Shown one piece after another: positions 1-64,000 of a stretch of DNA of 64,000 bases; the stretch's first letter is position 1, and each line of letters opens with the position of its first letter. The translations under genes and the position numbers were made by a program. The DNA is from Alphaproteobacteria bacterium. GTDB taxonomy: Bacteria > Pseudomonadota > Alphaproteobacteria > CALKHQ01. The notes under the pieces are model-generated. The model saw only the letters and a program-made list of their open reading frames with translations, searched no databases and was not told the DNA's origin. The DNA lies in contig CBDDFZ010000001.1 in assembly GCA_965227515.1 (NCBI GenBank), positions 3,520,001 through 3,584,000 of the forward strand, written 5' to 3'.

Positions 1-69
1 TGGGCAAGCCGTTGCGGCGATGCTGCACCTGCAAACATCGCCACAATCATCTACGGCATCGGGGGACGG

Positions 70-864
70 ATGGACGCACAGCGACTTGCCGGACGGGTGG
101 CGCTGGTCACCGGCGCGGCGCGGGGCATCGGCCGAGGCATCGCCGCCCGGCTGGCCAGCGAGGGGGCCACGGTCTGGTACACTGACATCGATGGCGACGA
201 GGCCGAAACCGCCGCGCAAGACTTCGGCGCACCTTCGGTCGGCCGAGAGATCGACATCACTGACCGCCCGGGTGTCGATACCGTTGTTGCCGAGATCGCA
301 TCAGCGCATGGGCGGCTGGACATCCTGGTCAACAACGCCGCGATCCTGGATATGACGGCGTTCGACGAATTGACCGAGGCTCGCTTCCAGCGCGTGATCG
401 ACGTCAACCTGACAGGCGCATTGACGTGCGTGTTGGCCGCCAGCGACCTGATGGCCGCGTCGGCAAGGTCCGGCCCCGGCGGGCGCATACTCAACATCGC
501 CTCCATCATGGGCCTGTTCGGCGCGCCCGACTCCCTGCCCTACTCCACCGCCAAGGCAGGCATCGTCAACATGACGCGCTGCCTGGCCTGCGACCTGGCG
601 CCCGACAACATCACGGTCAACGCCATCGCGCCCGGCTTCATCGACACCCGCATGGCGCTGCGCGACGTCGACGACCGCCAAGAGCACGAACACCAGACCG
701 ACTGGTTCAAGACCATCTATCTCAAGTACAAGCGGCTGCCCGCTGGCCGGCCTGGCAAGCCGGTCGACATCGCCGGCCCCGCCTACTTCCTGTGCAGCGA
801 CGACAGCGCGTACGTCACCGGCCAGACGCTGCTGGTCGATGGCGGCGTCTCGGCAACGTTCTAG
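70..864 (+). CDS. SDR family NAD(P)-dependent oxidoreductase
   Basis: TGAARGIG Rossmann motif, NNAA, YSTAK catalytic motif, C-terminal VDGG; GGGGGA RBS-like sequence upstream. Confidence 0.93.
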   Translation: MDAQRLAGRVALVTGAARGIGRGIAARLASEGATVWYTDIDGDEAETAAQDFGAPSVGREIDITDRPGVDTVVAEIASAHGRLDILVNNAAILDMTAFDELTEARFQRVIDVNLTGALTCVLAASDLMAASARSGPGGRILNIASIMGLFGAPDSLPYSTAKAGIVNMTRCLACDLAPDNITVNAIAPGFIDTRMALRDVDDRQEHEHQTDWFKTIYLKYKRLPAGRPGKPVDIAGPAYFLCSDDSAYVTGQTLLVDGGVSATF

Positions 865-891
865 ACAGGGTATCGGCATGCTGGGGGGCAT

Positions 892-2001
892 ATGAGCCAG
901 AGCGCGGCAATCGCGACGCCCGTGACGACACCAGGAACGGTCTCCGGCAGCGCCCTGGTGCACCTGGACGGGGTCGCCAAGACCTATGGCAAGGTCGAGG
1001 CGGTCAAGCCGTTGGACCTGGAGATCCATCGCGGCGACTTCCTGGCCATACTCGGCCCGTCGGGCTGCGGCAAGACAACCCTCCTGAAAATGATCGGCGG
1101 GTTCGAGCGCCCGACGGAGGGCACCATCCGCATCGGCGACCGCGACGTGACCGGGCTCAACCCGGAGCGCCGGCCGACCAACATGGTGTTCCAGGGCTAC
1201 GGTCTGTTCCCGCACATGACCGTGCGCCAGAACGTCGGCTACGGGCTGAAGATCGCCGGCAAGCCCCGCAATGAGATCGCGGCACGGGTCGAGGAGGCGT
1301 TGGACCTCATCCGCCTCGGCGACCTGGCGGACCGGCCCATCGACAAGCTTTCCGGCGGACAGCAACAGCGGGTGGCGCTGGCCCGGGCCCTGATCATGCG
1401 CCCCGACGTGCTGTTGCTGGACGAGCCGCTGGCCGCCCTCGACCTGAAGCTGCGCCAGGCGATGCAGGAGGAACTGCGCCGCATCCACCAGGAGACCGGC
1501 GGCACCTTCGTGTTCGTCACCCACGACCAGGGCGAGGCACTGGCGCTGGCCAACCGCATCGCGGTGATGGACGGTGGGCGCGTGGTGCAGGTGGGCAGTG
1601 CGGAGGAGATCTATTTCAAGCCGCGCACCCGGTTTGTGGCGCTGTTCATTGGCGAGGCGAACGTGTTCGACGCCACCCGCACCGGCGGCAGCGTGGTATT
1701 GCGCGACGGCGACCGCGAGCAGCGGATCGCCGCACCCGGTCCCGACGGCCCGGTCGCGGTAATGGTACGGCCTGAATCGGCGCATCTGGTCGAGCCTGGC
1801 TGGTCCGGCGGCCCCACCCTGTCCGCCCGGCTGGACGACGTGCTGTTCCTGGGCTCGGTGTTGCGCTTCGTGCTGACCACGACCGGCGGCCACCACGTCA
1901 TCGTGCACGAGACCGACATCGGCTGGCGCGACCGGGTGCGGGTCGGCGACATGGTCACCATCGGCTGGGCCGACGCCGCACAGCGCGTGATCGACGAATG
2001 A
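892..2001 (+). CDS. ABC transporter ATP-binding protein, PotA/polyamine-opine type
   Basis: Walker [17 protein letters not shown] signature, Walker B LLLDEP, C-terminal TOBE-like tail. Confidence 0.93.
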   Translation: MSQSAAIATPVTTPGTVSGSALVHLDGVAKTYGKVEAVKPLDLEIHRGDFLAILGPSGCGKTTLLKMIGGFERPTEGTIRIGDRDVTGLNPERRPTNMVFQGYGLFPHMTVRQNVGYGLKIAGKPRNEIAARVEEALDLIRLGDLADRPIDKLSGGQQQRVALARALIMRPDVLLLDEPLAALDLKLRQAMQEELRRIHQETGGTFVFVTHDQGEALALANRIAVMDGGRVVQVGSAEEIYFKPRTRFVALFIGEANVFDATRTGGSVVLRDGDREQRIAAPGPDGPVAVMVRPESAHLVEPGWSGGPTLSARLDDVLFLGSVLRFVLTTTGGHHVIVHETDIGWRDRVRVGDMVTIGWADAAQRVIDE

Positions 2002-3170
2002 AAATCTCGCGCATCGATATCTGGCCGGTCCGGGTCGACTACAGCCACGACGAGGTCAGTGCGCTGGTCGAGCGCGGCGGTGTCAGCGACGTCATCGTCA
2101 AGCTGACCACCGACGACGGCCTGGTCGGCTGGGGCGAGTGCACCCGCGCCGCCGATGTGCCTGGCATCGAGGCCGCGGTGCGTGCCATGGCGCCCCTGGT
2201 GATGGGGCGCGATCCGTGGCACCGCGACGCGATCCTGGCCGATATCCGCATCGCCGGCGGCTGGCAGTTCCAGGCGATGACCGGCAATTTCGCCTATGCC
2301 GGCATCGACATGGCGCTGTGGGACATCTGTGCGCAGGCCGCCGGCCGGCCGTTGGTCGACCTGCTCGGCGGGCCGCTGCGCGCCCTGGTCGACTATTTCT
2401 ACTACCTGCACTGGGACACGCCGGAGGGCATCGCGGCACAAGCGACAGCGGGGCGCGCGGCCGGCTACGGCGTCTACTACCTGAAGGTCGGCGTCGACGA
2501 GGCCCTGGAAGAGGCGATGCTGCTGGCGCTGCGCGACGCCGCCGGCCCGGACGCGCGCATCCGCATCGACACCAACCAGGCCTGGAGCGTGCCCGACGCG
2601 ATCCGCCTGCTGACCCGCTGGAACGACATGGTCGGCATCGACTTCGCCGAGGCGCCGGTGCCGATCCACCCCGAGCACCTGATGGCCGAGGTGAAAGCCC
2701 GCCAGCCGGTGCCGCTGTGCGTCAACGAGGGCATGTGGACAGTGCAGGACGCGGAACGGGTGATCCGCTCGCGCTGCGGCGATTATCTGTGCTTCTCGCC
2801 CTACTGGGTCGGCAGCATTGCGGAGTTCATGTGGCTGAGCCGGCTGGCCGCCCACCATGGCTGGATGATCTGCAAGCACACTCATGGCGAACTGGGCCTG
2901 ACCGCCGCCATGGGACAGCACTTGATGCTGGCGGTACCCAATGCCACCATCGGCCATCAGCAAACGGCGCAAGTCATGGCGGACGACGTGCTCACGGCGC
3001 CGGTGCCCATTGCCAGCTGCCCGTCCTGGGGCATCCCGGCGGGGCCGGGCCTGGGTGTCCAGGTCGATGAGGACAAGGTGGCCGCGCTCAACGCGGACTA
3101 CCGCGCGCACGGCGAGCACAGGGTTTATGGGAGCCGTTTCGGGGATACGACCTCGGGCGGCGAGGCATGA
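1998..3170 (+). CDS. mandelate racemase/muconate lactonizing enzyme (enolase superfamily) protein
   Basis: G.GE capping domain, GIDMALWD, metal-ligand motifs RIDTN, AEAP, NEG, C-terminal GPGLGV; ATGA overlap with the upstream gene. Confidence 0.9.
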   Translation: MKISRIDIWPVRVDYSHDEVSALVERGGVSDVIVKLTTDDGLVGWGECTRAADVPGIEAAVRAMAPLVMGRDPWHRDAILADIRIAGGWQFQAMTGNFAYAGIDMALWDICAQAAGRPLVDLLGGPLRALVDYFYYLHWDTPEGIAAQATAGRAAGYGVYYLKVGVDEALEEAMLLALRDAAGPDARIRIDTNQAWSVPDAIRLLTRWNDMVGIDFAEAPVPIHPEHLMAEVKARQPVPLCVNEGMWTVQDAERVIRSRCGDYLCFSPYWVGSIAEFMWLSRLAAHHGWMICKHTHGELGLTAAMGQHLMLAVPNATIGHQQTAQVMADDVLTAPVPIASCPSWGIPAGPGLGVQVDEDKVAALNADYRAHGEHRVYGSRFGDTTSGGEA

Positions 3171-3247
3171 TGTGGCGCGGGAGGTTTCCCGCCGCTGCAC
3201 CTACAGCCGACGGCGATGGGGCCGCGGCACTCACAGGAGGCAAGACC

Positions 3248-4390
3248 ATGCAACACAAGCCATCGAATTCGGGCCTGATCCATATCCGCTCGATGATGAT
3301 GACGCGGCGCGGCTTCAATGCCGGCGCGGCCGGGCTGGGGGCGCTCGCGGGGACCGGGCTGGCAAGCCGCGCGGCGTTTGCCGAGACCGAGGTCACCTTC
3401 CTGGGCTGGCAGGGCTACGACGAGGGCCTGTTCGTCGACGACTTCATGGCCGAGAACGAGATCACGCTCAACACGACCTATATCGGCAACAACGACGAGA
3501 TCGTCACCCGGCTGGCCTCCGGCGGCCTGGGCTCCATCGACATCGTCACCCCCTACATGGGCTACATCCCGCTGCTGGCGGAATCCGGCCTGATCCAGCC
3601 GATCGACGAATCCAAGATCTCCAACATGGGCAGCATGATGCCCCTGTTCCGCAACGACCCGAACGTCAGCGTCGACGGGGCGCTCTATGGCGTGCCGTTC
3701 ACCTGGGGCTCGGCGCCGATGATGTACAACCCTGCCGTCACCGGCGGCGTGCCGGCGTCGTGGATGGACCTGTTCAAGCCCGAGTACGAGGGCAAGGTCG
3801 GCATGATGGACGACCCGCTGGGCAACCTGATGCTGGCGGCCGTGATCGCCACCGACGCTGAGGTCGCGACCTCGCTGACCCACGAGCAGCTCAAGGCCGC
3901 CACCGACTTCCTGATCGAGGTCAAGGGCATCTCGCGCCTGGTCGCGGTGAGCTGGGGCGACCTGGCCGACGCGCTGGCGCGCGGCGATGTCGACATCACC
4001 TTCTCCGGCTGGGAGACGATCAAGAAATTCGCCGCCGACATGGGTACCACCATCGACTACACCTATCCCGAGGAAGGCACCTTCGCGTGGCTGGACACAT
4101 TCTCCATCGCCACCGACGCGCCTAATCCGGACGTCGATCACATGCTGTGCGACAAGATCATCAGCACCGAGGCGCAGGTGGTGATCGGCGGCGAGTGGCT
4201 GCAGGGCATCGTCAACAGCGACGCGGTGGCCGAACTGGGCGACGAAGCCCAGGCACTCTACCCGTACGACGACATGGACGCGTTCGGCGAGAAGGCGACC
4301 TTCTTCGCGTTCCCGCCGCTTGACGACAGCGAGGGCCTGGCCACGTTCGACGACTGGCTGGAGGAATACGAGCGCTTCAAGGTTGCCTGA
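3248..4390 (+). CDS. PotD/PotF-type ABC substrate-binding protein with Tat signal
   Basis: CAGGAGG RBS before ATG 3248; TRRGF twin-arginine motif; WQGY, YGVPFTWG and PEEG..W.D PotD-like motifs; start site uncertain. Confidence 0.88.
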   Translation: MQHKPSNSGLIHIRSMMMTRRGFNAGAAGLGALAGTGLASRAAFAETEVTFLGWQGYDEGLFVDDFMAENEITLNTTYIGNNDEIVTRLASGGLGSIDIVTPYMGYIPLLAESGLIQPIDESKISNMGSMMPLFRNDPNVSVDGALYGVPFTWGSAPMMYNPAVTGGVPASWMDLFKPEYEGKVGMMDDPLGNLMLAAVIATDAEVATSLTHEQLKAATDFLIEVKGISRLVAVSWGDLADALARGDVDITFSGWETIKKFAADMGTTIDYTYPEEGTFAWLDTFSIATDAPNPDVDHMLCDKIISTEAQVVIGGEWLQGIVNSDAVAELGDEAQALYPYDDMDAFGEKATFFAFPPLDDSEGLATFDDWLEEYERFKVA

Positions 4391-4446
4391 CCCAAGCTCA
4401 TGCATTGTTCCCGGCGGTCCACACGGCCGCCGGGGCCACCCTCCAA

Positions 4447-4513
4447 CGTCACGCGCGGACTTGAGGAGCCTGTCCTTGGGTCGGCCTTCGGCCGAGCCCG
4501 AGGGCGCATCCAT
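4447..4513. repeat. CGTC-type REP arm (family B) interrupted by a nested hairpin
   Basis: CGTCACGCGCGGACTTGA...CGCATCCAT resembles the reverse complement of the right arm of the 32501-32619 element, with an internal insert containing TCGGCC-TTC-GGCCGA. Confidence 0.6.
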
Positions 4514-4562
4514 GCCTTGGGGGCGGCGGCAATGATGCACGTAACCGTCCACAACCCTTATT

Positions 4563-4744
4563 TGTCGTCCTCGCCCTTGTGGCGAGGACCCATTTTTGTC
4601 CAGTACACCAGCAAGTTATGGTGCGAACTTGAGCGCTTGCGGCAAACTTTGATCGCACGATCGGCACTTGGGCTTCCGGGCCTCCAAGGCGCGCACCACG
4701 CATGTGACGACGATGGGCCCTCGGCACAAGGCCGAGGGCGACGA
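4563..4744. repeat. composite palindromic repeat (REPIN/BIME/MITE-like), family A copy 1
   Basis: Left arm TGTCGTCCTCGCCCTTGTGGCGAGGACCCAT (4563-4593), inverted right arm ATGGGCCCTCGGCACAAGGCCGAGGGCGACGA (4713-4744), 119-bp spacer. Confidence 0.9.
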
Positions 4745-4752
4745 TCGGCGCA

Positions 4753-5589
4753 ATGAACCGCCGCCTGCCCTGGCTGCTGGTGACGCCGTCGATGGCGATC
4801 TTCATCGCGCTGTTCGTGGCGCCGTTCGCCTATTTCCTGGTGATGAGCTTCTGGCGCAAGAACCGCTTCACCATCGAGCATGACTTCAATCTCGAAAACT
4901 ACGTCACCGCGCTGACCGACGAGAATCTGGAGATCGGCCTGCAGACGCTGGCCGTCGCGTTCGCCGTCGCCGTGCTGACCGCCGTTCTCGGCTTCATCTA
5001 CGCCTATATCGTGCGCTTCAAGGCCGGGCGCTGGGCCAACGCGCTGCTGTTCGTGGCCCTGGTCACCCTGTTCGGCGGCTATTTGATGAAGATATACGCC
5101 TGGAAGACCATTCTGGGCACCGAGGGTGTGCTGAACACAGCGTTTTCGAGCATGGGGTTGATCTCCGAGCCGATCTCCGCCCTGCTCTACAGCCCGGGTG
5201 CGGTGATCGTGACCCTGACCCACTTCCTGCTGCCGTTCGCCATCCTGCCGATCTACGGCACCATGCGCTCAATCAGCGACATCGAGCTGGATGCCGCGCG
5301 CGACCTGGGCGCCGGGCCGTGGCAGCGCATGGCCGGCATCATCGTGCCGCGGTGCCGCGCCGGCATCACCACCGCGTTCCTGTTCGCGTTCCTGATCGCG
5401 GCCGGCGACTACATCACGCCGCAGCTCGTCGGCGGCAAGCTGACCATGACCGGCAACATGATCGCGCTCCAGTTCGGCCAGCGCTTCAACTGGCCGCTGG
5501 GTGCCGCGATGTCGTTCGTGGTGTTGACGACAGCCCTGTTCGTGATTGCCGCGACCCACTCGCTGATGTCGCTGTGGCGGCCGCGATGA
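4753..5589 (+). CDS. ABC transporter permease, PotB type
   Basis: Multiple TM segments; EAA-like loop ELDAARDLGA. Confidence 0.92.
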   Translation: MNRRLPWLLVTPSMAIFIALFVAPFAYFLVMSFWRKNRFTIEHDFNLENYVTALTDENLEIGLQTLAVAFAVAVLTAVLGFIYAYIVRFKAGRWANALLFVALVTLFGGYLMKIYAWKTILGTEGVLNTAFSSMGLISEPISALLYSPGAVIVTLTHFLLPFAILPIYGTMRSISDIELDAARDLGAGPWQRMAGIIVPRCRAGITTAFLFAFLIAAGDYITPQLVGGKLTMTGNMIALQFGQRFNWPLGAAMSFVVLTTALFVIAATHSLMSLWRPR

Positions 5590-6362
5590 ACGGTATCGCC
5601 CCCCTCCTCTGGAAGCTGCTCGGCGCGATCTTCGTGTTCGTGCTGCTGTCGCCGCTGGTGCTGGTGATCGTGTTCGCGTTCACCAGCCGGTCGCTCGCCA
5701 ACTTCCCTATCGAGGCGCTGTCGCTGCAATGGTGGGGCGAGATGCTGGACCACCGGCAATTCGCCACCGCGTTCTGGAACTCGCTGATTGTCGCCGGCCT
5801 GGTCGGCCTGTGCTCGGCCACCGTCGGCACCGCTGCCGCCATCGGGTTCGCCCGGCTGCCACCAAAGCGGGCGGGCATCGGCATCGCGATCCTGGCGCTG
5901 CCGCTGATGATGCCGCCACTGGTGCTGGCCGTCGCCCTGCTGACCGCGTTCGTCAGCGTCGACATGACACTGTCGCTGACCACCGTGGTGCTGAGCCACC
6001 TGCTGTTCACCCAGCCCTTCGTCATCCTGGTGGTCTATGCCCGGATGGCGAGCTTCGACTGGCGGGTGGTCGACAGTGCGCGCGACCTCGGCGCCACGCC
6101 GCTGCGCGCGTTCTGGACCGTGACCCTGCCGATCATCCAGCCGACGGTAGTGGGCGCCGCGCTGTTCGCGGTGGCGCTTTCCATCGACGACTTCGTCATC
6201 ACCCTGTTCACCATCGGCGACGGCAATACGCTGCCGATCTTCGTGTGGGGTATGATGCGCACCGGCCTGAAGCCGACGGTCAACGCCATCGGCACGCTGA
6301 TCATCGTGATGTCAATCGGCTTCACCCTGATCGCGCTCTGGCTGACCCGGTACCGCGGCTGA
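5586..6362 (+). CDS. ABC transporter permease, PotC type
   Basis: ATGA overlap at 5586-5589; DSARDLGA loop; SIDDF motif; hydrophobic. Confidence 0.92.
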   Translation: MNGIAPLLWKLLGAIFVFVLLSPLVLVIVFAFTSRSLANFPIEALSLQWWGEMLDHRQFATAFWNSLIVAGLVGLCSATVGTAAAIGFARLPPKRAGIGIAILALPLMMPPLVLAVALLTAFVSVDMTLSLTTVVLSHLLFTQPFVILVVYARMASFDWRVVDSARDLGATPLRAFWTVTLPIIQPTVVGAALFAVALSIDDFVITLFTIGDGNTLPIFVWGMMRTGLKPTVNAIGTLIIVMSIGFTLIALWLTRYRG

Positions 6363-6379
6363 GGGAGCGCCGATCTGCA

Positions 6380-7183
6380 ATGGGCATGCTGGACGGCAAG
6401 GTCGCCATCGTCACCGGCGGTGCATCGGGCATCGGCCGCGCCGGCGTGCTGCGGATAGCCGGCGAAGGTGCGGCGGTGGTCGCAGCCGACCTCAATGAGG
6501 AGGCCGCAGAGGCCGTGGTTGGGATCGTCGAGGCGACCGGCGGGCTGGCGATGGCGCAGAAGGTCGACGTGCGCGACAGCGCCTCGGTGCAGGCGATGGT
6601 GGCCGCGACGTTGGACCGGTTCGGCAAGGTAGACGCGCTGTTCCATAACGCCGTCAACGTGCCGATGGTCAACCGGCAGGACGCGCGCATCACCGAGCTG
6701 GATGTAGACGTCTGGCACGCCATCACCGACCTGGTGCTGACCGGCACCTTCCTCACCGCCAAATACGTCGCCCAGGCGATGCTGAAGGCGGGGTCGGGCT
6801 CGATCATCCTGACCGGCACCGTCGACGCGCTGGTCGGCCAGGCAGGTCTCGACGCCTACACCGCCGCGAAGGGCGGGGTTGTGGCGATGACCCGCTCGAT
6901 GGCCGCCGGCCTCGCCGCAGACGGCATACGGGTCAACACCATCTGTCCCGGCTTCGTGGAGACCCCGCACCAGGCCGCCTTCCTGGACGACCCGGCGCAG
7001 CGCGCGGAGATCGAGGCGTTGCAGCCGCTGGGCGTGCTGTCACCCGAGGACATTGCCGAGATGGCGGTGTTCCTGGCCTCCGACCGGGCGCGGCGGATCA
7101 CCGGCGCCACCCATGTGGTGGACGCCGGCTACACCGCGATCAAGGGCGGCATGGACATCAAGGCGGTCGTCGCGCGTGAGTGA
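6380..7183 (+). CDS. SDR family oxidoreductase
   Basis: TGGASGIG, YTAAK, RVNTICPG; GAGGGAG upstream of ATG 6380. Confidence 0.92.
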   Translation: MGMLDGKVAIVTGGASGIGRAGVLRIAGEGAAVVAADLNEEAAEAVVGIVEATGGLAMAQKVDVRDSASVQAMVAATLDRFGKVDALFHNAVNVPMVNRQDARITELDVDVWHAITDLVLTGTFLTAKYVAQAMLKAGSGSIILTGTVDALVGQAGLDAYTAAKGGVVAMTRSMAAGLAADGIRVNTICPGFVETPHQAAFLDDPAQRAEIEALQPLGVLSPEDIAEMAVFLASDRARRITGATHVVDAGYTAIKGGMDIKAVVARE

Positions 7184-7209
7184 GTGAGGCTGTGCCGCAA
7201 AAACAACCT

Positions 7210-7301
7210 CGTCATGCCCGCACTTGTTGCGGGCATCCACGTCTTATTGGCCGCTTGAGCGGCCATTTTGGTGGATGCTCGGGTCAAGCCCGAGCATGAC
7301 G
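7210..7301. repeat. CGTC-type REP doublet, family B
   Basis: CGTCATGCCCGCACTTGTTGCGGGCATCCAC ... GTGGATGCTCGGGTCAAGCCCGAGCATGACG with internal hairpin TGGCCGC-TTGA-GCGGCCA; lies between convergent genes; closely similar copy at 44107. Confidence 0.9.
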
Positions 7302-7317
7302 ACTGAGGATTGTTGCG

Positions 7318-8226
7318 CTACCGCCCGAACACGCCTTGCGGCAGGCCTTTCACCCCCGGCTTGCAGGCGAAGATGGCGCCGGCCAGCGGTTGCCTGGCCA
7401 ACTCGGCGTCGTCGTGACCATAGCGCGCGGTGGTGATGTAGAGCGTGTCGAGGTCCGGGCCGCCGAACGCCGCACTGGTCACGCGCGAGGCCGGCACCTC
7501 CAGCTTGCGGTCGATGCTGCCGTCGGGCGCGAAGCGGATGACGCAGCCGCCGTCCCACCGGCAATTCCACAGATAGCCCTCGGCATCGATGGTGGACCCG
7601 TCGGGGTGCCCGAGGTCGGCGAGGTCCGCCCGGTCCTGCATCGCGAACTCGCGGCGGTTACTCAGGGAGCCGGCATCGGGGTCGAAGTCGAACGCCCAGA
7701 TACCCTTCAACGTGTCGGCGAAATAGAACAACCGGTTATCGGCGCGCCACGCCAGCGTGTTGGAGATGCCGAGCCCGGTCACCATCGCCTCGTACGATCC
7801 GTCGGGCTGCACCCGCCACAGGGTGCCGGTGTCGCCCTCCATGTCGACCGGCGAACCGTCATCGGCCAGATTGTTGTACATGGTGCCGACCCAGAACCGG
7901 CCCTGCCGGTCCGCCCCACCGTCGTTACAGCGGTTGAGCGGCTTGTCGGCCTCCGGCGCCACGAACGGCGTCAGCGCACCCGTCTCGGTGTCGAAGAACG
8001 ACAGCCCATGCACCTCGGCCACGATCAGCCCGCCCGACGTGCAGGGCGCCAACGCGCTGATCATGTTGGGCACGTCCCAGGTCTTGTGCCCGTCCGCCGC
8101 GGACCAGCGGTGCAGCCGTCTGGACGGCACGTCGGTCCAATAGAGGGCCTGCTCGCCGCCATGCCAGCACGGCCCCTCGCCCAGCCAGCATCCCGCCTCA
8201 ACGACACATTCGACCTCGGTGCTCAC
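7318..8226 (-). CDS. SMP-30/gluconolactonase/LRE family protein
   Basis: [51 protein letters not shown] motifs. Confidence 0.93.
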
Positions 8227-8303
8227 GCCCCTGCCTCCCCTTCCGTTCGCTGGCGGTATTCTCCACCCGATTGCGGCCGGGTGTCCATGGCGGAGGGTGT
8301 CGC

Positions 8304-8768
8304 CTAGCCGGTCAGCGCCAGTTGCGCCGCGAAGTCCCGTATCAGGCCGTCATAGTCCTCCCTTGGCGGGAACTTCTCATAGCTGCGCACGGCGGAGGTC
8401 GCGGCCCATGGCAGCATCTCGCTGGTGTAGGTCTCGACGTACGGCGCGAACCACCGGTTGTCGTCGAGCATGGTCGGGCGGACGTTGACCATGAAGTCGA
8501 GCCCCTCCGGCTCGGTGAACATCCAGCTCATGCAGTGCGGGCAGAAATGATGGCGGCTGGCCCCGTGCAGCCCGCCGATCACCGGCGCGCCTTCCAAGAC
8601 GTCGAACCCCTCGCGCGGTATCGCGGTACTGAGGGAATAGGCGCTGGAGGACATGCGCTGGCAGCCGGTGCAGTGGCACGCCATGGTCATGATCGGTATC
8701 GCACTGACCCTGAAGCGCACCTGGCCGCAGCGGCAGCCGCCGTCCAATGGCAGTTTCGGGAGGTCCAT
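8304..8768 (-). CDS. GFA (CENP-V/Mss4-like) zinc-binding protein
   Basis: [14 protein letters not shown] and FCPHC cysteine motifs; start at 8768 or 8774. Confidence 0.9.
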
Positions 8769-8841
8769 GGGCATACCCTCCGGGTCGGTTCGGTCAGGGT
8801 GCAGTCTTGCCGCAAAAGCGGGATCGTGTATAGGCGCTGGC

Positions 8842-8857
8842 TGGCATGTCCCTTGCT
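8842..8857 (+). promoter_or_regulatory. sigma54 (RpoN) -24/-12 promoter
   Basis: TGGCATGTCCCTTGCT gives GG-N10-GC with TGGCA/TTGC, about 135 bp upstream of the exporter operon. Confidence 0.65.
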
Positions 8858-8993
8858 CCATTCTGTGACGTCACGTCGTCGCAGTTGCCGGCTGGCGCGA
8901 TGCATCATTGTGCGAACATGGTCATATTTGGAGTGTGAGCCTGTATTCCTCGCCGGGCCCAGTCTCTCGGCGCCCGGCCAAGCGGGGAGTTGC

Positions 8994-9746
8994 ATGACCT
9001 CTGCGCCCGATAGTGCCGCCGTAACCGACGCGCATGGCCCGGAAGACGTCGCGTTGTGCGCGACCGGCGTCACCAAGATCTACCGCATGGGCGCGGTGGA
9101 GGTGCACGCGCTCCGCGGTGTCGACGTCGCGTTTCGCGCCGGCGAACTGGTCGTGTTGCTGGGTCAGTCGGGCAGCGGCAAGTCCACCTTGCTCAACATC
9201 CTGGGCGGCCTCGACGTGCCGACCGCCGGCGAGGTGCGATTCCGCGACCACGACCTCACCCACGCCAGCGACCGCGCGCTCAACCTCTACCGGCGCGAGC
9301 ACGTCGGCTTCGTCTTCCAGTTCTACAACCTGATCCCCAGCCTGACCGCGCGCGAGAACGTGGCACTGGTGACCGAGATCGCGCGAAACCCGATGCCGCC
9401 GGAAGACGCGCTGGACCTGGTCGGCCTCGGCAACCGGCTCGACCACTTCCCGGCCCAGCTTTCCGGCGGCGAGCAGCAACGGGTGGCCATCGCGCGCGCC
9501 ATCGCCAAGCGGCCGGAATTGTTGCTCTGCGACGAACCGACGGGCGCGCTGGACAGCGAGACCGGCATTCTGGTGCTGGAGGCGATTTTGAAGGTTAACC
9601 AGGAGCTTGGCACCACCACGGCGCTGATCACCCACAACGCCGTCATCGCCGATGTCGCCCACCGCGTGCTGCACTTCGCCGACGGCCGCATCGTCGAGAC
9701 CCGGGTCAACCGGACCCGCCGCTCACCGCGCGACCTGGAATGGTAG
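8994..9746 (+). CDS. ABC exporter ATP-binding protein (LolD/MacB-type)
   Basis: [36 protein letters not shown]; GGGGAG RBS. Confidence 0.93.
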
Positions 9747-9750
9747 GACC

Positions 9751-12114
9751 GTGAGCAGCCTGGACCACAAGCTGCTGCGCGCCCTGGTCGCGCTGAAGGC
9801 GCAGGTGCTGGCCATTGCGCTGGTCATCGCGTCGGGCGCGGCCCTGCTGGTGATGGCTCTGACCACCATCGAGGCGCTGGAGGAGACGACGGCCGCCTAT
9901 TACGAGCGGGCCCGCTTCGCCGATGTCTTCGCCACCGTCACCCGCGCGCCAGAGGCCCTGGGCCGCGACATTGCCGCCATTCCGGGCGTGCAGGCGGTCG
10001 AGACCCGCATCGTCGAGGGCGCGGTGCTGGATATCGCCGGGTTCGAGGAGCCGGTGACCGGGCAGCTCATCTCGCTGCCCGACCACGGCCCGCAGGTGCT
10101 CAACATGCTGGTGCTGCGATCCGGCCGCATGGTCGAGCCCGGCCGGCCGGACGAAGTGGTGATCAGCGAGCCCTTCGCCGAGGCGCACGAACTGGTGCCC
10201 GGCGACAGCTTCGATGCCGTGCTCAGCGGCCGAAAACGCACACTGCAGGTGGTGGGCACCGCGCTGAGCCCCGAGTTCGTGCACGCCATTGCACCCGGCG
10301 GACTGATGCCCGATGACGAGCGCTTCGGCATCATCTGGATGGGGCGCGAGGCGCTGGCGGCGGCGTTCGACTTCGACGGCGCGTTCAACAGCGTCACCCT
10401 GGGCCTGGCGCGCCCCGACGACACGCAGCAGGTCATGCTGGAATTGGACGCCCTGCTTGCACCCTATGGCGGCACCGGCGCCATCGCGCGGGCGGACCAG
10501 CTCTCCAACTGGTTCCTGCAGAACGAGATCACCCAGCAGAAGAACATGGCGTCGCTGTTGCCGATGATCTTCCTCGGCGTGGCGGCGTTCCTGACCAACA
10601 TGGTGCTGGCCCGGCTGATCGCGACCGAGCGGCGGGAGATAGGCCTGCTGAAGGCGTTCGGCTATTCGGACCTGGCCGTGGGCTGGCACTATGCCAAGCT
10701 GATCCTGGTCATCGGCGGCATCGGCGTGTTGCTGGGGGCGGTGCTCGGCGCCTGGCTCGGCCAGTTCAACACCAGGCTTTATGCCGAGCTCTACCGCTTC
10801 CCGTTCCTGCTCTACCGGCCGGGCCCCACCAGCTTTGCCATCGCCGGCCTGATCAGCCTGGGTGCAGCGTTGGCCGGCAGCCTGATTACGGTGCGGCGGG
10901 CGATCAAGCTGCCGCCGGCAGCGGCCATGCTGCCGCCGACCCCGCCCAGCTATCGCCGCAGCCGGATCGGGCTCGCAGCCCTTGCCGGCGCGCTCGACGA
11001 GCCGTCGCGGATGGTCATTCGCCGCATCGTCAACTGGCCGCTACGCGCCTTCCTGGCCAGCTTCGGCCTGGCCATGTCGGTCGCCGTCTTGATTATGGGC
11101 CTGCAATGGATCGACGCCATCGACAGCATGGTCGACAGCGTGTTCATCCGCGGCCAGCACCAGGACGCCACGGTGGCCCTGACCGACATCAAGCCGGAAC
11201 GGGTGATGCAGTCGTTCGGGCAACTGCCGGGCGTGATGGCGGTGGAGCCCGCGCGCGGCGTCGCGGCACGGCTGACCAACGGCGCGCTGGTCCAGCGCGA
11301 GGGGATCAGCGGCGTCGCCGAAGGCGCGGTGCTCAGCCCGGTGTACGACGAGAGCGGCACCCGCATCGAGGTACCGCCAGACGGCCTGCTGATGTCGCGC
11401 AAGCTGGCCGAGGTCCTGAACGTCAGGCCGGGCGACACGGTGCGGGTGGAAGTGCTGGAGGGTCGGCGACCCATCCTCGACCTGCCTGTGGTGCGCACGT
11501 TCGACACACTGATCGGCACGCCCGCCTATATGTCGCTGTCGGCACTGAACCGCCTGATGGGCGACGGACGGGTCGTGAACCAGCTCCACATCGCCGTCGA
11601 CGAAGCGCACCAGGCCGCCCTGCTGTCGCAGCTGAAGAACATGCCCTCGGTTGCCGGCGTTCTGTTCCGCCAGGCCGCGATCGACACCTTCTACACCACT
11701 GTCGGCGAAACGATTTACGTCTTCATTGGCTTCTTCGTCGCCTTCGCCGTCGTGCTGTCGGTCGGCGTCACCTACAACTCGATCCGCATCGCGCTGTCGG
11801 AACGGGCGCGCGAACTGGCGACGCTCAGGGTGCTCGGCTTCAGCCGATGGGAGATCTCGTACATCCTGCTCGGTGAGATCGGGCTGCTGACCTGGTTTGC
11901 AATTCCGCTTGGCTGCATTACCGGGTTCGTGCTGGCCTGGTACATCGCCGCCAGTTTCGAGACCGAGCTTTACCGCATTCCGCTGGTCATCCTGGACGCA
12001 ACCTATGGCAAGGCGGCGCTGGTGGCGCTCGCAGCCACCATTCTGTGCGCCGCTGTCGTGCGCCGCCGGCTCGACCGGCTGGACCTGATCGGCGTTCTGA
12101 AGACGAGGGAGTAG
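9751..12114 (+). CDS. FtsX/MacB-like ABC permease with duplicated periplasmic and TM domains
   Basis: Two repeats of the ER.REIG/LA.L...G motif ([25 protein letters not shown]); GTG start after AGGA. Confidence 0.9.
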
Positions 12115-12120
12115 CGAGCC

Positions 12121-13320
12121 TTGAAATCCAAGCTGCCGAGACTGGTGATCTGGGGCGGGCTGCTGGCGGTGCTGGCCGCGGCCATTGTCTATGCCCTGCG
12201 CCCCCAGCCGATACAGGTCGACCTGGCCGGCGCCGATATCAGCCTGTTGCGGGTCACCATCGACGAGGAAGGCGAAGCGCGGGTGCGCGACGTCTACACG
12301 CTTTATGCGCCGCTCAGCGGCTACATGCATCGGATCGAGGCGGAGGCCGGCGACGAGGTGGCGGCGGACGTGACCGAGCTTGCCATGATCGAGCCGGCGC
12401 CGCCCGCCTTCCTCGATGTGCGCACCGAGGCTGAGCAGCAGGCCGCGATGGAGGCGGCCGTGGCCGCGCGCAACCTCGCCGCCGCCGAACTCAGCCGCGC
12501 CCAGGCCGATCTGGCCTTCGCTACCTCCGAGCTGGAGCGCGCCAACCGCCTGATCCAGCAGTCCATCATTCCTGAGCGCACTCTGGACGACGCCCGCCGC
12601 GCCCACGCCATTGCCTCGGCCAATTTGGAGATGGCGCAGGCGGCGCTGGCGGTCCGCGAGCACGAACTGGAGCAGGCCCAATCGCGGCTGCTGACCCGCG
12701 CGGAGATCCTGGAGCGCACCGGCGCTTGCGAATGCGTGCCGATCACGGCCCCGGTCAACGGCGTCGTACTGCGGGTTCAGCGCCGCAGCGAAGGGGTCGT
12801 GGAGGCCGGCACGCCGCTGCTCGACATCGGTAACCCCGGCGACCTGGAGGTCGTGGTCTCGCTGCTGTCGGAAGATGCCGTACGGATCGAGCGCGGTCAC
12901 GACGCCATCATCTCTGGCTGGGGCGGCCCCGACCTGGCAGCGATCGTGCAGCGGATCGAACCGTTCGGCGAAACCGAGGTGTCGGCGCTGGGCATCGAGG
13001 AACAGCGCGTCGACGTGGTGCTCGACCTGGCCGACCCGCCGGAACATTGGGCGCGGCTGGGCCACGGATACCGGGTCGACGTGCATGTGATCTTGTTCGA
13101 GGACGAGGTGCTGCGCGTGCCGTTGGGCTCGCTGATCCGCCATGGCGACGGCTGGGCCGTCTACGTCGACGATGACGGCACGGCGCGGCTGCAACCGGTC
13201 GAGGTCGGGCAGCGCAACAGCCTGCACGTCGGCATCGTTGGCGGCCTTGCCGAGGGCCAGCAGGTGGTGCTGTTTCCCGGCGACCGGATCGCCGACGGCG
13301 CCTCCATCGAGCGGAGGTAG
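12121..13320 (+). CDS. HlyD/MacA-family membrane fusion (periplasmic adaptor) protein
   Basis: N-terminal TM helix, long Ala/Glu alpha-hairpin, I.AP..G.V lipoyl motif; TTG start. Confidence 0.9.
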   Translation: MKSKLPRLVIWGGLLAVLAAAIVYALRPQPIQVDLAGADISLLRVTIDEEGEARVRDVYTLYAPLSGYMHRIEAEAGDEVAADVTELAMIEPAPPAFLDVRTEAEQQAAMEAAVAARNLAAAELSRAQADLAFATSELERANRLIQQSIIPERTLDDARRAHAIASANLEMAQAALAVREHELEQAQSRLLTRAEILERTGACECVPITAPVNGVVLRVQRRSEGVVEAGTPLLDIGNPGDLEVVVSLLSEDAVRIERGHDAIISGWGGPDLAAIVQRIEPFGETEVSALGIEEQRVDVVLDLADPPEHWARLGHGYRVDVHVILFEDEVLRVPLGSLIRHGDGWAVYVDDDGTARLQPVEVGQRNSLHVGIVGGLAEGQQVVLFPGDRIADGASIERR

Positions 13321-13406
13321 GCTCGGACCGTCGTTCGGTTGCTGGGTTTGGCCGGCCATTGGGGTAGTGTCGCTGCGCACACGCCGCCGACCAAGAGAGT
13401 CCGACC

Positions 13407-14606
13407 ATGAAGATCACCGCGATCGAGACCATCCGTCTCGCCGAATTCCCCAACCTGTTGTGGGTGGAGGTGCGCACCGACGAGGGCGTGACCGGGCTCG
13501 GCGAAACGTTCTTCGGGGCCGCGGCGGTCGAGGCCCATATCCACGAGACGGCGGCACCAAAGCTGATCGGCCGCGATCCGCTCGCCATCGACCGCATCGC
13601 CAAGGACCTGGTCGGCTATATAGGCTTCCGCGCGGCGGGCGCGGAGACGCGCGGCAACTCCGCCATCGACATCGCGCTGTGGGACCTGTTCGGCAAGGCC
13701 ACCGGCCAGCCGTTGGCGCAATTGCTGGGCGGTTTCTCGCGGCCCAGCATCCGCACCTACAACACCTGCGCCGGCTCCCACTATGTGCGCGAAGCGAGCG
13801 GTCAGCGCACCACCAACTGGGGGCTTGGCGAGCAGCGCGAGTACGACGACCTGAGCATGTTCCTGACCCGCGCCGACGACCTGGCCGAGGAGCTGCTGGA
13901 CGACGGCATCACGGCGATGAAGATCTGGCCGTTCGACCCGGCGGCCGAGGCATCGGATGGTCACTACATTTCAGCCAGTGACCTTAAGAAGGCGCTGGAA
14001 CCGTTTGATAAGATACGCAAACGGGTCGGCGACCGCATGGACATCATGGTCGAGTTCCACTCGCTGTGGCAGTTGCTGCCGGCGATGCAGATCGCCCGTG
14101 CGCTGGCGCCCTACAACACCTTCTGGCACGAGGACCCGATCAAGATGGACAGCCTCGGCAGCCTGCGCCGCTATGCCGAGGCGAGCACGGCCCCGATTTG
14201 CGCGTCGGAGACGCTGTCCTCGCGCTGGGCGTTTCGCGACCTGCTGGAAACCGGGGTGGCCGGTGTGGTGATGCTCGACATCTCGTGGTGCGGCGGCATC
14301 TCCGAGGCGCGCAAGATCGCGGCGATGGCGGAGGCATGGCACCTGCCGGTGGCGCCGCACGACTGCACCGGCCCGGTGGTGCTGGCCGCCTCCACCCACC
14401 TGTCGCTGAACGCGCCGAACGCGCTGGTGCAGGAGAGCGTGCGCGGCTTCTACCGCACCTGGTACCGCGACCTGGTGACCGCGTTGCCAGACGTCTCCGA
14501 CGGCATGATCACGGTACCGCCCGGGCCCGGCCATGGGCTGGAGCTTCGGGCCGACCTGGCCGAGCGCTTCACCATGACCCGCCGCACCGCAGACGCCGAC
14601 ACCTGA
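13407..14606 (+). CDS. mandelate racemase/muconate lactonizing enzyme family protein
   Basis: GLGETF, SAIDIALWD, MKIWPFD, VEFH, HEDP, ASE, APHDC motifs. Confidence 0.92.
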   Translation: MKITAIETIRLAEFPNLLWVEVRTDEGVTGLGETFFGAAAVEAHIHETAAPKLIGRDPLAIDRIAKDLVGYIGFRAAGAETRGNSAIDIALWDLFGKATGQPLAQLLGGFSRPSIRTYNTCAGSHYVREASGQRTTNWGLGEQREYDDLSMFLTRADDLAEELLDDGITAMKIWPFDPAAEASDGHYISASDLKKALEPFDKIRKRVGDRMDIMVEFHSLWQLLPAMQIARALAPYNTFWHEDPIKMDSLGSLRRYAEASTAPICASETLSSRWAFRDLLETGVAGVVMLDISWCGGISEARKIAAMAEAWHLPVAPHDCTGPVVLAASTHLSLNAPNALVQESVRGFYRTWYRDLVTALPDVSDGMITVPPGPGHGLELRADLAERFTMTRRTADADT

Positions 14607-14636
14607 GCCGACGGCGCGCGCCCGACCTCCGCTGGA

Positions 14637-14654
14637 GCGTCATGGCACTGTCAT
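14637..14654 (+). promoter_or_regulatory. putative Pho box (PhoB site) upstream of phnG
   Basis: GCGTCAT-GGCA-CTGTCAT is a 7-4-7 direct repeat like CTGTCAT-N4-CTGTCAT; TACGAT -10-like hexamer at 14673-14678. Confidence 0.7.
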
Positions 14655-14742
14655 TTGGTTTTGCCTGGGGGATACGATATAGGCGCTGGTTCTGTCCGCC
14701 CCAGCAAACCCTGCCAACGACGAGTCCGGCCGAGCTTTCGCC

Positions 14743-15204
14743 ATGCCGCACACCGAAGAACAGCGCAAATCCTGGCTTCGCGCACTGGCTTTGGCCACCG
14801 GCGAAGAGTTGTCGGCGGCGTGGGCTCTGGTGGACGAGGCCCCGTCCTTTGAGGTGCTGAAAGGCCCCGAAGTCGGGTTGGCGATGGCGCGCGGGCGGAC
14901 CGGCGGCACTGGCGCCGCGTTCAATGTCGGCGAGGTCAGCGTGACCCGGTGCGTGGTCAGCGCGACCGACCAATCCACTGGCAGTAACCTTCACGGCGTC
15001 GGGTTCGTAACCGGGCGCGACACGGAGCGTGCCCTGCTGGTCGCGCGGCTGGACGCCCTGTTCCAGGACAGCGCCCAGGGAGCGAAAGCACGCGCCGCCG
15101 TGCTGGCGCATCTCGACAACGCGCTGGCGGAGCGCCGCGCAACGCAGGCGGCGCGCACCGCCGCGACCCGCGTCGACTTCTTCACCATGCAGCGGGGCGA
15201 GTGA
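14743..15204 (+). CDS. phnG: C-P lyase subunit PhnG
   Basis: PEVGL.M.RGR.GGTG..FN.GE..VTRC; C-terminal TRVDFFTM.RGE. Confidence 0.95.
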   Translation: MPHTEEQRKSWLRALALATGEELSAAWALVDEAPSFEVLKGPEVGLAMARGRTGGTGAAFNVGEVSVTRCVVSATDQSTGSNLHGVGFVTGRDTERALLVARLDALFQDSAQGAKARAAVLAHLDNALAERRATQAARTAATRVDFFTMQRGE

Positions 15205-15803
15205 TGCCGGTGACTGGAACGATTGCGGCAAACGATCCGGTGCTTGCCGACCAGCGGACCTTTCGGGCGTTGCTGGATGCGCTCGCCCGGCCGGGCCAGA
15301 TCACGGCGCTGGACCCTATGGGCGGCACCGTACCCTCGCCCCTGTTGGCGGCGTCGGCGGCGGTCGCCCGTTGCCTGTTCGACCACACCACGGCGATATG
15401 GCTGGACCCGGCATGCGACACCGAGCCGGTGCGCGCGTTCCTGCGCTTGCACACGGGTGCGCGGTTGACCGACGATGCCGGCGTGGCTGAATTCGCGGTT
15501 TGCCCGGTCGACGGACTCGCCGCGCGCATCCCCACCTTCAAGGCAGGCACGGCCGACTACCCGGACCGCTCGGCGACGGTGATCGTGCAAGTGGCCGAAC
15601 TGCAGGATCACGGCGGCCCGCGCCTGACCGGCCCTGGCATCGACGGTGCCGCGCGGTTCTCGTTTGCCGGCGCCGACGATGCGCTGTGGCAGGCGCTGCG
15701 CGTGAACCACCGGCGGTTTCCGCTCGGCATCGACTGCGTCTTCTGCACGCAAGACAAGGTCGCGTGCCTGCCCCGCTCAACCCGGATCGAGATCGAGGAC
15801 TGA
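15204..15803 (+). CDS. phnH: C-P lyase subunit PhnH
   Basis: Q.TFR.LL.A.ARPG, GT..YPDRSAT, L.GPGI, FPLG.D, LPRST; TGATG coupling to phnG. Confidence 0.95.
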   Translation: MPVTGTIAANDPVLADQRTFRALLDALARPGQITALDPMGGTVPSPLLAASAAVARCLFDHTTAIWLDPACDTEPVRAFLRLHTGARLTDDAGVAEFAVCPVDGLAARIPTFKAGTADYPDRSATVIVQVAELQDHGGPRLTGPGIDGAARFSFAGADDALWQALRVNHRRFPLGIDCVFCTQDKVACLPRSTRIEIED

Positions 15804-15806
15804 GCC

Positions 15807-16928
15807 ATGTATGTCGCGGTCAAGGGTGGCGAAAAGGCCATCGACAATGCCCATGCGCTGCTGGCCCACGAGCGGCGCGGCGACCCGGCCACGCCCGAAC
15901 TGAGCGTCGCCCAGATCCGCGAGCAGATGTCGCTCGCCGTCGACCGGGTGATGGCGGAAGGCTCGCTCTACGACCGCGACCTGGCCGCGCTCGCCATCAA
16001 GCAGGCGCGCGGTGACCTGGTGGAGGCGATCTTCCTGATCCGCGCCTACCGCACCACCCTGCCCCGGCTGGCCGACTGCCAGCCGCTGGACACCGCGGGC
16101 ATGCTGATCGAGCGCCGGATCTCGGCCACCTACAAGGACCTACCGGGCGGCCAGGTGCTTGGCCCGACCTTCGACTACACCCACCGCCTGCTTGACTTCG
16201 CGCTGGCGGCCGAGGGCGGCACGGTGCCGACGCCCGCGCGCGGCGACACGCCGACCGAGGCCAATGGCACGACGCCACGGGTCGCCGACCTGCTGGCCGG
16301 CGAGGCGCTGCTGGCACGGGAGGCCGATGACGGCACCAAGCCCGCGCCCGGCGACCTGACCCGCGAGCCGATCTCGTTCCCCGCCGACCGTGACGTCCGC
16401 CTGCAATCGTTGGCCCGCGCCGACGAAGGCTATGTGCTGGCAATGGCCTATTCCAGCCAGCGTGGCTATGGCCGCACCCATCCGTTTGCCGGCGAAATCC
16501 GCTTCGGCGCAGTCGAGGTCGAGGTCTTCGACGAGATGCTGGGCTTCGCGGTCACGGTCGGCGAGATCAAGGTGACCGAGTGCGAGATGGTCAACCAGTT
16601 CCAGGGTTCGAAATCGGCGCCGCCGCAGTTCACCCGCGGCTACGGGCTGGTGTTCGGCTACAACGAGCGCAAGGCGATGGCGATGGCGCTGGTCGACCGC
16701 TCGTTGCAGGCGCGCGAGCTGGGCGAGCCGGTCGACGCTCCGGTGCAGGACGAGGAGTTCGTGCTGATGCACGGCGACAACGTCGAGGCATCGGGCTTCG
16801 TGCAGCACCTGAAGCTGCCCCATTACGTCGACTTCCAGTCCGAGCTGGAACTGGTGCGCAAGATGCGCCGCGAGCACGAGCAGGGCCGCTGGCAGACGCA
16901 GGAGGTGGACAATGCCGCCGCCGAATAG
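15807..16928 (+). CDS. phnI: C-P lyase subunit PhnI
   Basis: MYVAVKGGE.AI, RRISATYKDLPGGQ.LGPT, HLKLPHYVDFQ. Confidence 0.97.
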   Translation: MYVAVKGGEKAIDNAHALLAHERRGDPATPELSVAQIREQMSLAVDRVMAEGSLYDRDLAALAIKQARGDLVEAIFLIRAYRTTLPRLADCQPLDTAGMLIERRISATYKDLPGGQVLGPTFDYTHRLLDFALAAEGGTVPTPARGDTPTEANGTTPRVADLLAGEALLAREADDGTKPAPGDLTREPISFPADRDVRLQSLARADEGYVLAMAYSSQRGYGRTHPFAGEIRFGAVEVEVFDEMLGFAVTVGEIKVTECEMVNQFQGSKSAPPQFTRGYGLVFGYNERKAMAMALVDRSLQARELGEPVDAPVQDEEFVLMHGDNVEASGFVQHLKLPHYVDFQSELELVRKMRREHEQGRWQTQEVDNAAAE

Positions 16929-17841
16929 CGCCGCTGCCCAGCCGGAAGACTCCGCCGCGCCGCGCGACCAGGGCTACAACTTCGCGTTCCTGGACGAGCA
17001 GACCAAGCGGATGATCCGCCGCACGATCCTGAAGGCGGTCGCGATTCCCGGCTATCAGGCGCCGTTCGCCAGCCGGGAGATGCCGATGCCCTATGGCTGG
17101 GGTACCGGCGGCATACAGCTCACCGCCGCGCTGATCGGCCCGGCCGACGTGCTGAAGGTCATCGACCAGGGCTCCGACGACACCACCAACGCCATCAGCA
17201 TCCGCAAGTTCTTCGCCCGGGTGACCGGGGTCGCCACCACCGAGCGGACCGAGGACGCGACCCTGATCCAGACCCGCCACCGCATTCCGGAGGCCGATCT
17301 GGGCGCGCACCAGATCCTGGTCTACCAGGTGCCGATCCCCGAGCCGCTGCGCTTCCTGGAGCCGCGCGAGACCGAGACCCGGCAGATGCACGCGCTGGAG
17401 GATTACGGCCTGATGCACGTGAAGCTCTACGAGGACATCGCGCGCCACGGCCACATCGCCACCAGCTACGCCTATCCGGTGAAGGTCTCCGACCGCTACA
17501 TCATGGACCCCTCGCCGATCCCGAAGTTCGACAACCCGAAGATGGACGGCATGGCCGCCCTCCAGCTCTTCGGCGCCGGGCGCGAGCAGCGTATCTACGC
17601 GATCCCGCCGCATACGCCGGTGAAGAGCCTGGACTTCGATGACTACCCGTTCGAGAAGCCGACCTGGGAGGCCAACTGCGCGCTGTGCGGCAGCGGCACC
17701 TCGTACCTGGACGAGATCATTCTGGATGATGCCGGGCGGCGGATGTTCGTGTGCTCGGACACCGACTATTGCGGGCGCCGCCGCGCCGATGGCCATACCG
17801 GCAGCGCCAGCGCGGTGTGGATCGAGGACGACCGGACGTGA
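16912..17841 (+). CDS. phnJ: alpha-D-ribose 1-methylphosphonate 5-phosphate C-P lyase PhnJ
   Basis: YNFAFLDEQTKRMIRR, AIPGYQ, PSPIPKFDN, CALCG...CSDTDYC Fe-S/catalytic cysteines. Confidence 0.97.
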   Translation: MPPPNSAAAQPEDSAAPRDQGYNFAFLDEQTKRMIRRTILKAVAIPGYQAPFASREMPMPYGWGTGGIQLTAALIGPADVLKVIDQGSDDTTNAISIRKFFARVTGVATTERTEDATLIQTRHRIPEADLGAHQILVYQVPIPEPLRFLEPRETETRQMHALEDYGLMHVKLYEDIARHGHIATSYAYPVKVSDRYIMDPSPIPKFDNPKMDGMAALQLFGAGREQRIYAIPPHTPVKSLDFDDYPFEKPTWEANCALCGSGTSYLDEIILDDAGRRMFVCSDTDYCGRRRADGHTGSASAVWIEDDRT

Positions 17842-18620
17842 ACGCGCCCGACAACCCGCTGCTGCGTGCCGACAATGTCGCCCACTACTACGGGCACCGG
17901 GTCGGTTGCCGCGACGTCAGCTTCGACCTCTATCCCCGCGAAATCATTGGCGTTGTCGGTGAATCGGGATCCGGCAAGTCGACCCTGCTGAAGGTGCTGT
18001 CCGGGCAGATGCCGGCGAGCGAGGGCAGCGTGGTCTATCGCGACCGCACCGGCGCCGATGTCGACGTGCACGCGACCAGCGAGGCGACGCGCCGCATGCT
18101 GATGCGCACCGACTGGGCGTTCGTGCACCAGCACGCCCGCGACGGACTGCGCATGAACGTGTCGGCCGGCGCCAATGTCGGCGAGCGGCTGATGGCCATC
18201 GGGCAGCGGCACTACGGCGACATCCGCCATAGCGCCGAGGATTGGCTGGACCGGGTGGAGGTGGCGACCGACCGCATCGACGACCTGCCGGCCACCTTTT
18301 CCGGCGGCATGCAACAGCGGCTGCAGATCGCACGCAACCTGGTGACCCAGCCGCGGATCGTGTTCATGGACGAGCCGACCAGCGGCCTCGACGTCTCGGT
18401 GCAGGCCCGCCTGCTCGACCTGATCCGCGGGCTGGTGGCCGATCTGGAGCTCTCCGCGATCATCGTTACCCACGATCTGGCGGTCGCGCGCCTGCTGGCC
18501 CACCGCCTGATGGTGATGAAGGACGGCGCCGTCGTCGAGGCCGGGCTGACCGACCAGGTGCTCGACGACCCACAGCATCCATATTCGCAGCTCCTCGTCG
18601 CCTCCATCCTGCCAACTTGA
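17838..18620 (+). CDS. phnK: C-P lyase ABC-ATPase PhnK
   Basis: GESGSGKST, FSGGMQQRLQIARNLV, DVSVQARLLD; GTGA overlap with phnJ. Confidence 0.95.
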   Translation: MNAPDNPLLRADNVAHYYGHRVGCRDVSFDLYPREIIGVVGESGSGKSTLLKVLSGQMPASEGSVVYRDRTGADVDVHATSEATRRMLMRTDWAFVHQHARDGLRMNVSAGANVGERLMAIGQRHYGDIRHSAEDWLDRVEVATDRIDDLPATFSGGMQQRLQIARNLVTQPRIVFMDEPTSGLDVSVQARLLDLIRGLVADLELSAIIVTHDLAVARLLAHRLMVMKDGAVVEAGLTDQVLDDPQHPYSQLLVASILPT

Positions 18621-18637
18621 GAGCCTACCCAGGACCC

Positions 18638-19345
18638 ATGGGCGCAAACACCAAGATCGACCTCCGCGGCGTTTCGAAATCATTCACGCTCCACGTGCAG
18701 GACGGCGTGCAAATTCCTGTTCTGGATCGTTTTTCATTGCGGGTCGATGCCGGCGACTGCGCCGCCCTGGTCGGTCCCTCCGGCGCGGGCAAGAGCACGA
18801 TCCTGCGCATCATCTTCGCCAGCTACCTGACCACCGCCGGCCAGGTGCTGCTGCGCCACGGCAGCGACTGGATCGACATGGCGAGCGCCCACCCGCACGC
18901 GGTGCTGGACGTGCGGCGGCGCACGCTGGGCTATGTCTCGCAGTTCCTGCGCATCGTGCCCCGGGTACCGGCGCTGGACATCGTTGCCGAACCGCTGCGG
19001 ACCCTCGGCACGCCGGCGGACGAGGCGCGCGACCGCGCCGCCATGCTGTTGCGCCGCCTCAATGTGCCGGAAAATCTGTGGCCACTGTCGCCGATGACCT
19101 TTTCCGGCGGCGAGCAGCAGCGCATCAACATCGCGCGGTGCTTCGTGCACCCCTACCCGATCCTGCTGCTGGACGAGCCGACGGCAAGCCTGGATGCCGA
19201 GAACCGTGACGTTGTCGCCGCGCTGATCCGCGAGGCGTGCGCGAACGGGGCCGCCATCCTGGGCATCTTCCATGACCGGGAGGTGCGCCAGGCCATCGGC
19301 GCCAGGGAAGTCGAGGTCGCACCGATCAGGACCCAGGCGGCATGA
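18638..19345 (+). CDS. phnL: C-P lyase ABC-ATPase PhnL
   Basis: KSFTLH, GPSGAGKS, GYVSQFLR..PRV, FSGGEQQR.NIAR, GIFHD. Confidence 0.95.
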   Translation: MGANTKIDLRGVSKSFTLHVQDGVQIPVLDRFSLRVDAGDCAALVGPSGAGKSTILRIIFASYLTTAGQVLLRHGSDWIDMASAHPHAVLDVRRRTLGYVSQFLRIVPRVPALDIVAEPLRTLGTPADEARDRAAMLLRRLNVPENLWPLSPMTFSGGEQQRINIARCFVHPYPILLLDEPTASLDAENRDVVAALIREACANGAAILGIFHDREVRQAIGAREVEVAPIRTQAA

Positions 19346-20484
19346 CCGAGACCGTTTTCACCAACGCGCAGGTGGCACTGGCCGACGAGGTTATCGACGG
19401 CACGGTCGTAGTGCGCGATGGCGAGATCGCCGAGGTGGCGGCGGGCCGGTCGGCCATTCCATCCGCCATCGATCTCGGCGGCGACATCCTGATGCCGGGC
19501 ATGGTCGAGCTCCACACCGACAACCTGGAAAAGCACCTGACGCCGCGACCGAAGACCGACTGGCCGGCGACCGCGGCGCTGGTCGCCCACGACAGCCAGC
19601 TCACCGCCGCCGGCATCACCACGGTGTTCGACAGCATCTCGGTCGGCGCGGTGGTGGCGAAGAGCGACCGGCTGACCAAGCTGCAATCCATCGTCGAGGC
19701 GATCGAGACCGGCGTCGCCAACAACCTGTTGCGCGCAGAGCACCATCTGCACTTGAGGTGTGAGGTCGCCTACGCCGAGCTGCCGCAACTACTGGAACCG
19801 CTGATTGCACACCCGTTGGTTGGGCTGGTCTCGATCATGGACCACACCCCGGGGCAGCGGCAATTCGTGTCCGAGGAGGCGTACCGCACTTATTACCAGG
19901 GCAAGTACGGGCTGACCGACGACCAGATGGAGACCTTCATCCGCGACCGCAAGGCGGACCAGCGCGCCTATGGCGAGGCGCATCGGCGCTACGCCGTGGA
20001 GCGCGCCCGCGCACTGGGCCACAGCCTGGCGAGCCACGACGACGCCACGCCCGAACACGTGGCGGAGGCGCTGGCGGACGGCATGTCGTTTGCCGAGTTC
20101 CCCACCACGGTAGAGGCGGCACAGGCGGCCCACGCCGCCGGACTGGCGGTGATGATGGGCGCGCCCAATCTGGTGCGCGGCCGCTCGCACTCCGGCAACG
20201 TCTCCGCCCGCGATCTCGCCGCGCTGGATGCGCTGGACATCGTCTCCAGCGACTACATCCCGAACGCGCTGCTGCACGCCGCCTTCCTGCTGGACGACAC
20301 GCTGCCGAACTTCAACCTGCCCAAGGCGGTGCGCACGGTGACCAAGGCGCCGGCCGACGCCGCCGGGATGCATGACCGGGGCGAGATCGCCGCCGGCAAG
20401 CGCGCCGACCTGATCCGCGTCCACCGCTCGCCGCACCACCCGCTGATCCGCGGGGTCTGGCGTGGTGGTGAGAGGATTGCGTAG
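19342..20484 (+). CDS. phnM: alpha-D-ribose 1-methylphosphonate 5-triphosphate diphosphatase PhnM
   Basis: ELHTDNLE, MDHTPGQRQF, ASHDD, GAPN.VRG.SHSGN, SSDY. Confidence 0.96.
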   Translation: MTETVFTNAQVALADEVIDGTVVVRDGEIAEVAAGRSAIPSAIDLGGDILMPGMVELHTDNLEKHLTPRPKTDWPATAALVAHDSQLTAAGITTVFDSISVGAVVAKSDRLTKLQSIVEAIETGVANNLLRAEHHLHLRCEVAYAELPQLLEPLIAHPLVGLVSIMDHTPGQRQFVSEEAYRTYYQGKYGLTDDQMETFIRDRKADQRAYGEAHRRYAVERARALGHSLASHDDATPEHVAEALADGMSFAEFPTTVEAAQAAHAAGLAVMMGAPNLVRGRSHSGNVSARDLAALDALDIVSSDYIPNALLHAAFLLDDTLPNFNLPKAVRTVTKAPADAAGMHDRGEIAAGKRADLIRVHRSPHHPLIRGVWRGGERIA

Positions 20485-20516
20485 CCCGCGCGTAGCCCCC
20501 AACCGACGAGGCGCCC

Positions 20517-20825
20517 GTGACCACCGAGATTGTGATATCCCAGCGCACCTGGCCGGGCGACGGCGGCACCGAGCGCGCCACCGTCTCAGCCGAAATCGGC
20601 GACGACGGCACAGTGCGGGTGGTCCAGCACGATATGGGGCCGAGCGTGGTGCGGACGTACGGCAAGGAGGATGTCGAGCACATCGTGACGCTCAGCCAGG
20701 AGAGCGCGGGCCTGCTGTTGCTCCGGTTGCTGGCGGATCGCTTCGGTGCGGCCGACCGGCCAAAGCAGGCGTTGCTCGACTTGCTGGCCGCACACGATAT
20801 CGCCCACACGAGCGAGGTCTGGTAG
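20517..20825 (+). CDS. hypothetical protein (102 aa)
   Basis: GAGG RBS before GTG; fills the gap between phnM and the convergent gene; globular-looking composition. Confidence 0.7.
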   Translation: MTTEIVISQRTWPGDGGTERATVSAEIGDDGTVRVVQHDMGPSVVRTYGKEDVEHIVTLSQESAGLLLLRLLADRFGAADRPKQALLDLLAAHDIAHTSEVW

Positions 20826-20837
20826 CGCCGAGCGCCC

Positions 20838-22001
20838 CTATCGCCGCGCGATGATGTCCGGGCCGATCTCGGCAATCGTACTGACCCCGCACAGGCCCAT
20901 CGCCCTGTCCAGCTCGCGACGGTAGATCTCGAGCACATGGGCGACGCCCGACTCGCCCGCCACAGACAGGCCCCACAGCTGCGGACGGCCGATCAGGCAG
21001 GCGGCAGCACCCAGCGCCAGCGCCCGCAGCATGTCGCCACCGCGCCTGATACCGCCGTCGACCAGAACCGGCATCCGCCCGTCCACCGCATCCATCACCG
21101 CCGGCAGAGCGTCGATGCCCGCCGCCGCGCCATCCAGTTGCCGGCCACCATGGTTGGACACGATGACACCGTCGACACCGTGGTCCAGCGCCTTGGAGGC
21201 CTCGTCGGGGTGCAGCACACCCTTCAGGATGAACGGGCCCTTCCATGCCTTGCGGATCTCGTCGACGTCCTTCCAGCTCATGCCGGGGTCGAGCAGGCTG
21301 CCCATGCGCCCGGCGAGCGTGGCGATATCGGCCGGCTCACCCGGGCGGACGTAGTTGCCGAAAGTGATGCGGCTGAACTCGCGGCGCATGCGCATGAGCC
21401 AGCCGACCTTGCGCGCCATGCCCATGTAGCCGCGCAGGCCGAAGCGCGGCGGGATGGTGAAGCCGTTGCGCAGGTCGCGCTCGCGGTTGCCCAGCAACTG
21501 ATTGTCGATGGTGAGCACCAGCACGTCGTACTTGCTGGCTGCCGCGCGGTCGACCAGCTCGCGGGTGAAGCCCGCGTCGCGATAGACGAACACCTGCATC
21601 CAGCGCGGATGGGTGTCGAGCTTCGCCATGTCCTCCAACGTGCACACCGAGCCGTGGCTGAGGCAGTAGCCGATGCCGGCCGCAGCCGCGGCACGCGCCG
21701 AGGCCAACTCACCGCCGGGCCAGAACAGGCCGGCCAGTCCCGTCGGGCCGATCACCAGCGGCATCGAAAGCTTGTGGCCGAACAGCGTGGTCGACAGGTC
21801 GCGCTCCGCGGCCCCCTGCAACGGCCGGGGCAGCAGGCCGATCTCGCCGAAGCCTGCTTCGTTGCGCCTCAGCGTGCGTTCGTCCTCGGCAGCGCCATCG
21901 GCGAAATCGAATATCGGGCGCGGCAGCGCGCGGCGCGCCAGCAGGCGCATCTCGTGCACGTTGAACGCCTGCCGACGCCAGGCCCCCGCCCGCTCAGTCA
22001 C
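20838..22001 (-). CDS. FMN-dependent alpha-hydroxy acid oxidase/dehydrogenase (LldD/mandelate dehydrogenase family)
   Basis: DGAAEDE.TLRRN, LTID, SNHGGRQLD, DGGIRRG.D. Confidence 0.93.
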   Translation of the reverse strand: MTERAGAWRRQAFNVHEMRLLARRALPRPIFDFADGAAEDERTLRRNEAGFGEIGLLPRPLQGAAERDLSTTLFGHKLSMPLVIGPTGLAGLFWPGGELASARAAAAAGIGYCLSHGSVCTLEDMAKLDTHPRWMQVFVYRDAGFTRELVDRAAASKYDVLVLTIDNQLLGNRERDLRNGFTIPPRFGLRGYMGMARKVGWLMRMRREFSRITFGNYVRPGEPADIATLAGRMGSLLDPGMSWKDVDEIRKAWKGPFILKGVLHPDEASKALDHGVDGVIVSNHGGRQLDGAAAGIDALPAVMDAVDGRMPVLVDGGIRRGGDMLRALALGAAACLIGRPQLWGLSVAGESGVAHVLEIYRRELDRAMGLCGVSTIAEIGPDIIARR

Positions 22002-22102
22002 AATTGGCCCTTTCGCTCATCGCGCACCGCCCCATCATCGACGCCCCCCTGCATGCGGCGAGTGTATCGCGCCGCGTCGGATCAGAGGAAGGCCATATGC
22101 CG

Positions 22103-23776
22103 CTAGGCCAGGAGTTCAAAGTAGCGGTCGATGCCAGCCGGGCCGCACCGGCACGATGACGCCAGCACCTCGAAGCGCTCGGCCAATCCGGCCAGCGCGT
22201 GCGCACCAAGGGCGCGGTTCTGTCCGTCATCGCTGGACACGAGCCGGGCCGCCATCCAGGCGGAGACGCAGGCCCAGCCAGCGCGCAGGAAGGCGTCGGC
22301 GGCAAACTCGCCATGGCGGGGAGTATCGCGCATCGCCAGCATGTCGTTCGCGAGCGCCGCGAACCGCTCGACGATGTCGGCGGCCTCGCCGTTGCCTGCC
22401 GTCTCAGAGCGCATGCGGGCGAGCACAATGGCAAGCCCCGTGCCTTCGTCGGCCCAAAGCCGCCGCTTGAGGAAATCGAGCGCCTGCATGCCGGTCGTGC
22501 CCTCGTAGATCGCGAGCACCCGGGCATCGCGGAGATATTGCTCGGCCGGCCACTCGCGCGTGTAGCCGGCACCGCCGAGCACCTGGATCGCGGCGCTAGC
22601 GGTGGCAAAGCCGGCCTCGGCGCCGAAGGTCTTGATCAGCGGCAGCATCCATGTGGCCACGGCGCGATGTTCGTCCCGCTTTGCCGGATCGAGCTCGATC
22701 TCCGCCAAGTCCATCGTGACCGCCAACTCGAAGATCGCCGCCTCCAGGATCGCGACCTCGCAATCCATCGCGATCAATTGCCGGCGGACGTCGGCGTGGT
22801 CGCGGGTCGGCACAGGCGGATCGTCGGGCGCGCCGCCCTGCCGGCGGTCCGCCGCGTAGTCGTGGGCCAGATCCCGCGCCGCGCTCGCGATGCCAAGACC
22901 CTGGCCACCGACCAGCAGGCGCATCGGCGCGATCATCGCGAACAGTTGGGCCAGACCGCGCCCCTCCTCACCGAGTAGCACGGCCTCGGCGCCATCGAAT
23001 TGCAGCGCGCAGGTCGGCGAGCCATGCAGGCCGAGCTTCTCCTCGATCCGGGTCACGGCAACGAAATTGGGCGTGCCATCGCCGCGGCGGCTCGCGACCA
23101 GGAAAAGGCTAAGCCCGCGCGTGCCCGGCGCGTCCGACGTGCGGGCGAGCAGGCAATGGCCGATGCGATCCGCCGTGTCGTGGTCGCCGAACGAGATCCA
23201 GATCTTCTCGCCGGTGACCTGCCAGCCGCCGCCTGCCCGCACGGCACGGGTGCGGGTGCGGCCAACATCCGATCCCGCATCCGGCTCGGAAATGCAGATG
23301 GTCGCGGTCCAGTCGCCGGCGGCAAGCCGCGGAATCCAAGTGGCGGCAATGTCCGGGTCCGCCACCGCGTCGAGCAGACGTACGGCACAGCGGTTGGCGC
23401 CCGCCGCCATCATGATCGCCGGGCAGGCCCGGTCCATCAGCACCTGGCAGGCAGTGTGGAGCGCGATCGGCAGGCCCTGGCCGCCATGGCTATCCGGCAG
23501 GTCCATGGCGATCCAGCCGTCGCCGGCCAATTGCCGCCACGCTGCCTTGAAGGCGCCGGGCGTGACGACGCGGCCGTCCTCGATGCGGCATCCTTCCCGG
23601 TCGGCAACCCGGTTGAGGGGTGCCAGCACGCCCTCGGCGAAGCCCGCCGCCGCGTCAACAATCTGCGAGACGGTCTCACGATCCAACTCCGGATGCAGTG
23701 CGGCGATCCGGTCCCAGCCCGGCGTACTGAGCAGCCGCCTGATGGCGCGCGCGGCGTGGTTGGCGTAGCCGGTCAT
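22103..23776 (-). CDS. acyl-CoA dehydrogenase
   Basis: ISEPDAGSD, GEKIWISFGDHD, EEKLGLHGSPTC, QVLGGAGY, IYEGT. Confidence 0.93.
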   Translation of the reverse strand: MTGYANHAARAIRRLLSTPGWDRIAALHPELDRETVSQIVDAAAGFAEGVLAPLNRVADREGCRIEDGRVVTPGAFKAAWRQLAGDGWIAMDLPDSHGGQGLPIALHTACQVLMDRACPAIMMAAGANRCAVRLLDAVADPDIAATWIPRLAAGDWTATICISEPDAGSDVGRTRTRAVRAGGGWQVTGEKIWISFGDHDTADRIGHCLLARTSDAPGTRGLSLFLVASRRGDGTPNFVAVTRIEEKLGLHGSPTCALQFDGAEAVLLGEEGRGLAQLFAMIAPMRLLVGGQGLGIASAARDLAHDYAADRRQGGAPDDPPVPTRDHADVRRQLIAMDCEVAILEAAIFELAVTMDLAEIELDPAKRDEHRAVATWMLPLIKTFGAEAGFATASAAIQVLGGAGYTREWPAEQYLRDARVLAIYEGTTGMQALDFLKRRLWADEGTGLAIVLARMRSETAGNGEAADIVERFAALANDMLAMRDTPRHGEFAADAFLRAGWACVSAWMAARLVSSDDGQNRALGAHALAGLAERFEVLASSCRCGPAGIDRYFELLA

Positions 23777-23786
23777 GGCGCGGCGA

Positions 23787-25646
23787 TCAGGCCGCGTCGA
23801 CCGCCGCCGTGGCGCGGATCACACGTGGGTCGTCGTCGCGGTAGAGCGCCTCGACCAGGCCAGCGCGATGGCGCAGCACCGCGCGCTGGTTGACCGATCC
23901 CTTGTCGGTGACCTCGCCCTTGTCGAACGACAGCGGCTCGACCAGCACCATGGCGCGCGCGATGCGGTTCGAGGCACCTGTTGCGGCATCGGCATGGCGC
24001 GCCAGTACCTCGGCAAGGCGGGCGCGCACGATGGGATGGGACAGCACGGCGGCATCATCGACTTCCCTAACATTACCGGCCACAGCACGCAGAGCCGGGA
24101 TCGATGGCACCAGCAGCACGCCCAGTTCCTCCCGCCCCTCGCCGGCAACCACCGCGTCGCGGATCAGCCCGCCGAAGGCGTCGACCAGCTTCGCCCGCAA
24201 CACACCGACCGCAACGAAGGTGCCGTTCAGGATCTTGAAGTTCTCCGCGATCCGGCCGTCGAAGTAGAAGCCCTTGGTTGCGTCCCCCGGCACCGCGAAC
24301 CGCAACGCGTCGCCCAGCTTGTAGAAGCCTTCGTCGTCATAGGCCTTGGCGGTCAGCTCGGGGCTGCGCCAGTACCCCGGCGTGTTCGACGGGCTCTTCA
24401 GCCGCGCCTCCAGCTTGTCCTCGTTGGGCACCAGCTTCAGCGTGATGCCGTGGGCCGGCACGCCGACATTGCCGGGCCGGTCCTGCGGATCGGTGCACAT
24501 CAGCGCGAACGGGCCGGTCTCGGTGGCGCCAAGCCCGGTTGCCAGCAGCACCGGGCAGCCGAGCGTCTGCTCGGACAGCTCGGACAACCGCTCCCAGGTG
24601 TGCTGGGCCATGCCGGCACCGGCGTACATCGCCATCCTGAGCCGGGCGAAGAAGCGCTCGCGCAGCGCGCCGTCCTCCTCCATCGCCGCCACCAGCGCCT
24701 CGTAGCCTGCGGGCACGTTGAAGTACCAGGTCGGCGAGATCTCGCGCAGGTTGCGGATCGTGGTCGCGATCGCCGCCGGGCTCGGCTTGCCTTCGTCGAT
24801 GTAATAGGTGCCCCCGTTGTAGAGCACCATGTTGAACACCTTGTTCCCGCTGGCGGTGTGGTTCCACGGCGCCCAGTCGACCACCACCGGCGGCTCGTCG
24901 CGCAGGAAGGTGTAGCAGCTCGCCACCATCTCCTGGTTGGCGCAGAGCATGCGCTGGGACTGGATCACCGCTTTCGGCGACCCGGTGGTGCCTGATGTGA
25001 ACAGGAACTTGGCGACAGTGTCCGGGCCGACCTTGGCGTGGGCATTGTCGACGTCGGCCGTTGCGGGCGTTGCGGCCAATTCGGCGAAGCCTAGGTGTTG
25101 GCGTCCTTCGACCGGGCTGACGGTCGTCGCCACCGGCACGTCCGGATCGAATACGGCATCAATGGCCTGCTGGAACTTCGCACCGTCATTGGCGAACACC
25201 AGGCCGGGCGTGATCTGGCCGATGATGTCGCGCAGCTTGGCGTGATCGGTGGAGACCAGCGAATAGGCCGGCGACACCGCCGCCGATGGGATGCCGACAT
25301 GCTGCGCCGCCACCGCGACCAGCGCATGCTCGATGTCGTTCTCCGACAGGATCAGCACCGGCCGCTCGGTGGAGAGCCCGAGGTCGAGCAGCGCCTGGGC
25401 AATGTTTCGGATCGTCGCCAGCGCATCCCCGTAGGAGACCGTGCGCCAGCCGCCCTCTGCCGTGCGCTGGGCGAGCCAAGTTCGGTCTGGCGCGACGGCG
25501 GCCCAATGGACCAGCCGCTCGGTGATCTTGTCCGGATACGGGCCAAGGGGGTCCGCCTGCCAGACTAGCACGGACCCATCGGCCCGCGTTTCCGACAACA
25601 CGTGCGGGGTCCAGAAGTCTGAGTTGTGCCGCCCTGTCTGCGCCAT
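23787..25646 (-). CDS. fcs: feruloyl-CoA synthetase-like acyl-CoA ligase
   Basis: FLFTSGTTGSPK AMP-binding loop, DWAPWNHT, GLGATET, DGRIAENFK, EVTDKGS.NQ; GGAGG RBS before ATG 25646. Confidence 0.88.
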   Translation of the reverse strand: MAQTGRHNSDFWTPHVLSETRADGSVLVWQADPLGPYPDKITERLVHWAAVAPDRTWLAQRTAEGGWRTVSYGDALATIRNIAQALLDLGLSTERPVLILSENDIEHALVAVAAQHVGIPSAAVSPAYSLVSTDHAKLRDIIGQITPGLVFANDGAKFQQAIDAVFDPDVPVATTVSPVEGRQHLGFAELAATPATADVDNAHAKVGPDTVAKFLFTSGTTGSPKAVIQSQRMLCANQEMVASCYTFLRDEPPVVVDWAPWNHTASGNKVFNMVLYNGGTYYIDEGKPSPAAIATTIRNLREISPTWYFNVPAGYEALVAAMEEDGALRERFFARLRMAMYAGAGMAQHTWERLSELSEQTLGCPVLLATGLGATETGPFALMCTDPQDRPGNVGVPAHGITLKLVPNEDKLEARLKSPSNTPGYWRSPELTAKAYDDEGFYKLGDALRFAVPGDATKGFYFDGRIAENFKILNGTFVAVGVLRAKLVDAFGGLIRDAVVAGEGREELGVLLVPSIPALRAVAGNVREVDDAAVLSHPIVRARLAEVLARHADAATGASNRIARAMVLVEPLSFDKGEVTDKGSVNQRAVLRHRAGLVEALYRDDDPRVIRATAAVDAA

Positions 25647-25745
25647 GCCGCAGCCTCCCCGTAGACTATTCGTTGGGTACCCTTTCTTGTCGAGCCCGAT
25701 GGTTGGATCGGGCTCGCGCGCGGGCTTGACGTGCCATGTGCAGGC

Positions 25746-25776
25746 TGTTTTCATGGAAACATTATCCTTGGAAACT
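25746..25776. promoter_or_regulatory. putative MarR operator between divergent fcs and hydratase genes
   Basis: Near-perfect palindrome TGTTTTCA/TGGAAACA (25746-25761) plus a second TGGAAAC half-site, lying between opposing TTGAC -35-like hexamers (25726-25731 +, 25777-25782 -). Confidence 0.55.
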
Positions 25777-25791
25777 AGTCAAGGCACCCCG

Positions 25792-26643
25792 ATGGCGCCA
25801 GGGTCGACCAACACGCAGGCAAGCCGGGACGTGCAGAACGACGCGGCGGACATGCCGTCCGACGACGCCATGGTCAGCTTCGAGATCAGGGACGATATCG
25901 CCCTGGTCGGCCTGAACCGTCCCGACAAGCGCAACGCCATCAACGACCGGGTGATCGAGGCGTTGGCCGCCGCCGTGCTGCGTGCCGAGGACGAGGCGAA
26001 GGCCGCCGTGCTGTTTGGCCATGGCGGCAATTTCTGCGCCGGGCTCGATCTCGCAGAGCACGTCACCAAGTCGCAGATGGATTCGGTGCGAGGCTCGCGG
26101 CGCTGGCATGCGGTGTTCGCCACCATCGAGCACGGCACCATCCCATGGGTCTGCGCCCTGCATGGCGCGACCGTCGGCGGTGGGGTGGAGCTTGCGTCAT
26201 CCACCCACATCCGGGTTGCGGACCGCTCGGCGTTCTTTGCGCTGCCCGAAGGCCAACGCGGCATCTTCGTCGGCGGTGGCGGCTCGGTGCGCACCGCGCG
26301 CCTGATCGGGGTTGCGCGCATGACCGACATGATGCTGACCACCCGCACCGTCTCGGCCGAGGCAGCCGAGCGTTGGAACCTGGTGCAGTATGTGGTGGAG
26401 GAAGGCGGTGCGCTGGCGAAGGCGACCGAACTGGCCCGCGCTGCCGCGGCGAACTCGCCGCTCTCCAACTATGCCGTCCTGAACGCCCTGCCCCGCATCC
26501 AGGACATGGCGAAGGAGGACGGGCTGTTCGTGGAGTCCTTCGTCTCGGCGTTCACCTCCGGCACGCCCGAGGCCCAGGAACGGCTGCAAGCCTTTCTGGA
26601 GAAGCGTGCCGCCCGGTTGCGCAATCCGGGCGGGGACGGCTGA
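25792..26643 (+). CDS. crotonase/enoyl-CoA hydratase family protein
   Basis: LNRPDKRNA, FCAGLDL, GGG.ELA, LPEGQRGIF; start site uncertain (25792 or 25852). Confidence 0.9.
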   Translation: MAPGSTNTQASRDVQNDAADMPSDDAMVSFEIRDDIALVGLNRPDKRNAINDRVIEALAAAVLRAEDEAKAAVLFGHGGNFCAGLDLAEHVTKSQMDSVRGSRRWHAVFATIEHGTIPWVCALHGATVGGGVELASSTHIRVADRSAFFALPEGQRGIFVGGGGSVRTARLIGVARMTDMMLTTRTVSAEAAERWNLVQYVVEEGGALAKATELARAAAANSPLSNYAVLNALPRIQDMAKEDGLFVESFVSAFTSGTPEAQERLQAFLEKRAARLRNPGGDG

Positions 26644-26645
26644 GC

Positions 26646-27164
26646 ATGCACGACCGGGCCGCCGACATCCTGACCGACACATTGCCCGGCCCCGAAGCGG
26701 GTTCAGGGCCACGCGAGCCCGCCCTGGATTACGGGCCGCTCGCCTCGTCGACCGGGTTCCTGATCCGCATCGCCCAGCTCAAGATCTTCGCCGCGTTCTA
26801 CGAGCAGGTCGGCGAACTGGGGCTGAAGCCGGGCGAGTTCTCTGTCCTCTGGCTGATCCTGCGCAATCCCGGCATTCGCCAGGGCGTGCTGGCCCAGCAA
26901 TTGATGATCAAGCCACCTCATATGGCCAAGCTGGTGCGCGCGTTCGAGGATCGCGGGTTCATCGCACGCCGCGTGCCCGACGACGACCGGCGCGCGGTCG
27001 AGCTGAGCCTGACCGAGGCCGGCGCTGCGTTCGTGATGCAGCACAGGGATGCGTTTTTCGCGGTCTCCGAGGCGCCGCTCGCCAGGTTGACGCCCGATGA
27101 GCGCGCGGAGCTCAGGCGCCTGTTCCAGAAGATGCTGGGGCTGGAAGACGGAGCGGCGGCATGA
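26646..27164 (+). CDS. MarR family transcriptional regulator (FerC/CouR/HcaR-like by context)
   Basis: GFLIR.AQ, wHTH, DDRRA..L.LT..G motif. Confidence 0.9.
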   Translation: MHDRAADILTDTLPGPEAGSGPREPALDYGPLASSTGFLIRIAQLKIFAAFYEQVGELGLKPGEFSVLWLILRNPGIRQGVLAQQLMIKPPHMAKLVRAFEDRGFIARRVPDDDRRAVELSLTEAGAAFVMQHRDAFFAVSEAPLARLTPDERAELRRLFQKMLGLEDGAAA

Positions 27165-28054
27165 ACCTCGACGAGCTTGTCGCACTGGATGTCCACACTC
27201 ACGCCGAGGAGCCGTGCTGCACGCCGCGCGATGACGGCTACGACGAGTTCCAGGCCGCGATGGCCAAGTACTTCAAGAACCCGGTGGGCAACGACCACCT
27301 GCCGACGGTGCAGGAGACGGCCGCCTACTACCGCGACCGCAAGATCGGCTGCGTGATCTTCCCGGTCGATGCCGAGCGCGAGACCGGCTTCCGCCGCTAC
27401 GCCAACGAAGAGGTGGCCGAGATCGCCGCCGACAACGCCGACATCATGATCCCGTTCGCCTCCATCGACCCGGCCAAGGGCCGGATGGGCGCGCGCGAGG
27501 CCCGTCGCCTGGTCCGCGACTTCGGCGTGCGCGGGTTCAAGTTCCACCCGACCATGCAGGCGTTCTACCCGAACGACCGCGCGGCCTACGTGCTCTACGA
27601 GGCCATCGCCGAGGAAGGCGCGATCACCCTGTTCCATACCGGGCAGACCGGCGTCGGCGCCGGCATGCGCGGCGGCATGGGCATGCGGCTGAAATACTCC
27701 AATCCGATCTACCTGGACGATGTAGCGGCCGACTTCCCCGACATGCCGATCATCATGGCGCACCCCTCCTTCCCCTGGCAGGAGGAAGCGCTGTCGGTCG
27801 CGACCCACAAGCCGAACGTCTACATCGATATGTCCGGGTGGTCGCCGAAGTACTTCCCGCCGATCCTGGTGCGGTACGCAAACACGCTGCTGAAGCACAA
27901 GATGCTGTTCGGTTCCGACTGGCCGGTCATCACGCCGGACCGCTGGCTGGCCGACTTCGAGACCATCGCGATCCGCGATGAGGTCCGCCCCCTGATTTTG
28001 AAAGAGAACGCCCGGAAGCTCTTCGGCCTCACGGGCGCAACGCAAGACAGATAA
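27161..28054 (+). CDS. amidohydrolase_2 family protein (4-hydroxyphenyl-beta-ketoacyl-CoA hydrolase, CouO-like)
   Basis: DVHTH, GFKFHP, FHTGQTG.G.G..GG.G.RLKYSNP, AHPSFPWQ, DMSGWSPKYF, FGSDWP. Confidence 0.88.
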   Translation: MNLDELVALDVHTHAEEPCCTPRDDGYDEFQAAMAKYFKNPVGNDHLPTVQETAAYYRDRKIGCVIFPVDAERETGFRRYANEEVAEIAADNADIMIPFASIDPAKGRMGAREARRLVRDFGVRGFKFHPTMQAFYPNDRAAYVLYEAIAEEGAITLFHTGQTGVGAGMRGGMGMRLKYSNPIYLDDVAADFPDMPIIMAHPSFPWQEEALSVATHKPNVYIDMSGWSPKYFPPILVRYANTLLKHKMLFGSDWPVITPDRWLADFETIAIRDEVRPLILKENARKLFGLTGATQDR

Positions 28055-28078
28055 CGTCGCTCAATGGGAGGAAACAGG

Positions 28079-29203
28079 ATGAAGAAGCATGTACTGGCGG
28101 CCGCGATAGCCGCCGTAGCCTTCGGGTATGGGGCCGGCATCGCCGAGGCGCGCGAACTGCGCATCGCCCCCGCCGCCCCGCCGGCCCACCCGGCCAACAG
28201 CCACCTCTATCAGAAGCTCGCCGAATACCTGCCCGAAGAGTCGGATGGCCGGCTGACCGCACAGATCATCGGCCCGGAGGTGGTCAACCTCAGCCAGATG
28301 AAAGAGGCGCTGCAGAGCGAGCTGGCGGAGATCGGCAACTTGCTGCCGCTCTATTTCCCTGCCGACCTGCCCAATATGTCGCTCGCTGGCGAGCTGGCGC
28401 TGGCGGGCCGCGACGCCCATGTGATGGCCGCGGCGATGACCGAGTTCATCGTCACCTGCGACACCTGCCAGCAGGAGCTGACCGACTTCGGCGTGGTCTT
28501 CCTGGGCTCCGGTTCGTCGGACGTCTATGCGCTGCTCACCACCAAGCCGGTCCACACCGTGGCCGACCTTGAGGGCATTCGCTTGCGCAGCGGCGGCGCG
28601 CCGTTCTCGCGCTGGGCGGAGAACTTCGACGCAAGCCCGGTCAATGTTTCGGTGTTCGAGACCTTCGAGTCCATGTCCCAGGGCGTCATCGACGGCACCA
28701 TGGCCTCGGTCGCCGACCTGCTGTCGTTCCGCATCGTCGAGCTGGCGACCTCGATCACCATGCTCGACCTCGGCACCTATCACGCGACATCGAACTTCAC
28801 GGTCGCGGGCAGCGTTTGGGCGAGCCTGAACGAAGAGGACCGGGCAGCGCTGGCCCGCGCCGCCAACCGCGCCAACGTCGACATGTCGCAGCGCTGGGGT
28901 TTCGAGATGCCGGCCGAGGCCATTGCGGCGGCCGAGGAAGCGGGGATCGAGTTTATCGAGCCCGACGCGGCATTGGTCGAGGCTACCGAAGCGTTCGCCC
29001 AGGCCGACGTCGCCACCGTGGTCGAGATTTCCACCGACCGCTACGGCATTGCCGACGCGCAGGCGCGGGTCGACCAGTTCCTGGCCCTTGTCGACAAGTG
29101 GACCGCCATCGTCGAGGAGGTCGACCACGACCCCGACGCGATCAAGGCCCGCATCCAGGCCGAGGTCTGGGACAACGTGGATTACGCGACCTACGGCCTG
29201 TGA
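28079..29203 (+). CDS. dctP: TRAP transporter substrate-binding protein
   Basis: Signal peptide; DLEGIRLR motif with the conserved Arg; E.FESMSQGVIDG. Confidence 0.9.
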   Translation: MKKHVLAAAIAAVAFGYGAGIAEARELRIAPAAPPAHPANSHLYQKLAEYLPEESDGRLTAQIIGPEVVNLSQMKEALQSELAEIGNLLPLYFPADLPNMSLAGELALAGRDAHVMAAAMTEFIVTCDTCQQELTDFGVVFLGSGSSDVYALLTTKPVHTVADLEGIRLRSGGAPFSRWAENFDASPVNVSVFETFESMSQGVIDGTMASVADLLSFRIVELATSITMLDLGTYHATSNFTVAGSVWASLNEEDRAALARAANRANVDMSQRWGFEMPAEAIAAAEEAGIEFIEPDAALVEATEAFAQADVATVVEISTDRYGIADAQARVDQFLALVDKWTAIVEEVDHDPDAIKARIQAEVWDNVDYATYGL

Positions 29204-29274
29204 TCGGCCAATAGCGGCTGGCCGGCGTGCCCCGGGTGCGCCGGCCCATCCCTTCCCCTTCATCGGACGCGGCC

Positions 29275-29784
29275 ATGCAACGCATCCGCATGATCTCCGA
29301 CCGGATCGTGCGCATCCTGGCCCTTGGCGGGGCCGTCGGGGTGGTGGTGATGATGCTGCACGTCGGCGCCGATATCGTGCTGCGCACCCTGTTCGACGCG
29401 CCGCTGCCGGCCACCATCGAGGTGGTCTCGCGCTACTACATGGTGCTGGTGGCGTTCCTGCCGCTGGCCTGGGTGGAGCGCAACAACGGCATGATCGCGG
29501 TCGGCCTGATCGAGGGCATGCTGCCCAAGCTGGCCCGGCGGGTGTCCGACATCATGGTGGCGATGCTTGCCGCCGCGATCTACGCGGTCATGGCCTACAC
29601 GACGTGGCTGGTCGCGCTCGACAACTACGACAGCCTGTCGTTCATCGTGGTGCTGAACAGCGAAGTGCCGGTGTGGCCGACCTATTTCCTGCCGCCATTG
29701 GGGTTCGCCCTGGCCATGCTGGCAACCTTGCTGCGGGCGGTGCTTTTCGCCTGCGGGCATGAGGTCGAGCGGCGGACGGCGTGA
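29275..29784 (+). CDS. dctQ: TRAP transporter small permease
   Basis: Four TM segments, DIVLR..F.APL...IE; located between dctP and dctM. Confidence 0.88.
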   Translation: MQRIRMISDRIVRILALGGAVGVVVMMLHVGADIVLRTLFDAPLPATIEVVSRYYMVLVAFLPLAWVERNNGMIAVGLIEGMLPKLARRVSDIMVAMLAAAIYAVMAYTTWLVALDNYDSLSFIVVLNSEVPVWPTYFLPPLGFALAMLATLLRAVLFACGHEVERRTA

Positions 29785-31082
29785 ACCTGGAAGTCGGCTT
29801 TTACGGGCTCGGCGCCCTCCTGGTCCTGCTGCTGCTCAGGATACCGGTGGCGCTCGCCCTGATCGCGGTCTCGTTCGGCGGCATCCTGGTCATGCTCGGC
29901 TGGTCGCCGGCGCTCGGTATCGTCTCGTCGACGCCGTACAGCTTTGTGGCGAGCTGGACGCTGAGCGCGGTCCCGATGTTTCTGCTGATGGGCTTCGTCG
30001 CCTATCACGCGGGCCTGACGGCGGGCCTGTTCGATGCCGCCAAGGTGCTGCTCAGGCGCATCCCCGGCGGGCTCGCCATCTCCTCGATTTTCGCCTGCTC
30101 CGGCTTCGCCGCCGTCTGCGGCTCCAGCCTGGCGTGCGCGGCGGCGATGGGGCGGATCGCGATCCCGGAGATGGTGCGCGCCGGCTACCGCCCCAGTTTC
30201 GCGTGCGGCTCCATCGCTGCCGGTGGCACCATCGGGGCGCTGATCCCGCCCTCGATCCTGATGATCGTCTACGGCGTGTTCGCCGAGGCGCCGATCACCG
30301 AGGTGTTCGTCGGCGGCGTCACTATCGGCATCCTGACCGCCATCGGCTATGCCACGGTGGTGCTGCTGACCTGCTGGTTGCGGCCCGACATCTCGCCGCG
30401 CCGTACGGTGGGCGACGACGTGATCTCGGTCGGGCAGGCGCTGCTCAGCATCTGGCCGGTGCTGGTCCTGGTCATCCTGGTCTTCGGCGGGCTGTTCACC
30501 GGCTTCTTCACCGCCACCGAGGCCGGCGCGGTCGGCGCGCTGGGCGCCGTCATCATCGCCGCCGCCACCGGCCGCCTGACCCGCGACGTGGTGCGCTCGT
30601 CGCTGCTGGAGACCCTGATGGTCTCCGCCTCGCTGTTCCTGATCGGCGTCGGCGCTTACATGTTCACTCGCTTCCTCGGCCTGACCGGGCTTTCCGGCTT
30701 CATCTCCTCGTTCTTCGGCGAAGGGTTCAGCTACTGGGAGCTGATGGCCATCATCGTGCTGGTCTACCTGGTGCTGGGCACGTTCATGGAGCCGTTCGGC
30801 GCGTTGCTGGTGACCCTGCCGGTGCTGCTGCCGCTGCTGAAGGCGGAGGATATCAGCCTGGTCTGGTTCGGCGTGCTGGTGGTGAAGCTGCTGGAGATCG
30901 GCATGATCACCCCGCCGGTCGGGCTGAACGTGTTCGTCATCCGCAACGTCGCCGGCAAGTACGCCAGTTTGATGCAGATCTTCGGCGGCGTGATCCCGTT
31001 CCTCGCCGCCGACCTGGTGGTGGTGGCAATCGTCGTCGCCTTCCCGCCCCTGGTGCTATTCCTGCCGGAGCTGTTGGGATAA
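29781..31082 (+). CDS. dctM: TRAP transporter large permease
   Basis: AVPMFLLMG, GTIGALIPPS, TATEAG, ITPPVG.N.F. Confidence 0.94.
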   Translation: MNLEVGFYGLGALLVLLLLRIPVALALIAVSFGGILVMLGWSPALGIVSSTPYSFVASWTLSAVPMFLLMGFVAYHAGLTAGLFDAAKVLLRRIPGGLAISSIFACSGFAAVCGSSLACAAAMGRIAIPEMVRAGYRPSFACGSIAAGGTIGALIPPSILMIVYGVFAEAPITEVFVGGVTIGILTAIGYATVVLLTCWLRPDISPRRTVGDDVISVGQALLSIWPVLVLVILVFGGLFTGFFTATEAGAVGALGAVIIAAATGRLTRDVVRSSLLETLMVSASLFLIGVGAYMFTRFLGLTGLSGFISSFFGEGFSYWELMAIIVLVYLVLGTFMEPFGALLVTLPVLLPLLKAEDISLVWFGVLVVKLLEIGMITPPVGLNVFVIRNVAGKYASLMQIFGGVIPFLAADLVVVAIVVAFPPLVLFLPELLG

Positions 31083-31172
31083 GGGCTACCCCCTCACCCT
31101 CCCTCATATGCCTACGGCATTCACACATCTTACCAGCAGTGGCCTGAATCACCCCGGGATACATCCCATAGA

Positions 31173-31346
31173 CGTCCTCGCCCTTGTGGCGAGGACCCAT
31201 CGTTGTCCGAAACTTCAATAGATTCGGGAGAATCGCCGCCTGAGATGGCGGCCAAGCGGATTCGATTGGTCCGCTTTGACAGCTCTTTTGGACACTGGCC
31301 GGGACTGCCCCAGGAATGGGTCCTCGCCACAAGGGCGAGGACGACG
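31173..31346. repeat. composite palindromic repeat, family A copy 2
   Basis: CGTCCTCGCCCTTGTGGCGAGGACCCAT, 115-bp spacer, ATGGGTCCTCGCCACAAGGGCGAGGACGACG; between convergent genes. Confidence 0.92.
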
Positions 31347-31443
31347 ATGTATTTATTACTGCGGGCTTCGAGCGCCCCCTGCGCCTTCAGTGAATCCAGT
31401 AGCCCGCATGGCGGCAAGGGGTGCGTTCACACTTCCAGGAAAT

Positions 31444-32466
31444 CTACGAAACTTCCGCCCTGACGATCGCAGCACCGTCGGCCATCGCCTTCATCTTGCC
31501 GAAGGCGACCTCGCGCGGCAGGTACTTCAGCCCACAGTCCGGCGCCACGATCACCTTGTCCGCATCCACGTGCGGCAGTGCCCGCCGGATGCGCGCCGCC
31601 ACCGTCTCCGGTGTCTCCACCGTCATGTCGGAGAGGTCCAGCACGCCAAGGATGATGGACTTGCCGCGCAGTTCCTCCAGCACCGCTGTGTCCAGGTTCG
31701 ACTGGGCGGTCTCGATGGAGACCTGGTTGCACGAGCAGCCCTTGAACTGCGGCAGGAACGAGTAGCCGGACGGCCGCTCGTGGATGATCGCGGCATAGCC
31801 GAAGCAGACATGGACGGCGGTGGTGCCGGCCGCGCCCTCCAGCGCCGCGTTCAGGGCCTCCAGCCCATATTCCTCGGCCGGCTGGGGCCGCGCCTGCATG
31901 TAGGGCTCGTCGATCTGCACCACGTCGGCACCGGCGGCGAACAGGTCGGCGATCTCCTCCCTCACCGCCTGCGCGTAGTCCATCGCCAGCGCTTTCGGGT
32001 CGCCATAGTGGTCGTCCTGCGCCTGCTGGCTCATGGTGAACGGCCCCGGCACCGTCATCTTGACCATGCGGTCGGTGTGCGCCTTCAGGAATTTCAGGTC
32101 ATCGACCTCCACCGGGTGCTTGCGCCGCACCTTGCCGACCACGCGCGGCACCGGGTTCGGGTGGCCTGAGCGGTCGAGCGCCGTGCCCGGATTGTCGATG
32201 TCCACGCCCTCAAGCGCGGTGGCGAAGCGGTTGGAGTAGCTCTCTCGCCTGATCTCGCCATCAGTGACGATGTCGAGCCCCGCCTCCTCCTGCAGCTTGA
32301 TGGCGGCAATGGTGGCGTCGTCCTGCGCCTCGGCCAGGTACTCTTCCGGGACGCGCCACAGCTCCTTGGCGCGGGTGCGCGGCGGGAAGCGGGCGGCGAG
32401 CTTGGCGCGGTCGATCAGCCATTCCGGCTGGGCATAGCTGCCGACAAGGGAGGTAGGGAGAAGCAT
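31444..32466 (-). CDS. stand-alone MetE catalytic-domain (cobalamin-independent methionine synthase II / UROD-MetE family) protein
   Basis: VGSY, TDGE.RR, PGPFT, QIDEP, Zn-ligand motifs HVC, SIE and PDCG; no N-terminal MetE half. Confidence 0.88.
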   Translation of the reverse strand: MLLPTSLVGSYAQPEWLIDRAKLAARFPPRTRAKELWRVPEEYLAEAQDDATIAAIKLQEEAGLDIVTDGEIRRESYSNRFATALEGVDIDNPGTALDRSGHPNPVPRVVGKVRRKHPVEVDDLKFLKAHTDRMVKMTVPGPFTMSQQAQDDHYGDPKALAMDYAQAVREEIADLFAAGADVVQIDEPYMQARPQPAEEYGLEALNAALEGAAGTTAVHVCFGYAAIIHERPSGYSFLPQFKGCSCNQVSIETAQSNLDTAVLEELRGKSIILGVLDLSDMTVETPETVAARIRRALPHVDADKVIVAPDCGLKYLPREVAFGKMKAMADGAAIVRAEVS

Positions 32467-32500
32467 AGTGATTCCTTGGGTTGGGGCTCCTCACCCCAAT

Positions 32501-32619
32501 GTCATGCCCGGGCCGGCCGAAGGCCGCGACCCGGGTATCCACGCGGTAGTTGCATGACGCCGGCTGAGCCAGAGAGCGTCATCGTTTGCGTGGATGCGCG
32601 GATCAAGTCCGCGCATGAC
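32501..32619. repeat. CGTC-type REP doublet, family B variant with nested hairpins
   Basis: GTCATGCCCGGG[CCGGCCGAAGGCCG]CGACCCGGGTATCCACGC ... GCGTGGATGCGCGGATCAAGTCCGCGCATGAC; internal ATGACGC/GCGTCAT stem. Confidence 0.85.
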
Positions 32620-32657
32620 AATGAGGACGAGGGCATGACGACGGTGTCTTGGGCGGC

Positions 32658-34190
32658 CTACATCGCGAACAGGTCGTGGTCGACGCCGGCGGCCTGGAAG
32701 ATGTAGTCGCGGCTGGCCTCCAACTCGGCGCGCAGCGCCGCGATGTCGACGTCCAACAGTTCGCCCTGCCACTTCTTCACCTGGCCGGCGACCATGACGG
32801 TGTCGACATTGCTGCGCTCCATCAGCGTCACCACGGCGCCGGCGGCGTGGTTCAGCGGCGCGACGTTGATCGCCTCGGCATCGAGCAGCACGATGTCGGC
32901 CGCCTTGCCCGGGGTCAGCGAGCCGGTGACGTTGTCCAGCTTCAGGCCGCGTGCGCCCTCGATGGTGGCGTGGTGCAGGGCATCGACCGGCTGCATCAGC
33001 GCCGGATAGTCCTCCGCCCCCGACAACGCCGCCTCGTTGACGAACATGCGCTGCAGGGTGATCAGGCTGCGCATCTGGGTGAACATATCGGCGGTCATGG
33101 TGCATTCCACGTCCGACGACAGCGACATGCTGACACCCATGTCGATGGCCTTCTGGATCGGCGGCGTGCCGTGGCGCATGTGCATCTCGATCGGCACCGC
33201 CAACGACACGTGCGCGCCAGCATCGGCGGCCGCCTGCCATCCGAAATCCGACATGTCGGTCATGTGAATGAAGATGTTGTCGGGCCCGAACATGCCGGCC
33301 TGGGCAAGCTCGTCGAACACCGGCTGCATGCCGAAGGTGTTGACGACATGGGCTGCAATCGGCAGGTCGAGCTCGCGGCCGATCCGCCACGCCTCCTCGT
33401 ACATCGGCAGGTAGATCTCGCCGCCCATCACCATGGTCAGAAGCTGGTCCGACGACGAGAAGTACTGCTCCTTCAGGCGGGCGGCATCGCCGGGATACTC
33501 CGCCTGCTCGCCCCACCCCTCGAAATAGCCGAACACCGCGCGGCGGCCGGTGTCGCGCAGGCCCTCCACCGCCGCATCGGAATGCGCCGCGCTGTGGTGG
33601 ATCTGGCTGACGTCCATCACCGTGGTCACGCCGGCGTCGAGCTGCGAGAGCCCGCCGAACAGCTCGTTGATGTAGACGTCCTCCGGCCGGTAGACCATGG
33701 AGAACTTCTGCAGGATGGTCTCGAAGTAGTTGTTGGCGTTCACCGGGCGGCCGTCGTTGACCAGAATGCCGTGGGCAAGCTGGCTGCGGAGCGCGGTCTC
33801 GAACTGATGGTGGTGGGTATCGATGAAGCCCGGAATCACGATCTTGCCATTGGCCTCGATGACCGCCGCCTCGGGTGCCTCGATGTTGGCGCCGACCTCG
33901 ACGATGGTGCCGCCCTCGACCAGCACGTCGCCGACGGCGAAATTGCCAACCTGATCGTCCATCGACATCACGACGCCGCCTTTGATCAGCACCTGGCGGC
34001 CCGGCTCGTTGATGCCGGTCGGCAGGGCGGCCTTGATGACCTCCGCACCGGCTGCCGCGCCGGGCTTGGCGATGCCGCCGGCGAGCAACGCACCACCGGC
34101 CGCGGCCGCCGTCAGCACGGTTCGCCGGCTGGCCCCGCCGTGCGCGTCGGTCGAATGCGACGTTCCTGAGGATTCACCGAGCTTGCACAT
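32658..34190 (-). CDS. metal-dependent amidohydrolase (TRZ/ATZ deaminase-like) with Tat signal
   Basis: SRRTVL followed by a hydrophobic signal; PGFIDTHHH, AAH, FIH, SSD, GSLTPGKAAD. Confidence 0.88.
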   Translation of the reverse strand: MCKLGESSGTSHSTDAHGGASRRTVLTAAAAGGALLAGGIAKPGAAAGAEVIKAALPTGINEPGRQVLIKGGVVMSMDDQVGNFAVGDVLVEGGTIVEVGANIEAPEAAVIEANGKIVIPGFIDTHHHQFETALRSQLAHGILVNDGRPVNANNYFETILQKFSMVYRPEDVYINELFGGLSQLDAGVTTVMDVSQIHHSAAHSDAAVEGLRDTGRRAVFGYFEGWGEQAEYPGDAARLKEQYFSSSDQLLTMVMGGEIYLPMYEEAWRIGRELDLPIAAHVVNTFGMQPVFDELAQAGMFGPDNIFIHMTDMSDFGWQAAADAGAHVSLAVPIEMHMRHGTPPIQKAIDMGVSMSLSSDVECTMTADMFTQMRSLITLQRMFVNEAALSGAEDYPALMQPVDALHHATIEGARGLKLDNVTGSLTPGKAADIVLLDAEAINVAPLNHAAGAVVTLMERSNVDTVMVAGQVKKWQGELLDVDIAALRAELEASRDYIFQAAGVDHDLFAM

Positions 34191-34235
34191 ATCTTCCTCC
34201 CAAGAAGGTTTCGTTGCCTTGGTTCGTGTTGGCCG

Positions 34236-35039
34236 TCAGTTGCGCAGCACCGTGGCCAGGATCGGATAGCGGCCCATCTGGTGCGCGATGTGGGATGCCG
34301 TCACTCTCAGGTCCGGCAGGCGCTCGCACACAAGCTGCTCAGGCGTGACCATGCCGGTGTAGCCGGAGCTGTTGAGCGAGGCGATGGTGTGCCCGTCGGG
34401 GTCGCGCACCGGCACCGCGAGCGCCGTGATGCCGTAGTCGAGCTGGTCGACGGTGGTGGCATAGCCTTCCGCGCGCACTTTCATAAGTTCCGCCCGCAAC
34501 GCCTTCTTATCTATGCAGGTTTTCACCGTCAGCGCTTGTGGCTCCAGGCTATCCAGCCAATCGTCCAGGTCGGCATCGTCCATCGCCGCGACCAGAATGC
34601 GCCCCATCGAGGTGGCGAACGCGGGATAGCGCGCGCCGACCACGGCGGCGGCACGGCGGGCACGCTGTTGTGAGTAATGGGCGATGTAGATGACGTGATG
34701 GCCGTCCAGGGTCGCCACGGAGGACGCATCCCCGAAGCGCTCGACGACCCCGCGCAGATCCGGCTGCAGTACCTCGTCGATGCGGGCGGAGAAGTAGAAG
34801 GCCGAGCTCAGCGCCATGATCTTCGGGCGCAGGTGGAAGCGCTTGCCCTCCTGCCCCACGTAGCCCAGCGCCTTCAGCGTGATCAGGCTGCGGCGGGCGG
34901 CGGCGGGCGACAGGCCGACGCGGCGGGCAACCTCGCTCAGCGTCATATCCGGATGCCCGTCATCGAAGCACTCCAGGATCGCCAGCCCCTTGGCCAATGC
35001 CTCGACGAACTCGGCCGGTTTGTCGCCGTCGACCCCCAC
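34236..35039 (-). CDS. IclR family regulator (PcaR/PobR type)
   Basis: EFVEALAKGL..L, TLSEVA HTH, PAFATSMGR. Confidence 0.93.
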   Translation of the reverse strand: MGVDGDKPAEFVEALAKGLAILECFDDGHPDMTLSEVARRVGLSPAAARRSLITLKALGYVGQEGKRFHLRPKIMALSSAFYFSARIDEVLQPDLRGVVERFGDASSVATLDGHHVIYIAHYSQQRARRAAAVVGARYPAFATSMGRILVAAMDDADLDDWLDSLEPQALTVKTCIDKKALRAELMKVRAEGYATTVDQLDYGITALAVPVRDPDGHTIASLNSSGYTGMVTPEQLVCERLPDLRVTASHIAHQMGRYPILATVLRN

Positions 35040-35044
35040 GGGCC

Positions 35045-35908
35045 TCAGCCCTCGGGCGCCAGCACGAAATCGAACTCCAGCATCGCGTCCGGCTTGACCG
35101 CCAAGTCGAAGCCCAAGTCGTCTACGTTCTTGGCCGGCTTCACCTTGGCAATCAGAGACTTGCGCACGCCGAACACGGCGTCGTTGTCCAGGTACTCGGT
35201 GCTGTCGAAGAACACTTCGGTGGTGATGGCGCGCTTGCCGGGCGCGCTGACGATGTAGTGCAGGTGCGCGGCCCGCCAGGCGTGGCGGTTGCCGGCGCGC
35301 AGCAGGTTCCCGACAGGGCCGTCATAGGGCACGGTGTAGGGCTTCGGCAGCACCGTGGTGTAGTAATAGCGGCCCTGGTCGTCGCAGGTGAACTTCCCGC
35401 GCAGGTCGTACTTGTCCTGCCCCTTCTCCTGCTCCTGGATCGGATAGGTGCCGGAACCGTCAGCCTGCCAGGTGTCGACCAGCGCCCCCGGCAGCGGATT
35501 ATGCAGGGTGTCGGTGACCTGGCCGTGGACCAGCACGCTGGCACCGTCGCGACCGTCGGCAAGGTCCGTGCCCAGGGCATAGGGCTGGGCATCGCTCAGA
35601 TAGAACGGCCCCAGATTGGAGCCCTCGGTCGCACCGCCACGGGTGTTGATCATGTCGACCAGTGCCGAGAACCCCAGCACGTCCGACAGCAGGATGAACT
35701 CGTGCCGCTCCGGGGTCGAGATCTGCCCGCAGTCGTACAGGAAGTTCAGGATCCCGATCCATTCCTCGTGGTTCAGATTGTGCTCGCGGGTGAAGTCGTG
35801 CAGGTGGTCGATCAAGCCGTGCAGCAATTGCTCGAACCGACTGCCAGGTTCCGTCTTGAACGTGTCTTTGACGGCCTGAGTAACCGAATACTGGTTGATG
35901 TCGCGCAT
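35045..35908 (-). CDS. intradiol ring-cleavage dioxygenase (hydroxyquinol/catechol 1,2-dioxygenase family)
   Basis: HLHDF.RE, EFILLSDVLG, LGPFY, Fe ligands Y (GTY), Y (PYTVP), H and H (RAAHLH); GGGAGG RBS. Confidence 0.92.
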   Translation of the reverse strand: MRDINQYSVTQAVKDTFKTEPGSRFEQLLHGLIDHLHDFTREHNLNHEEWIGILNFLYDCGQISTPERHEFILLSDVLGFSALVDMINTRGGATEGSNLGPFYLSDAQPYALGTDLADGRDGASVLVHGQVTDTLHNPLPGALVDTWQADGSGTYPIQEQEKGQDKYDLRGKFTCDDQGRYYYTTVLPKPYTVPYDGPVGNLLRAGNRHAWRAAHLHYIVSAPGKRAITTEVFFDSTEYLDNDAVFGVRKSLIAKVKPAKNVDDLGFDLAVKPDAMLEFDFVLAPEG

Positions 35909-36011
35909 CTCGTCCTCCCGCGCCTGGCACTGTGCTTGTTCTTCGTATGTCGCCAGAATCTGCCTTGACTCAACGGTAAACCGGCGCCTACTCTTCGGCA
36001 AGAGAAAAACA

Positions 36012-36026
36012 TTTCGCAATGCGAAA
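36012..36026. promoter_or_regulatory. putative IclR/PcaR-type operator
   Basis: Perfect palindrome TTTCGCA-A-TGCGAAA in the divergent intergenic region. Confidence 0.7.
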
Positions 36027-36055
36027 ACATGCTTGCGAACGATTGGGGAGGCCGA

Positions 36056-36868
36056 ATGCGGATCGGGAAGCAGGATCAAGCCTTCACCGCCATCGCGACA
36101 TCCGATGCCGAGAGCATCACGGTGCGCGGGCAGGACCTGTGCCGCGACCTGATCGGCAAGATCGATTTCACCGACTATTTCTGGCTGCTGGTCCTGGGCG
36201 AGCGCCCCACCGAACCGCAGCGCAAGATGATGGATGCCTGCCTGGTCGCGATTGCCGAGCACGGGTTGGTGCCGTCGGTGCAGGCGGCCCGCATGACGCT
36301 CGCCGCGGGACCGGACGCCTGGCAGGGCGCGATGGCCGCCGGCCTGCTCGGCATGGGCAGCGTTGTCGCCGGCAGTTCGGAGGCGGCCGCCCTCTTCCTG
36401 CATGAGGTGATGGAAAAGGCGAAGGCCGACGGCACCGATATCGAGGCCGCCGCCATCGGCAGCCTGAACGACCTGAAGGCGGCGAGGAAGAAGGTGCCGG
36501 GGCTTGGCCACCCGCAGCACAATGCGGGCGACCCGCGGGCCAACCGCCTGCTCGCCATCGCCGACGAGCTTGGCGTCTCCGGCGACCATGTCGGCACTCT
36601 GCGCACCCTGGCCGAGCACGCACCCGGCATCATCAACCGGCCGCTGCCGATCAATGTTTCCGGCGCGATTCCGGCGGTGATCCTGGACGCCGGCTGGCCG
36701 TTGCAGGCGATCAAGGCGGTGCCGCTGCTGGCCCGCGCGGCCGGCCTGTCCGCCCACCTCTACGAGGAGAGCCTGCGCTCCATCGGCTTCATCATGTCCC
36801 ACAAGGCCGACCTCGCCATCGACTATGACGGCAAGGCGTCCGAGAACCCCAAAGAAGCCGCGGAGTAG
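36056..36868 (+). CDS. citryl-CoA lyase-like protein (citrate synthase fold)
   Basis: I.VRG.DL..DLIG, EHG, VPGLGHP, DPRA, INVSG, AR.AGL.AH..EE. Confidence 0.85.
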   Translation: MRIGKQDQAFTAIATSDAESITVRGQDLCRDLIGKIDFTDYFWLLVLGERPTEPQRKMMDACLVAIAEHGLVPSVQAARMTLAAGPDAWQGAMAAGLLGMGSVVAGSSEAAALFLHEVMEKAKADGTDIEAAAIGSLNDLKAARKKVPGLGHPQHNAGDPRANRLLAIADELGVSGDHVGTLRTLAEHAPGIINRPLPINVSGAIPAVILDAGWPLQAIKAVPLLARAAGLSAHLYEESLRSIGFIMSHKADLAIDYDGKASENPKEAAE

Positions 36869-36876
36869 CTGGCGAG

Positions 36877-38022
36877 ATGGTCAAGATCCTGAAGGACGTT
36901 CGCGTCATCGAGCTCAGCACCTACATCACCGGCCCCGCCGCCGGCATGCACCTAGCCGACCTGGGCGCCGACGTGATCAAGGTGGAGCGGCCCGGCACCG
37001 GCGATCCGTTCCGCGCGTTCAAGGGCGGGCTCTACTCGCCGCACTACCAAACCTACAACCGCAACAAGCGCTCCATCGCGCTCGACACCAAGGACCCGGC
37101 GGACCTGGCGGTGCTGCACGACCTGGTCGCCGGCGCCGATGTGTTCCTGCAGAACTTCCGGCCCGGCGTGGCGGAGAAGCTGGGCGCCGGGGAGGACGAC
37201 CTGCGCAAGGTGCGGCCCGATCTGATCTATTGCGCGATTTCCGGCTTCGGCCAGTCCGGCCCGTCGCGCGACCGCCCCTCCTACGACACGGTGGCGCAGG
37301 CGGCGAGCGGCTATCTGCGCCTTTTGATCCCGCCGGAGAAGCCGCGCGTCATCGGCCCGGCCATCGCCGATGCCGTGACCGGCCAGTACGCCGCACTCGC
37401 CATCCTGGCCGCCCTTTTGGAGCGCAGCAAGACCGGCAAAGGCCGGCGCATCGACATCTCGATGCTGGAGGCGATGTGCCACTTCAACCTGGACAGCTTC
37501 ACCCACTACTACTCCGTGGGCGAAGTGATGGGCCCGCTGTCGCGCCCGGTCGTCTCCCAGTCCTATGCGTTCGAGTGCGGAGACGGCCGGTGGATCGCCA
37601 TCCACATGTCCTCGCCGACCAAGTTCTGGGAGGGGCTGCTGGAAGCGACCGACCAATGGCCCCTGAACGACGACCCGCGGTTCAACGAGCGGCTGGAGCG
37701 GATCAAGCACCAGGACGCCCTGATCGAGCACTTCACGCCGGTGTTCAAGACCGACACCCGCGACGCCTGGTGTGCCAAGCTGCTGGCGGCCGGGGTGCCG
37801 CACTCCCCCGCCTACGACAGCAACGAGGCGCTGGAGGACCCACAGGCCCAGCACCTGAACATCAAGATCTCGGCGCCGCACGCCGAGATGGGCACCTTCA
37901 CCACGGTTCGCCCGCCCTATAACTTCGATGGCGCGCCCGAGCTGGACGTGCTGCCACCGCCGACGCTGGACGAACACGGCGCGGAAATCCGCGAGGAGCT
38001 CAAGCGCAAGAAGGCCGGCTAG
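36877..38022 (+). CDS. family III CoA-transferase (CaiB/BaiF)
   Basis: LADLGADVIKVE.PG.GD, NRNKRS, NFRPG, ISGFG..GP, PP.L.EH. Confidence 0.94.
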   Translation: MVKILKDVRVIELSTYITGPAAGMHLADLGADVIKVERPGTGDPFRAFKGGLYSPHYQTYNRNKRSIALDTKDPADLAVLHDLVAGADVFLQNFRPGVAEKLGAGEDDLRKVRPDLIYCAISGFGQSGPSRDRPSYDTVAQAASGYLRLLIPPEKPRVIGPAIADAVTGQYAALAILAALLERSKTGKGRRIDISMLEAMCHFNLDSFTHYYSVGEVMGPLSRPVVSQSYAFECGDGRWIAIHMSSPTKFWEGLLEATDQWPLNDDPRFNERLERIKHQDALIEHFTPVFKTDTRDAWCAKLLAAGVPHSPAYDSNEALEDPQAQHLNIKISAPHAEMGTFTTVRPPYNFDGAPELDVLPPPTLDEHGAEIREELKRKKAG

Positions 38023-38062
38023 AACCCGGCACCGGGGGGAGGAAAACGATGAGACAGGCAAC

Positions 38063-38467
38063 ATGAGCAGCGACGACAACCCGACGTCGGTACCCGCCGC
38101 CGCCGTGCTGGAAGCCAGCAAGGAGATGCTGCAGAAGCAGCTCTACGCCATCTTCACGTCGCCGACGAACGGGCTGGGCCCGGTGTTCGCCAACATCGAG
38201 GCGCACCTGAATTTCCAGGTCCAGTTGGAGAAGGACGGCATCATGTTCGCCGCCGGACCGCTGTGGACCGACGACGAGCAGAGCTGGGAAGGCGAAGGCA
38301 TGGTCATCGTGCGCGCCGCCTCACGGGCCGACGCCATCGCCATCGCCGAGCGCGATCCGATGCACACGAGCGGGGCGCGGACGTTCACGGTCCGGCCCTG
38401 GCTGGTCAACGAGGGCACCGTCACGGTGCGCCTGGACTACTCTTCGCAGCAATTCACCATTCAATAA
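38063..38467 (+). CDS. YciI family protein
   Basis: Conserved His (EAHL), AAGP, G...VRA.S..A......DP motif. Confidence 0.85.
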   Translation: MSSDDNPTSVPAAAVLEASKEMLQKQLYAIFTSPTNGLGPVFANIEAHLNFQVQLEKDGIMFAAGPLWTDDEQSWEGEGMVIVRAASRADAIAIAERDPMHTSGARTFTVRPWLVNEGTVTVRLDYSSQQFTIQ

Positions 38468-38498
38468 AATCAGGCAACGAACCTAGGGAGGAGTTCTC

Positions 38499-39578
38499 AT
38501 GAAATTGCTGGTTGGTGCCGTTACGGCCGCAACCTGCGCGCTACCCGTATCGGCGTGGGCGCAGGAAACGATCAACCTGACCGTGGCATCCAGCCACCCC
38601 ACGGTGGTGCCCTGGGTCGGCATGATCCAGACCCACTTCATGGCGCGGACCGACGAGATCCTCGCCGAATCCGGCAACTACGTGATCGAGTGGAACGAGG
38701 CCTTCGGCGGCCAGCTCTACCGCGCCAACGCCACCCTGACCTCGGTCGAGGAAGGCATCACCGATATCGGCTGGGTGTTCTCGTTCCTGGAGGCGGCCAA
38801 GCTGCCGTTGAGCCAGGTGTCGTCGAACGCGCCCTTCTCCACCGCCAATCCGCCGGTGCTGCTGGACGTGATGGAGGAGTTGCTGGAGACCAACGAGGCG
38901 TTCCTGGAGGAGTGGGAGAGCCATAATCTGAAGGTCCTGGGCCTGACCGCCACCGACCTATACGACATCTACCTGAAGGAGCCGATTGACGGCATCGCCG
39001 GCATCGACGGCCTGAAGCTGTCGGCCCCCGGCGTGCTCGGCAACTGGCTGCGCGGCACCGGCGCCAATGCCGTCGACGGCGCGCTGACCACGTTTTACAC
39101 CGACATCCAGACCGGCGTGTCCGACGGCGTGCTGACCCTGGCCTTGGGCGCACTGCCGATCAAGCTCTACGAGGTGGCGCCCTACATCCACCGCTTCGAT
39201 GCGGGCGCGGCATTCTCCGGTGCGGTCGCCATCAACCGCGACACCTGGGACGGCCTGCCCGAGGAAGTGCAGAACGCCATGATCGAGGCCGGCAAGTACT
39301 ACACCGAATCCCACGGCCAGGACCTTGTCGAGCGGCACGAGTTCGCCCTCAACAAGATGGTCGAGTTGGGCGCCGAGCAGGACCCGCCAGTGACCATCAT
39401 CGTGATGCCGGCCGAGGAGCGCCAGGCCTGGGTCGACTCCTTGCCGAACCTGGGGGCCGAGTGGGCCGCCCCGCTGGAGGAGCGTGGCCTGCCGGCGCTC
39501 GACTTCATGCGCGCTTATATGGACGGCCTGCGTGCCCATGGCGAGGAGCCGGTGCGCGCCTGGGACGAGGAACTCTGA
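38499..39578 (+). CDS. dctP: TRAP transporter substrate-binding protein
   Basis: Signal peptide, FGGQL, YTDIQTGV.DG, W..LP.EVQ; GLKLS in place of G.K.R. Confidence 0.88.
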   Translation: MKLLVGAVTAATCALPVSAWAQETINLTVASSHPTVVPWVGMIQTHFMARTDEILAESGNYVIEWNEAFGGQLYRANATLTSVEEGITDIGWVFSFLEAAKLPLSQVSSNAPFSTANPPVLLDVMEELLETNEAFLEEWESHNLKVLGLTATDLYDIYLKEPIDGIAGIDGLKLSAPGVLGNWLRGTGANAVDGALTTFYTDIQTGVSDGVLTLALGALPIKLYEVAPYIHRFDAGAAFSGAVAINRDTWDGLPEEVQNAMIEAGKYYTESHGQDLVERHEFALNKMVELGAEQDPPVTIIVMPAEERQAWVDSLPNLGAEWAAPLEERGLPALDFMRAYMDGLRAHGEEPVRAWDEEL

Positions 39579-39597
39579 TCACGCACGCCTTCGCGTC

Positions 39598-40173
39598 GTG
39601 ACCGATCTCCACGATACGGGTGGCGCCCCGCCTCAGGGGCGCCACCTGCCGCTTCCCATGCGGCTGTGGCACGGCGTCGTCGAGAGCCTGGCGGCACTCG
39701 GCACGGCGCTGATCGTCGGCCTGATGCTGATCATCTGCGCCGACATCGTGGCGCGAAACCTGTTGGGGGCGTCGCTGCCCCTGGTCTCCGAACTCGGTGC
39801 GTTGCTGCTGGTGATGATCGTCGCCCTGCAACTCGCCGCGGCCGTGCGCGCCGACCGCCTGGCACGCACGGAAATCTTCTTCCGGCCGTTCACCCGCAAG
39901 CATCCCAGGGCCGGCGGCGTGCTGGCCGCCCTGTTCAACCTGGCTGGTGCCGCGATGGTCGGCGGCATGGCGTGGGCCACCGTCGGCACGCTGGTGAAAG
40001 ACTGGGGTTCCGACGAGTTCATCGGCACGCCAGGTCTCGGCACCCTGCCGACATGGCCGTTCCGGGCGCTGATCTTGCTTGGGCTCGCGGTTGCCGCCAT
40101 CGAGTTCGTGGTGCGCAGCGTGCAGGCCGTGCGCACGACCGTCGCGGACACCGGTCCAGAGCCAGGACCGTGA
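39598..40173 (+). CDS. dctQ: TRAP transporter small permease
   Basis: ADIVARNL, four TM segments, P.WP; start site uncertain (39598 GTG or 39658 ATG). Confidence 0.85.
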   Translation: MTDLHDTGGAPPQGRHLPLPMRLWHGVVESLAALGTALIVGLMLIICADIVARNLLGASLPLVSELGALLLVMIVALQLAAAVRADRLARTEIFFRPFTRKHPRAGGVLAALFNLAGAAMVGGMAWATVGTLVKDWGSDEFIGTPGLGTLPTWPFRALILLGLAVAAIEFVVRSVQAVRTTVADTGPEPGP

Positions 40174-41483
40174 GCCCACTCGAAATCGGGCTGGTTGCGA
40201 TCGCCGCTCTGCTGTTCCTGATCTATCTGGGACTGCCGATCGGCATCGGCATGCTCGTGGTCTCGTTCGTTGGCGTGTCTTTCATCCGCAACGACGCGGT
40301 CGCGATGAACATGCTGGGCGCCGTCGCCAACGACAGCCTGGAGGAATACCTGTTCGCGGTGGTGCCCCTGTTCGTGCTGATGGGGCTGCTGGTCACCGTT
40401 TCCAATGTCGGCAAGGACACGTTCGATGTGTTCGAGCGGCTGCTCAGGCGCATCACCGCCGGCCTGGGCATGGCGACCGTGTTCGCCAACGCCGTGTTCG
40501 CGTCCATCACCGGCATTTCCATCGCGTCCGCGACCGTGTTCAGCCGGGTCGCGGTGCCGGAGATGACCCGCCACGGCTATTCCAAGAAGTTCGCCACCGG
40601 CGTGGTTGCCGGCTCGTCCGTCCTCGGCATGCTGATCCCGCCATCGCTGCTGATGATCGTTTATGCCGTGCTGGCCGAGGAATCGGTGGGGCGCATGTTT
40701 CTGGCCGGCGTCGGGCCGGGCCTGCTGCTCGCCATCGCCTTCTCAGGCACCATCCTGCTGATGGCGTGGCGACGGCCGTCCATGGTGTTCGACACCAAGA
40801 ACGACACCGAAGGCTACGAACACTTCACCGCGCTTCAGATGATGTGGAAGGCGGTGCCGATCCTGGCGCTCATGCTGCTGGTGCTGGGCGGGCTCTACGG
40901 CGGGTTCCTGAACCCGACCGAGGCTGGCGCCGCCGGTGCATTCGGCGCCCTGGTCATCGCGTTGCTGCGCAAATCGTTGTCGCGGACACGGTTCTGGAAG
41001 CTGCTGGTCGAGACCGGACAGATCACGGTCTCGGTGTTGTTTCTGATCCTGTCCGCCACCCTGTTCTCGCGCATGCTGGCACTGTCCGGCGTGCCGCACG
41101 AACTGGCCACCATCTTTCTGGAAAGCCCGATCGGCCCGTATGGGTTCCTGATCGTCTACCTGCTGCTGATCATCGCGCTCGGCTGCCTGATCGACTCGAT
41201 TTCGATCATGCTGATCGTGCTGCCGATTGCCTTGCCGGTGGCCGAGCAGGCGCACTTCGACCTGATCTGGTTCGGCGTGCTCACCGTCGTGGCGGTCGAG
41301 ATGGGGCTGCTGACACCACCTTTCGGGCTGTCGGTCTACACCATCAAGTCCGCGATCAACGATCCCGACCTCAAGGTCGGCGACATCTTCCGTGGCGCCC
41401 TGCCCTTCGTCTTTGCCATGCTGGTGTCGCTCGCCATTCTGGTCGCGGCGCCGGCGATCTCCACCTGGCTTGCTTACTTATGA
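40170..41483 (+). CDS. dctM: TRAP transporter large permease
   Basis: VVPLFVLMG, LGMLIPPS, PTEAG, LTPPFG; GTGA overlap. Confidence 0.94.
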   Translation: MSPLEIGLVAIAALLFLIYLGLPIGIGMLVVSFVGVSFIRNDAVAMNMLGAVANDSLEEYLFAVVPLFVLMGLLVTVSNVGKDTFDVFERLLRRITAGLGMATVFANAVFASITGISIASATVFSRVAVPEMTRHGYSKKFATGVVAGSSVLGMLIPPSLLMIVYAVLAEESVGRMFLAGVGPGLLLAIAFSGTILLMAWRRPSMVFDTKNDTEGYEHFTALQMMWKAVPILALMLLVLGGLYGGFLNPTEAGAAGAFGALVIALLRKSLSRTRFWKLLVETGQITVSVLFLILSATLFSRMLALSGVPHELATIFLESPIGPYGFLIVYLLLIIALGCLIDSISIMLIVLPIALPVAEQAHFDLIWFGVLTVVAVEMGLLTPPFGLSVYTIKSAINDPDLKVGDIFRGALPFVFAMLVSLAILVAAPAISTWLAYL

Positions 41484-41494
41484 CCGGAGCACAC

Positions 41495-42028
41495 ATGACC
41501 AAGCTGTTGTTTTTCGTAGGTAGTTTGCGCGCGGCGTCGTCCTCGCGGGCCGTTGCCACCACCCTCGCCGAGCGGATATCGGACAAGGCCGAAACCGCGT
41601 TCGCCGATATCGCGGGCCTGCCCCATTACAACGCAGATATCGAGAACGACCCGAACGTCGCGGCGCTGATAGACGCCATCGCAGGCGCGGATGGCCTGGT
41701 GTTCGTGACGCCGGAGTACAACTATTCGGTGCCGGGTGTGCTGAAGAACGCCATCGACTGGGCATCGCGCCCGGCCTACCAGTCCGTGTTCAAGGACAAG
41801 CCGTGCCTGGTGATGACCACGTCGGGCGGCGCGATGGGCGGCGTGCGCACGCAATCGCACCTGAAGTACATCCTGAACGGCATGCTGGCGCGGCTGTTCC
41901 CGACCATGGAGGTCATCGTCCCGATGGCCAACAAGAAGGTTGAGGATGGCCGGCTAACCGACCAGGACACCATCGATTTCGCCGGCAAGGCGCTGGATGG
42001 TTTCATTGCATGGATCGAGCAGGCTTAG
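41495..42028 (+). CDS. NADPH-dependent FMN reductase (ChrR/quinone reductase-like flavoprotein)
   Basis: GSLR..S, VTPEYNYS.PG.LKNAIDW.SR, GG.R.Q. Confidence 0.92.
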   Translation: MTKLLFFVGSLRAASSSRAVATTLAERISDKAETAFADIAGLPHYNADIENDPNVAALIDAIAGADGLVFVTPEYNYSVPGVLKNAIDWASRPAYQSVFKDKPCLVMTTSGGAMGGVRTQSHLKYILNGMLARLFPTMEVIVPMANKKVEDGRLTDQDTIDFAGKALDGFIAWIEQA

Positions 42029-42192
42029 CTCCTGCACCTGCGTCGGCACAGCGTGTCGTCGCCCCTTCACAAACACCGTTGTCATCCTTGACCGCGTGAA
42101 ACGCCCTGCCGAGCCGGCGCGTTGTTGTGGCTGTCTCTACTGGGTTCGCACATCTCGAATTGGGCGGCTCGATGTCTGCGAAAAGAAAGAAC

Positions 42193-42369
42193 TGTCGTCC
42201 TCGCCCTTGTGGCGAGGACCCATTGTTGTCCGAAATCTCAATAGTTTGGGGTGAATCGGAATTTGAAATGGCGTCCGGGCGGACATAAGGGACCACTCTG
42301 CCAACCCTTGTTGGCACGGACCCCGGACTGCCCCGCAAATGGGCCCTCGCCACAAGGGCGAGGGCGACG
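42193..42369. repeat. composite palindromic repeat, family A copy 3
   Basis: TGTCGTCCTCGCCCTTGTGGCGAGGACCCAT, 115-bp spacer homologous to copy 2, ATGGGCCCTCGCCACAAGGGCGAGGGCGACG; between convergent genes. Confidence 0.92.
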
Positions 42370-42468
42370 CTATTTCGTAAGCTGGCGTCTCTGAGCGACT
42401 GTTAGCGAGATTTGCGAACGCCGCTGGGCTTGACCAGTCGGCGTATCTCGCAATGACGGATGTGCTGC

Positions 42469-43173
42469 TCAGCCAACAATGGCGGCGCGGTGCCGGGCCA
42501 GCCAGTCGGTGATCACGGCCACGGTTTCGCCTGGCTGTTCCACCGGCATGAAGTGGCCGGCGTTGTCGATCACCGTCAGCTCCGTATCGGGCGCCAGTGC
42601 CGCGATCTCGCGGTGCTGCGGTTCCGGCGACCACGCGTCCTGCGCGCCGGTCATCAGCAGAATTGGGCACGTGATACTGGGCAGATAGGCCCCTGCATCC
42701 GGGCGGGCGACCAGCGCACGGATCTGGCGCTCGTGCACGTCCGCGCCGGAGGCCAGCACCATCTCGGTCAGGTCGGCGACCAGCGCGGTGTCGCTCAGAC
42801 GCGCCGGGTTCAGCATCGGCGGAATCCAGTCCGCCGCCAGCGCGTCCATGTCGGCATGGCCCAGGTCGATCTTCGCCTGCCGCTTCTCCGGCTCGCCCGG
42901 CTTGAGAGGGCCGTGACCGGTGTTTGCCAGCACCATGCCGCGCACGCGCTCCGGCGTCTGGTGCGCCATCTCCATCGCGACACGCCCGCCCATGGAGTGA
43001 CCCACAGGCACGATGGGCCCCTCGGTCTCGGCCAACAGCCGAGCCGCCATGCCCTGCAGGGTGTCGTCACGGGTGACGTCCGCGTCGTGCACCGGCAGGT
43101 CGACCGCATCGGCGAGCGCCTTCCACACCCGCGCGTCGGAAAGCAGGCCGGGGATCAGGACAAGTGTGGTCAT
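42469..43173 (-). CDS. alpha/beta fold hydrolase
   Basis: LIPGL, GHSMGG nucleophile elbow, G.QD, AGH; alternative GTG start at 43200 overlaps the upstream stop. Confidence 0.9.
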   Translation of the reverse strand: MTTLVLIPGLLSDARVWKALADAVDLPVHDADVTRDDTLQGMAARLLAETEGPIVPVGHSMGGRVAMEMAHQTPERVRGMVLANTGHGPLKPGEPEKRQAKIDLGHADMDALAADWIPPMLNPARLSDTALVADLTEMVLASGADVHERQIRALVARPDAGAYLPSITCPILLMTGAQDAWSPEPQHREIAALAPDTELTVIDNAGHFMPVEQPGETVAVITDWLARHRAAIVG

Positions 43174-43192
43174 GCCGTTGGCTCCGTCGCGC

Positions 43193-44083
43193 TCATCCAC
43201 CGACCACGAAACGCGCGGCGGCGCGCATCGTGTCGCCCGGCGCCACGGTCACCGTGCCGGTGGGCGGCGTCTCCTCGCCGCGTTCGTGCAGGTTGAAGGC
43301 GTCGGTGGTGTTCGACACCGGCTCGACGCAGAAAAAGTTCTGACCCGGCGGGGTGTAGACCACCAGATGGCCGAACGGCGGCCCGGCCTCAATGGTGATG
43401 CTGACGCCACGGTCGGGCCACGCCACCACCGCGCGCCCGTCCCAGCCGGCGAAGCAGTTGGCGAGGTCGGTGCCCTCCACCCGGCGCGCTTCGCTGAAAT
43501 CCCAGCGCGCGGGGATCGGCGTCGCCCCGGTGTGCAGGTATTCCTCGTTCACGTTGAACACGTCGGTCGCGTTGAACTGCAGCGTCGCGTCCGGCGTCCA
43601 GTCGTACCAGGGGTGGACGCCCAGCCCGGCCGGCATCGGATCGTCGGACTCGTTGGTAATAGACATCTCGACGGTCAGCGCGTCCGGCGCGAGGCTGTAG
43701 GTCTGATGCGCCGTGTACGCCCATGGCCACCCGCGCCCGGGATTGGGCAGCGCCAGCCGCACCGAGGTGGCGTCCGCATGCTCCACCTGCCACGGGTTCT
43801 GCCAGCCGTCGCCGTGGATCGCGTTCTTCTCCGGCGGCAGGTTGATGGCGAGCTGGTGGGTGCGGCCAAGGAAGGTCAGCTTGCCGCGCTCGATCCGGCC
43901 GGAGAACGGCACCAGCGGGAAGCTCGCCACGCCCATCGGGTCGCGGTTGGCGATCACCTCCGGCGTCGCGGCACGGAACAGGTCGAAGCCGTCGTCGCGG
44001 CGGAAGTGGCTGAGCGCACCGCCGGCGGCCGGTGCCACGCCTGCCGACAGCGGCCCGGCGGAGATGGTCAGCACGTCGCTCAT
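43193..44083 (-). CDS. aldose 1-epimerase family protein
   Basis: FPLVPFSGRI, IHGDGW, G.G.HPW, FCVEP. Confidence 0.9.
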   Translation of the reverse strand: MSDVLTISAGPLSAGVAPAAGGALSHFRRDDGFDLFRAATPEVIANRDPMGVASFPLVPFSGRIERGKLTFLGRTHQLAINLPPEKNAIHGDGWQNPWQVEHADATSVRLALPNPGRGWPWAYTAHQTYSLAPDALTVEMSITNESDDPMPAGLGVHPWYDWTPDATLQFNATDVFNVNEEYLHTGATPIPARWDFSEARRVEGTDLANCFAGWDGRAVVAWPDRGVSITIEAGPPFGHLVVYTPPGQNFFCVEPVSNTTDAFNLHERGEETPPTGTVTVAPGDTMRAAARFVVGG

Positions 44084-44106
44084 CGCGTTCCCCAAAACCC
44101 TTTGAA

Positions 44107-44196
44107 GTCATGCCCGCACTTGTTGCGGGCATCCACGTCTTCCTGGCCGCTCAAGCGGCCATCTCGTGGATGGCCAGGACAAGCCCGGCCATGACG
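44107..44196. repeat. CGTC-type REP doublet, family B
   Basis: GTCATGCCCGCACTTGTTGCGGGCATCCACGTCTT...TGGCCGC-TCAA-GCGGCCA...GTGGATGGCCAGGACAAGCCCGGCCATGACG; left arm identical to the 7210 copy; intra-operon position. Confidence 0.9.
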
Positions 44197-44233
44197 ATTG
44201 TATTGGTGGCCATCGCCTGCGCCGAAAGACACG

Positions 44234-45235
44234 TCAATCCCCCGATCTTCGAAACCGGAGTTCCTGGATCATCACCGCGCCGATCAGGAGCGCCCCCTTG
44301 GCCACGTCCTGGTAGAACGACTGCAGGCCGACCAGCAGCATGCCGGTCTTGAGCACGCCCAGGATCAGCACCGCCAGCACGGCGCCGAAGATTGTGCCCT
44401 TGCCGCCCGCCAGCGCGCAACCGCCCAGGATCGCCGCCGTGATCGCCTCCAGCTCCAGGCCCTCGGAGCCAGAGACCGGCTGGCCGGAACCCGTCCGTGC
44501 GGCCAGGATGACGCCGGCCAGGCCCGCCGCCACGCCGCTGACCGTATAGATCGCGATGCGGTAGCGGGTCAGGTGGATGCCGGCCAGCCGCGCCACGACA
44601 GGGTTGCCGCCCATGGCGTAGACGTTGCGGCCCATCACCGTGAACCGCATGAAGCAGAAGAACAGGGCGGCGACCAGCAGCATCAGGAACACCGGCACCG
44701 GCAGGAAGCCGATGAAGCCGGAGCCGAGCCAGCGGAAACCGTCGTGCAGGATGCCGATGGACCGGCCGTCGGAAATGATCAGCGCCAGCCCGCGAAATGC
44801 CGCCATGGTGCCCAGCGTGGTGATCACCGGGTTGACCCGGCCCAGGGTGACGATCAGCCCGTTGATGCAGCCGGCGAGCCCGCCAGCCGTTAGCGCCGCC
44901 AGCACCGCCACCAGCGCCGACCCCGTCGCCTCGATCGCCAATGCCGCCACCAGCGTGCACAGACCGGTCGCCGAGCCGACGGAGATGTCGAGCCCGCCGG
45001 ACACGATCACCATCGTCTGCGCGATCGCCAGCACGCCCAGGATGGACACGCCAAGCACGATGTTGGTGACCGTGCGGCCCAGGAAGAACGCATCCGGCCT
45101 GATCGCGCCGAAGATCGCGATCAGCAGGATCAGTGCGATCAGCAGGCTGAAATTCTGGGTGCCGATATTGTGGCGGATGAAGTGCAGGACCGGGTTTTCG
45201 TTGCCACCGTCGGCCCGCGCCGTGGTCTCGCTCAT
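44234..45235 (-). CDS. sugar ABC transporter permease (RbsC/AraH type)
   Basis: GGLDISVGS, ITTLGT, GRNVYAMGGN, ELEAITAAILGG. Confidence 0.93.
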   Translation of the reverse strand: MSETTARADGGNENPVLHFIRHNIGTQNFSLLIALILLIAIFGAIRPDAFFLGRTVTNIVLGVSILGVLAIAQTMVIVSGGLDISVGSATGLCTLVAALAIEATGSALVAVLAALTAGGLAGCINGLIVTLGRVNPVITTLGTMAAFRGLALIISDGRSIGILHDGFRWLGSGFIGFLPVPVFLMLLVAALFFCFMRFTVMGRNVYAMGGNPVVARLAGIHLTRYRIAIYTVSGVAAGLAGVILAARTGSGQPVSGSEGLELEAITAAILGGCALAGGKGTIFGAVLAVLILGVLKTGMLLVGLQSFYQDVAKGALLIGAVMIQELRFRRSGD

Positions 45236-46755
45236 GACGCCTGCCTCGTGCCGTACAAATCCTCGCCCATCGCCAGCCGCAGGATGTCGTCCTCGGTGGC
45301 GCCATCGGTCTCCAGCTCGCCGGCGACGGTGCGGTCGCGCATGACCAGGATGCGGTCGGTCACACCCAGAAGCTCGGGCATCTCGGAAGATATCATCAGG
45401 ATCGCCATGCCCCCTTCGGCCAGCTCTTCGATCAATCGGTAGATTTCCGCCTTGGCGCCAACGTCGATGCCGCGGGTCGGCTCGTCCAGGATCAGCACCT
45501 TGGGCTGGCGCGCCAGCCAGCGGCCCAGCACCACCTTCTGTTGGTTGCCGCCGCTGAGTTTGGAGACAAGCTGGCCCAGAGAAGGCGTCTTCACCTGCAT
45601 GCGGTCGACCATGCGGGCCGCGATCACGTTCTCCGCCGCGCGGCGGATGAAGCCGGAGATGCTGATCTTGTCGGGCACGCACAGGCTGATGTTCTCGCGC
45701 ACGCCGCGCATCATCAGCAGCGCCTCGTGCTTGCGGTCCTCCGGCGCGAACCCGATGCCGGCCAGGATGGCGTCGGCCGGGCTGCGCAGGCGCACCGGCA
45801 CATCGTTCACCCGCACCTCCCCGCCGCGCAACCGGTCGAAGCCGAAGATGCCCTTGGCCAGTTCGGTGCGCCCGGCGCCCATCAGGCCGCCGAGCCCGAC
45901 CACCTCGCCCGCACGCACCGCGAGCGAGCAGTCATGCACGTGGTCGGTGGATAAGCCGCGCACGTCGAGCACGACGTCGCCATGTGCCCGGTCGCCGGTC
46001 TGGTAGAAGCTTTCCACCGGACGGCCGACCATGAGCTGGGCGATCTCGCGCTCGTCCACGTCGCCGATGGAGCGAACGTCGATCAGCGCGCCGTCGCGCA
46101 GCACCGCCACCTTGTCGGCCAGCGGCATGATCTCGTGCAGCCGGTGCGAGATGTAGATGACGGCGACGCCCTCCTCGCGCATGCGCCGGATCACCGCGAA
46201 CAGCCGTTGCGCCTCGTCCTCGGTCAGCGACGAGGTCGGCTCGTCGAGCGCCAGCAACTGCACGCCGGATTTCAGTGCCCGCATGATCTCGATCAACTGG
46301 CGCTGTGCCGGGCCGAGATGGCGGCACTGCCGGCGCGGATTGAGCTCGTCCTCGACGCCGAACTGACGCGCCAGCTCAAGCGTGCGCTGCTCCAGGTCGC
46401 GCCAGTCGACGAACAGCCCGCCGGTCTGCTTGAAGTCGCCCAGGAACACGTTCTCCGCCACCGTCAGCTCGGCCACGGTTTCCGGTTCCTGGTGGATAAT
46501 GCGGATGCCGAACGCATGGGCATCGGCGGCGCCGGTCAGCATCACCGGCGCGCGGTCCCGGGTGACCGTGCCCGTGTCCGGCTGGTGCTCGCCTTCCAGG
46601 ATGCGCATCAGCGTCGACTTGCCGGCACCGTTCTCGCCCACCAGCGCCAGCACCTCGCCCGGCGTGAAGTCGAGCGAGACCCCGCGCAGTGCCTGCACCG
46701 GCCCGAACGCCTTGGAGACGTCGCTGACGCCGAATATCGGGCGTTGGTCGCTCAT
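45232..46755 (-). CDS. sugar ABC transporter ATP-binding protein (RbsA/AraG type, two domains)
   Basis: GENGAGKST, LDEPTSSL, LSGGNQQK, DEPTRGIDVGAK. Confidence 0.94.
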   Translation of the reverse strand: MSDQRPIFGVSDVSKAFGPVQALRGVSLDFTPGEVLALVGENGAGKSTLMRILEGEHQPDTGTVTRDRAPVMLTGAADAHAFGIRIIHQEPETVAELTVAENVFLGDFKQTGGLFVDWRDLEQRTLELARQFGVEDELNPRRQCRHLGPAQRQLIEIMRALKSGVQLLALDEPTSSLTEDEAQRLFAVIRRMREEGVAVIYISHRLHEIMPLADKVAVLRDGALIDVRSIGDVDEREIAQLMVGRPVESFYQTGDRAHGDVVLDVRGLSTDHVHDCSLAVRAGEVVGLGGLMGAGRTELAKGIFGFDRLRGGEVRVNDVPVRLRSPADAILAGIGFAPEDRKHEALLMMRGVRENISLCVPDKISISGFIRRAAENVIAARMVDRMQVKTPSLGQLVSKLSGGNQQKVVLGRWLARQPKVLILDEPTRGIDVGAKAEIYRLIEELAEGGMAILMISSEMPELLGVTDRILVMRDRTVAGELETDGATEDDILRLAMGEDLYGTRQAS

Positions 46756-46809
46756 ATCTCTGACAAGGAAACGGCGAGGCGCGCGCCCGCGCCCCGCCGT
46801 CCGGTCCTG

Positions 46810-47814
46810 CTACTCGCAGCCTAGCTTCGACTGGTACTCGTCGAAATTGTCGCGAGTCACATAGATCGCCGGCATCATAATCGGGTCACTCGGCATCGGC
46901 TCGCCGTTGACCACGTGGTCGTAGAGCACTTGGATGCCGGTCGCGCCGTGGCTGGCGCTGTCGAACCACATCGAGCCCTTGAAGCCCTCCGCACTCTGCA
47001 GGCCGTCGCAAGCCCGGCTGCCGTCGATGCCGATGCCGAAGCCGGCGTCGCCGTCGTAGCCGGCGTTCTCCAGCGCGCGCACGCCGCCCAGCACGCCGTC
47101 GTCATTGCAGGCCCAGAAGATCCAGTTGGTCACTTCCGGGTTGCCGGTCAGCACCGTCGACATGGCGTCGACCGAGCTGACCATGGTGCCGTCATAGGGG
47201 ATATTCAGGATGTCGTCCTCGGACCAGTCGGGGAACGCCTCCATCCACGAGGCCTCGGCGCCCTCGTTGCGCTTCATGCAGGTCTCGATCTTCTGGTCCT
47301 CGATGCTGGCGATCCGGACCACGGCATCGGGATCGTCGGCCCAGCCGCTCTCATTGTAGAGGGTGACCAGCTCGGTGCCGACCTGGCGGCCGATGTTGAA
47401 GGCGTCGATACCGACATAGGGCACCGGCGTGCCGTCCTCGAAATAGATGTCGTCGTCGACCGCGACGATTGGGATGCCGGCCTCCACCGCCTTGTCGGCG
47501 ATCACCGGGCCCAGCGCCAGGTCGGGCACCACGATGGCAATGCCGGCGACGCCGTCGGCGACCATGGTGTCGAACGCGGTGATGGTGAGGTCGGCGTCGA
47601 ACTGCACGTCCTGGTGCATCAGTTCGGCGCCCAGTTCCTCGGCCCGCGCCTCGGCGCCTGCGACCTCGGACACGAACCACGGATGGTCGCCCATCTTGTT
47701 GATGTAGCCGAACTTGAGGTCATCCTGCGCCGCGGCCGTGCCGGCCAGGCCCGCGCACGCCAGTGCGGAGGCCGTTGTCAGCAGGAAGGCCCGCTTGCTC
47801 AATGGCATTGTCAT
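46810..47814 (-). CDS. sugar ABC substrate-binding protein (AraF-like)
   Basis: INK..D.PWF..E, IVVPD..LGP, VAVDD, CNDDGVLG; SKRAFL Tat-like signal; GGAGGA RBS. Confidence 0.88.
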   Translation of the reverse strand: MTMPLSKRAFLLTTASALACAGLAGTAAAQDDLKFGYINKMGDHPWFVSEVAGAEARAEELGAELMHQDVQFDADLTITAFDTMVADGVAGIAIVVPDLALGPVIADKAVEAGIPIVAVDDDIYFEDGTPVPYVGIDAFNIGRQVGTELVTLYNESGWADDPDAVVRIASIEDQKIETCMKRNEGAEASWMEAFPDWSEDDILNIPYDGTMVSSVDAMSTVLTGNPEVTNWIFWACNDDGVLGGVRALENAGYDGDAGFGIGIDGSRACDGLQSAEGFKGSMWFDSASHGATGIQVLYDHVVNGEPMPSDPIMMPAIYVTRDNFDEYQSKLGCE

Positions 47815-47886
47815 CGCAATTTCCTCCATCGTTCAGTTGCTCGAATTCGCTCGAACCTGTGGGGCCTTCGCCCTCTCGTTGTTGCA

Positions 47887-48663
47887 CTAGCTGTGGAATT
47901 GCACGGAGCCGCCGCCATCGACCATCAGGCTGGCAGCAGTGATGAAACCGGCCTCGTCGGAGGCCAGGAACAGAACCGCGTTGGCCACCTCCACCGGCTG
48001 GCCGACTCGCATCATCGGGTGGTAGCCCTCGGCCCGCCGCCGTTCGGCGGCCGGGTCGTCGAACGTGTCCCAATAGGCGACCGCAATCGGCGTCTCGATG
48101 TAGCCGGGACACACGCAGTTCACCCGGATTCCGCGCGCCGCGTACTCCACGCCGAGCGCCCGGGTGATGCCGAGCACGCCGTGCTTGGCGACCGGATACG
48201 GAAACGTCTTCGGGATGATCTGGAAGCTGTGGACCGAGGCGACGTTGACGATGCTGCCGCCACCCTTGTCCAGCATGCCGGGCAGCACCGCGCGGGTGCA
48301 GTACCAAACCGCGTCCATGTCGACCGAGAAGCAGCGCTTCCATTCGTCGTCGGAGAGGCTCAGCGGGTCGTCGAAGACCGCGATGCCGGCGTTGTTGATC
48401 AGGATGTCCGGCGTGCCCAACTCGGCGGTTGCTTGCTCCACCATGGCGGCGATGGCATCGGTATCGGTGACGTCGGTGGCAACCGCCAGCGCGCGCCCGC
48501 CGTCCGCATTGATCGCCTCGGCCACCGCCGACCCGGTCTCCGGGTTCAGTTCGGCAATGCAGACAGCGGCACCCTCCTCCGCGAATCGATGCGCAATCGC
48601 CTCACCGATGCCCTGCCCCGCGCCGGTAACAATCGCGACCTTGCCGTCCAGCCGTCCCGTCAT
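47887..48663 (-). CDS. SDR family oxidoreductase (candidate aldose/galactose dehydrogenase)
   Basis: TGAGQGIG, NNAG, FPYPVAKHG; located in the dgoD operon. Confidence 0.88.
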   Translation of the reverse strand: MTGRLDGKVAIVTGAGQGIGEAIAHRFAEEGAAVCIAELNPETGSAVAEAINADGGRALAVATDVTDTDAIAAMVEQATAELGTPDILINNAGIAVFDDPLSLSDDEWKRCFSVDMDAVWYCTRAVLPGMLDKGGGSIVNVASVHSFQIIPKTFPYPVAKHGVLGITRALGVEYAARGIRVNCVCPGYIETPIAVAYWDTFDDPAAERRRAEGYHPMMRVGQPVEVANAVLFLASDEAGFITAASLMVDGGGSVQFHS

Positions 48664-48685
48664 GGCATGCCGTCCCCGTTCCCCG

Positions 48686-49861
48686 CTACCAGTCAACCAC
48701 GGTGCCGTCGGCGATCACCGCATTCGTCGCATGCATGACTTCCTGCGCGAACGGATGCTTTTCCGCCTCCGCCTCATTGACCTCGACCCCGAGACCCGGG
48801 CGCTCCGGCACCGGCCAATGGCCATCCTGCAACGTCAGCGGGCTGTCCTCGACCACGTCGTGGAACCAAGGTACCGCCCCGCTCATCTCTTCCTGGATCA
48901 CGAAGTTGGGCGTCGCGACGGCGAAATGGAGCGCGACCACGCCGGCCAACGGACCCAGTGGATTATGGGGTGCCACCCCGCAGGCCGCCGTCTCCGCCAT
49001 CGCCGCGATCTTGCGAGCCTCCGACAAGCCACCGCAATGGCAAATGTCGGGCTGCGCGATGTTGATCGCGCGGGCGTGGAACAGCGGCTCGAAGTCCTGC
49101 CGCCCGATCAGGCGCTCGCCGGTCGCGATCGGCACCGGCGAGCGGCGCGCGACCTCCAGCATGGTCTGGGTGTCGCCGGGCGGCATCGGCTCCTCGACGA
49201 ACATTGGCCGGTACGGTGCCAGCACCTGAATATATTCCACCGCGGCACTGGCCGAGGCACAGCGGCCGTGGAAGTCGATCATGATGTCGACCGCGTCACC
49301 CACCGCCTCGCGCAGCGCCGCCATCATGCCGCCGACGTGGTCCAGTTCCTTCGGCGAGGCGGTGTAGTGGGTGTAGGGGATGAACACCGACTTCAGCGCG
49401 GTGTAGCCGCGTTCGATCACCGCCTGGGCACGCTCGACCAGTGCGGCAGCCTCGGTGGTCTCGTAGACCGCGGTCATATCGCCCATACCCAAGTGCGTGT
49501 AGACACGGACCCGGTCGCGGGTGCGGCCGCCGAGCAGGCGCCACACCGGCACGCCGAGATCCTTGCCCAGAATGTCCCACAGCGCGATCTCGATGCCGCT
49601 GATCGCCGACGCGCCGATCACGCCCATGCGCCAGAAACCGTGCTTGTGCATAACGCGGATGAGCTGCTCGATATCGCGCGGGTCGCGGCCGACGATCAAC
49701 GGCGCCAGATCCTCGATGGCACCGACCACGGCGCGAGTCTTCCACTCCAGCGTGGCCTCGCCCCAGCCCCACAGGCCCGGCTGGTCGGTCTCGACCTTCA
49801 CGAACACCCAGTTACGCATCTGGGCGTTGACCACACAGGTCCGGATGCCGGTTATCTTCAT
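48686..49861 (-). CDS. dgoD: galactonate dehydratase-like enolase-superfamily enzyme
   Basis: W.FVKVETD, WGEATLE, IDFHGR, FVEEP, ATGER, QPD..H.GG, APHNPLGP. Confidence 0.75.
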   Translation of the reverse strand: MKITGIRTCVVNAQMRNWVFVKVETDQPGLWGWGEATLEWKTRAVVGAIEDLAPLIVGRDPRDIEQLIRVMHKHGFWRMGVIGASAISGIEIALWDILGKDLGVPVWRLLGGRTRDRVRVYTHLGMGDMTAVYETTEAAALVERAQAVIERGYTALKSVFIPYTHYTASPKELDHVGGMMAALREAVGDAVDIMIDFHGRCASASAAVEYIQVLAPYRPMFVEEPMPPGDTQTMLEVARRSPVPIATGERLIGRQDFEPLFHARAINIAQPDICHCGGLSEARKIAAMAETAACGVAPHNPLGPLAGVVALHFAVATPNFVIQEEMSGAVPWFHDVVEDSPLTLQDGHWPVPERPGLGVEVNEAEAEKHPFAQEVMHATNAVIADGTVVDW

Positions 49862-49930
49862 GGCGCGATCTGAAACGTTTCCTCACCGCTGTCCTCCGGT
49901 CGTTGGCGGAGGTGCGTTTTGGCGAAGCTT

Positions 49931-49941
49931 ATGTCAGACAA
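49931..49941. promoter_or_regulatory. putative GntR/FadR-family operator upstream of the dgoD operon
   Basis: Palindrome (A)TGTC-A-GACA(A) about 70 bp upstream of the dgoD start. Confidence 0.5.
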
Positions 49942-49974
49942 ATTGCCGTGGCAAGGCACCACGCGACCGCCGAG

Positions 49975-50700
49975 TCACGGCTTCGGCTTGCGGGCCAACA
50001 CCGGCTGCAGCTCGATGGCGGCAGCCTCGATGACAAACGCCATCGCCGAGCGGGCGCGCGCGGTGTCGCCGGCGGCGATCGCCTCATAGACCGCGGCATG
50101 GATCGCGTGCCCGTTGTCCTGCGGCCCGCCGATCCGCTGTTGCAGGCTGAAGCTCGCGGTCAGCGCGGCGCGCACCGACGTCGCCAGGTTGGCGAACAGG
50201 CTGTTGCCGCTGGCCAGCAGCAGGCCGACGTGAAACCGGATGTCGGCGTCGTAGAACGCTTCCGCGTCGCGGCCGGCCCGCCCCAGGTCGTCGATGGCCC
50301 GGCCAAGCTCGGCCAAATGCGCCGGATCGCGGCGGCGTGCGGCCAGTTCGGCCGCCGCCGGCTCCACCGTCGCGCGCAGCTCCAGCAGGTCGTGCATGAA
50401 GTCGGGATCGAAGCCGTCCGGCGCGTGCCACATCAGCACGTCCGGGTCCAGCAGGTTCCAGTTCTCGCGCGGCCGGATGCGGGTGCCGCGCCGCCGCCGC
50501 GCCTCAACCAGGCCCTTGGCCGCAAGCACCTTGATCGCCTCGCGGATGGCCTGGCGACTGGTGCCGAACCGGTCGCACAGCTCTATCTCGCGCGGCAGGT
50601 CGTCGCCGACCGCGATCCGCCCGGAAACGATCTGCCGGCCTATGTCATAGACGACCTGTCCGTGCAGGCCGGCACTTGGATAGGCCCGGTCATCCGGCAT
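49975..50700 (-). CDS. GntR/FadR family regulator (DgoR-like)
   Basis: LP.E.EL...FG.SR..IREA.K.L..KGLV, WNLLDPDVL.W, FCD-type D..FH...SGN. Confidence 0.92.
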   Translation of the reverse strand: MPDDRAYPSAGLHGQVVYDIGRQIVSGRIAVGDDLPREIELCDRFGTSRQAIREAIKVLAAKGLVEARRRRGTRIRPRENWNLLDPDVLMWHAPDGFDPDFMHDLLELRATVEPAAAELAARRRDPAHLAELGRAIDDLGRAGRDAEAFYDADIRFHVGLLLASGNSLFANLATSVRAALTASFSLQQRIGGPQDNGHAIHAAVYEAIAAGDTARARSAMAFVIEAAAIELQPVLARKPKP

Positions 50701-50821
50701 GCGCACACCATCCCGTTCGTTGCCAACGGGGCCAATATGTCATGTTTATTGGAATGGCGCACCGTCGACGATTAGGCGTCCGCTCACGGCGGGGCGACGG
50801 GCCAAGCCGGCGTAAGCGGGG

Positions 50822-52795
50822 TCATGCCAGTACGCGCTTCGCCGCAGGCTCTTCTTCAGGTTCCTGGTAGGGGGCGACCAATGGAATGCTCAGGGTAAAT
50901 CGCGTGCCCTCTCCCGGAGCGGTGTCCAGATGGATGGTGCCCCCAAGAATATTGTTGACCGCGTTGTACGCGATGAACAAGCCGAGGCCGGTGCCGCCCC
51001 GCCCCAGCGCAGTCGTGAAGAATGGATCGAATACCCTTCGCGCCACATCCGGAGGCATGCCGACGCCATTGTCGCTAAGCCGCAGCGTGACGAAGCGTTC
51101 ATGGCACTCGCCGGTCAATTTGATGATGCCGGCATCTGTCTCCGCGAACCCATGCGCCAGACAGTTCTCGATCAAATTGGTAAGCACCTGTCCCAACTCG
51201 CCAGGGAAGCTGTCCAACTTTGTGTCGCCGGCCTGCGGAAGTGAGATATCGAAGGTGATGTCCTTGTTCCGCAAGGATGGACTGAGCGTGATCAACACCT
51301 CGTCGATCACCTCTTCCAGCGTGAACGCGCGCCGACGCGACGAGGTGCGGTCGGCGGCCACCTGCTTCAAACTGCCGATCAACTCGCCAGCCCGCCGCAG
51401 ATTTCGCTCCACGATTTCCACGGTCGTCCGCACACCGTCCACGAAGGCATTCAACTCGGACCGACGCAGGCCATCCTGTGTCGCCCGCTCGAAATTTCCG
51501 AGCTTCTGGGAGAGCGTTGTGATGGCCAGATGACCGTTGCCCAGGGGCGTGTTCATCTCGTGCGCCAAGCCTGCGACGAGGCGTCCGATCGCTGCCAGTT
51601 TCTCCGATTGAATGAGCTCGTCCTGCGCGCGCCTGACGGTATCGAGCGCGGCCTGGAGCTCAATGTTGCTGTCCCGCAGTGCAACCGTCCGCTCATCAAC
51701 TCGTTGCTCTAGCTCGGCGTTCAGCGTCCGCAATTCGCGCTCACGGCTGCCAATGCCATCGGCCATGCGGCCGAGATCCATCGACAGCTTGTTGAGCTCG
51801 ACGATGCGGCTGCGCGGCCAAGCGTCGGGCCGGTCGCCACGGGCGATACTATCCGCACTCTGTGCGACCTGCCGCAGCGGTCGCACTATGCGCAGCGACC
51901 ACCACGGTGCCAGAACGGTTCCTACGATCAGCGTACCCACGAAACCGACCGCAAAGAGAATGAGTAGTTCGCGAAACCGGGGATTGGCGAGACCCGATGG
52001 AATTCGGCTGACAAACAGCCATCCCAGCGTGTCGGACCGTGCTGCCGAAACCTGGTAGCTGACACCACCCAGATCCATCCGCTCCGGCAATGGCTCGCCG
52101 GCCAGGCCCGCCGCCACGACCGGCACGCCGCTGAGATTGAGCCTTTCGGTCGGCCGCTCGCCGGTATCCGCGACGATCTCACCGTTCTTGTCGACGATCC
52201 AATACTCCAGGCTGCCGCCCGAGTGGGCGATCTGGCCCAGATCCAACAATGTCTGGAACGACAGCTCGGCGATGACGACGCCCTCCCCGCTGGGCAAGGT
52301 GCTGGCAAGCCCCAGCGTCACGCCACCGGTTACCGCCGAAATGTGCTTGTCGCTCCAGATCGTTCCCATTTCAGCCATGGCCTCGCGAAACAACGGGTAG
52401 GTCGAAAGATCGACACCGACCAGCTCCTGCGTTTGCGACGGACTGCGCCCCTCAATGCTGGCGACGTCCAGACGGCCCGCTGCATTGAGCACGAATATGG
52501 CATCCAGGCTCGGCCGCCTTGCATCGTCCATCGCGCCCTGCAGGCTGTCAGCGGGCAGTGCGGCGTATACCTCGCCTAACAACTCGACCCGTGCTTGCAG
52601 TTCTTCCAGGAAGATTTCCACGCGCTGCGCCGTCTGTGCGGCCACCCCCTCCAGCTGCTCCCGGTTCTCGTCCTCAATGCGATCGGACATAACCAGCAGC
52701 AAGCCCGATCCGATGATTGCAACGGAGGCCAACAGCGTGCCGAGCAGCAGCAGTATGACCGAGGTGCGTAGATGCAACCGGCGGAAAATCTTCAT
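50822..52795 (-). CDS. membrane sensor histidine kinase (Cache-like periplasmic domain, HAMP, HisKA, HATPase)
   Basis: Two TM segments around a ~250-aa periplasmic region; QSEKLAAIGRLVAGLAHEMNTP H-box; NLIEN, DNGVG, FDPFFTT, GTGLGL. Confidence 0.92.
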   Translation of the reverse strand: MKIFRRLHLRTSVILLLLGTLLASVAIIGSGLLLVMSDRIEDENREQLEGVAAQTAQRVEIFLEELQARVELLGEVYAALPADSLQGAMDDARRPSLDAIFVLNAAGRLDVASIEGRSPSQTQELVGVDLSTYPLFREAMAEMGTIWSDKHISAVTGGVTLGLASTLPSGEGVVIAELSFQTLLDLGQIAHSGGSLEYWIVDKNGEIVADTGERPTERLNLSGVPVVAAGLAGEPLPERMDLGGVSYQVSAARSDTLGWLFVSRIPSGLANPRFRELLILFAVGFVGTLIVGTVLAPWWSLRIVRPLRQVAQSADSIARGDRPDAWPRSRIVELNKLSMDLGRMADGIGSRERELRTLNAELEQRVDERTVALRDSNIELQAALDTVRRAQDELIQSEKLAAIGRLVAGLAHEMNTPLGNGHLAITTLSQKLGNFERATQDGLRRSELNAFVDGVRTTVEIVERNLRRAGELIGSLKQVAADRTSSRRRAFTLEEVIDEVLITLSPSLRNKDITFDISLPQAGDTKLDSFPGELGQVLTNLIENCLAHGFAETDAGIIKLTGECHERFVTLRLSDNGVGMPPDVARRVFDPFFTTALGRGGTGLGLFIAYNAVNNILGGTIHLDTAPGEGTRFTLSIPLVAPYQEPEEEPAAKRVLA

Positions 52796-53916
52796 GGCAT
52801 CACGAAGTTGCCGCCCCGCACGACCACGAAGAAGGCCCGACGCTGTGCGTCGCCATATTCGTCGAAATCGATGGTCTGCTGCAGGCCTTGCACGCCCCCC
52901 TGGTCCAGGAGCGCTTGCCTGAGCGTCCCATCCTCTTGCTCGGCCAATGCCTGGAAGAGCACGGTCGCGGCGTCATAGGCGGCGATGCCTGCGTAGCCCG
53001 GATACTGGTTGAAACGCTCGGCGAAGGCATCCTTGAACGCCACGTAGCGCTCCGACTGATCGTTGCGGTCGTAGGACTGCACGAGTTCCAGACCTTCGAT
53101 CGAGCCGCCGCCGAGGTGGAGCAACCGTTCAGATGCCGCCCACTCCGCCGCGATCAGCAGGATTTCCTCGTCCAGCTTGCGTATCTGTTGGGCCAACTGG
53201 GCTGTATCGACACCATTGGCGATCAGCAACAACGCATCGGCATCGAACTCCAGCAATCTGCTCGCGGTCTGGGAATAGCCGCGCTCATCGTCGGCATCGA
53301 ACACGTCAAAGCCCGCCAGCGCCCCGCCGGCTGCCTCGAACGCCCTGGTGAACTCGTCCAGCCAACTCTGGGAGAACACGCGGTTGTTGTTGTCGATTGC
53401 GGCGGCCACGCGCACGATGCCCCGCTCGGCATAGTGGGTGGCGTAAATCTGCGCGTTGTCGCGCGTGGTCCAGTTGATGCGAAACAGGTGGTCATCCAAC
53501 CCGGCAAACACCAACGACGACACTGTTGGCGAAATCGCTACCAGCTCCAGTTCGTTCAGTACGGGCAGCATGCCTTCCGCGATCGAGCTGTTGTTGGGAC
53601 CGATAATGGCGACCACGCCGTTCTCGTGCAGGTCGCGCACGGCCGCGGCCGCAACATCCGGATCGTCCTGATCGTCGCGAACAAGCAGTTCGAGCTGTCG
53701 GCCATCGATGCCGCCAGCCTCGTTGATGCCCTCAACGGCAAGCTGAACCGCATTGCGCGATGCCTCGCCAATGTCCGCGGAACGGCCGCTCAGCCCGCCG
53801 ATGAACCCGATCTTGATCGGGCCGGATTCACCGCAGCCCACCAGCAGCAGCACAAGCGTGAAGTATGCGAAGGCCCGGACAACCGCTACGCCGAGAGTCA
53901 AGACGCCAAATGCCAT
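52792..53916 (-). CDS. LivJ/Peripla_BP_6-type substrate-binding lipoprotein
   Basis: Lipobox LLVGC; IKIG....LSG, IN.AGGI.GR..EL..RDD, IIGP, AYDAA; ATGA overlap with the kinase gene. Confidence 0.88.
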   Translation of the reverse strand: MAFGVLTLGVAVVRAFAYFTLVLLLVGCGESGPIKIGFIGGLSGRSADIGEASRNAVQLAVEGINEAGGIDGRQLELLVRDDQDDPDVAAAAVRDLHENGVVAIIGPNNSSIAEGMLPVLNELELVAISPTVSSLVFAGLDDHLFRINWTTRDNAQIYATHYAERGIVRVAAAIDNNNRVFSQSWLDEFTRAFEAAGGALAGFDVFDADDERGYSQTASRLLEFDADALLLIANGVDTAQLAQQIRKLDEEILLIAAEWAASERLLHLGGGSIEGLELVQSYDRNDQSERYVAFKDAFAERFNQYPGYAGIAAYDAATVLFQALAEQEDGTLRQALLDQGGVQGLQQTIDFDEYGDAQRRAFFVVVRGGNFVMP

Positions 53917-53942
53917 CGCGTATCCTCGATCCGATGTGGGCC

Positions 53943-55208
53943 CTATTCGTTGGCGGTGCCCGTTGCGGTTACCGGCAGCATCGTTTCCTCGGGAAAAATC
54001 AGGCGTACGGTCGTGCCCACATTGGGCTCGGACTCAATGGAAATGTCGCCACCCAAACGTGTGATCAAACGTTTGGTCGCCAAAAGCCCGAGGCCAAGCC
54101 CGCCATGCCCTGAGGTATAGGGGTTTCGGGCGAAATTGAACGGTTGGCCGAGCGCCGTGATGATCGATTTGTCGATGCCAACGCCGTCATCGACCACTGA
54201 GATGAGGAGCCCGTCATTGTCCAAACGCCTGGCGGTGACCCGAACGGAACAGTCGTCCGGATTATGCGTGAAGGCATTGGAAACCAGATTGGTCATCATG
54301 GTCTGCACCATCTTTCGGTCGGTGCGCACCATCAGCTTGCCCTTTGCCCCGCGAACCTTGTGGCGCCGTTTCGATGCGGTCCCGCCCTCCTTGCCGCGCG
54401 CTTCGCCCTCGAAGAACTCAGCGATCAGCTCCTGCAAATCGAAAACCTCGAATGTGAGCGGCTTGCCATCGCCGTCTTCGGCAAACTCCAGGACACTTTC
54501 GACCAGGGACTGCAGGTGACGGCCGGACGTAACGATGTCCCAGGCGTACTCCTTGTATTTTGCCGTGCCGACAGGGCCCAGCGCCTCCGATGCGATCATC
54601 TCCGACATGCCAATAATGCCGTTCAGCGGGGTCCGAAACTCGTGGCTCATGTGTGTGATGAAGTCGGTCTTCGCGCGGCTCGCCGTTTCCGCGATTTTCA
54701 AGGCATTGCGAAGCGCTTCCGACTGGTGTTCAAGACGGTCGATGTCGCGGAAGGACCGCAGAGCCGAATAGATGGTCGTGACAAGTTTGACGGCCGTCAT
54801 GCCGCTCTTGTCCTTATAGTCATTGATGTCGTACTGTCGGATAACGTCGAGTTCTGGCGCATATCCCGGCTGCCCGGTACGCAATACAATCCTCACCCGG
54901 TCGTTATGCATCTCATCGCGGATCCAATGGACCAGTTCCAGGCCGACATATTCGCTCTCCATGACCACATCGAGCAGAACGACCGCGATCGAACTCTCAT
55001 CTTTCATGATGTCGCGCGCTTCCGAGGCCGAATACGCGCTGAGTATTCGCAACCCACGATCTTCGAACTTGAAGTCGCCGAGGGCGAAGCGTGTCGCGCG
55101 ATGCACGGAATCGTCGTCATCGATTATAAGGAGCAACCACGGCGCTTCCGCCCCCGCTTGCTCAAGAAATTCCGTGTCTTCTACAATCGAAAGGCGGTCA
55201 TCTGACAC
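53943..55208 (-). CDS. cytoplasmic hybrid kinase: N-terminal receiver plus PleC/DivJ-like HisKA-HATPase
   Basis: REC motifs IIDDD, LLDVVME, RTGQPG, DYKDK; kinase motifs KTDFITHMSHEFRTPLNGIIG, KY.EYA.DI..SG.HL, NLVSNA, DDGVG, GLGLGL; start site uncertain. Confidence 0.88.
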   Translation of the reverse strand: MSDDRLSIVEDTEFLEQAGAEAPWLLLIIDDDDSVHRATRFALGDFKFEDRGLRILSAYSASEARDIMKDESSIAVVLLDVVMESEYVGLELVHWIRDEMHNDRVRIVLRTGQPGYAPELDVIRQYDINDYKDKSGMTAVKLVTTIYSALRSFRDIDRLEHQSEALRNALKIAETASRAKTDFITHMSHEFRTPLNGIIGMSEMIASEALGPVGTAKYKEYAWDIVTSGRHLQSLVESVLEFAEDGDGKPLTFEVFDLQELIAEFFEGEARGKEGGTASKRRHKVRGAKGKLMVRTDRKMVQTMMTNLVSNAFTHNPDDCSVRVTARRLDNDGLLISVVDDGVGIDKSIITALGQPFNFARNPYTSGHGGLGLGLLATKRLITRLGGDISIESEPNVGTTVRLIFPEETMLPVTATGTANE

Positions 55209-55879
55209 GTGAGCACCTGCACTGACATTGTCCCTGCCCGGGGCACCCCGAAAGGCGCGCAGCGAATGTGGCACGACGTGCGACAGATCCGAATTTGGAC
55301 GGCGCCGCACGAGCCCGTACCTGCCAAGCCATGCGCCAACGTGAGGTCCCCCTCATCCCCATCGTTCAATTAATGTACTCATTTGGCTAAAAGTTTGGCA
55401 ACTCCTGCCGAAAAATATCGCATACATTGGTATGTCGGTTTTCGACGGACACTATATCGACTGCGCCGCACGCGTCCCATCTGTGTCACTAGCAAGCCAC
55501 CGAATTAACTCAGGAATGACGGTATGGTGACAGCTTACAGCCGCCGATTGTCGGAGACGCCCAGCCCCTCGCGCTTGTCCTAATTGAACACCGTTTTGCC
55601 AAGCGGCACTTGCAGCTTTTGTGCGATACAAGCTTCCATACTCGGCAGCGATGGTACTCTGACATTCGATACTGAAGAGAATCGTGGCTGGACACCGGGA
55701 TTCATGCCCGCCTGCACGTCGCTTCATGCCTGCACGCGTTGCCAGCAAAAAATGTCCCATGGATTCATACGCAGCTATTTCGCTGAGGGTCGGCCAGCCC
55801 GAGGGTTTCAGCGTACCGGTTTGGCCTGAGATTGCACCAGTGCCGCAATCTCGTGCGCCGTTATGCAAGGGTGGGGGAG

Positions 55880-56599
55880 TCATCGCGCGGTGCGGGCCAG
55901 GTACACCGTCTGGGTGAAGTCGTTGCCCTGCAAAGGGTTGTGGAACGTCACCGGCGCGGCCCGACTGTCCGCGAAGCAAGCGGCGAGGCGCGCCGTGAAG
56001 GCATCGTCCGGCGGCTCGTTGGACCACAGGCCGAAGACCCCGCCCGGCTTCAGGTGGCGGGCCACGCCGGCCAGGCCCCGGGGCGTGTAGAAACCGGCAT
56101 TGCCGGGGTCGAGTAACGCAGTCGGGGAGTGGTCGATGTCGACCAGGACGGCGTCGAACCGCCGGCGCGGCAGGTTCGGGTCGAACCCGTCCGCGGCCGC
56201 CGCCAGCGCGAAGAAGTCGCCTTCCACGAACCGGCAGCGCGGATCACCGGTCAGTTCCGGCCCCAGGGGCAGCAACCCGGACCGGTGCCAGTCGATCACC
56301 GCGTCCAGGGCGTCGACCACGATCAGCGACGCGACGCTGGCATCGGCCAGAACTTCGCGCGCGGTGTAGCCGAGCCCCAGGCCGCCGACCACGACGTCGG
56401 CCCCGCCCCGTCCGAGTTCCGCCAACCCAAGCCGCGCCAGCGCGACCTCGGAGTCCGTGAACAGGCTGGTCATCAGGAACTCGTCGCCGAGCTTGATCTC
56501 GATCACGTCGACACCGAGCGACAGGTCGTGCCGCCGGCGCAGGCTCAGCTCGCCGATGGGCGTGGCGCGGTAGTCGAGCTCCTCGAACATCGGTGGCAT
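55880..56599 (-). CDS. spermidine synthase-like SAM-dependent transferase
   Basis: EFLMTS, VGGLGLG SAM-binding loop, DA.LVDIDH, L.PGG...LWS. Confidence 0.85.
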   Translation of the reverse strand: MPPMFEELDYRATPIGELSLRRRHDLSLGVDVIEIKLGDEFLMTSLFTDSEVALARLGLAELGRGGADVVVGGLGLGYTAREVLADASVASLIVVDALDAVIDWHRSGLLPLGPELTGDPRCRFVEGDFFALAAAADGFDPNLPRRRFDAVLVDIDHSPTALLDPGNAGFYTPRGLAGVARHLKPGGVFGLWSNEPPDDAFTARLAACFADSRAAPVTFHNPLQGNDFTQTVYLARTAR

Positions 56600-56761
56600 G
56601 TGAAGGCGTCCTCTTGGTCAGGGCGGCGGCCAACCTGCCGGACGAGTCCGGCCGCAACAGCGGGCAGATGGCCGGCTTGCACGATAATTGCTTTCGCCAT
56701 GCGGCGGGGCTTCATAAGATCGTCAATGCGATCGCACGGCAACGGTTGCAAGGGGGTGCCT

Positions 56762-57721
56762 GTGTTTGGCCATGCGTTGGACCTGCGATATTTGCGCTCC
56801 TTCCTCGTCGTGGCGGAGACCGGCAGCGTCACCCAGGCAGCGGCCCAGCTCGGCCGCACCCAGCCGGCCATCACCATGCAGTTGCAGAAGCTGGAGGAGC
56901 TGGTCGGCAAGCAGCTCTTCACGCCGGAAAGCCGTCGCACGCAGCTGACCGAGGACGGCGAAGTGGTGCTGCACTATGCCAAGTCGCTGCTGCGGATGCA
57001 GGACGAGATGATGCTGCGCCTGTCGACCGCGCCGATCCAGGGCCACGTCATCCTGGGCACGCCGGACCTCTATGCCGCCTATCTGCTGCCGCCGGTGCTG
57101 GCCCGGTTCCGACAGGCATTCCCCGGCATCCAGGTCGAGCTGCGGTGCTCGCTCAGCACGCCGCTGCTCAGCCTGGTCCGGCAGGGCGAGGTCGACATTG
57201 CCCTAATCACCCGCATGCGCGGGTTCACCGGCGGACAGGTTGTGCACCAGGAACAGCTCATCTGGGTCGCCAGCAAGCGCTATGACGCGCATCTGAAGGA
57301 CCCTGTGCCGCTGGCCGTTCTGCCGCCGGGCAATATCTTTCGCGAGCATGCGATCGACGCGCTGGAAAGATCGGGGCGGCGCTGGCGCGTGATCTGCACC
57401 AGCGAGAGCATGGGCGGGCTGCAGGCGGCCGTGTTCGCCGGCATGGCGGTGGCGGTGGTGGCGCAGTCCGCCCTGGTCCCCGGCATGCGCCAGATCGGGC
57501 CCGAGGAGTATTTTCCGGCGCTGCCCAAGGTGGACCTGCTGCTCTATCGCGCACCGAGCAAGAGCGACGACGCCACCAAGACCCTGGCTGACTACCTCGG
57601 CCACTTCCTGCGCTTCGGCCGCGACGCCATGCCGGCCTCGGGTCAGCCAGGTGCATCGCCGGACAAGGGCGAGGACGCATGGCACGAGCCGCTGGCCGAA
57701 GTCGCCGGCGGCCGGCGCTGA
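56762..57721 (+). CDS. LysR family transcriptional regulator
   Basis: LDLRYLRSF..VAE.GS.T.AA..L..TQPAIT.Q...LE HTH; start site uncertain. Confidence 0.92.
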   Translation: MFGHALDLRYLRSFLVVAETGSVTQAAAQLGRTQPAITMQLQKLEELVGKQLFTPESRRTQLTEDGEVVLHYAKSLLRMQDEMMLRLSTAPIQGHVILGTPDLYAAYLLPPVLARFRQAFPGIQVELRCSLSTPLLSLVRQGEVDIALITRMRGFTGGQVVHQEQLIWVASKRYDAHLKDPVPLAVLPPGNIFREHAIDALERSGRRWRVICTSESMGGLQAAVFAGMAVAVVAQSALVPGMRQIGPEEYFPALPKVDLLLYRAPSKSDDATKTLADYLGHFLRFGRDAMPASGQPGASPDKGEDAWHEPLAEVAGGRR

Positions 57722-57733
57722 CCTAACCGAAGT

Positions 57734-59239
57734 TTACTGTTCCGACGCCGCGAGCGGTGGGGCCGTGTCGGCGTCGCCGGCACCCAACGTCGGCCAATGG
57801 TCCGCCCAGGGCCGAAGGATCTCCATGCTGGCGGCAACGCGGAAGATCGTGGTCTCGTCCAGCCACGGTGCCACGATCTGCAAGCCGATCGGCAAGCCGT
57901 CGCGGTCGAAACCGTTGGGCACGGTGGCCGCCGGCAGGCCCGCGAGATTGATCGGCCAGGAGAACGGCGACCAGCCGAGATGCCGGTCCACCGTACGCCC
58001 ATCGATCTCGTCGACCCCAAGCGTACCGGCGGCAAACGCCGTCGTCGCCACCGTCGGCGTGACCAATGCCGCAACATCGTCGAACAGCTTCACGAAACTG
58101 CCGCGCAATTGCGCGCGCCGGTGGGTGGCAGCCATGTAGTCGCGCCCGCTGTAAACCTGCCCCTTGCGCACGACGTCGGCGAAGTCGGGCTCGGACAGGC
58201 CGAGCTCTTCCTCGGATCGCGTCATCGCCGCCGTCGACTGCTCGGTGTAGCCGATGGGCTTCAGGATGCCGGTCAGCGCATCCTCCGGCACCGCCAGGTC
58301 CGCTTCCACCAGTTCCGCGCCCAGTTCCTCCAGCGCGGCCAGCGATGCCTCGAACGCCGCGCGCACGTCCGGGTCCAGCGCAGCCCAGCCGAAATCAGCC
58401 GTGTAGGCGATGCGCATGCCGGCGATGCCGTCGCCCGCCAGCATGTGCAGGCGCGGCTGCACCGGCAAGCTGACCGCGTCGCGCCGGTCATAGCCCTCGA
58501 TCACGCTCAGCAGCAGCGCCGTGTCGCCGACCGTTCGGCCGATGGGGCCGGTGTGCGCCAGCGAGCCCCAGCTCGGCGGAAAGAAGCCGGGCGCGCGCGG
58601 CACCAGGCCAAACGTCGGCTTGATACCGAATACGCCACAGAACGAGGACGGCACCCGAATGGAACCGACCGCATCGGTACCGATGGCCAGCGGGCCGCAA
58701 CCGGCCGCCACCGCCGCCGCCGCACCGCCGCTGGAGCCGCCGCTGGTGCGGTCCAGCCGCCAGGGGTTGCGGGTGATTCCCGAGACCGGGCTGTCGGCGG
58801 TCAGCTTGTATCCGCTCTCGCAGGTCGTGGTCTTGCACGTCATCACCGCGCCGGCGCGGCGCAGCGCCTGCACGACGGCGGAGTCCTCGCTCGGCACATG
58901 GCCGTTGTTCATCGGCGAGCCGCCCAGCGCCGGCACCCCCGCGACATAGACCAGGTCCTTGACCGTCACCGGCACGCCCTGCAGGGCGCCCGCGTTCTCG
59001 CCACGGGCCCAGGCAGCGGTGGCGCGAGCGGCCTCGGCGCGGGCCTGTTCGAACATCTCGGTGACAATCACACCGCAAACGGCATCCGTCGCCTCGAGCG
59101 CGCAAATGACGTCGTCGACCACTTCGCTGGGGGAGAAGTCGCCGTTCTGGTAGCCCTCCATCAGGGCAATCGCGGGCATTCTGGCAAATGCGCCAGTTGG
59201 CTTGTTCTTGGTGGACACTGATGCTCTCTCCTGGGCCAC
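57734..59239 (-). CDS. amidase signature family protein
   Basis: GVP.TVKD (catalytic Lys), GGSSGG, GTDAVGSIR, GIKPT, P.N..G.PA..VP, GLP.GLQ. Confidence 0.92.
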   Translation of the reverse strand: MAQERASVSTKNKPTGAFARMPAIALMEGYQNGDFSPSEVVDDVICALEATDAVCGVIVTEMFEQARAEAARATAAWARGENAGALQGVPVTVKDLVYVAGVPALGGSPMNNGHVPSEDSAVVQALRRAGAVMTCKTTTCESGYKLTADSPVSGITRNPWRLDRTSGGSSGGAAAAVAAGCGPLAIGTDAVGSIRVPSSFCGVFGIKPTFGLVPRAPGFFPPSWGSLAHTGPIGRTVGDTALLLSVIEGYDRRDAVSLPVQPRLHMLAGDGIAGMRIAYTADFGWAALDPDVRAAFEASLAALEELGAELVEADLAVPEDALTGILKPIGYTEQSTAAMTRSEEELGLSEPDFADVVRKGQVYSGRDYMAATHRRAQLRGSFVKLFDDVAALVTPTVATTAFAAGTLGVDEIDGRTVDRHLGWSPFSWPINLAGLPAATVPNGFDRDGLPIGLQIVAPWLDETTIFRVAASMEILRPWADHWPTLGAGDADTAPPLAASEQ

Positions 59240-59280
59240 CCCGCCTGGCGAGGTGAGGACGGCCGACGGCCGCCCTTAAT

Positions 59281-60075
59281 TCATGCGATCTGCGCTACCG
59301 CGCGACGGGTCAATGTCGTGATCAGGCTCCCTCTATAGGCCGCGGGCCCATGAATATCGCTGACGAGGCTTTCGGTCGGCACGGCGATGCCGTCGACCGC
59401 CTGCGGGTCGAACGACGACCCGAGCGCGTCCTCGAACGCCGGCATGCGGAACACGCACGGGCCGGCCCCGGTGACGGCAACCCGCACACCAGCCGACGTC
59501 CGCGCGACGAACACGCCGACAAGGGCGTAGCGCGACGCCGGGCTCTTGAATTTCACGTAGGCGGCGGCCTCGGGCACCGGGAAGCTGACCGCTGTCACGA
59601 TCTCATCGTCACCGAGCGCGGTCTCGAACATGCCGGTGAAGAAGTCCTCGGCCGGGATGCTGCGGGTGTCGGTCACCACCGTCGCACCCAACCCCACCAG
59701 GCCGGCCGGATAGTCGGCTGCGGGGTCGTTGTTGGCGATGGAGCCGCCGATGGTGCCGCGATTGCGCACCTGGGGATCGCCGATGCCGCCGGCCAACGCC
59801 GCCAGCGCCGGGATCTTGGCCTGCACCAGTTCGGACCGCGCCACCGAGTCGTGCGGAGTCATGGCACCGATCACCAGGGCGCTGTCCTTTTCCTCGATGG
59901 CGCTGAGCGACGGCACGCCGGCCAGTGTCACCAGGTCGGACGGGGCGGCCAGCCGCTGCTTGATGGTTGGCATCAGCGTCATGCCGCCGGCCATCAGCTT
60001 CGCCTCCGGATTGGCACCGAGCAGCGCCTTGGCGGCGTCGAGGCCGTCGGGACGATGGAACGAGAATTCAGGCAT
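59281..60075 (-). CDS. coxM: molybdenum hydroxylase FAD-binding subunit (CoxM/CutM-like)
   Basis: MAGGMTL.P, IGDPQVRNRGTIGGS.ANNDPAAD, KF..PASRYA. Confidence 0.88.
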   Translation of the reverse strand: MPEFSFHRPDGLDAAKALLGANPEAKLMAGGMTLMPTIKQRLAAPSDLVTLAGVPSLSAIEEKDSALVIGAMTPHDSVARSELVQAKIPALAALAGGIGDPQVRNRGTIGGSIANNDPAADYPAGLVGLGATVVTDTRSIPAEDFFTGMFETALGDDEIVTAVSFPVPEAAAYVKFKSPASRYALVGVFVARTSAGVRVAVTGAGPCVFRMPAFEDALGSSFDPQAVDGIAVPTESLVSDIHGPAAYRGSLITTLTRRAVAQIA

Positions 60076-60087
60076 CCGCGCGCGCTC

Positions 60088-62475
<2,388 letters not shown>

Positions 62476-62487
62476 GACGCTCTCTCC

Positions 62488-62979
62488 CTACGACGCCGAG
62501 CGCATCGCGGCAGCGCCGGCGATGACGGACTTGACGATGTTCTGGTAGCCGGTGCAGCGGCAGATGTTGCCTTCCAGCCAGTGGCGCACGTCGGCTTCGC
62601 TCGGCTCCGGATTGCGGGAGACCAGGTCGAGCGCGCTCATCACCATGCCGGGGGTGCAGAAACCGCATTGCAGGCCGTGGCATTCGTGGAACGCCTGCTG
62701 CATCGGGTGCAGGGTGTCGTCGGTGGCCAGCCCCTCGATGGTGGTGACCTCGGCGCCGTCGGCCTCCACCGCCAGCATGGTGCAGCTCTTCACCGACGCA
62801 CCGTCGACGAGCACCACGCAGGCACCGCACTGGCTGGTGTCACAGCCCTGGTGCGTGCCGGTCAGGCGAAGCTGCTCGCGCAGGAAATCCATCAACAGCG
62901 TCGACGGCGACACCGTTTCGGTCACGTCCTCGCCGTTGACCTTGAGTGAGACTTCCATCGCTCCGTTCCCTTTGCTCAT
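62488..62979 (-). CDS. coxS: molybdenum hydroxylase 2Fe-2S subunit (CoxS/CutS-like)
   Basis: [27 protein letters not shown]. Confidence 0.92.
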
Positions 62980-63031
62980 CGGTTCCTTGTTCTCCCTGCC
63001 GGACTGCGTGTCCGGCCGATATCGGGTTCCT

Positions 63032-64000
63032 TCAGATCAGCATCCGCGTCTCTTCGGCCCGCCACCGGGCAGTGACGGGCTGCCCCTCCTCCACCGGCGC
63101 GGCAAAGAATTCCTTCTCTCCGACGTATGCGAAGAACGGCTGGTCCGATCCGGTCGCGAGTTCCACCTTGACGAAAGTGCCCTGGTACTCGACCGCAAGA
63201 ACCGTGCCCGGCAGCGCGCCGTAGCCGCCATCGTCGCCGGCCGATCCGGCCGCCAGGTGGACCAGATCGCGGCGCACCGCGATGTCGATGTTGCTGCCGG
63301 CATGGGGTGCGGCGCCGTTCAACAGCGGCACCTGGAACGACGTTCCGCCCGCAGGCTCCAGCATCGCGGTGGTACCCTCAACATTGGCGACCTTGGCGCT
63401 CAGCACGTTCTGGCCACCCAGAAAATCGGCGACGTAGCGGTCCTTCGGCTTGGCATAGACATCGTGGGCCGAACCGGACTGGCGGATCTTGCCGTGCTCC
63501 ATCACCACGACCAGGTCGGCGAGCGCGATGGCCTCCAGCTGAGTGTGGGTGACGTGGACGAAGGTGATGCCGAGGTCACGCTGCATGCGCCGCAGTTCTG
63601 AGCGCATCTGCACCCGGAGCTGCTCGTCCAGGGCCGACAGCGGCTCGTCGAGCAGCAGCACCTTCGGCTCGGTGATCGCCGCCCGGGCCAGCGCCACGCG
63701 CTGCTGCTGGCCGCCGGACAACTGCCCCGGCAGCCGGTCGGCCATGGCCGTGAGCTGCACCTTCTCGATCATCGCGTCCGCGGCGCGATAGCGGTCCGAC
63801 TTCGACATGCCGCGCACCCGCATCGAGAACGCCACGTTGTCGCGCACGCTCAGGTGCGGGAACAGGGCATAGGACTGGAACATCATCGCGGTGCGGCGTT
63901 CCAGCGGCTCCATGCCGACGACGTTCTCGCCGCCGATCAGGATCTCGCCGTCGGAGGGGTCCTCGTGGCCGGCGATCATCCGCAGAATGGTGGTCTTGCC
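63032..64000 (-). CDS. ABC transporter ATP-binding protein, PotA-like (5' end beyond the window)
   Basis: Frame is open to the window edge ([11 protein letters not shown]); [22 protein letters not shown]. Confidence 0.92.

Follow-up and report, generated by a model that had tools for sequence, protein, structure and literature searches.

The window, that is, the whole stretch of DNA analyzed (64 kb), contains a cluster of eleven genes in two divergent arms around one palindrome. Pfam and NCBIfam scans and a motif search located all eleven genes and the palindrome at the positions claimed for them in a preliminary description:

31444..32466, minus strand: MetE C-terminal-domain (Meth_synt_2) zinc protein, 340 aa, accessory (Pfam PF01717, 5.8e-36)
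32658..34190, minus strand: Amidohydro_1 (TRZ/ATZ-like, PRK08204) metallohydrolase with twin-arginine leader, accessory (NF006056, 416 bits)
34236..35039, minus strand: IclR-family regulator of the PcaR/PcaU/PobR type (Pfam HTH_IclR and IclR_C)
35045..35908, minus strand: intradiol ring-cleavage dioxygenase, hydroxyquinol 1,2-dioxygenase subgroup, 287 aa (Dioxygenase_N and Dioxygenase_C)
36012..36026, no strand: palindrome TTTCGCAATGCGAAA, 15 bp, probable IclR operator, in the 147-bp divergent promoter region
36056..36868, plus strand: citrate-synthase-fold protein annotated as "citryl-CoA lyase" (CCL-like; NF004868)
36877..38022, plus strand: family III (CaiB/BaiF/Frc-type) CoA-transferase (PF02515, 2.7e-104)
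38060..38467, plus strand: YciI-family protein with TftG-like fold (PF03795)
38499..39578, plus strand: TRAP transporter DctP (Pfam DctP)
39619..39646: hairpin in the DctP/DctQ interval (from sequence)
39655..40173, plus strand: TRAP transporter DctQ (Pfam DctQ)
40170..41483, plus strand: TRAP transporter DctM (Pfam DctM)
41480..42028, plus strand: NADPH-dependent FMN reductase (flavodoxin-like), probable quinone reductase (PF03358, 9.8e-38)

Terminator-like hairpins follow 3′ of the FMN reductase gene (42107-42119 and 42197-42219). A 585-aa ORF at 35045-36802 was discarded as high-GC read-through, the dioxygenase start being 35908, and a CCL-like start at 36029 was rejected in favor of 36056 (MRIGKQ..., kept in relatives). 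The same Pfam and NCBIfam scans bore out the claimed lack of maleylacetate reductase, muconate cycloisomerase, and PcaIJF-type genes, none of which is among the eleven cluster genes. Models for maleylacetate reductase, PcaIJ, and thiolase also found no match in the subset of window ORFs that was scanned.

The intradiol enzyme has its best PDB matches in 8r2v (1.9e-61), 3n9t (PnpC; 2.8e-61), and 1tmx (3.9e-56), whereas its match to catechol 1,2-dioxygenases is weaker (1.8e-36). Its Fe ligands (Y155, Y191, H215, H217) are conserved in 47 sequences, and D165 of the CoA-transferase is conserved in 70; among NCBIfam models, those for dicarboxylate CoA-transferases fit the latter protein best, all under cut-off. 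The MetE-like protein is closest in the PDB to 3rpd (1.1e-57) and has a complete zinc site (H219-x-C221, E252, C311) conserved in 23 homologues. Conserved metal ligands were likewise found in the amidohydrolase (H126-x-H128, H281, H309, D360), which among solved structures is related to triazine and purine deaminases. Because the metal ligands of these three enzymes and the CoA-transferase Asp are all kept, the enzymes are predicted to be competent. The designation of the amidohydrolase as a Tat protein holds for the window, where the N-terminal stretch reads SRRTVLTAAA, and for the 29 of 55 homologues with a twin-Arg and hydrophobic stretch, but not for the remainder; the start MC[RK]LC is conserved in 52 of the 55. 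A predicted model of the YciI protein (pLDDT 89.5) retrieved HI0828 (3.2e-6), then TftG (4lbp/4lbh; 2.7e-5/6e-5), and then ClcF in Foldseek, with a TM-score by target of 0.71-0.74 and 24% identity to TftG. No close solved binding protein was found for DctP (best match 4n6d, 6.3e-10).

The CCL-like protein shares fold, length, and oxaloacetate site with the true citryl-CoA lyase of Hydrogenobacter (6hxp; E 2.9e-30), and shares these features also with the citrate-synthase-homology module of ATP-citrate lyase. In the alignment to 6hxp the oxaloacetate-site motifs are retained (H69, G-H152-P-x-H155, D-P-R161, R227), the GHPxH motif including an extra His, whereas GSAHGG is replaced by GSVVAG (V104) and NVDGAI by NVSGAI (S202). 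Val and Ser thus stand in place of the His and Asp acting on acetyl-CoA, and NVS occurs in 87 of 89 homologues. The earlier label of a citryl-CoA lyase-like retro-aldol lyase sits poorly with a family devoid of the two residues, His and Asp, with which citrate synthase and true citryl-CoA lyase handle acetyl-CoA. Since both residues are missing, the chemistry may differ, and judging from the sequence the protein may even lack lyase activity altogether. Like citryl-CoA lyase, it appears to work with a CoA-activating partner, but this partner is a CoA-transferase or AMP-ligase instead of citryl-CoA synthetase, and the context is catabolic with a ring-cleavage dioxygenase alongside.

Conservation was assessed in 86 sources, with 20 kb viewed per genome. 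The CoA-transferase gene adjoins the CCL-like gene in 82 of these sources (loci L075, L077, and L081 have a CCL-like gene without it), and an IclR gene is present in 80. At 78 loci from different species the CCL-like and CoA-transferase genes are adjacent; in 72 of them the neighbor of the IclR gene encodes a ring-cleavage dioxygenase (48 intradiol, 24 LigAB-type). Four of the six loci without dioxygenase (L056, L067, L069, and L078) are just 3.2-6.9 kb long. The families thus co-occur in other genomes, as the preliminary description had asked to be checked. The four most constant genes form an invariant core, with regulator and ring-cleavage dioxygenase on one side and citrate-synthase-fold enzyme and CoA-transferase on the other. 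Variable genes are those for DctP (66 of 86 sources), DctM (65), amidohydrolase (60), FMN reductase (57), YciI (53), and the MetE-like protein (27; also beside the cluster in Aminobacter pUSP2), and more rarely FAH (8), DesA/LigM-like O-demethylases (5), and MBL (3). Beyond these, no gene family from all-against-all clustering reached more than 10 of the 86 sources, and maleylacetate reductase was not among the named families of the clusters. A PcaD-like alpha/beta hydrolase gene just outside the cluster (42469-43200) was seen in this window only (1 of 86 sources).

Dioxygenase, CoA-activating enzyme, and CCL-like protein remain together in distant relatives with 50-57% CCL identity. Cupriavidus necator N-1 and C. 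metallidurans CH34 combine CCL, AMP-ligase, intradiol dioxygenase, and IclR, while in Variovorax the genes for CoA-transferase, intradiol dioxygenase, and CCL are consecutive. Aminobacter and Sinorhizobium have LigAB variants of the cluster, and rhizobial variants carry a branched-chain-amino-acid-type ABC importer. In Paraburkholderia, CCL and CoA-transferase are accompanied by an MFS transporter but by no dioxygenase; this module and the three loci lacking CoA-transferase suggest that the CCL/CoA-transferase pair also works outside aromatic catabolism.

The palindrome occurs once in the 64 kb window (two matches represent both strands of one site; 0.07 expected). The 70 bp preceding the CCL-like start contain TTCG-N5-CGAA in 73 of the 86 sources, compared to a background frequency of 0.003 for a stretch of this length. 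We consider the palindrome a probable operator of the IclR protein, which scored 247.7 bits with TIGR02431, under the cut-off of 284.75. The view that both arms belong to one conserved unit gained support from their co-occurrence in 80 species-level genomes and several plasmids and from the conserved operator common to both.

The type of dioxygenase changed at least seven times on the tree of CCL and CoA-transferase, with at least six changes forced by well-supported branches, and both types exist within the Rhodobacterales and within the Hyphomicrobiales. The LigAB-type enzyme, a non-homologous extradiol dioxygenase, occupies the same slot as the intradiol enzyme; the best solved relative of the LigB variant is the gallate dioxygenase DesB (6.6e-20). 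Intradiol and LigAB-type cleavage of a vicinal triol yield the same product. The repeated replacement of the intradiol by the LigAB-type enzyme in an otherwise unchanged cluster makes a vicinal triol the most likely ring substrate, and hydroxyquinol, the substrate implied previously, is hard to square with these exchanges. Our best guess is a gallate- or 3-O-methylgallate-type acid that would be cleaved to 4-oxalomesaconate, followed by hydroxyquinol or a 1,2,3,5-tetrahydroxybenzene-type compound as second choice. The nearest characterized relatives of the intradiol enzyme act on hydroxyquinol and not on gallate or pyrogallol, and our searches turned up no gallate dioxygenase of the intradiol type. 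At five loci DesA/LigM-like O-demethylase genes (471-567 bits; like the LigB variant, under the equivalog cut-offs) take the place of the MetE-like gene. Together with the genes for the TftG-like YciI protein, the FMN reductase, and the MetE-like protein, they suggest that the substrate is methoxylated or trihydroxylated. The proposed link to methoxylated or polyhydroxylated aromatics was strengthened by these demethylases, the YciI model, and the MetE-like zinc site.

We give an even chance to the reading that the region is an IclR-controlled divergent catabolic unit, in which ring cleavage is followed by a lower route via CoA-transferase and citrate-synthase-fold enzyme. The TRAP system would import an anionic polyhydroxylated aromatic, partly methoxylated or otherwise substituted. 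Variable accessory enzymes would then trim the substituents, which in the window would be the amidohydrolase and MetE-like zinc protein and at other loci DesA/LigM-like O-demethylases, a CocE/NonD hydrolase, or an MBL hydrolase. Two further proteins, FMN reductase and YciI, could keep the easily oxidized triol reduced or make it from a quinone before the dioxygenase opens the ring. Finally, the acyclic polycarboxylate would be processed without maleylacetate reductase or the 4-oxalomesaconate (OMA) hydratase/aldolase route: the CoA-transferase would form its CoA thioester, which the citrate-synthase-fold enzyme would turn into central metabolites. The hydrate of 4-oxalomesaconate would be a citrate analogue. 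However, compared with the known hydratase/aldolase route, processing 4-oxalomesaconate via CoA would bring no obvious gain in energy, which speaks against this reading, and attempts on paper produced no such route ending solely in standard metabolites.

Known systems resemble the cluster in part. The hydroxyquinol branch of the beta-ketoadipate pathway comprises hydroxyquinol 1,2-dioxygenase and maleylacetate reductase (e.g., TftH/TftE, with the dechlorinase TftG). The cluster shares with it an intradiol enzyme nearest to solved hydroxyquinol 1,2-dioxygenases, the TftG-like YciI, a quinone-reductase-type flavin reductase, and an IclR-family regulator. It differs in the genes missing from it (maleylacetate reductase, PcaIJ/PcaF, and muconate cycloisomerase), in the interchangeability of its dioxygenase with a LigAB-type enzyme, and in its constant partners, CoA-transferase and citrate-synthase-fold protein. 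Gallate/protocatechuate 4,5-cleavage proceeds through DesA, LigM, and DesB/GalA/LigAB, then LigU/GalD, LigJ/GalB, and LigK/GalC. One third of the clusters have the DesB-related LigAB-type enzyme, five loci have the demethylases, and the carboxylic acid substrates of that pathway suit TRAP or ABC uptake. In contrast, the clusters contain no OMA tautomerase, hydratase, or aldolase (no LigK or LigJ/I homologues in 86 sources), include a CoA-dependent step, and in most cases, window included, encode an intradiol enzyme. Like the CoA-transferase and lyase pairs of C5-dicarboxylate routes (itaconate, mesaconate, citramalate), the cluster has a family III CoA-transferase, nearest to dicarboxylate models, and directly next to it a putative C-C-cleaving enzyme, and stand-alone CCL/CoA-transferase/transporter modules occur. 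The lyases of those routes belong to the HpcH/CitE family, however, whereas here the fold is that of citrate synthase, no hydratase is conserved, and an aromatic dioxygenase goes with the pair. In a fungal 1,2,3,5-tetrahydroxybenzene pathway for gallate, the available part of the source describes cleavage of an autoxidizable polyhydroxybenzene to 5-hydroxydienelactone, which requires an "activation" step and a small protein (PMC10832562). That pathway includes an FAH-family hydrolase, as do 8 of our 86 sources, but its DUF3500 ring-cleavage enzyme and substrate-making flavin monooxygenase have no counterpart here, and the same part of the source describes no CoA step (PMC10832562).

It is also possible, though unlikely, that CoA-transferase and citrate-synthase-fold enzyme activate and shorten the carboxylated side chain of an aromatic acid before ring cleavage. 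The dioxygenase would then be the last step encoded in the cluster, and beta-ketoadipate or meta-cleavage genes at other genomic sites would take over its product. Aryl-substituted acids are frequent substrates of family III CoA-transferases, Cupriavidus has an AMP-forming ligase instead, intradiol/extradiol exchange would require no common product, and in Niveispirillum the CCL/CoA-transferase/IclR module adjoins a complete canonical ligC-ligB-ligA-Amidohydro_2-LysR-RraA cluster. However, the high conservation of CCL and CoA-transferase amid varying peripheral enzymes is the pattern of a central pathway and not of funneling, and the at least seven swaps among close relatives would each require a matching downstream pathway elsewhere. 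Furthermore, downstream ring-fission genes lie beside the cluster in none of the 86 sources, and no aldehyde- or 2-oxoacid-processing enzyme for the side-chain product is conserved.

It appears improbable that the cluster degrades a dihydroxypyridine- or hydroxypyridone-type compound and uses the amidohydrolase to remove or open nitrogen functions. The intradiol catechol-type enzyme at two thirds of the loci conflicts with it, and we know of none acting on pyridinediols. Moreover, the DesA/LigM-like aryl O-demethylases indicate methoxybenzoates, the amidohydrolase is absent from 26 of 86 sources, and the described pathway uses no CoA step (PMC7356986). This idea draws on the deaminase relatives of the amidohydrolase, the rhizobial ABC importers, and the presence of LigB-type, Amidohydro_1, and in some cases FAH genes in the clusters, a family-level likeness to the pyd and kpi systems, for which the accessible part of the source lists PydA (3,4-dihydroxypyridine dioxygenase, LigB family), KpiC (Amidohydro_1, 475 aa), and KpiD (FAH family) (PMC7356986). 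Least probable is a mere sharing of one regulator by an organic-acid uptake/CoA-dependent operon and a detoxifying hydroxyquinol dioxygenase: CCL, CoA-transferase, and transporter do stand alone in Paraburkholderia, and the available part of a SAR116 preprint reads chqB without maleylacetate reductase as detoxification (10.64898/2026.07.17.739263), but the association is kept in 72 of 78 loci, outlives non-homologous replacement (LigAB for the intradiol enzyme, AMP-ligase for the transferase), places the Variovorax dioxygenase gene between those for CoA-transferase and CCL, and has its divergent promoters served by one operator.

Literature searches found no description of an already characterized pathway that matches the cluster, in agreement with the preliminary description. 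The unit of ring cleavage and CoA-dependent lower route is apparently an undescribed way to finish the breakdown of a polyhydroxylated aromatic, encoded by a cluster that is widely conserved in bacteria and combines ring opening by a dioxygenase with a CoA-transferase and an unusual enzyme resembling citrate synthase.

At a G+C content of 67%, raw ORF lists of the window are crowded with spurious frames. Genes were therefore chosen by third-position G+C and then confirmed with Pfam and NCBIfam, which recovered all genes of the unit as it had been outlined in the preliminary description. The resulting cluster comprises eleven genes in two divergent arms.

Genes of the cluster (window coordinates, strand, assignment by Pfam and NCBIfam)
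31444-32466, minus strand, MetE C-terminal-domain protein (MetE-like)
32658-34190, minus strand, Amidohydro_1 protein (amidohydrolase)
34236-35039, minus strand, IclR regulator
35045-35908, minus strand, intradiol dioxygenase
36056-36868, plus strand, citrate-synthase-fold protein (CCL-like), named 'citryl-CoA lyase' in NCBIfam
36877-38022, plus strand, family III CoA-transferase
38060-38467, plus strand, YciI protein
38499-41483, plus strand, DctP, DctQ and DctM (TRAP importer)
41480-42028, plus strand, NADPH-dependent FMN reductase

Genes of the right arm are separated by 8 to 76 bp or else overlap by 4 bp, and terminator-like hairpins lie 3' of the FMN reductase gene, the last of this arm. 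The dctP stop (39578) and the dctQ start (39655) flank a further G+C-rich hairpin (39619-39646; arms of 11 bp, loop of 6 bases), which may act on the dctP portion of the transcript by stabilising or attenuating it.

With the CCL-like protein as tblastn query, 138 plasmid records were matched; those without annotation were read via our own ORF calls and Pfam. Plasmid pMM593 of Martelella mediterranea shares the right arm, its CCL-like protein being 78% identical to that of the window, and has a left arm with IclR, the amidohydrolase and an 'extradiol ring-cleavage dioxygenase' plus a small partner replacing the intradiol enzyme; the arrangement in Rhizobium sp. SSA_523 is the same. An alignment of six CCL-like proteins, run against a single genome of each species, confirmed 415 relatives, of which the best 80 loci (71-84% identity) were kept. 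With five plasmid loci and the window added, these make up the 86 sources of a tblastn survey of genes near the CCL-like gene, covering 20 kb per genome. The cluster-bearing genomes belong to Rhodobacterales, Hyphomicrobiales and others. The grouping into one unit, first proposed from the window, is borne out across these genomes: the arms are kept together, with the CoA-transferase in 82 and IclR in 80 of the 86 sources. DctP (66/86), DctM (65/86), the amidohydrolase (60/86), the FMN reductase (57/86), YciI (53/86) and the intradiol dioxygenase (52/86) follow, and the MetE-like protein (27/86), a LigA-like partner (26/86) and LigB (25/86) are less frequent. All-against-all clustering of the approximately 1300 predicted proteins from the 86 sources yielded no other family present in more than ten of them. 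Among the minor families were FAH hydrolases (8 sources, five of them in-operon, 3' of the FMN reductase), SDRs (7 sources), GCV_T proteins (5 sources), an MBL hydrolase (3 sources), ABC components including ATPases, ADH_zinc proteins and transporters.

More distant loci show further exchange of parts. In Sinorhizobium sp. B11, a branched-chain-type ABC importer accompanies IclR, FMN reductase, CCL, CoA-transferase, LigB, a small protein and the amidohydrolase, and the locus of Aminobacter sp. MSH1 encodes FMN reductase, IclR, DctPQM, a CocE/NonD hydrolase and a MetE-like protein together with CCL, CoA-transferase, LigB and a small protein. In Cupriavidus necator N-1 and C. metallidurans CH34, CCL is accompanied by an AMP-forming ligase, IclR and an intradiol dioxygenase 26-29% identical to the window enzyme, while a Variovorax paradoxus plasmid holds CoA-transferase, intradiol dioxygenase and CCL in one row. 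Each partner of this trio can therefore be replaced by a non-homologous analogue, with the trio itself persisting. Counter-examples are a Paraburkholderia locus with LysR, CCL, CoA-transferase and an MFS transporter only, three loci with a CCL-like gene and no CoA-transferase, and a Niveispirillum plasmid (locus L089, 5764-14963), where an IclR/CoA-transferase/CCL module adjoins a canonical lig cluster. The latter reads ligC-ligB-ligA-Amidohydro_2-LysR-RraA (ligK-like) with a TonB-dependent receptor, and its adjacency could connect the CCL/CoA-transferase pair with intermediates of the oxalomesaconate type. On the C. metallidurans CH34 megaplasmid, genes for a 106-aa ABM-family protein and an isochorismatase-family hydrolase (5551-6725 of locus L090) precede those for CCL, AMP-ligase and intradiol dioxygenase. 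ABM-family proteins presumably share the small alpha+beta-barrel type of fold with YciI, and a small barrel protein may be a recurring component of these clusters.

Genes flanking the cluster in the window were considered as members and rejected, because each occurs only in the window among the 86 sources. This concerns the region directly upstream (27161-31082), where the gene for an Amidohydro_2 protein (its sole solved relative being BB4693, 3irs, itself uncharacterised) precedes those of a second DctPQM TRAP system, and likewise the PcaD-like alpha/beta hydrolase and aldose-1-epimerase-like protein downstream. These two open a region (42469-50706) that continues with a sugar ABC transporter, an SDR, a galactonate-dehydratase-like enolase and a GntR regulator, and that is a sugar-acid cluster without relation to the catabolic one. 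Elsewhere, the window contains a C-P lyase operon for phosphonate use (14743-20484; PhnG, PhnH, PhnI, PhnJ, a PhnK-like ABC-type ATPase and PhnM) and a molybdenum hydroxylase of the xanthine-dehydrogenase family (59281-62979; 2Fe-2S, FAD and MoCo subunits). The hydroxylase is accompanied by an amidase (57734-59239) and a LysR regulator, and the whole region (57734-63979) may serve the catabolism of an N-heterocycle or an amide.

The intradiol enzyme has Dioxygenase_N and Dioxygenase_C domains (Pfam), and Y155, Y191, H215 and H217, which we take to be its iron(III) ligands, are spaced 36, 24 and 2 residues apart and conserved across 47 sequences. It matched hydroxyquinol-type structures at 1.9e-61 to 8.9e-55, compared with 1.8e-36 or weaker for catechol 1,2-dioxygenases, and fell below the cut-offs of all NCBIfam catechol equivalogs. 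It is thus closer to hydroxyquinol than to catechol or chlorocatechol enzymes and predicted from its sequence to belong to the hydroxyquinol 1,2-dioxygenase subgroup. The open literature yielded no relevant description under PDB code 8R2V. In the 78 different-species loci with an adjacent CCL-like/CoA-transferase pair, the dioxygenase slot, always beside IclR, is filled by an intradiol orthologue in 48 and by a non-homologous extradiol enzyme of LigAB type in 24; the six loci with neither type include four that are only 3.2-6.9 kb long. The best solved relative of the LigB variant is the gallate dioxygenase DesB (6.6e-20), ahead of LigB (2.5e-16), and in NCBIfam the variant stays below the cut-offs of all models matched, namely the gallate dioxygenase model and generic ones for class III. 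On a maximum-likelihood tree of concatenated CCL and CoA-transferase sequences from the 78 loci (quick search), the dioxygenase type switches at least seven times, with at least six switches forced by well-supported branches, and both types occur within Rhodobacterales and within Hyphomicrobiales. Neither type is accompanied by an extra dehydrogenase, hydratase or aldolase, as judged by clustering and tblastn across the 86 sources. The simplest reading is that the intradiol and LigAB-type enzymes are functionally equivalent here, because the type swaps while all other genes stay put. In a vicinal triol, the bond adjacent to the diol also joins two carbons that bear hydroxyl groups, so that an intradiol and an extradiol cut yield one and the same dicarboxylate. 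By this established chemistry, equivalence of the two dioxygenases would point to a vicinal-triol substrate.

The CCL-like protein matched PF00285 (8e-23), NF004868 (309 bits, cut-off 193) and the solved structure 6hxp (2.9e-30). 6hxp and citrate synthases have identical residues at the positions aligned with its H69, H152, R161 and R227. The oxaloacetate site, which we take to consist of the His in the A-E-H-G segment, the G-H...D-P-R motif and the later Arg, is thus preserved. In contrast, GSAHGG of 6hxp (GPLHGG in Bacillus citrate synthase) is changed to GSVVAG, and NVDGAI of 6hxp (NVDF in Thermus citrate synthase) to NVSGAI. The altered positions presumably correspond to His274 and Asp375 of pig citrate synthase, the residues enolising acetyl-CoA, with the His of G-x-x-H-G-G (His274) assumed to stabilise the acetyl-CoA enolate. 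The Asp of NVD would be the counterpart of D1026 in human ACLY. D1026 is described as essential, with a debated role (PMC10115795). The Asp position is occupied by Ser in 87 of 89 cluster homologues, and 88 of the 89 have an extra His (GHPxH). Hence, the preliminary name 'citryl-CoA lyase-like' holds for the fold and the oxaloacetate-site motifs but not for the active site: by alignment to 6hxp, the catalytic His and Asp are both absent, and membership among the citryl-CoA lyases fails because these are the two defining residues. The protein rather looks like an enzyme binding a 2-oxo-dicarboxylate moiety and a CoA ester, and its gene adjoins one for a CoA-activating enzyme in 82 of the 86 sources.

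An exhaustive search of 1.84 billion representatives retrieved 2626 relatives of the CCL-like protein at E ≤ 0.001, 1162 at E ≤ 1e-10 and 172 at E ≤ 1e-30. Of the 150 best representatives, many of which are fragments, only three combine His and Asp. In place of the His there is mostly Val, Phe, Ile or Tyr, and the Asp is mostly replaced by Ser, Thr or Ala. Among 8000 candidates scored in a protein collection clustered at 90%, 4713 were relatives at E ≤ 1e-10, and most of the best 120 came from metagenomes. The names 'citryl-CoA lyase' and 'citrate synthase' that pipelines attach to this family (P0122-P0271) are probably misleading, which puts at risk those reverse-TCA enzyme calls in genomes that rest on the former name.

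The CoA-transferase matches PF02515 over its full length (2.7e-104, residues 5-367) and reaches no NCBIfam equivalog cut-off; D165, which we assume to be the catalytic Asp of family III enzymes, is conserved in 70 sequences. YciI (PF03795) has H49, D71, D99 and H102 (numbering from 38060) invariant in 23 sequences. Its predicted model (pLDDT 89.5) matched HI0828 best, then TftG (4lbp/4lbh, ranks third and fourth; 2.7e-5/6e-5, TM by target 0.71-0.74, 24% identity) and then the muconolactone-isomerase-like ClcF, so that the modelled fold resembles TftG, a 5-chlorohydroxyquinol dehydrochlorinase. Sequence searches of solved structures gave no informative match for YciI, and none was obtained for the TRAP binding protein. 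The FMN reductase belongs to a flavodoxin-like family that, as we understand it, includes quinone reductases.

In the MetE-like protein, H219, C221, E252 and C311 (His-x-Cys, Glu, Cys), presumably zinc ligands, are conserved. It does not match a cobalamin-independent methionine synthase, since the N-terminal folate-binding domain was found by neither Pfam nor NCBIfam: the protein consists of the C-terminal domain only (340 aa vs about 750 in MetE) and stays below the cut-offs of all methionine-synthase equivalogs. Its probable function is zinc-dependent transfer of an alkyl or methyl group to a thiol. The GCV_T proteins (456-474 aa), located in the left arm or nearby in five loci, scored 528-567 bits against the model of syringate O-demethylase DesA (cut-off 800) and 471-525 bits against that of LigM (cut-off 580), and are the best single clue that methoxylated aromatic acids may feed the pathway. 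The amidohydrolase has an intact metal site with conserved ligands, and its solved relatives, triazine and purine deaminases or dechlorinases, were not informative on function. It had been described as a Tat substrate. Its leader in the window, SRRTVLTAAAAGGALLAGG, indeed has a twin-arginine motif followed by a hydrophobic stretch, a putative export signal that is present in 29 of 55 homologues and absent from the other 26. With or without twin-arginine, 52 of the 55 members of this family (window 32658-34190, loci L001-L084) have a Cys-rich 'MC[RK]LC' N-terminus.

The IclR protein has HTH_IclR and IclR_C domains and is probably of the PcaR/PcaU/PobR type, with a score below the model cut-off (TIGR02431, 247.7 bits vs 284.75). 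Within the 147-bp divergent region lies the palindrome TTTCGCAATGCGAAA (36012-36026), which is unique in the window. In 73 of the 86 sources, its pattern TTCG-N5-CGAA occurs in the 70 bp preceding the CCL-like start, compared with a background of 0.003 per 70 bp elsewhere in the same loci. This is strong evidence, from sequence conservation, for a candidate operator, which is presumably bound by the adjacent IclR protein. A promoter scan found no sigma-70-like site in the divergent region and labelled the palindrome a terminator-like hairpin, which is unlikely because it is conserved as TTCG-N5-CGAA.

Pfam and NCBIfam detected no maleylacetate reductase, PcaIJ/PcaF or equivalents among the cluster genes, in agreement with the reductase absence first noted, and no maleylacetate reductase is among the minor families named in the 86 sources (20 kb per genome). 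The cluster differs in this from classical hydroxyquinol/beta-ketoadipate clusters, in which the reductase accompanies the dioxygenase. It also differs from the lig/gal clusters for 4,5-cleavage of gallate and protocatechuate, which encode a tautomerase, a hydratase and an aldolase. The families of 4-oxalomesaconate (OMA) tautomerase, OMA hydratase (LigJ/GalB) and CHA aldolase (LigK/GalC) did not appear in the all-against-all clustering, and tblastn of the 86 sources with the Niveispirillum RraA-type aldolase and Amidohydro_2 protein (E ≤ 1e-6) gave no LigK/LigJ-type match. In about 8.4 million open papers and preprints, with subscription journals outside this scope, we found no description of a cluster of ring-cleavage dioxygenase, CCL-like protein and CoA-transferase, nor a characterised pathway matching it; the two genome papers that came up for citryl-CoA lyase name it in passing only. 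An aromatic catabolic operon is a known kind, whereas the lower part and its re-purposed citrate-synthase-fold enzyme are apparently undescribed. A 2026 preprint reports many marine SAR116 genomes with the hydroxyquinol dioxygenase gene chqB and without maleylacetate reductase, and proposes detoxification (10.64898/2026.07.17.739263). For a fungal tetrahydroxybenzene pathway, the ring-fission products are reported to need an unexplained 'activation' step (PMC10832562).

The core four, IclR, dioxygenase, CoA-transferase and CCL-like protein, are constant while the periphery changes, as is characteristic of a central pathway fed by variable funnelling reactions, and no conserved genes other than the CoA-transferase/CCL-like pair are candidates for handling the ring-fission product. 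On these two grounds we favour, with confidence about evenly balanced, an order in which the substrate would be taken up, trimmed and reduced, and its ring then cleaved, after which the product would be activated with CoA and converted by the citrate-synthase-fold enzyme. The substrate is constrained to be anionic, given the TRAP, ABC or TTT importers, to have methoxylated precursors and a 1,2,3- or 1,2,4-trihydroxy pattern, and should give the same product with both dioxygenase types. Protocatechuate and 3-O-methylgallate were rejected on paper as ring substrates, since their intradiol and LigAB-type products differ. A gallate-family acid fits best. Hydration of its product 4-oxalomesaconate would give 4-carboxy-4-hydroxy-2-oxoadipate, a citrate analogue whose acetyl arm is replaced by a pyruvyl arm; from this we infer only a rationale for an enzyme that kept the oxaloacetate pocket and lost the acetyl-CoA-enolising residues. 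Canonical citryl-CoA-lyase-type cleavage of the gallate product, giving acetyl-CoA and 2,4-dioxoglutarate on paper, was judged unattractive, and gallate is kept as a candidate only with a different bond cleaved. Hydroxyquinol or 1,2,3,5-tetrahydroxybenzene-type substrates, imported as hydroxyquinones, fit the reductase and the nearest characterised relatives, which are hydroxyquinol dioxygenases and TftG. None of the CoA routes written for any candidate substrate is fully satisfying.

More tentatively, and with somewhat less than an even chance, the CCL-like protein and CoA-transferase may represent a third, undescribed 'lower pathway' beside the beta-ketoadipate and hydratase/aldolase routes. 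The ring-opened polycarboxylate would be converted to a CoA thioester and then cleaved by the citrate-synthase-fold enzyme, which, because the residues acting on acetyl-CoA are lost and the oxaloacetate pocket is kept, would break a different bond. A pyruvate-type 2-oxoacid could, for example, be released from a citrate-like hydrate such as 4-carboxy-4-hydroxy-2-oxoadipyl-CoA, or alternatively from a 3-oxoacyl-CoA such as 2,4-dioxoadipyl- or maleylacetyl-CoA. It is unlikely, if worth weighing, that the pair instead acts on a side chain in an upper pathway, leaving the ring-fission product to enzymes outside the conserved core. An N-heterocycle pathway like pyd/kpi (PMC7356986) is quite improbable for the same set of genes. 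Two unrelated functions under one regulator are the least probable account of arms that stay together across the sources.

If the third lower pathway exists, it would add a new reaction type to the citrate synthase superfamily, and the remodelled active site may perform new chemistry. It would also explain the 'orphan' hydroxyquinol-type dioxygenases that occur without maleylacetate reductase in many marine Alphaproteobacteria. With such a CoA-dependent continuation, chqB-type genes would join a carbon-yielding pathway for lignin-, tannin- or algal-derived polyphenols.
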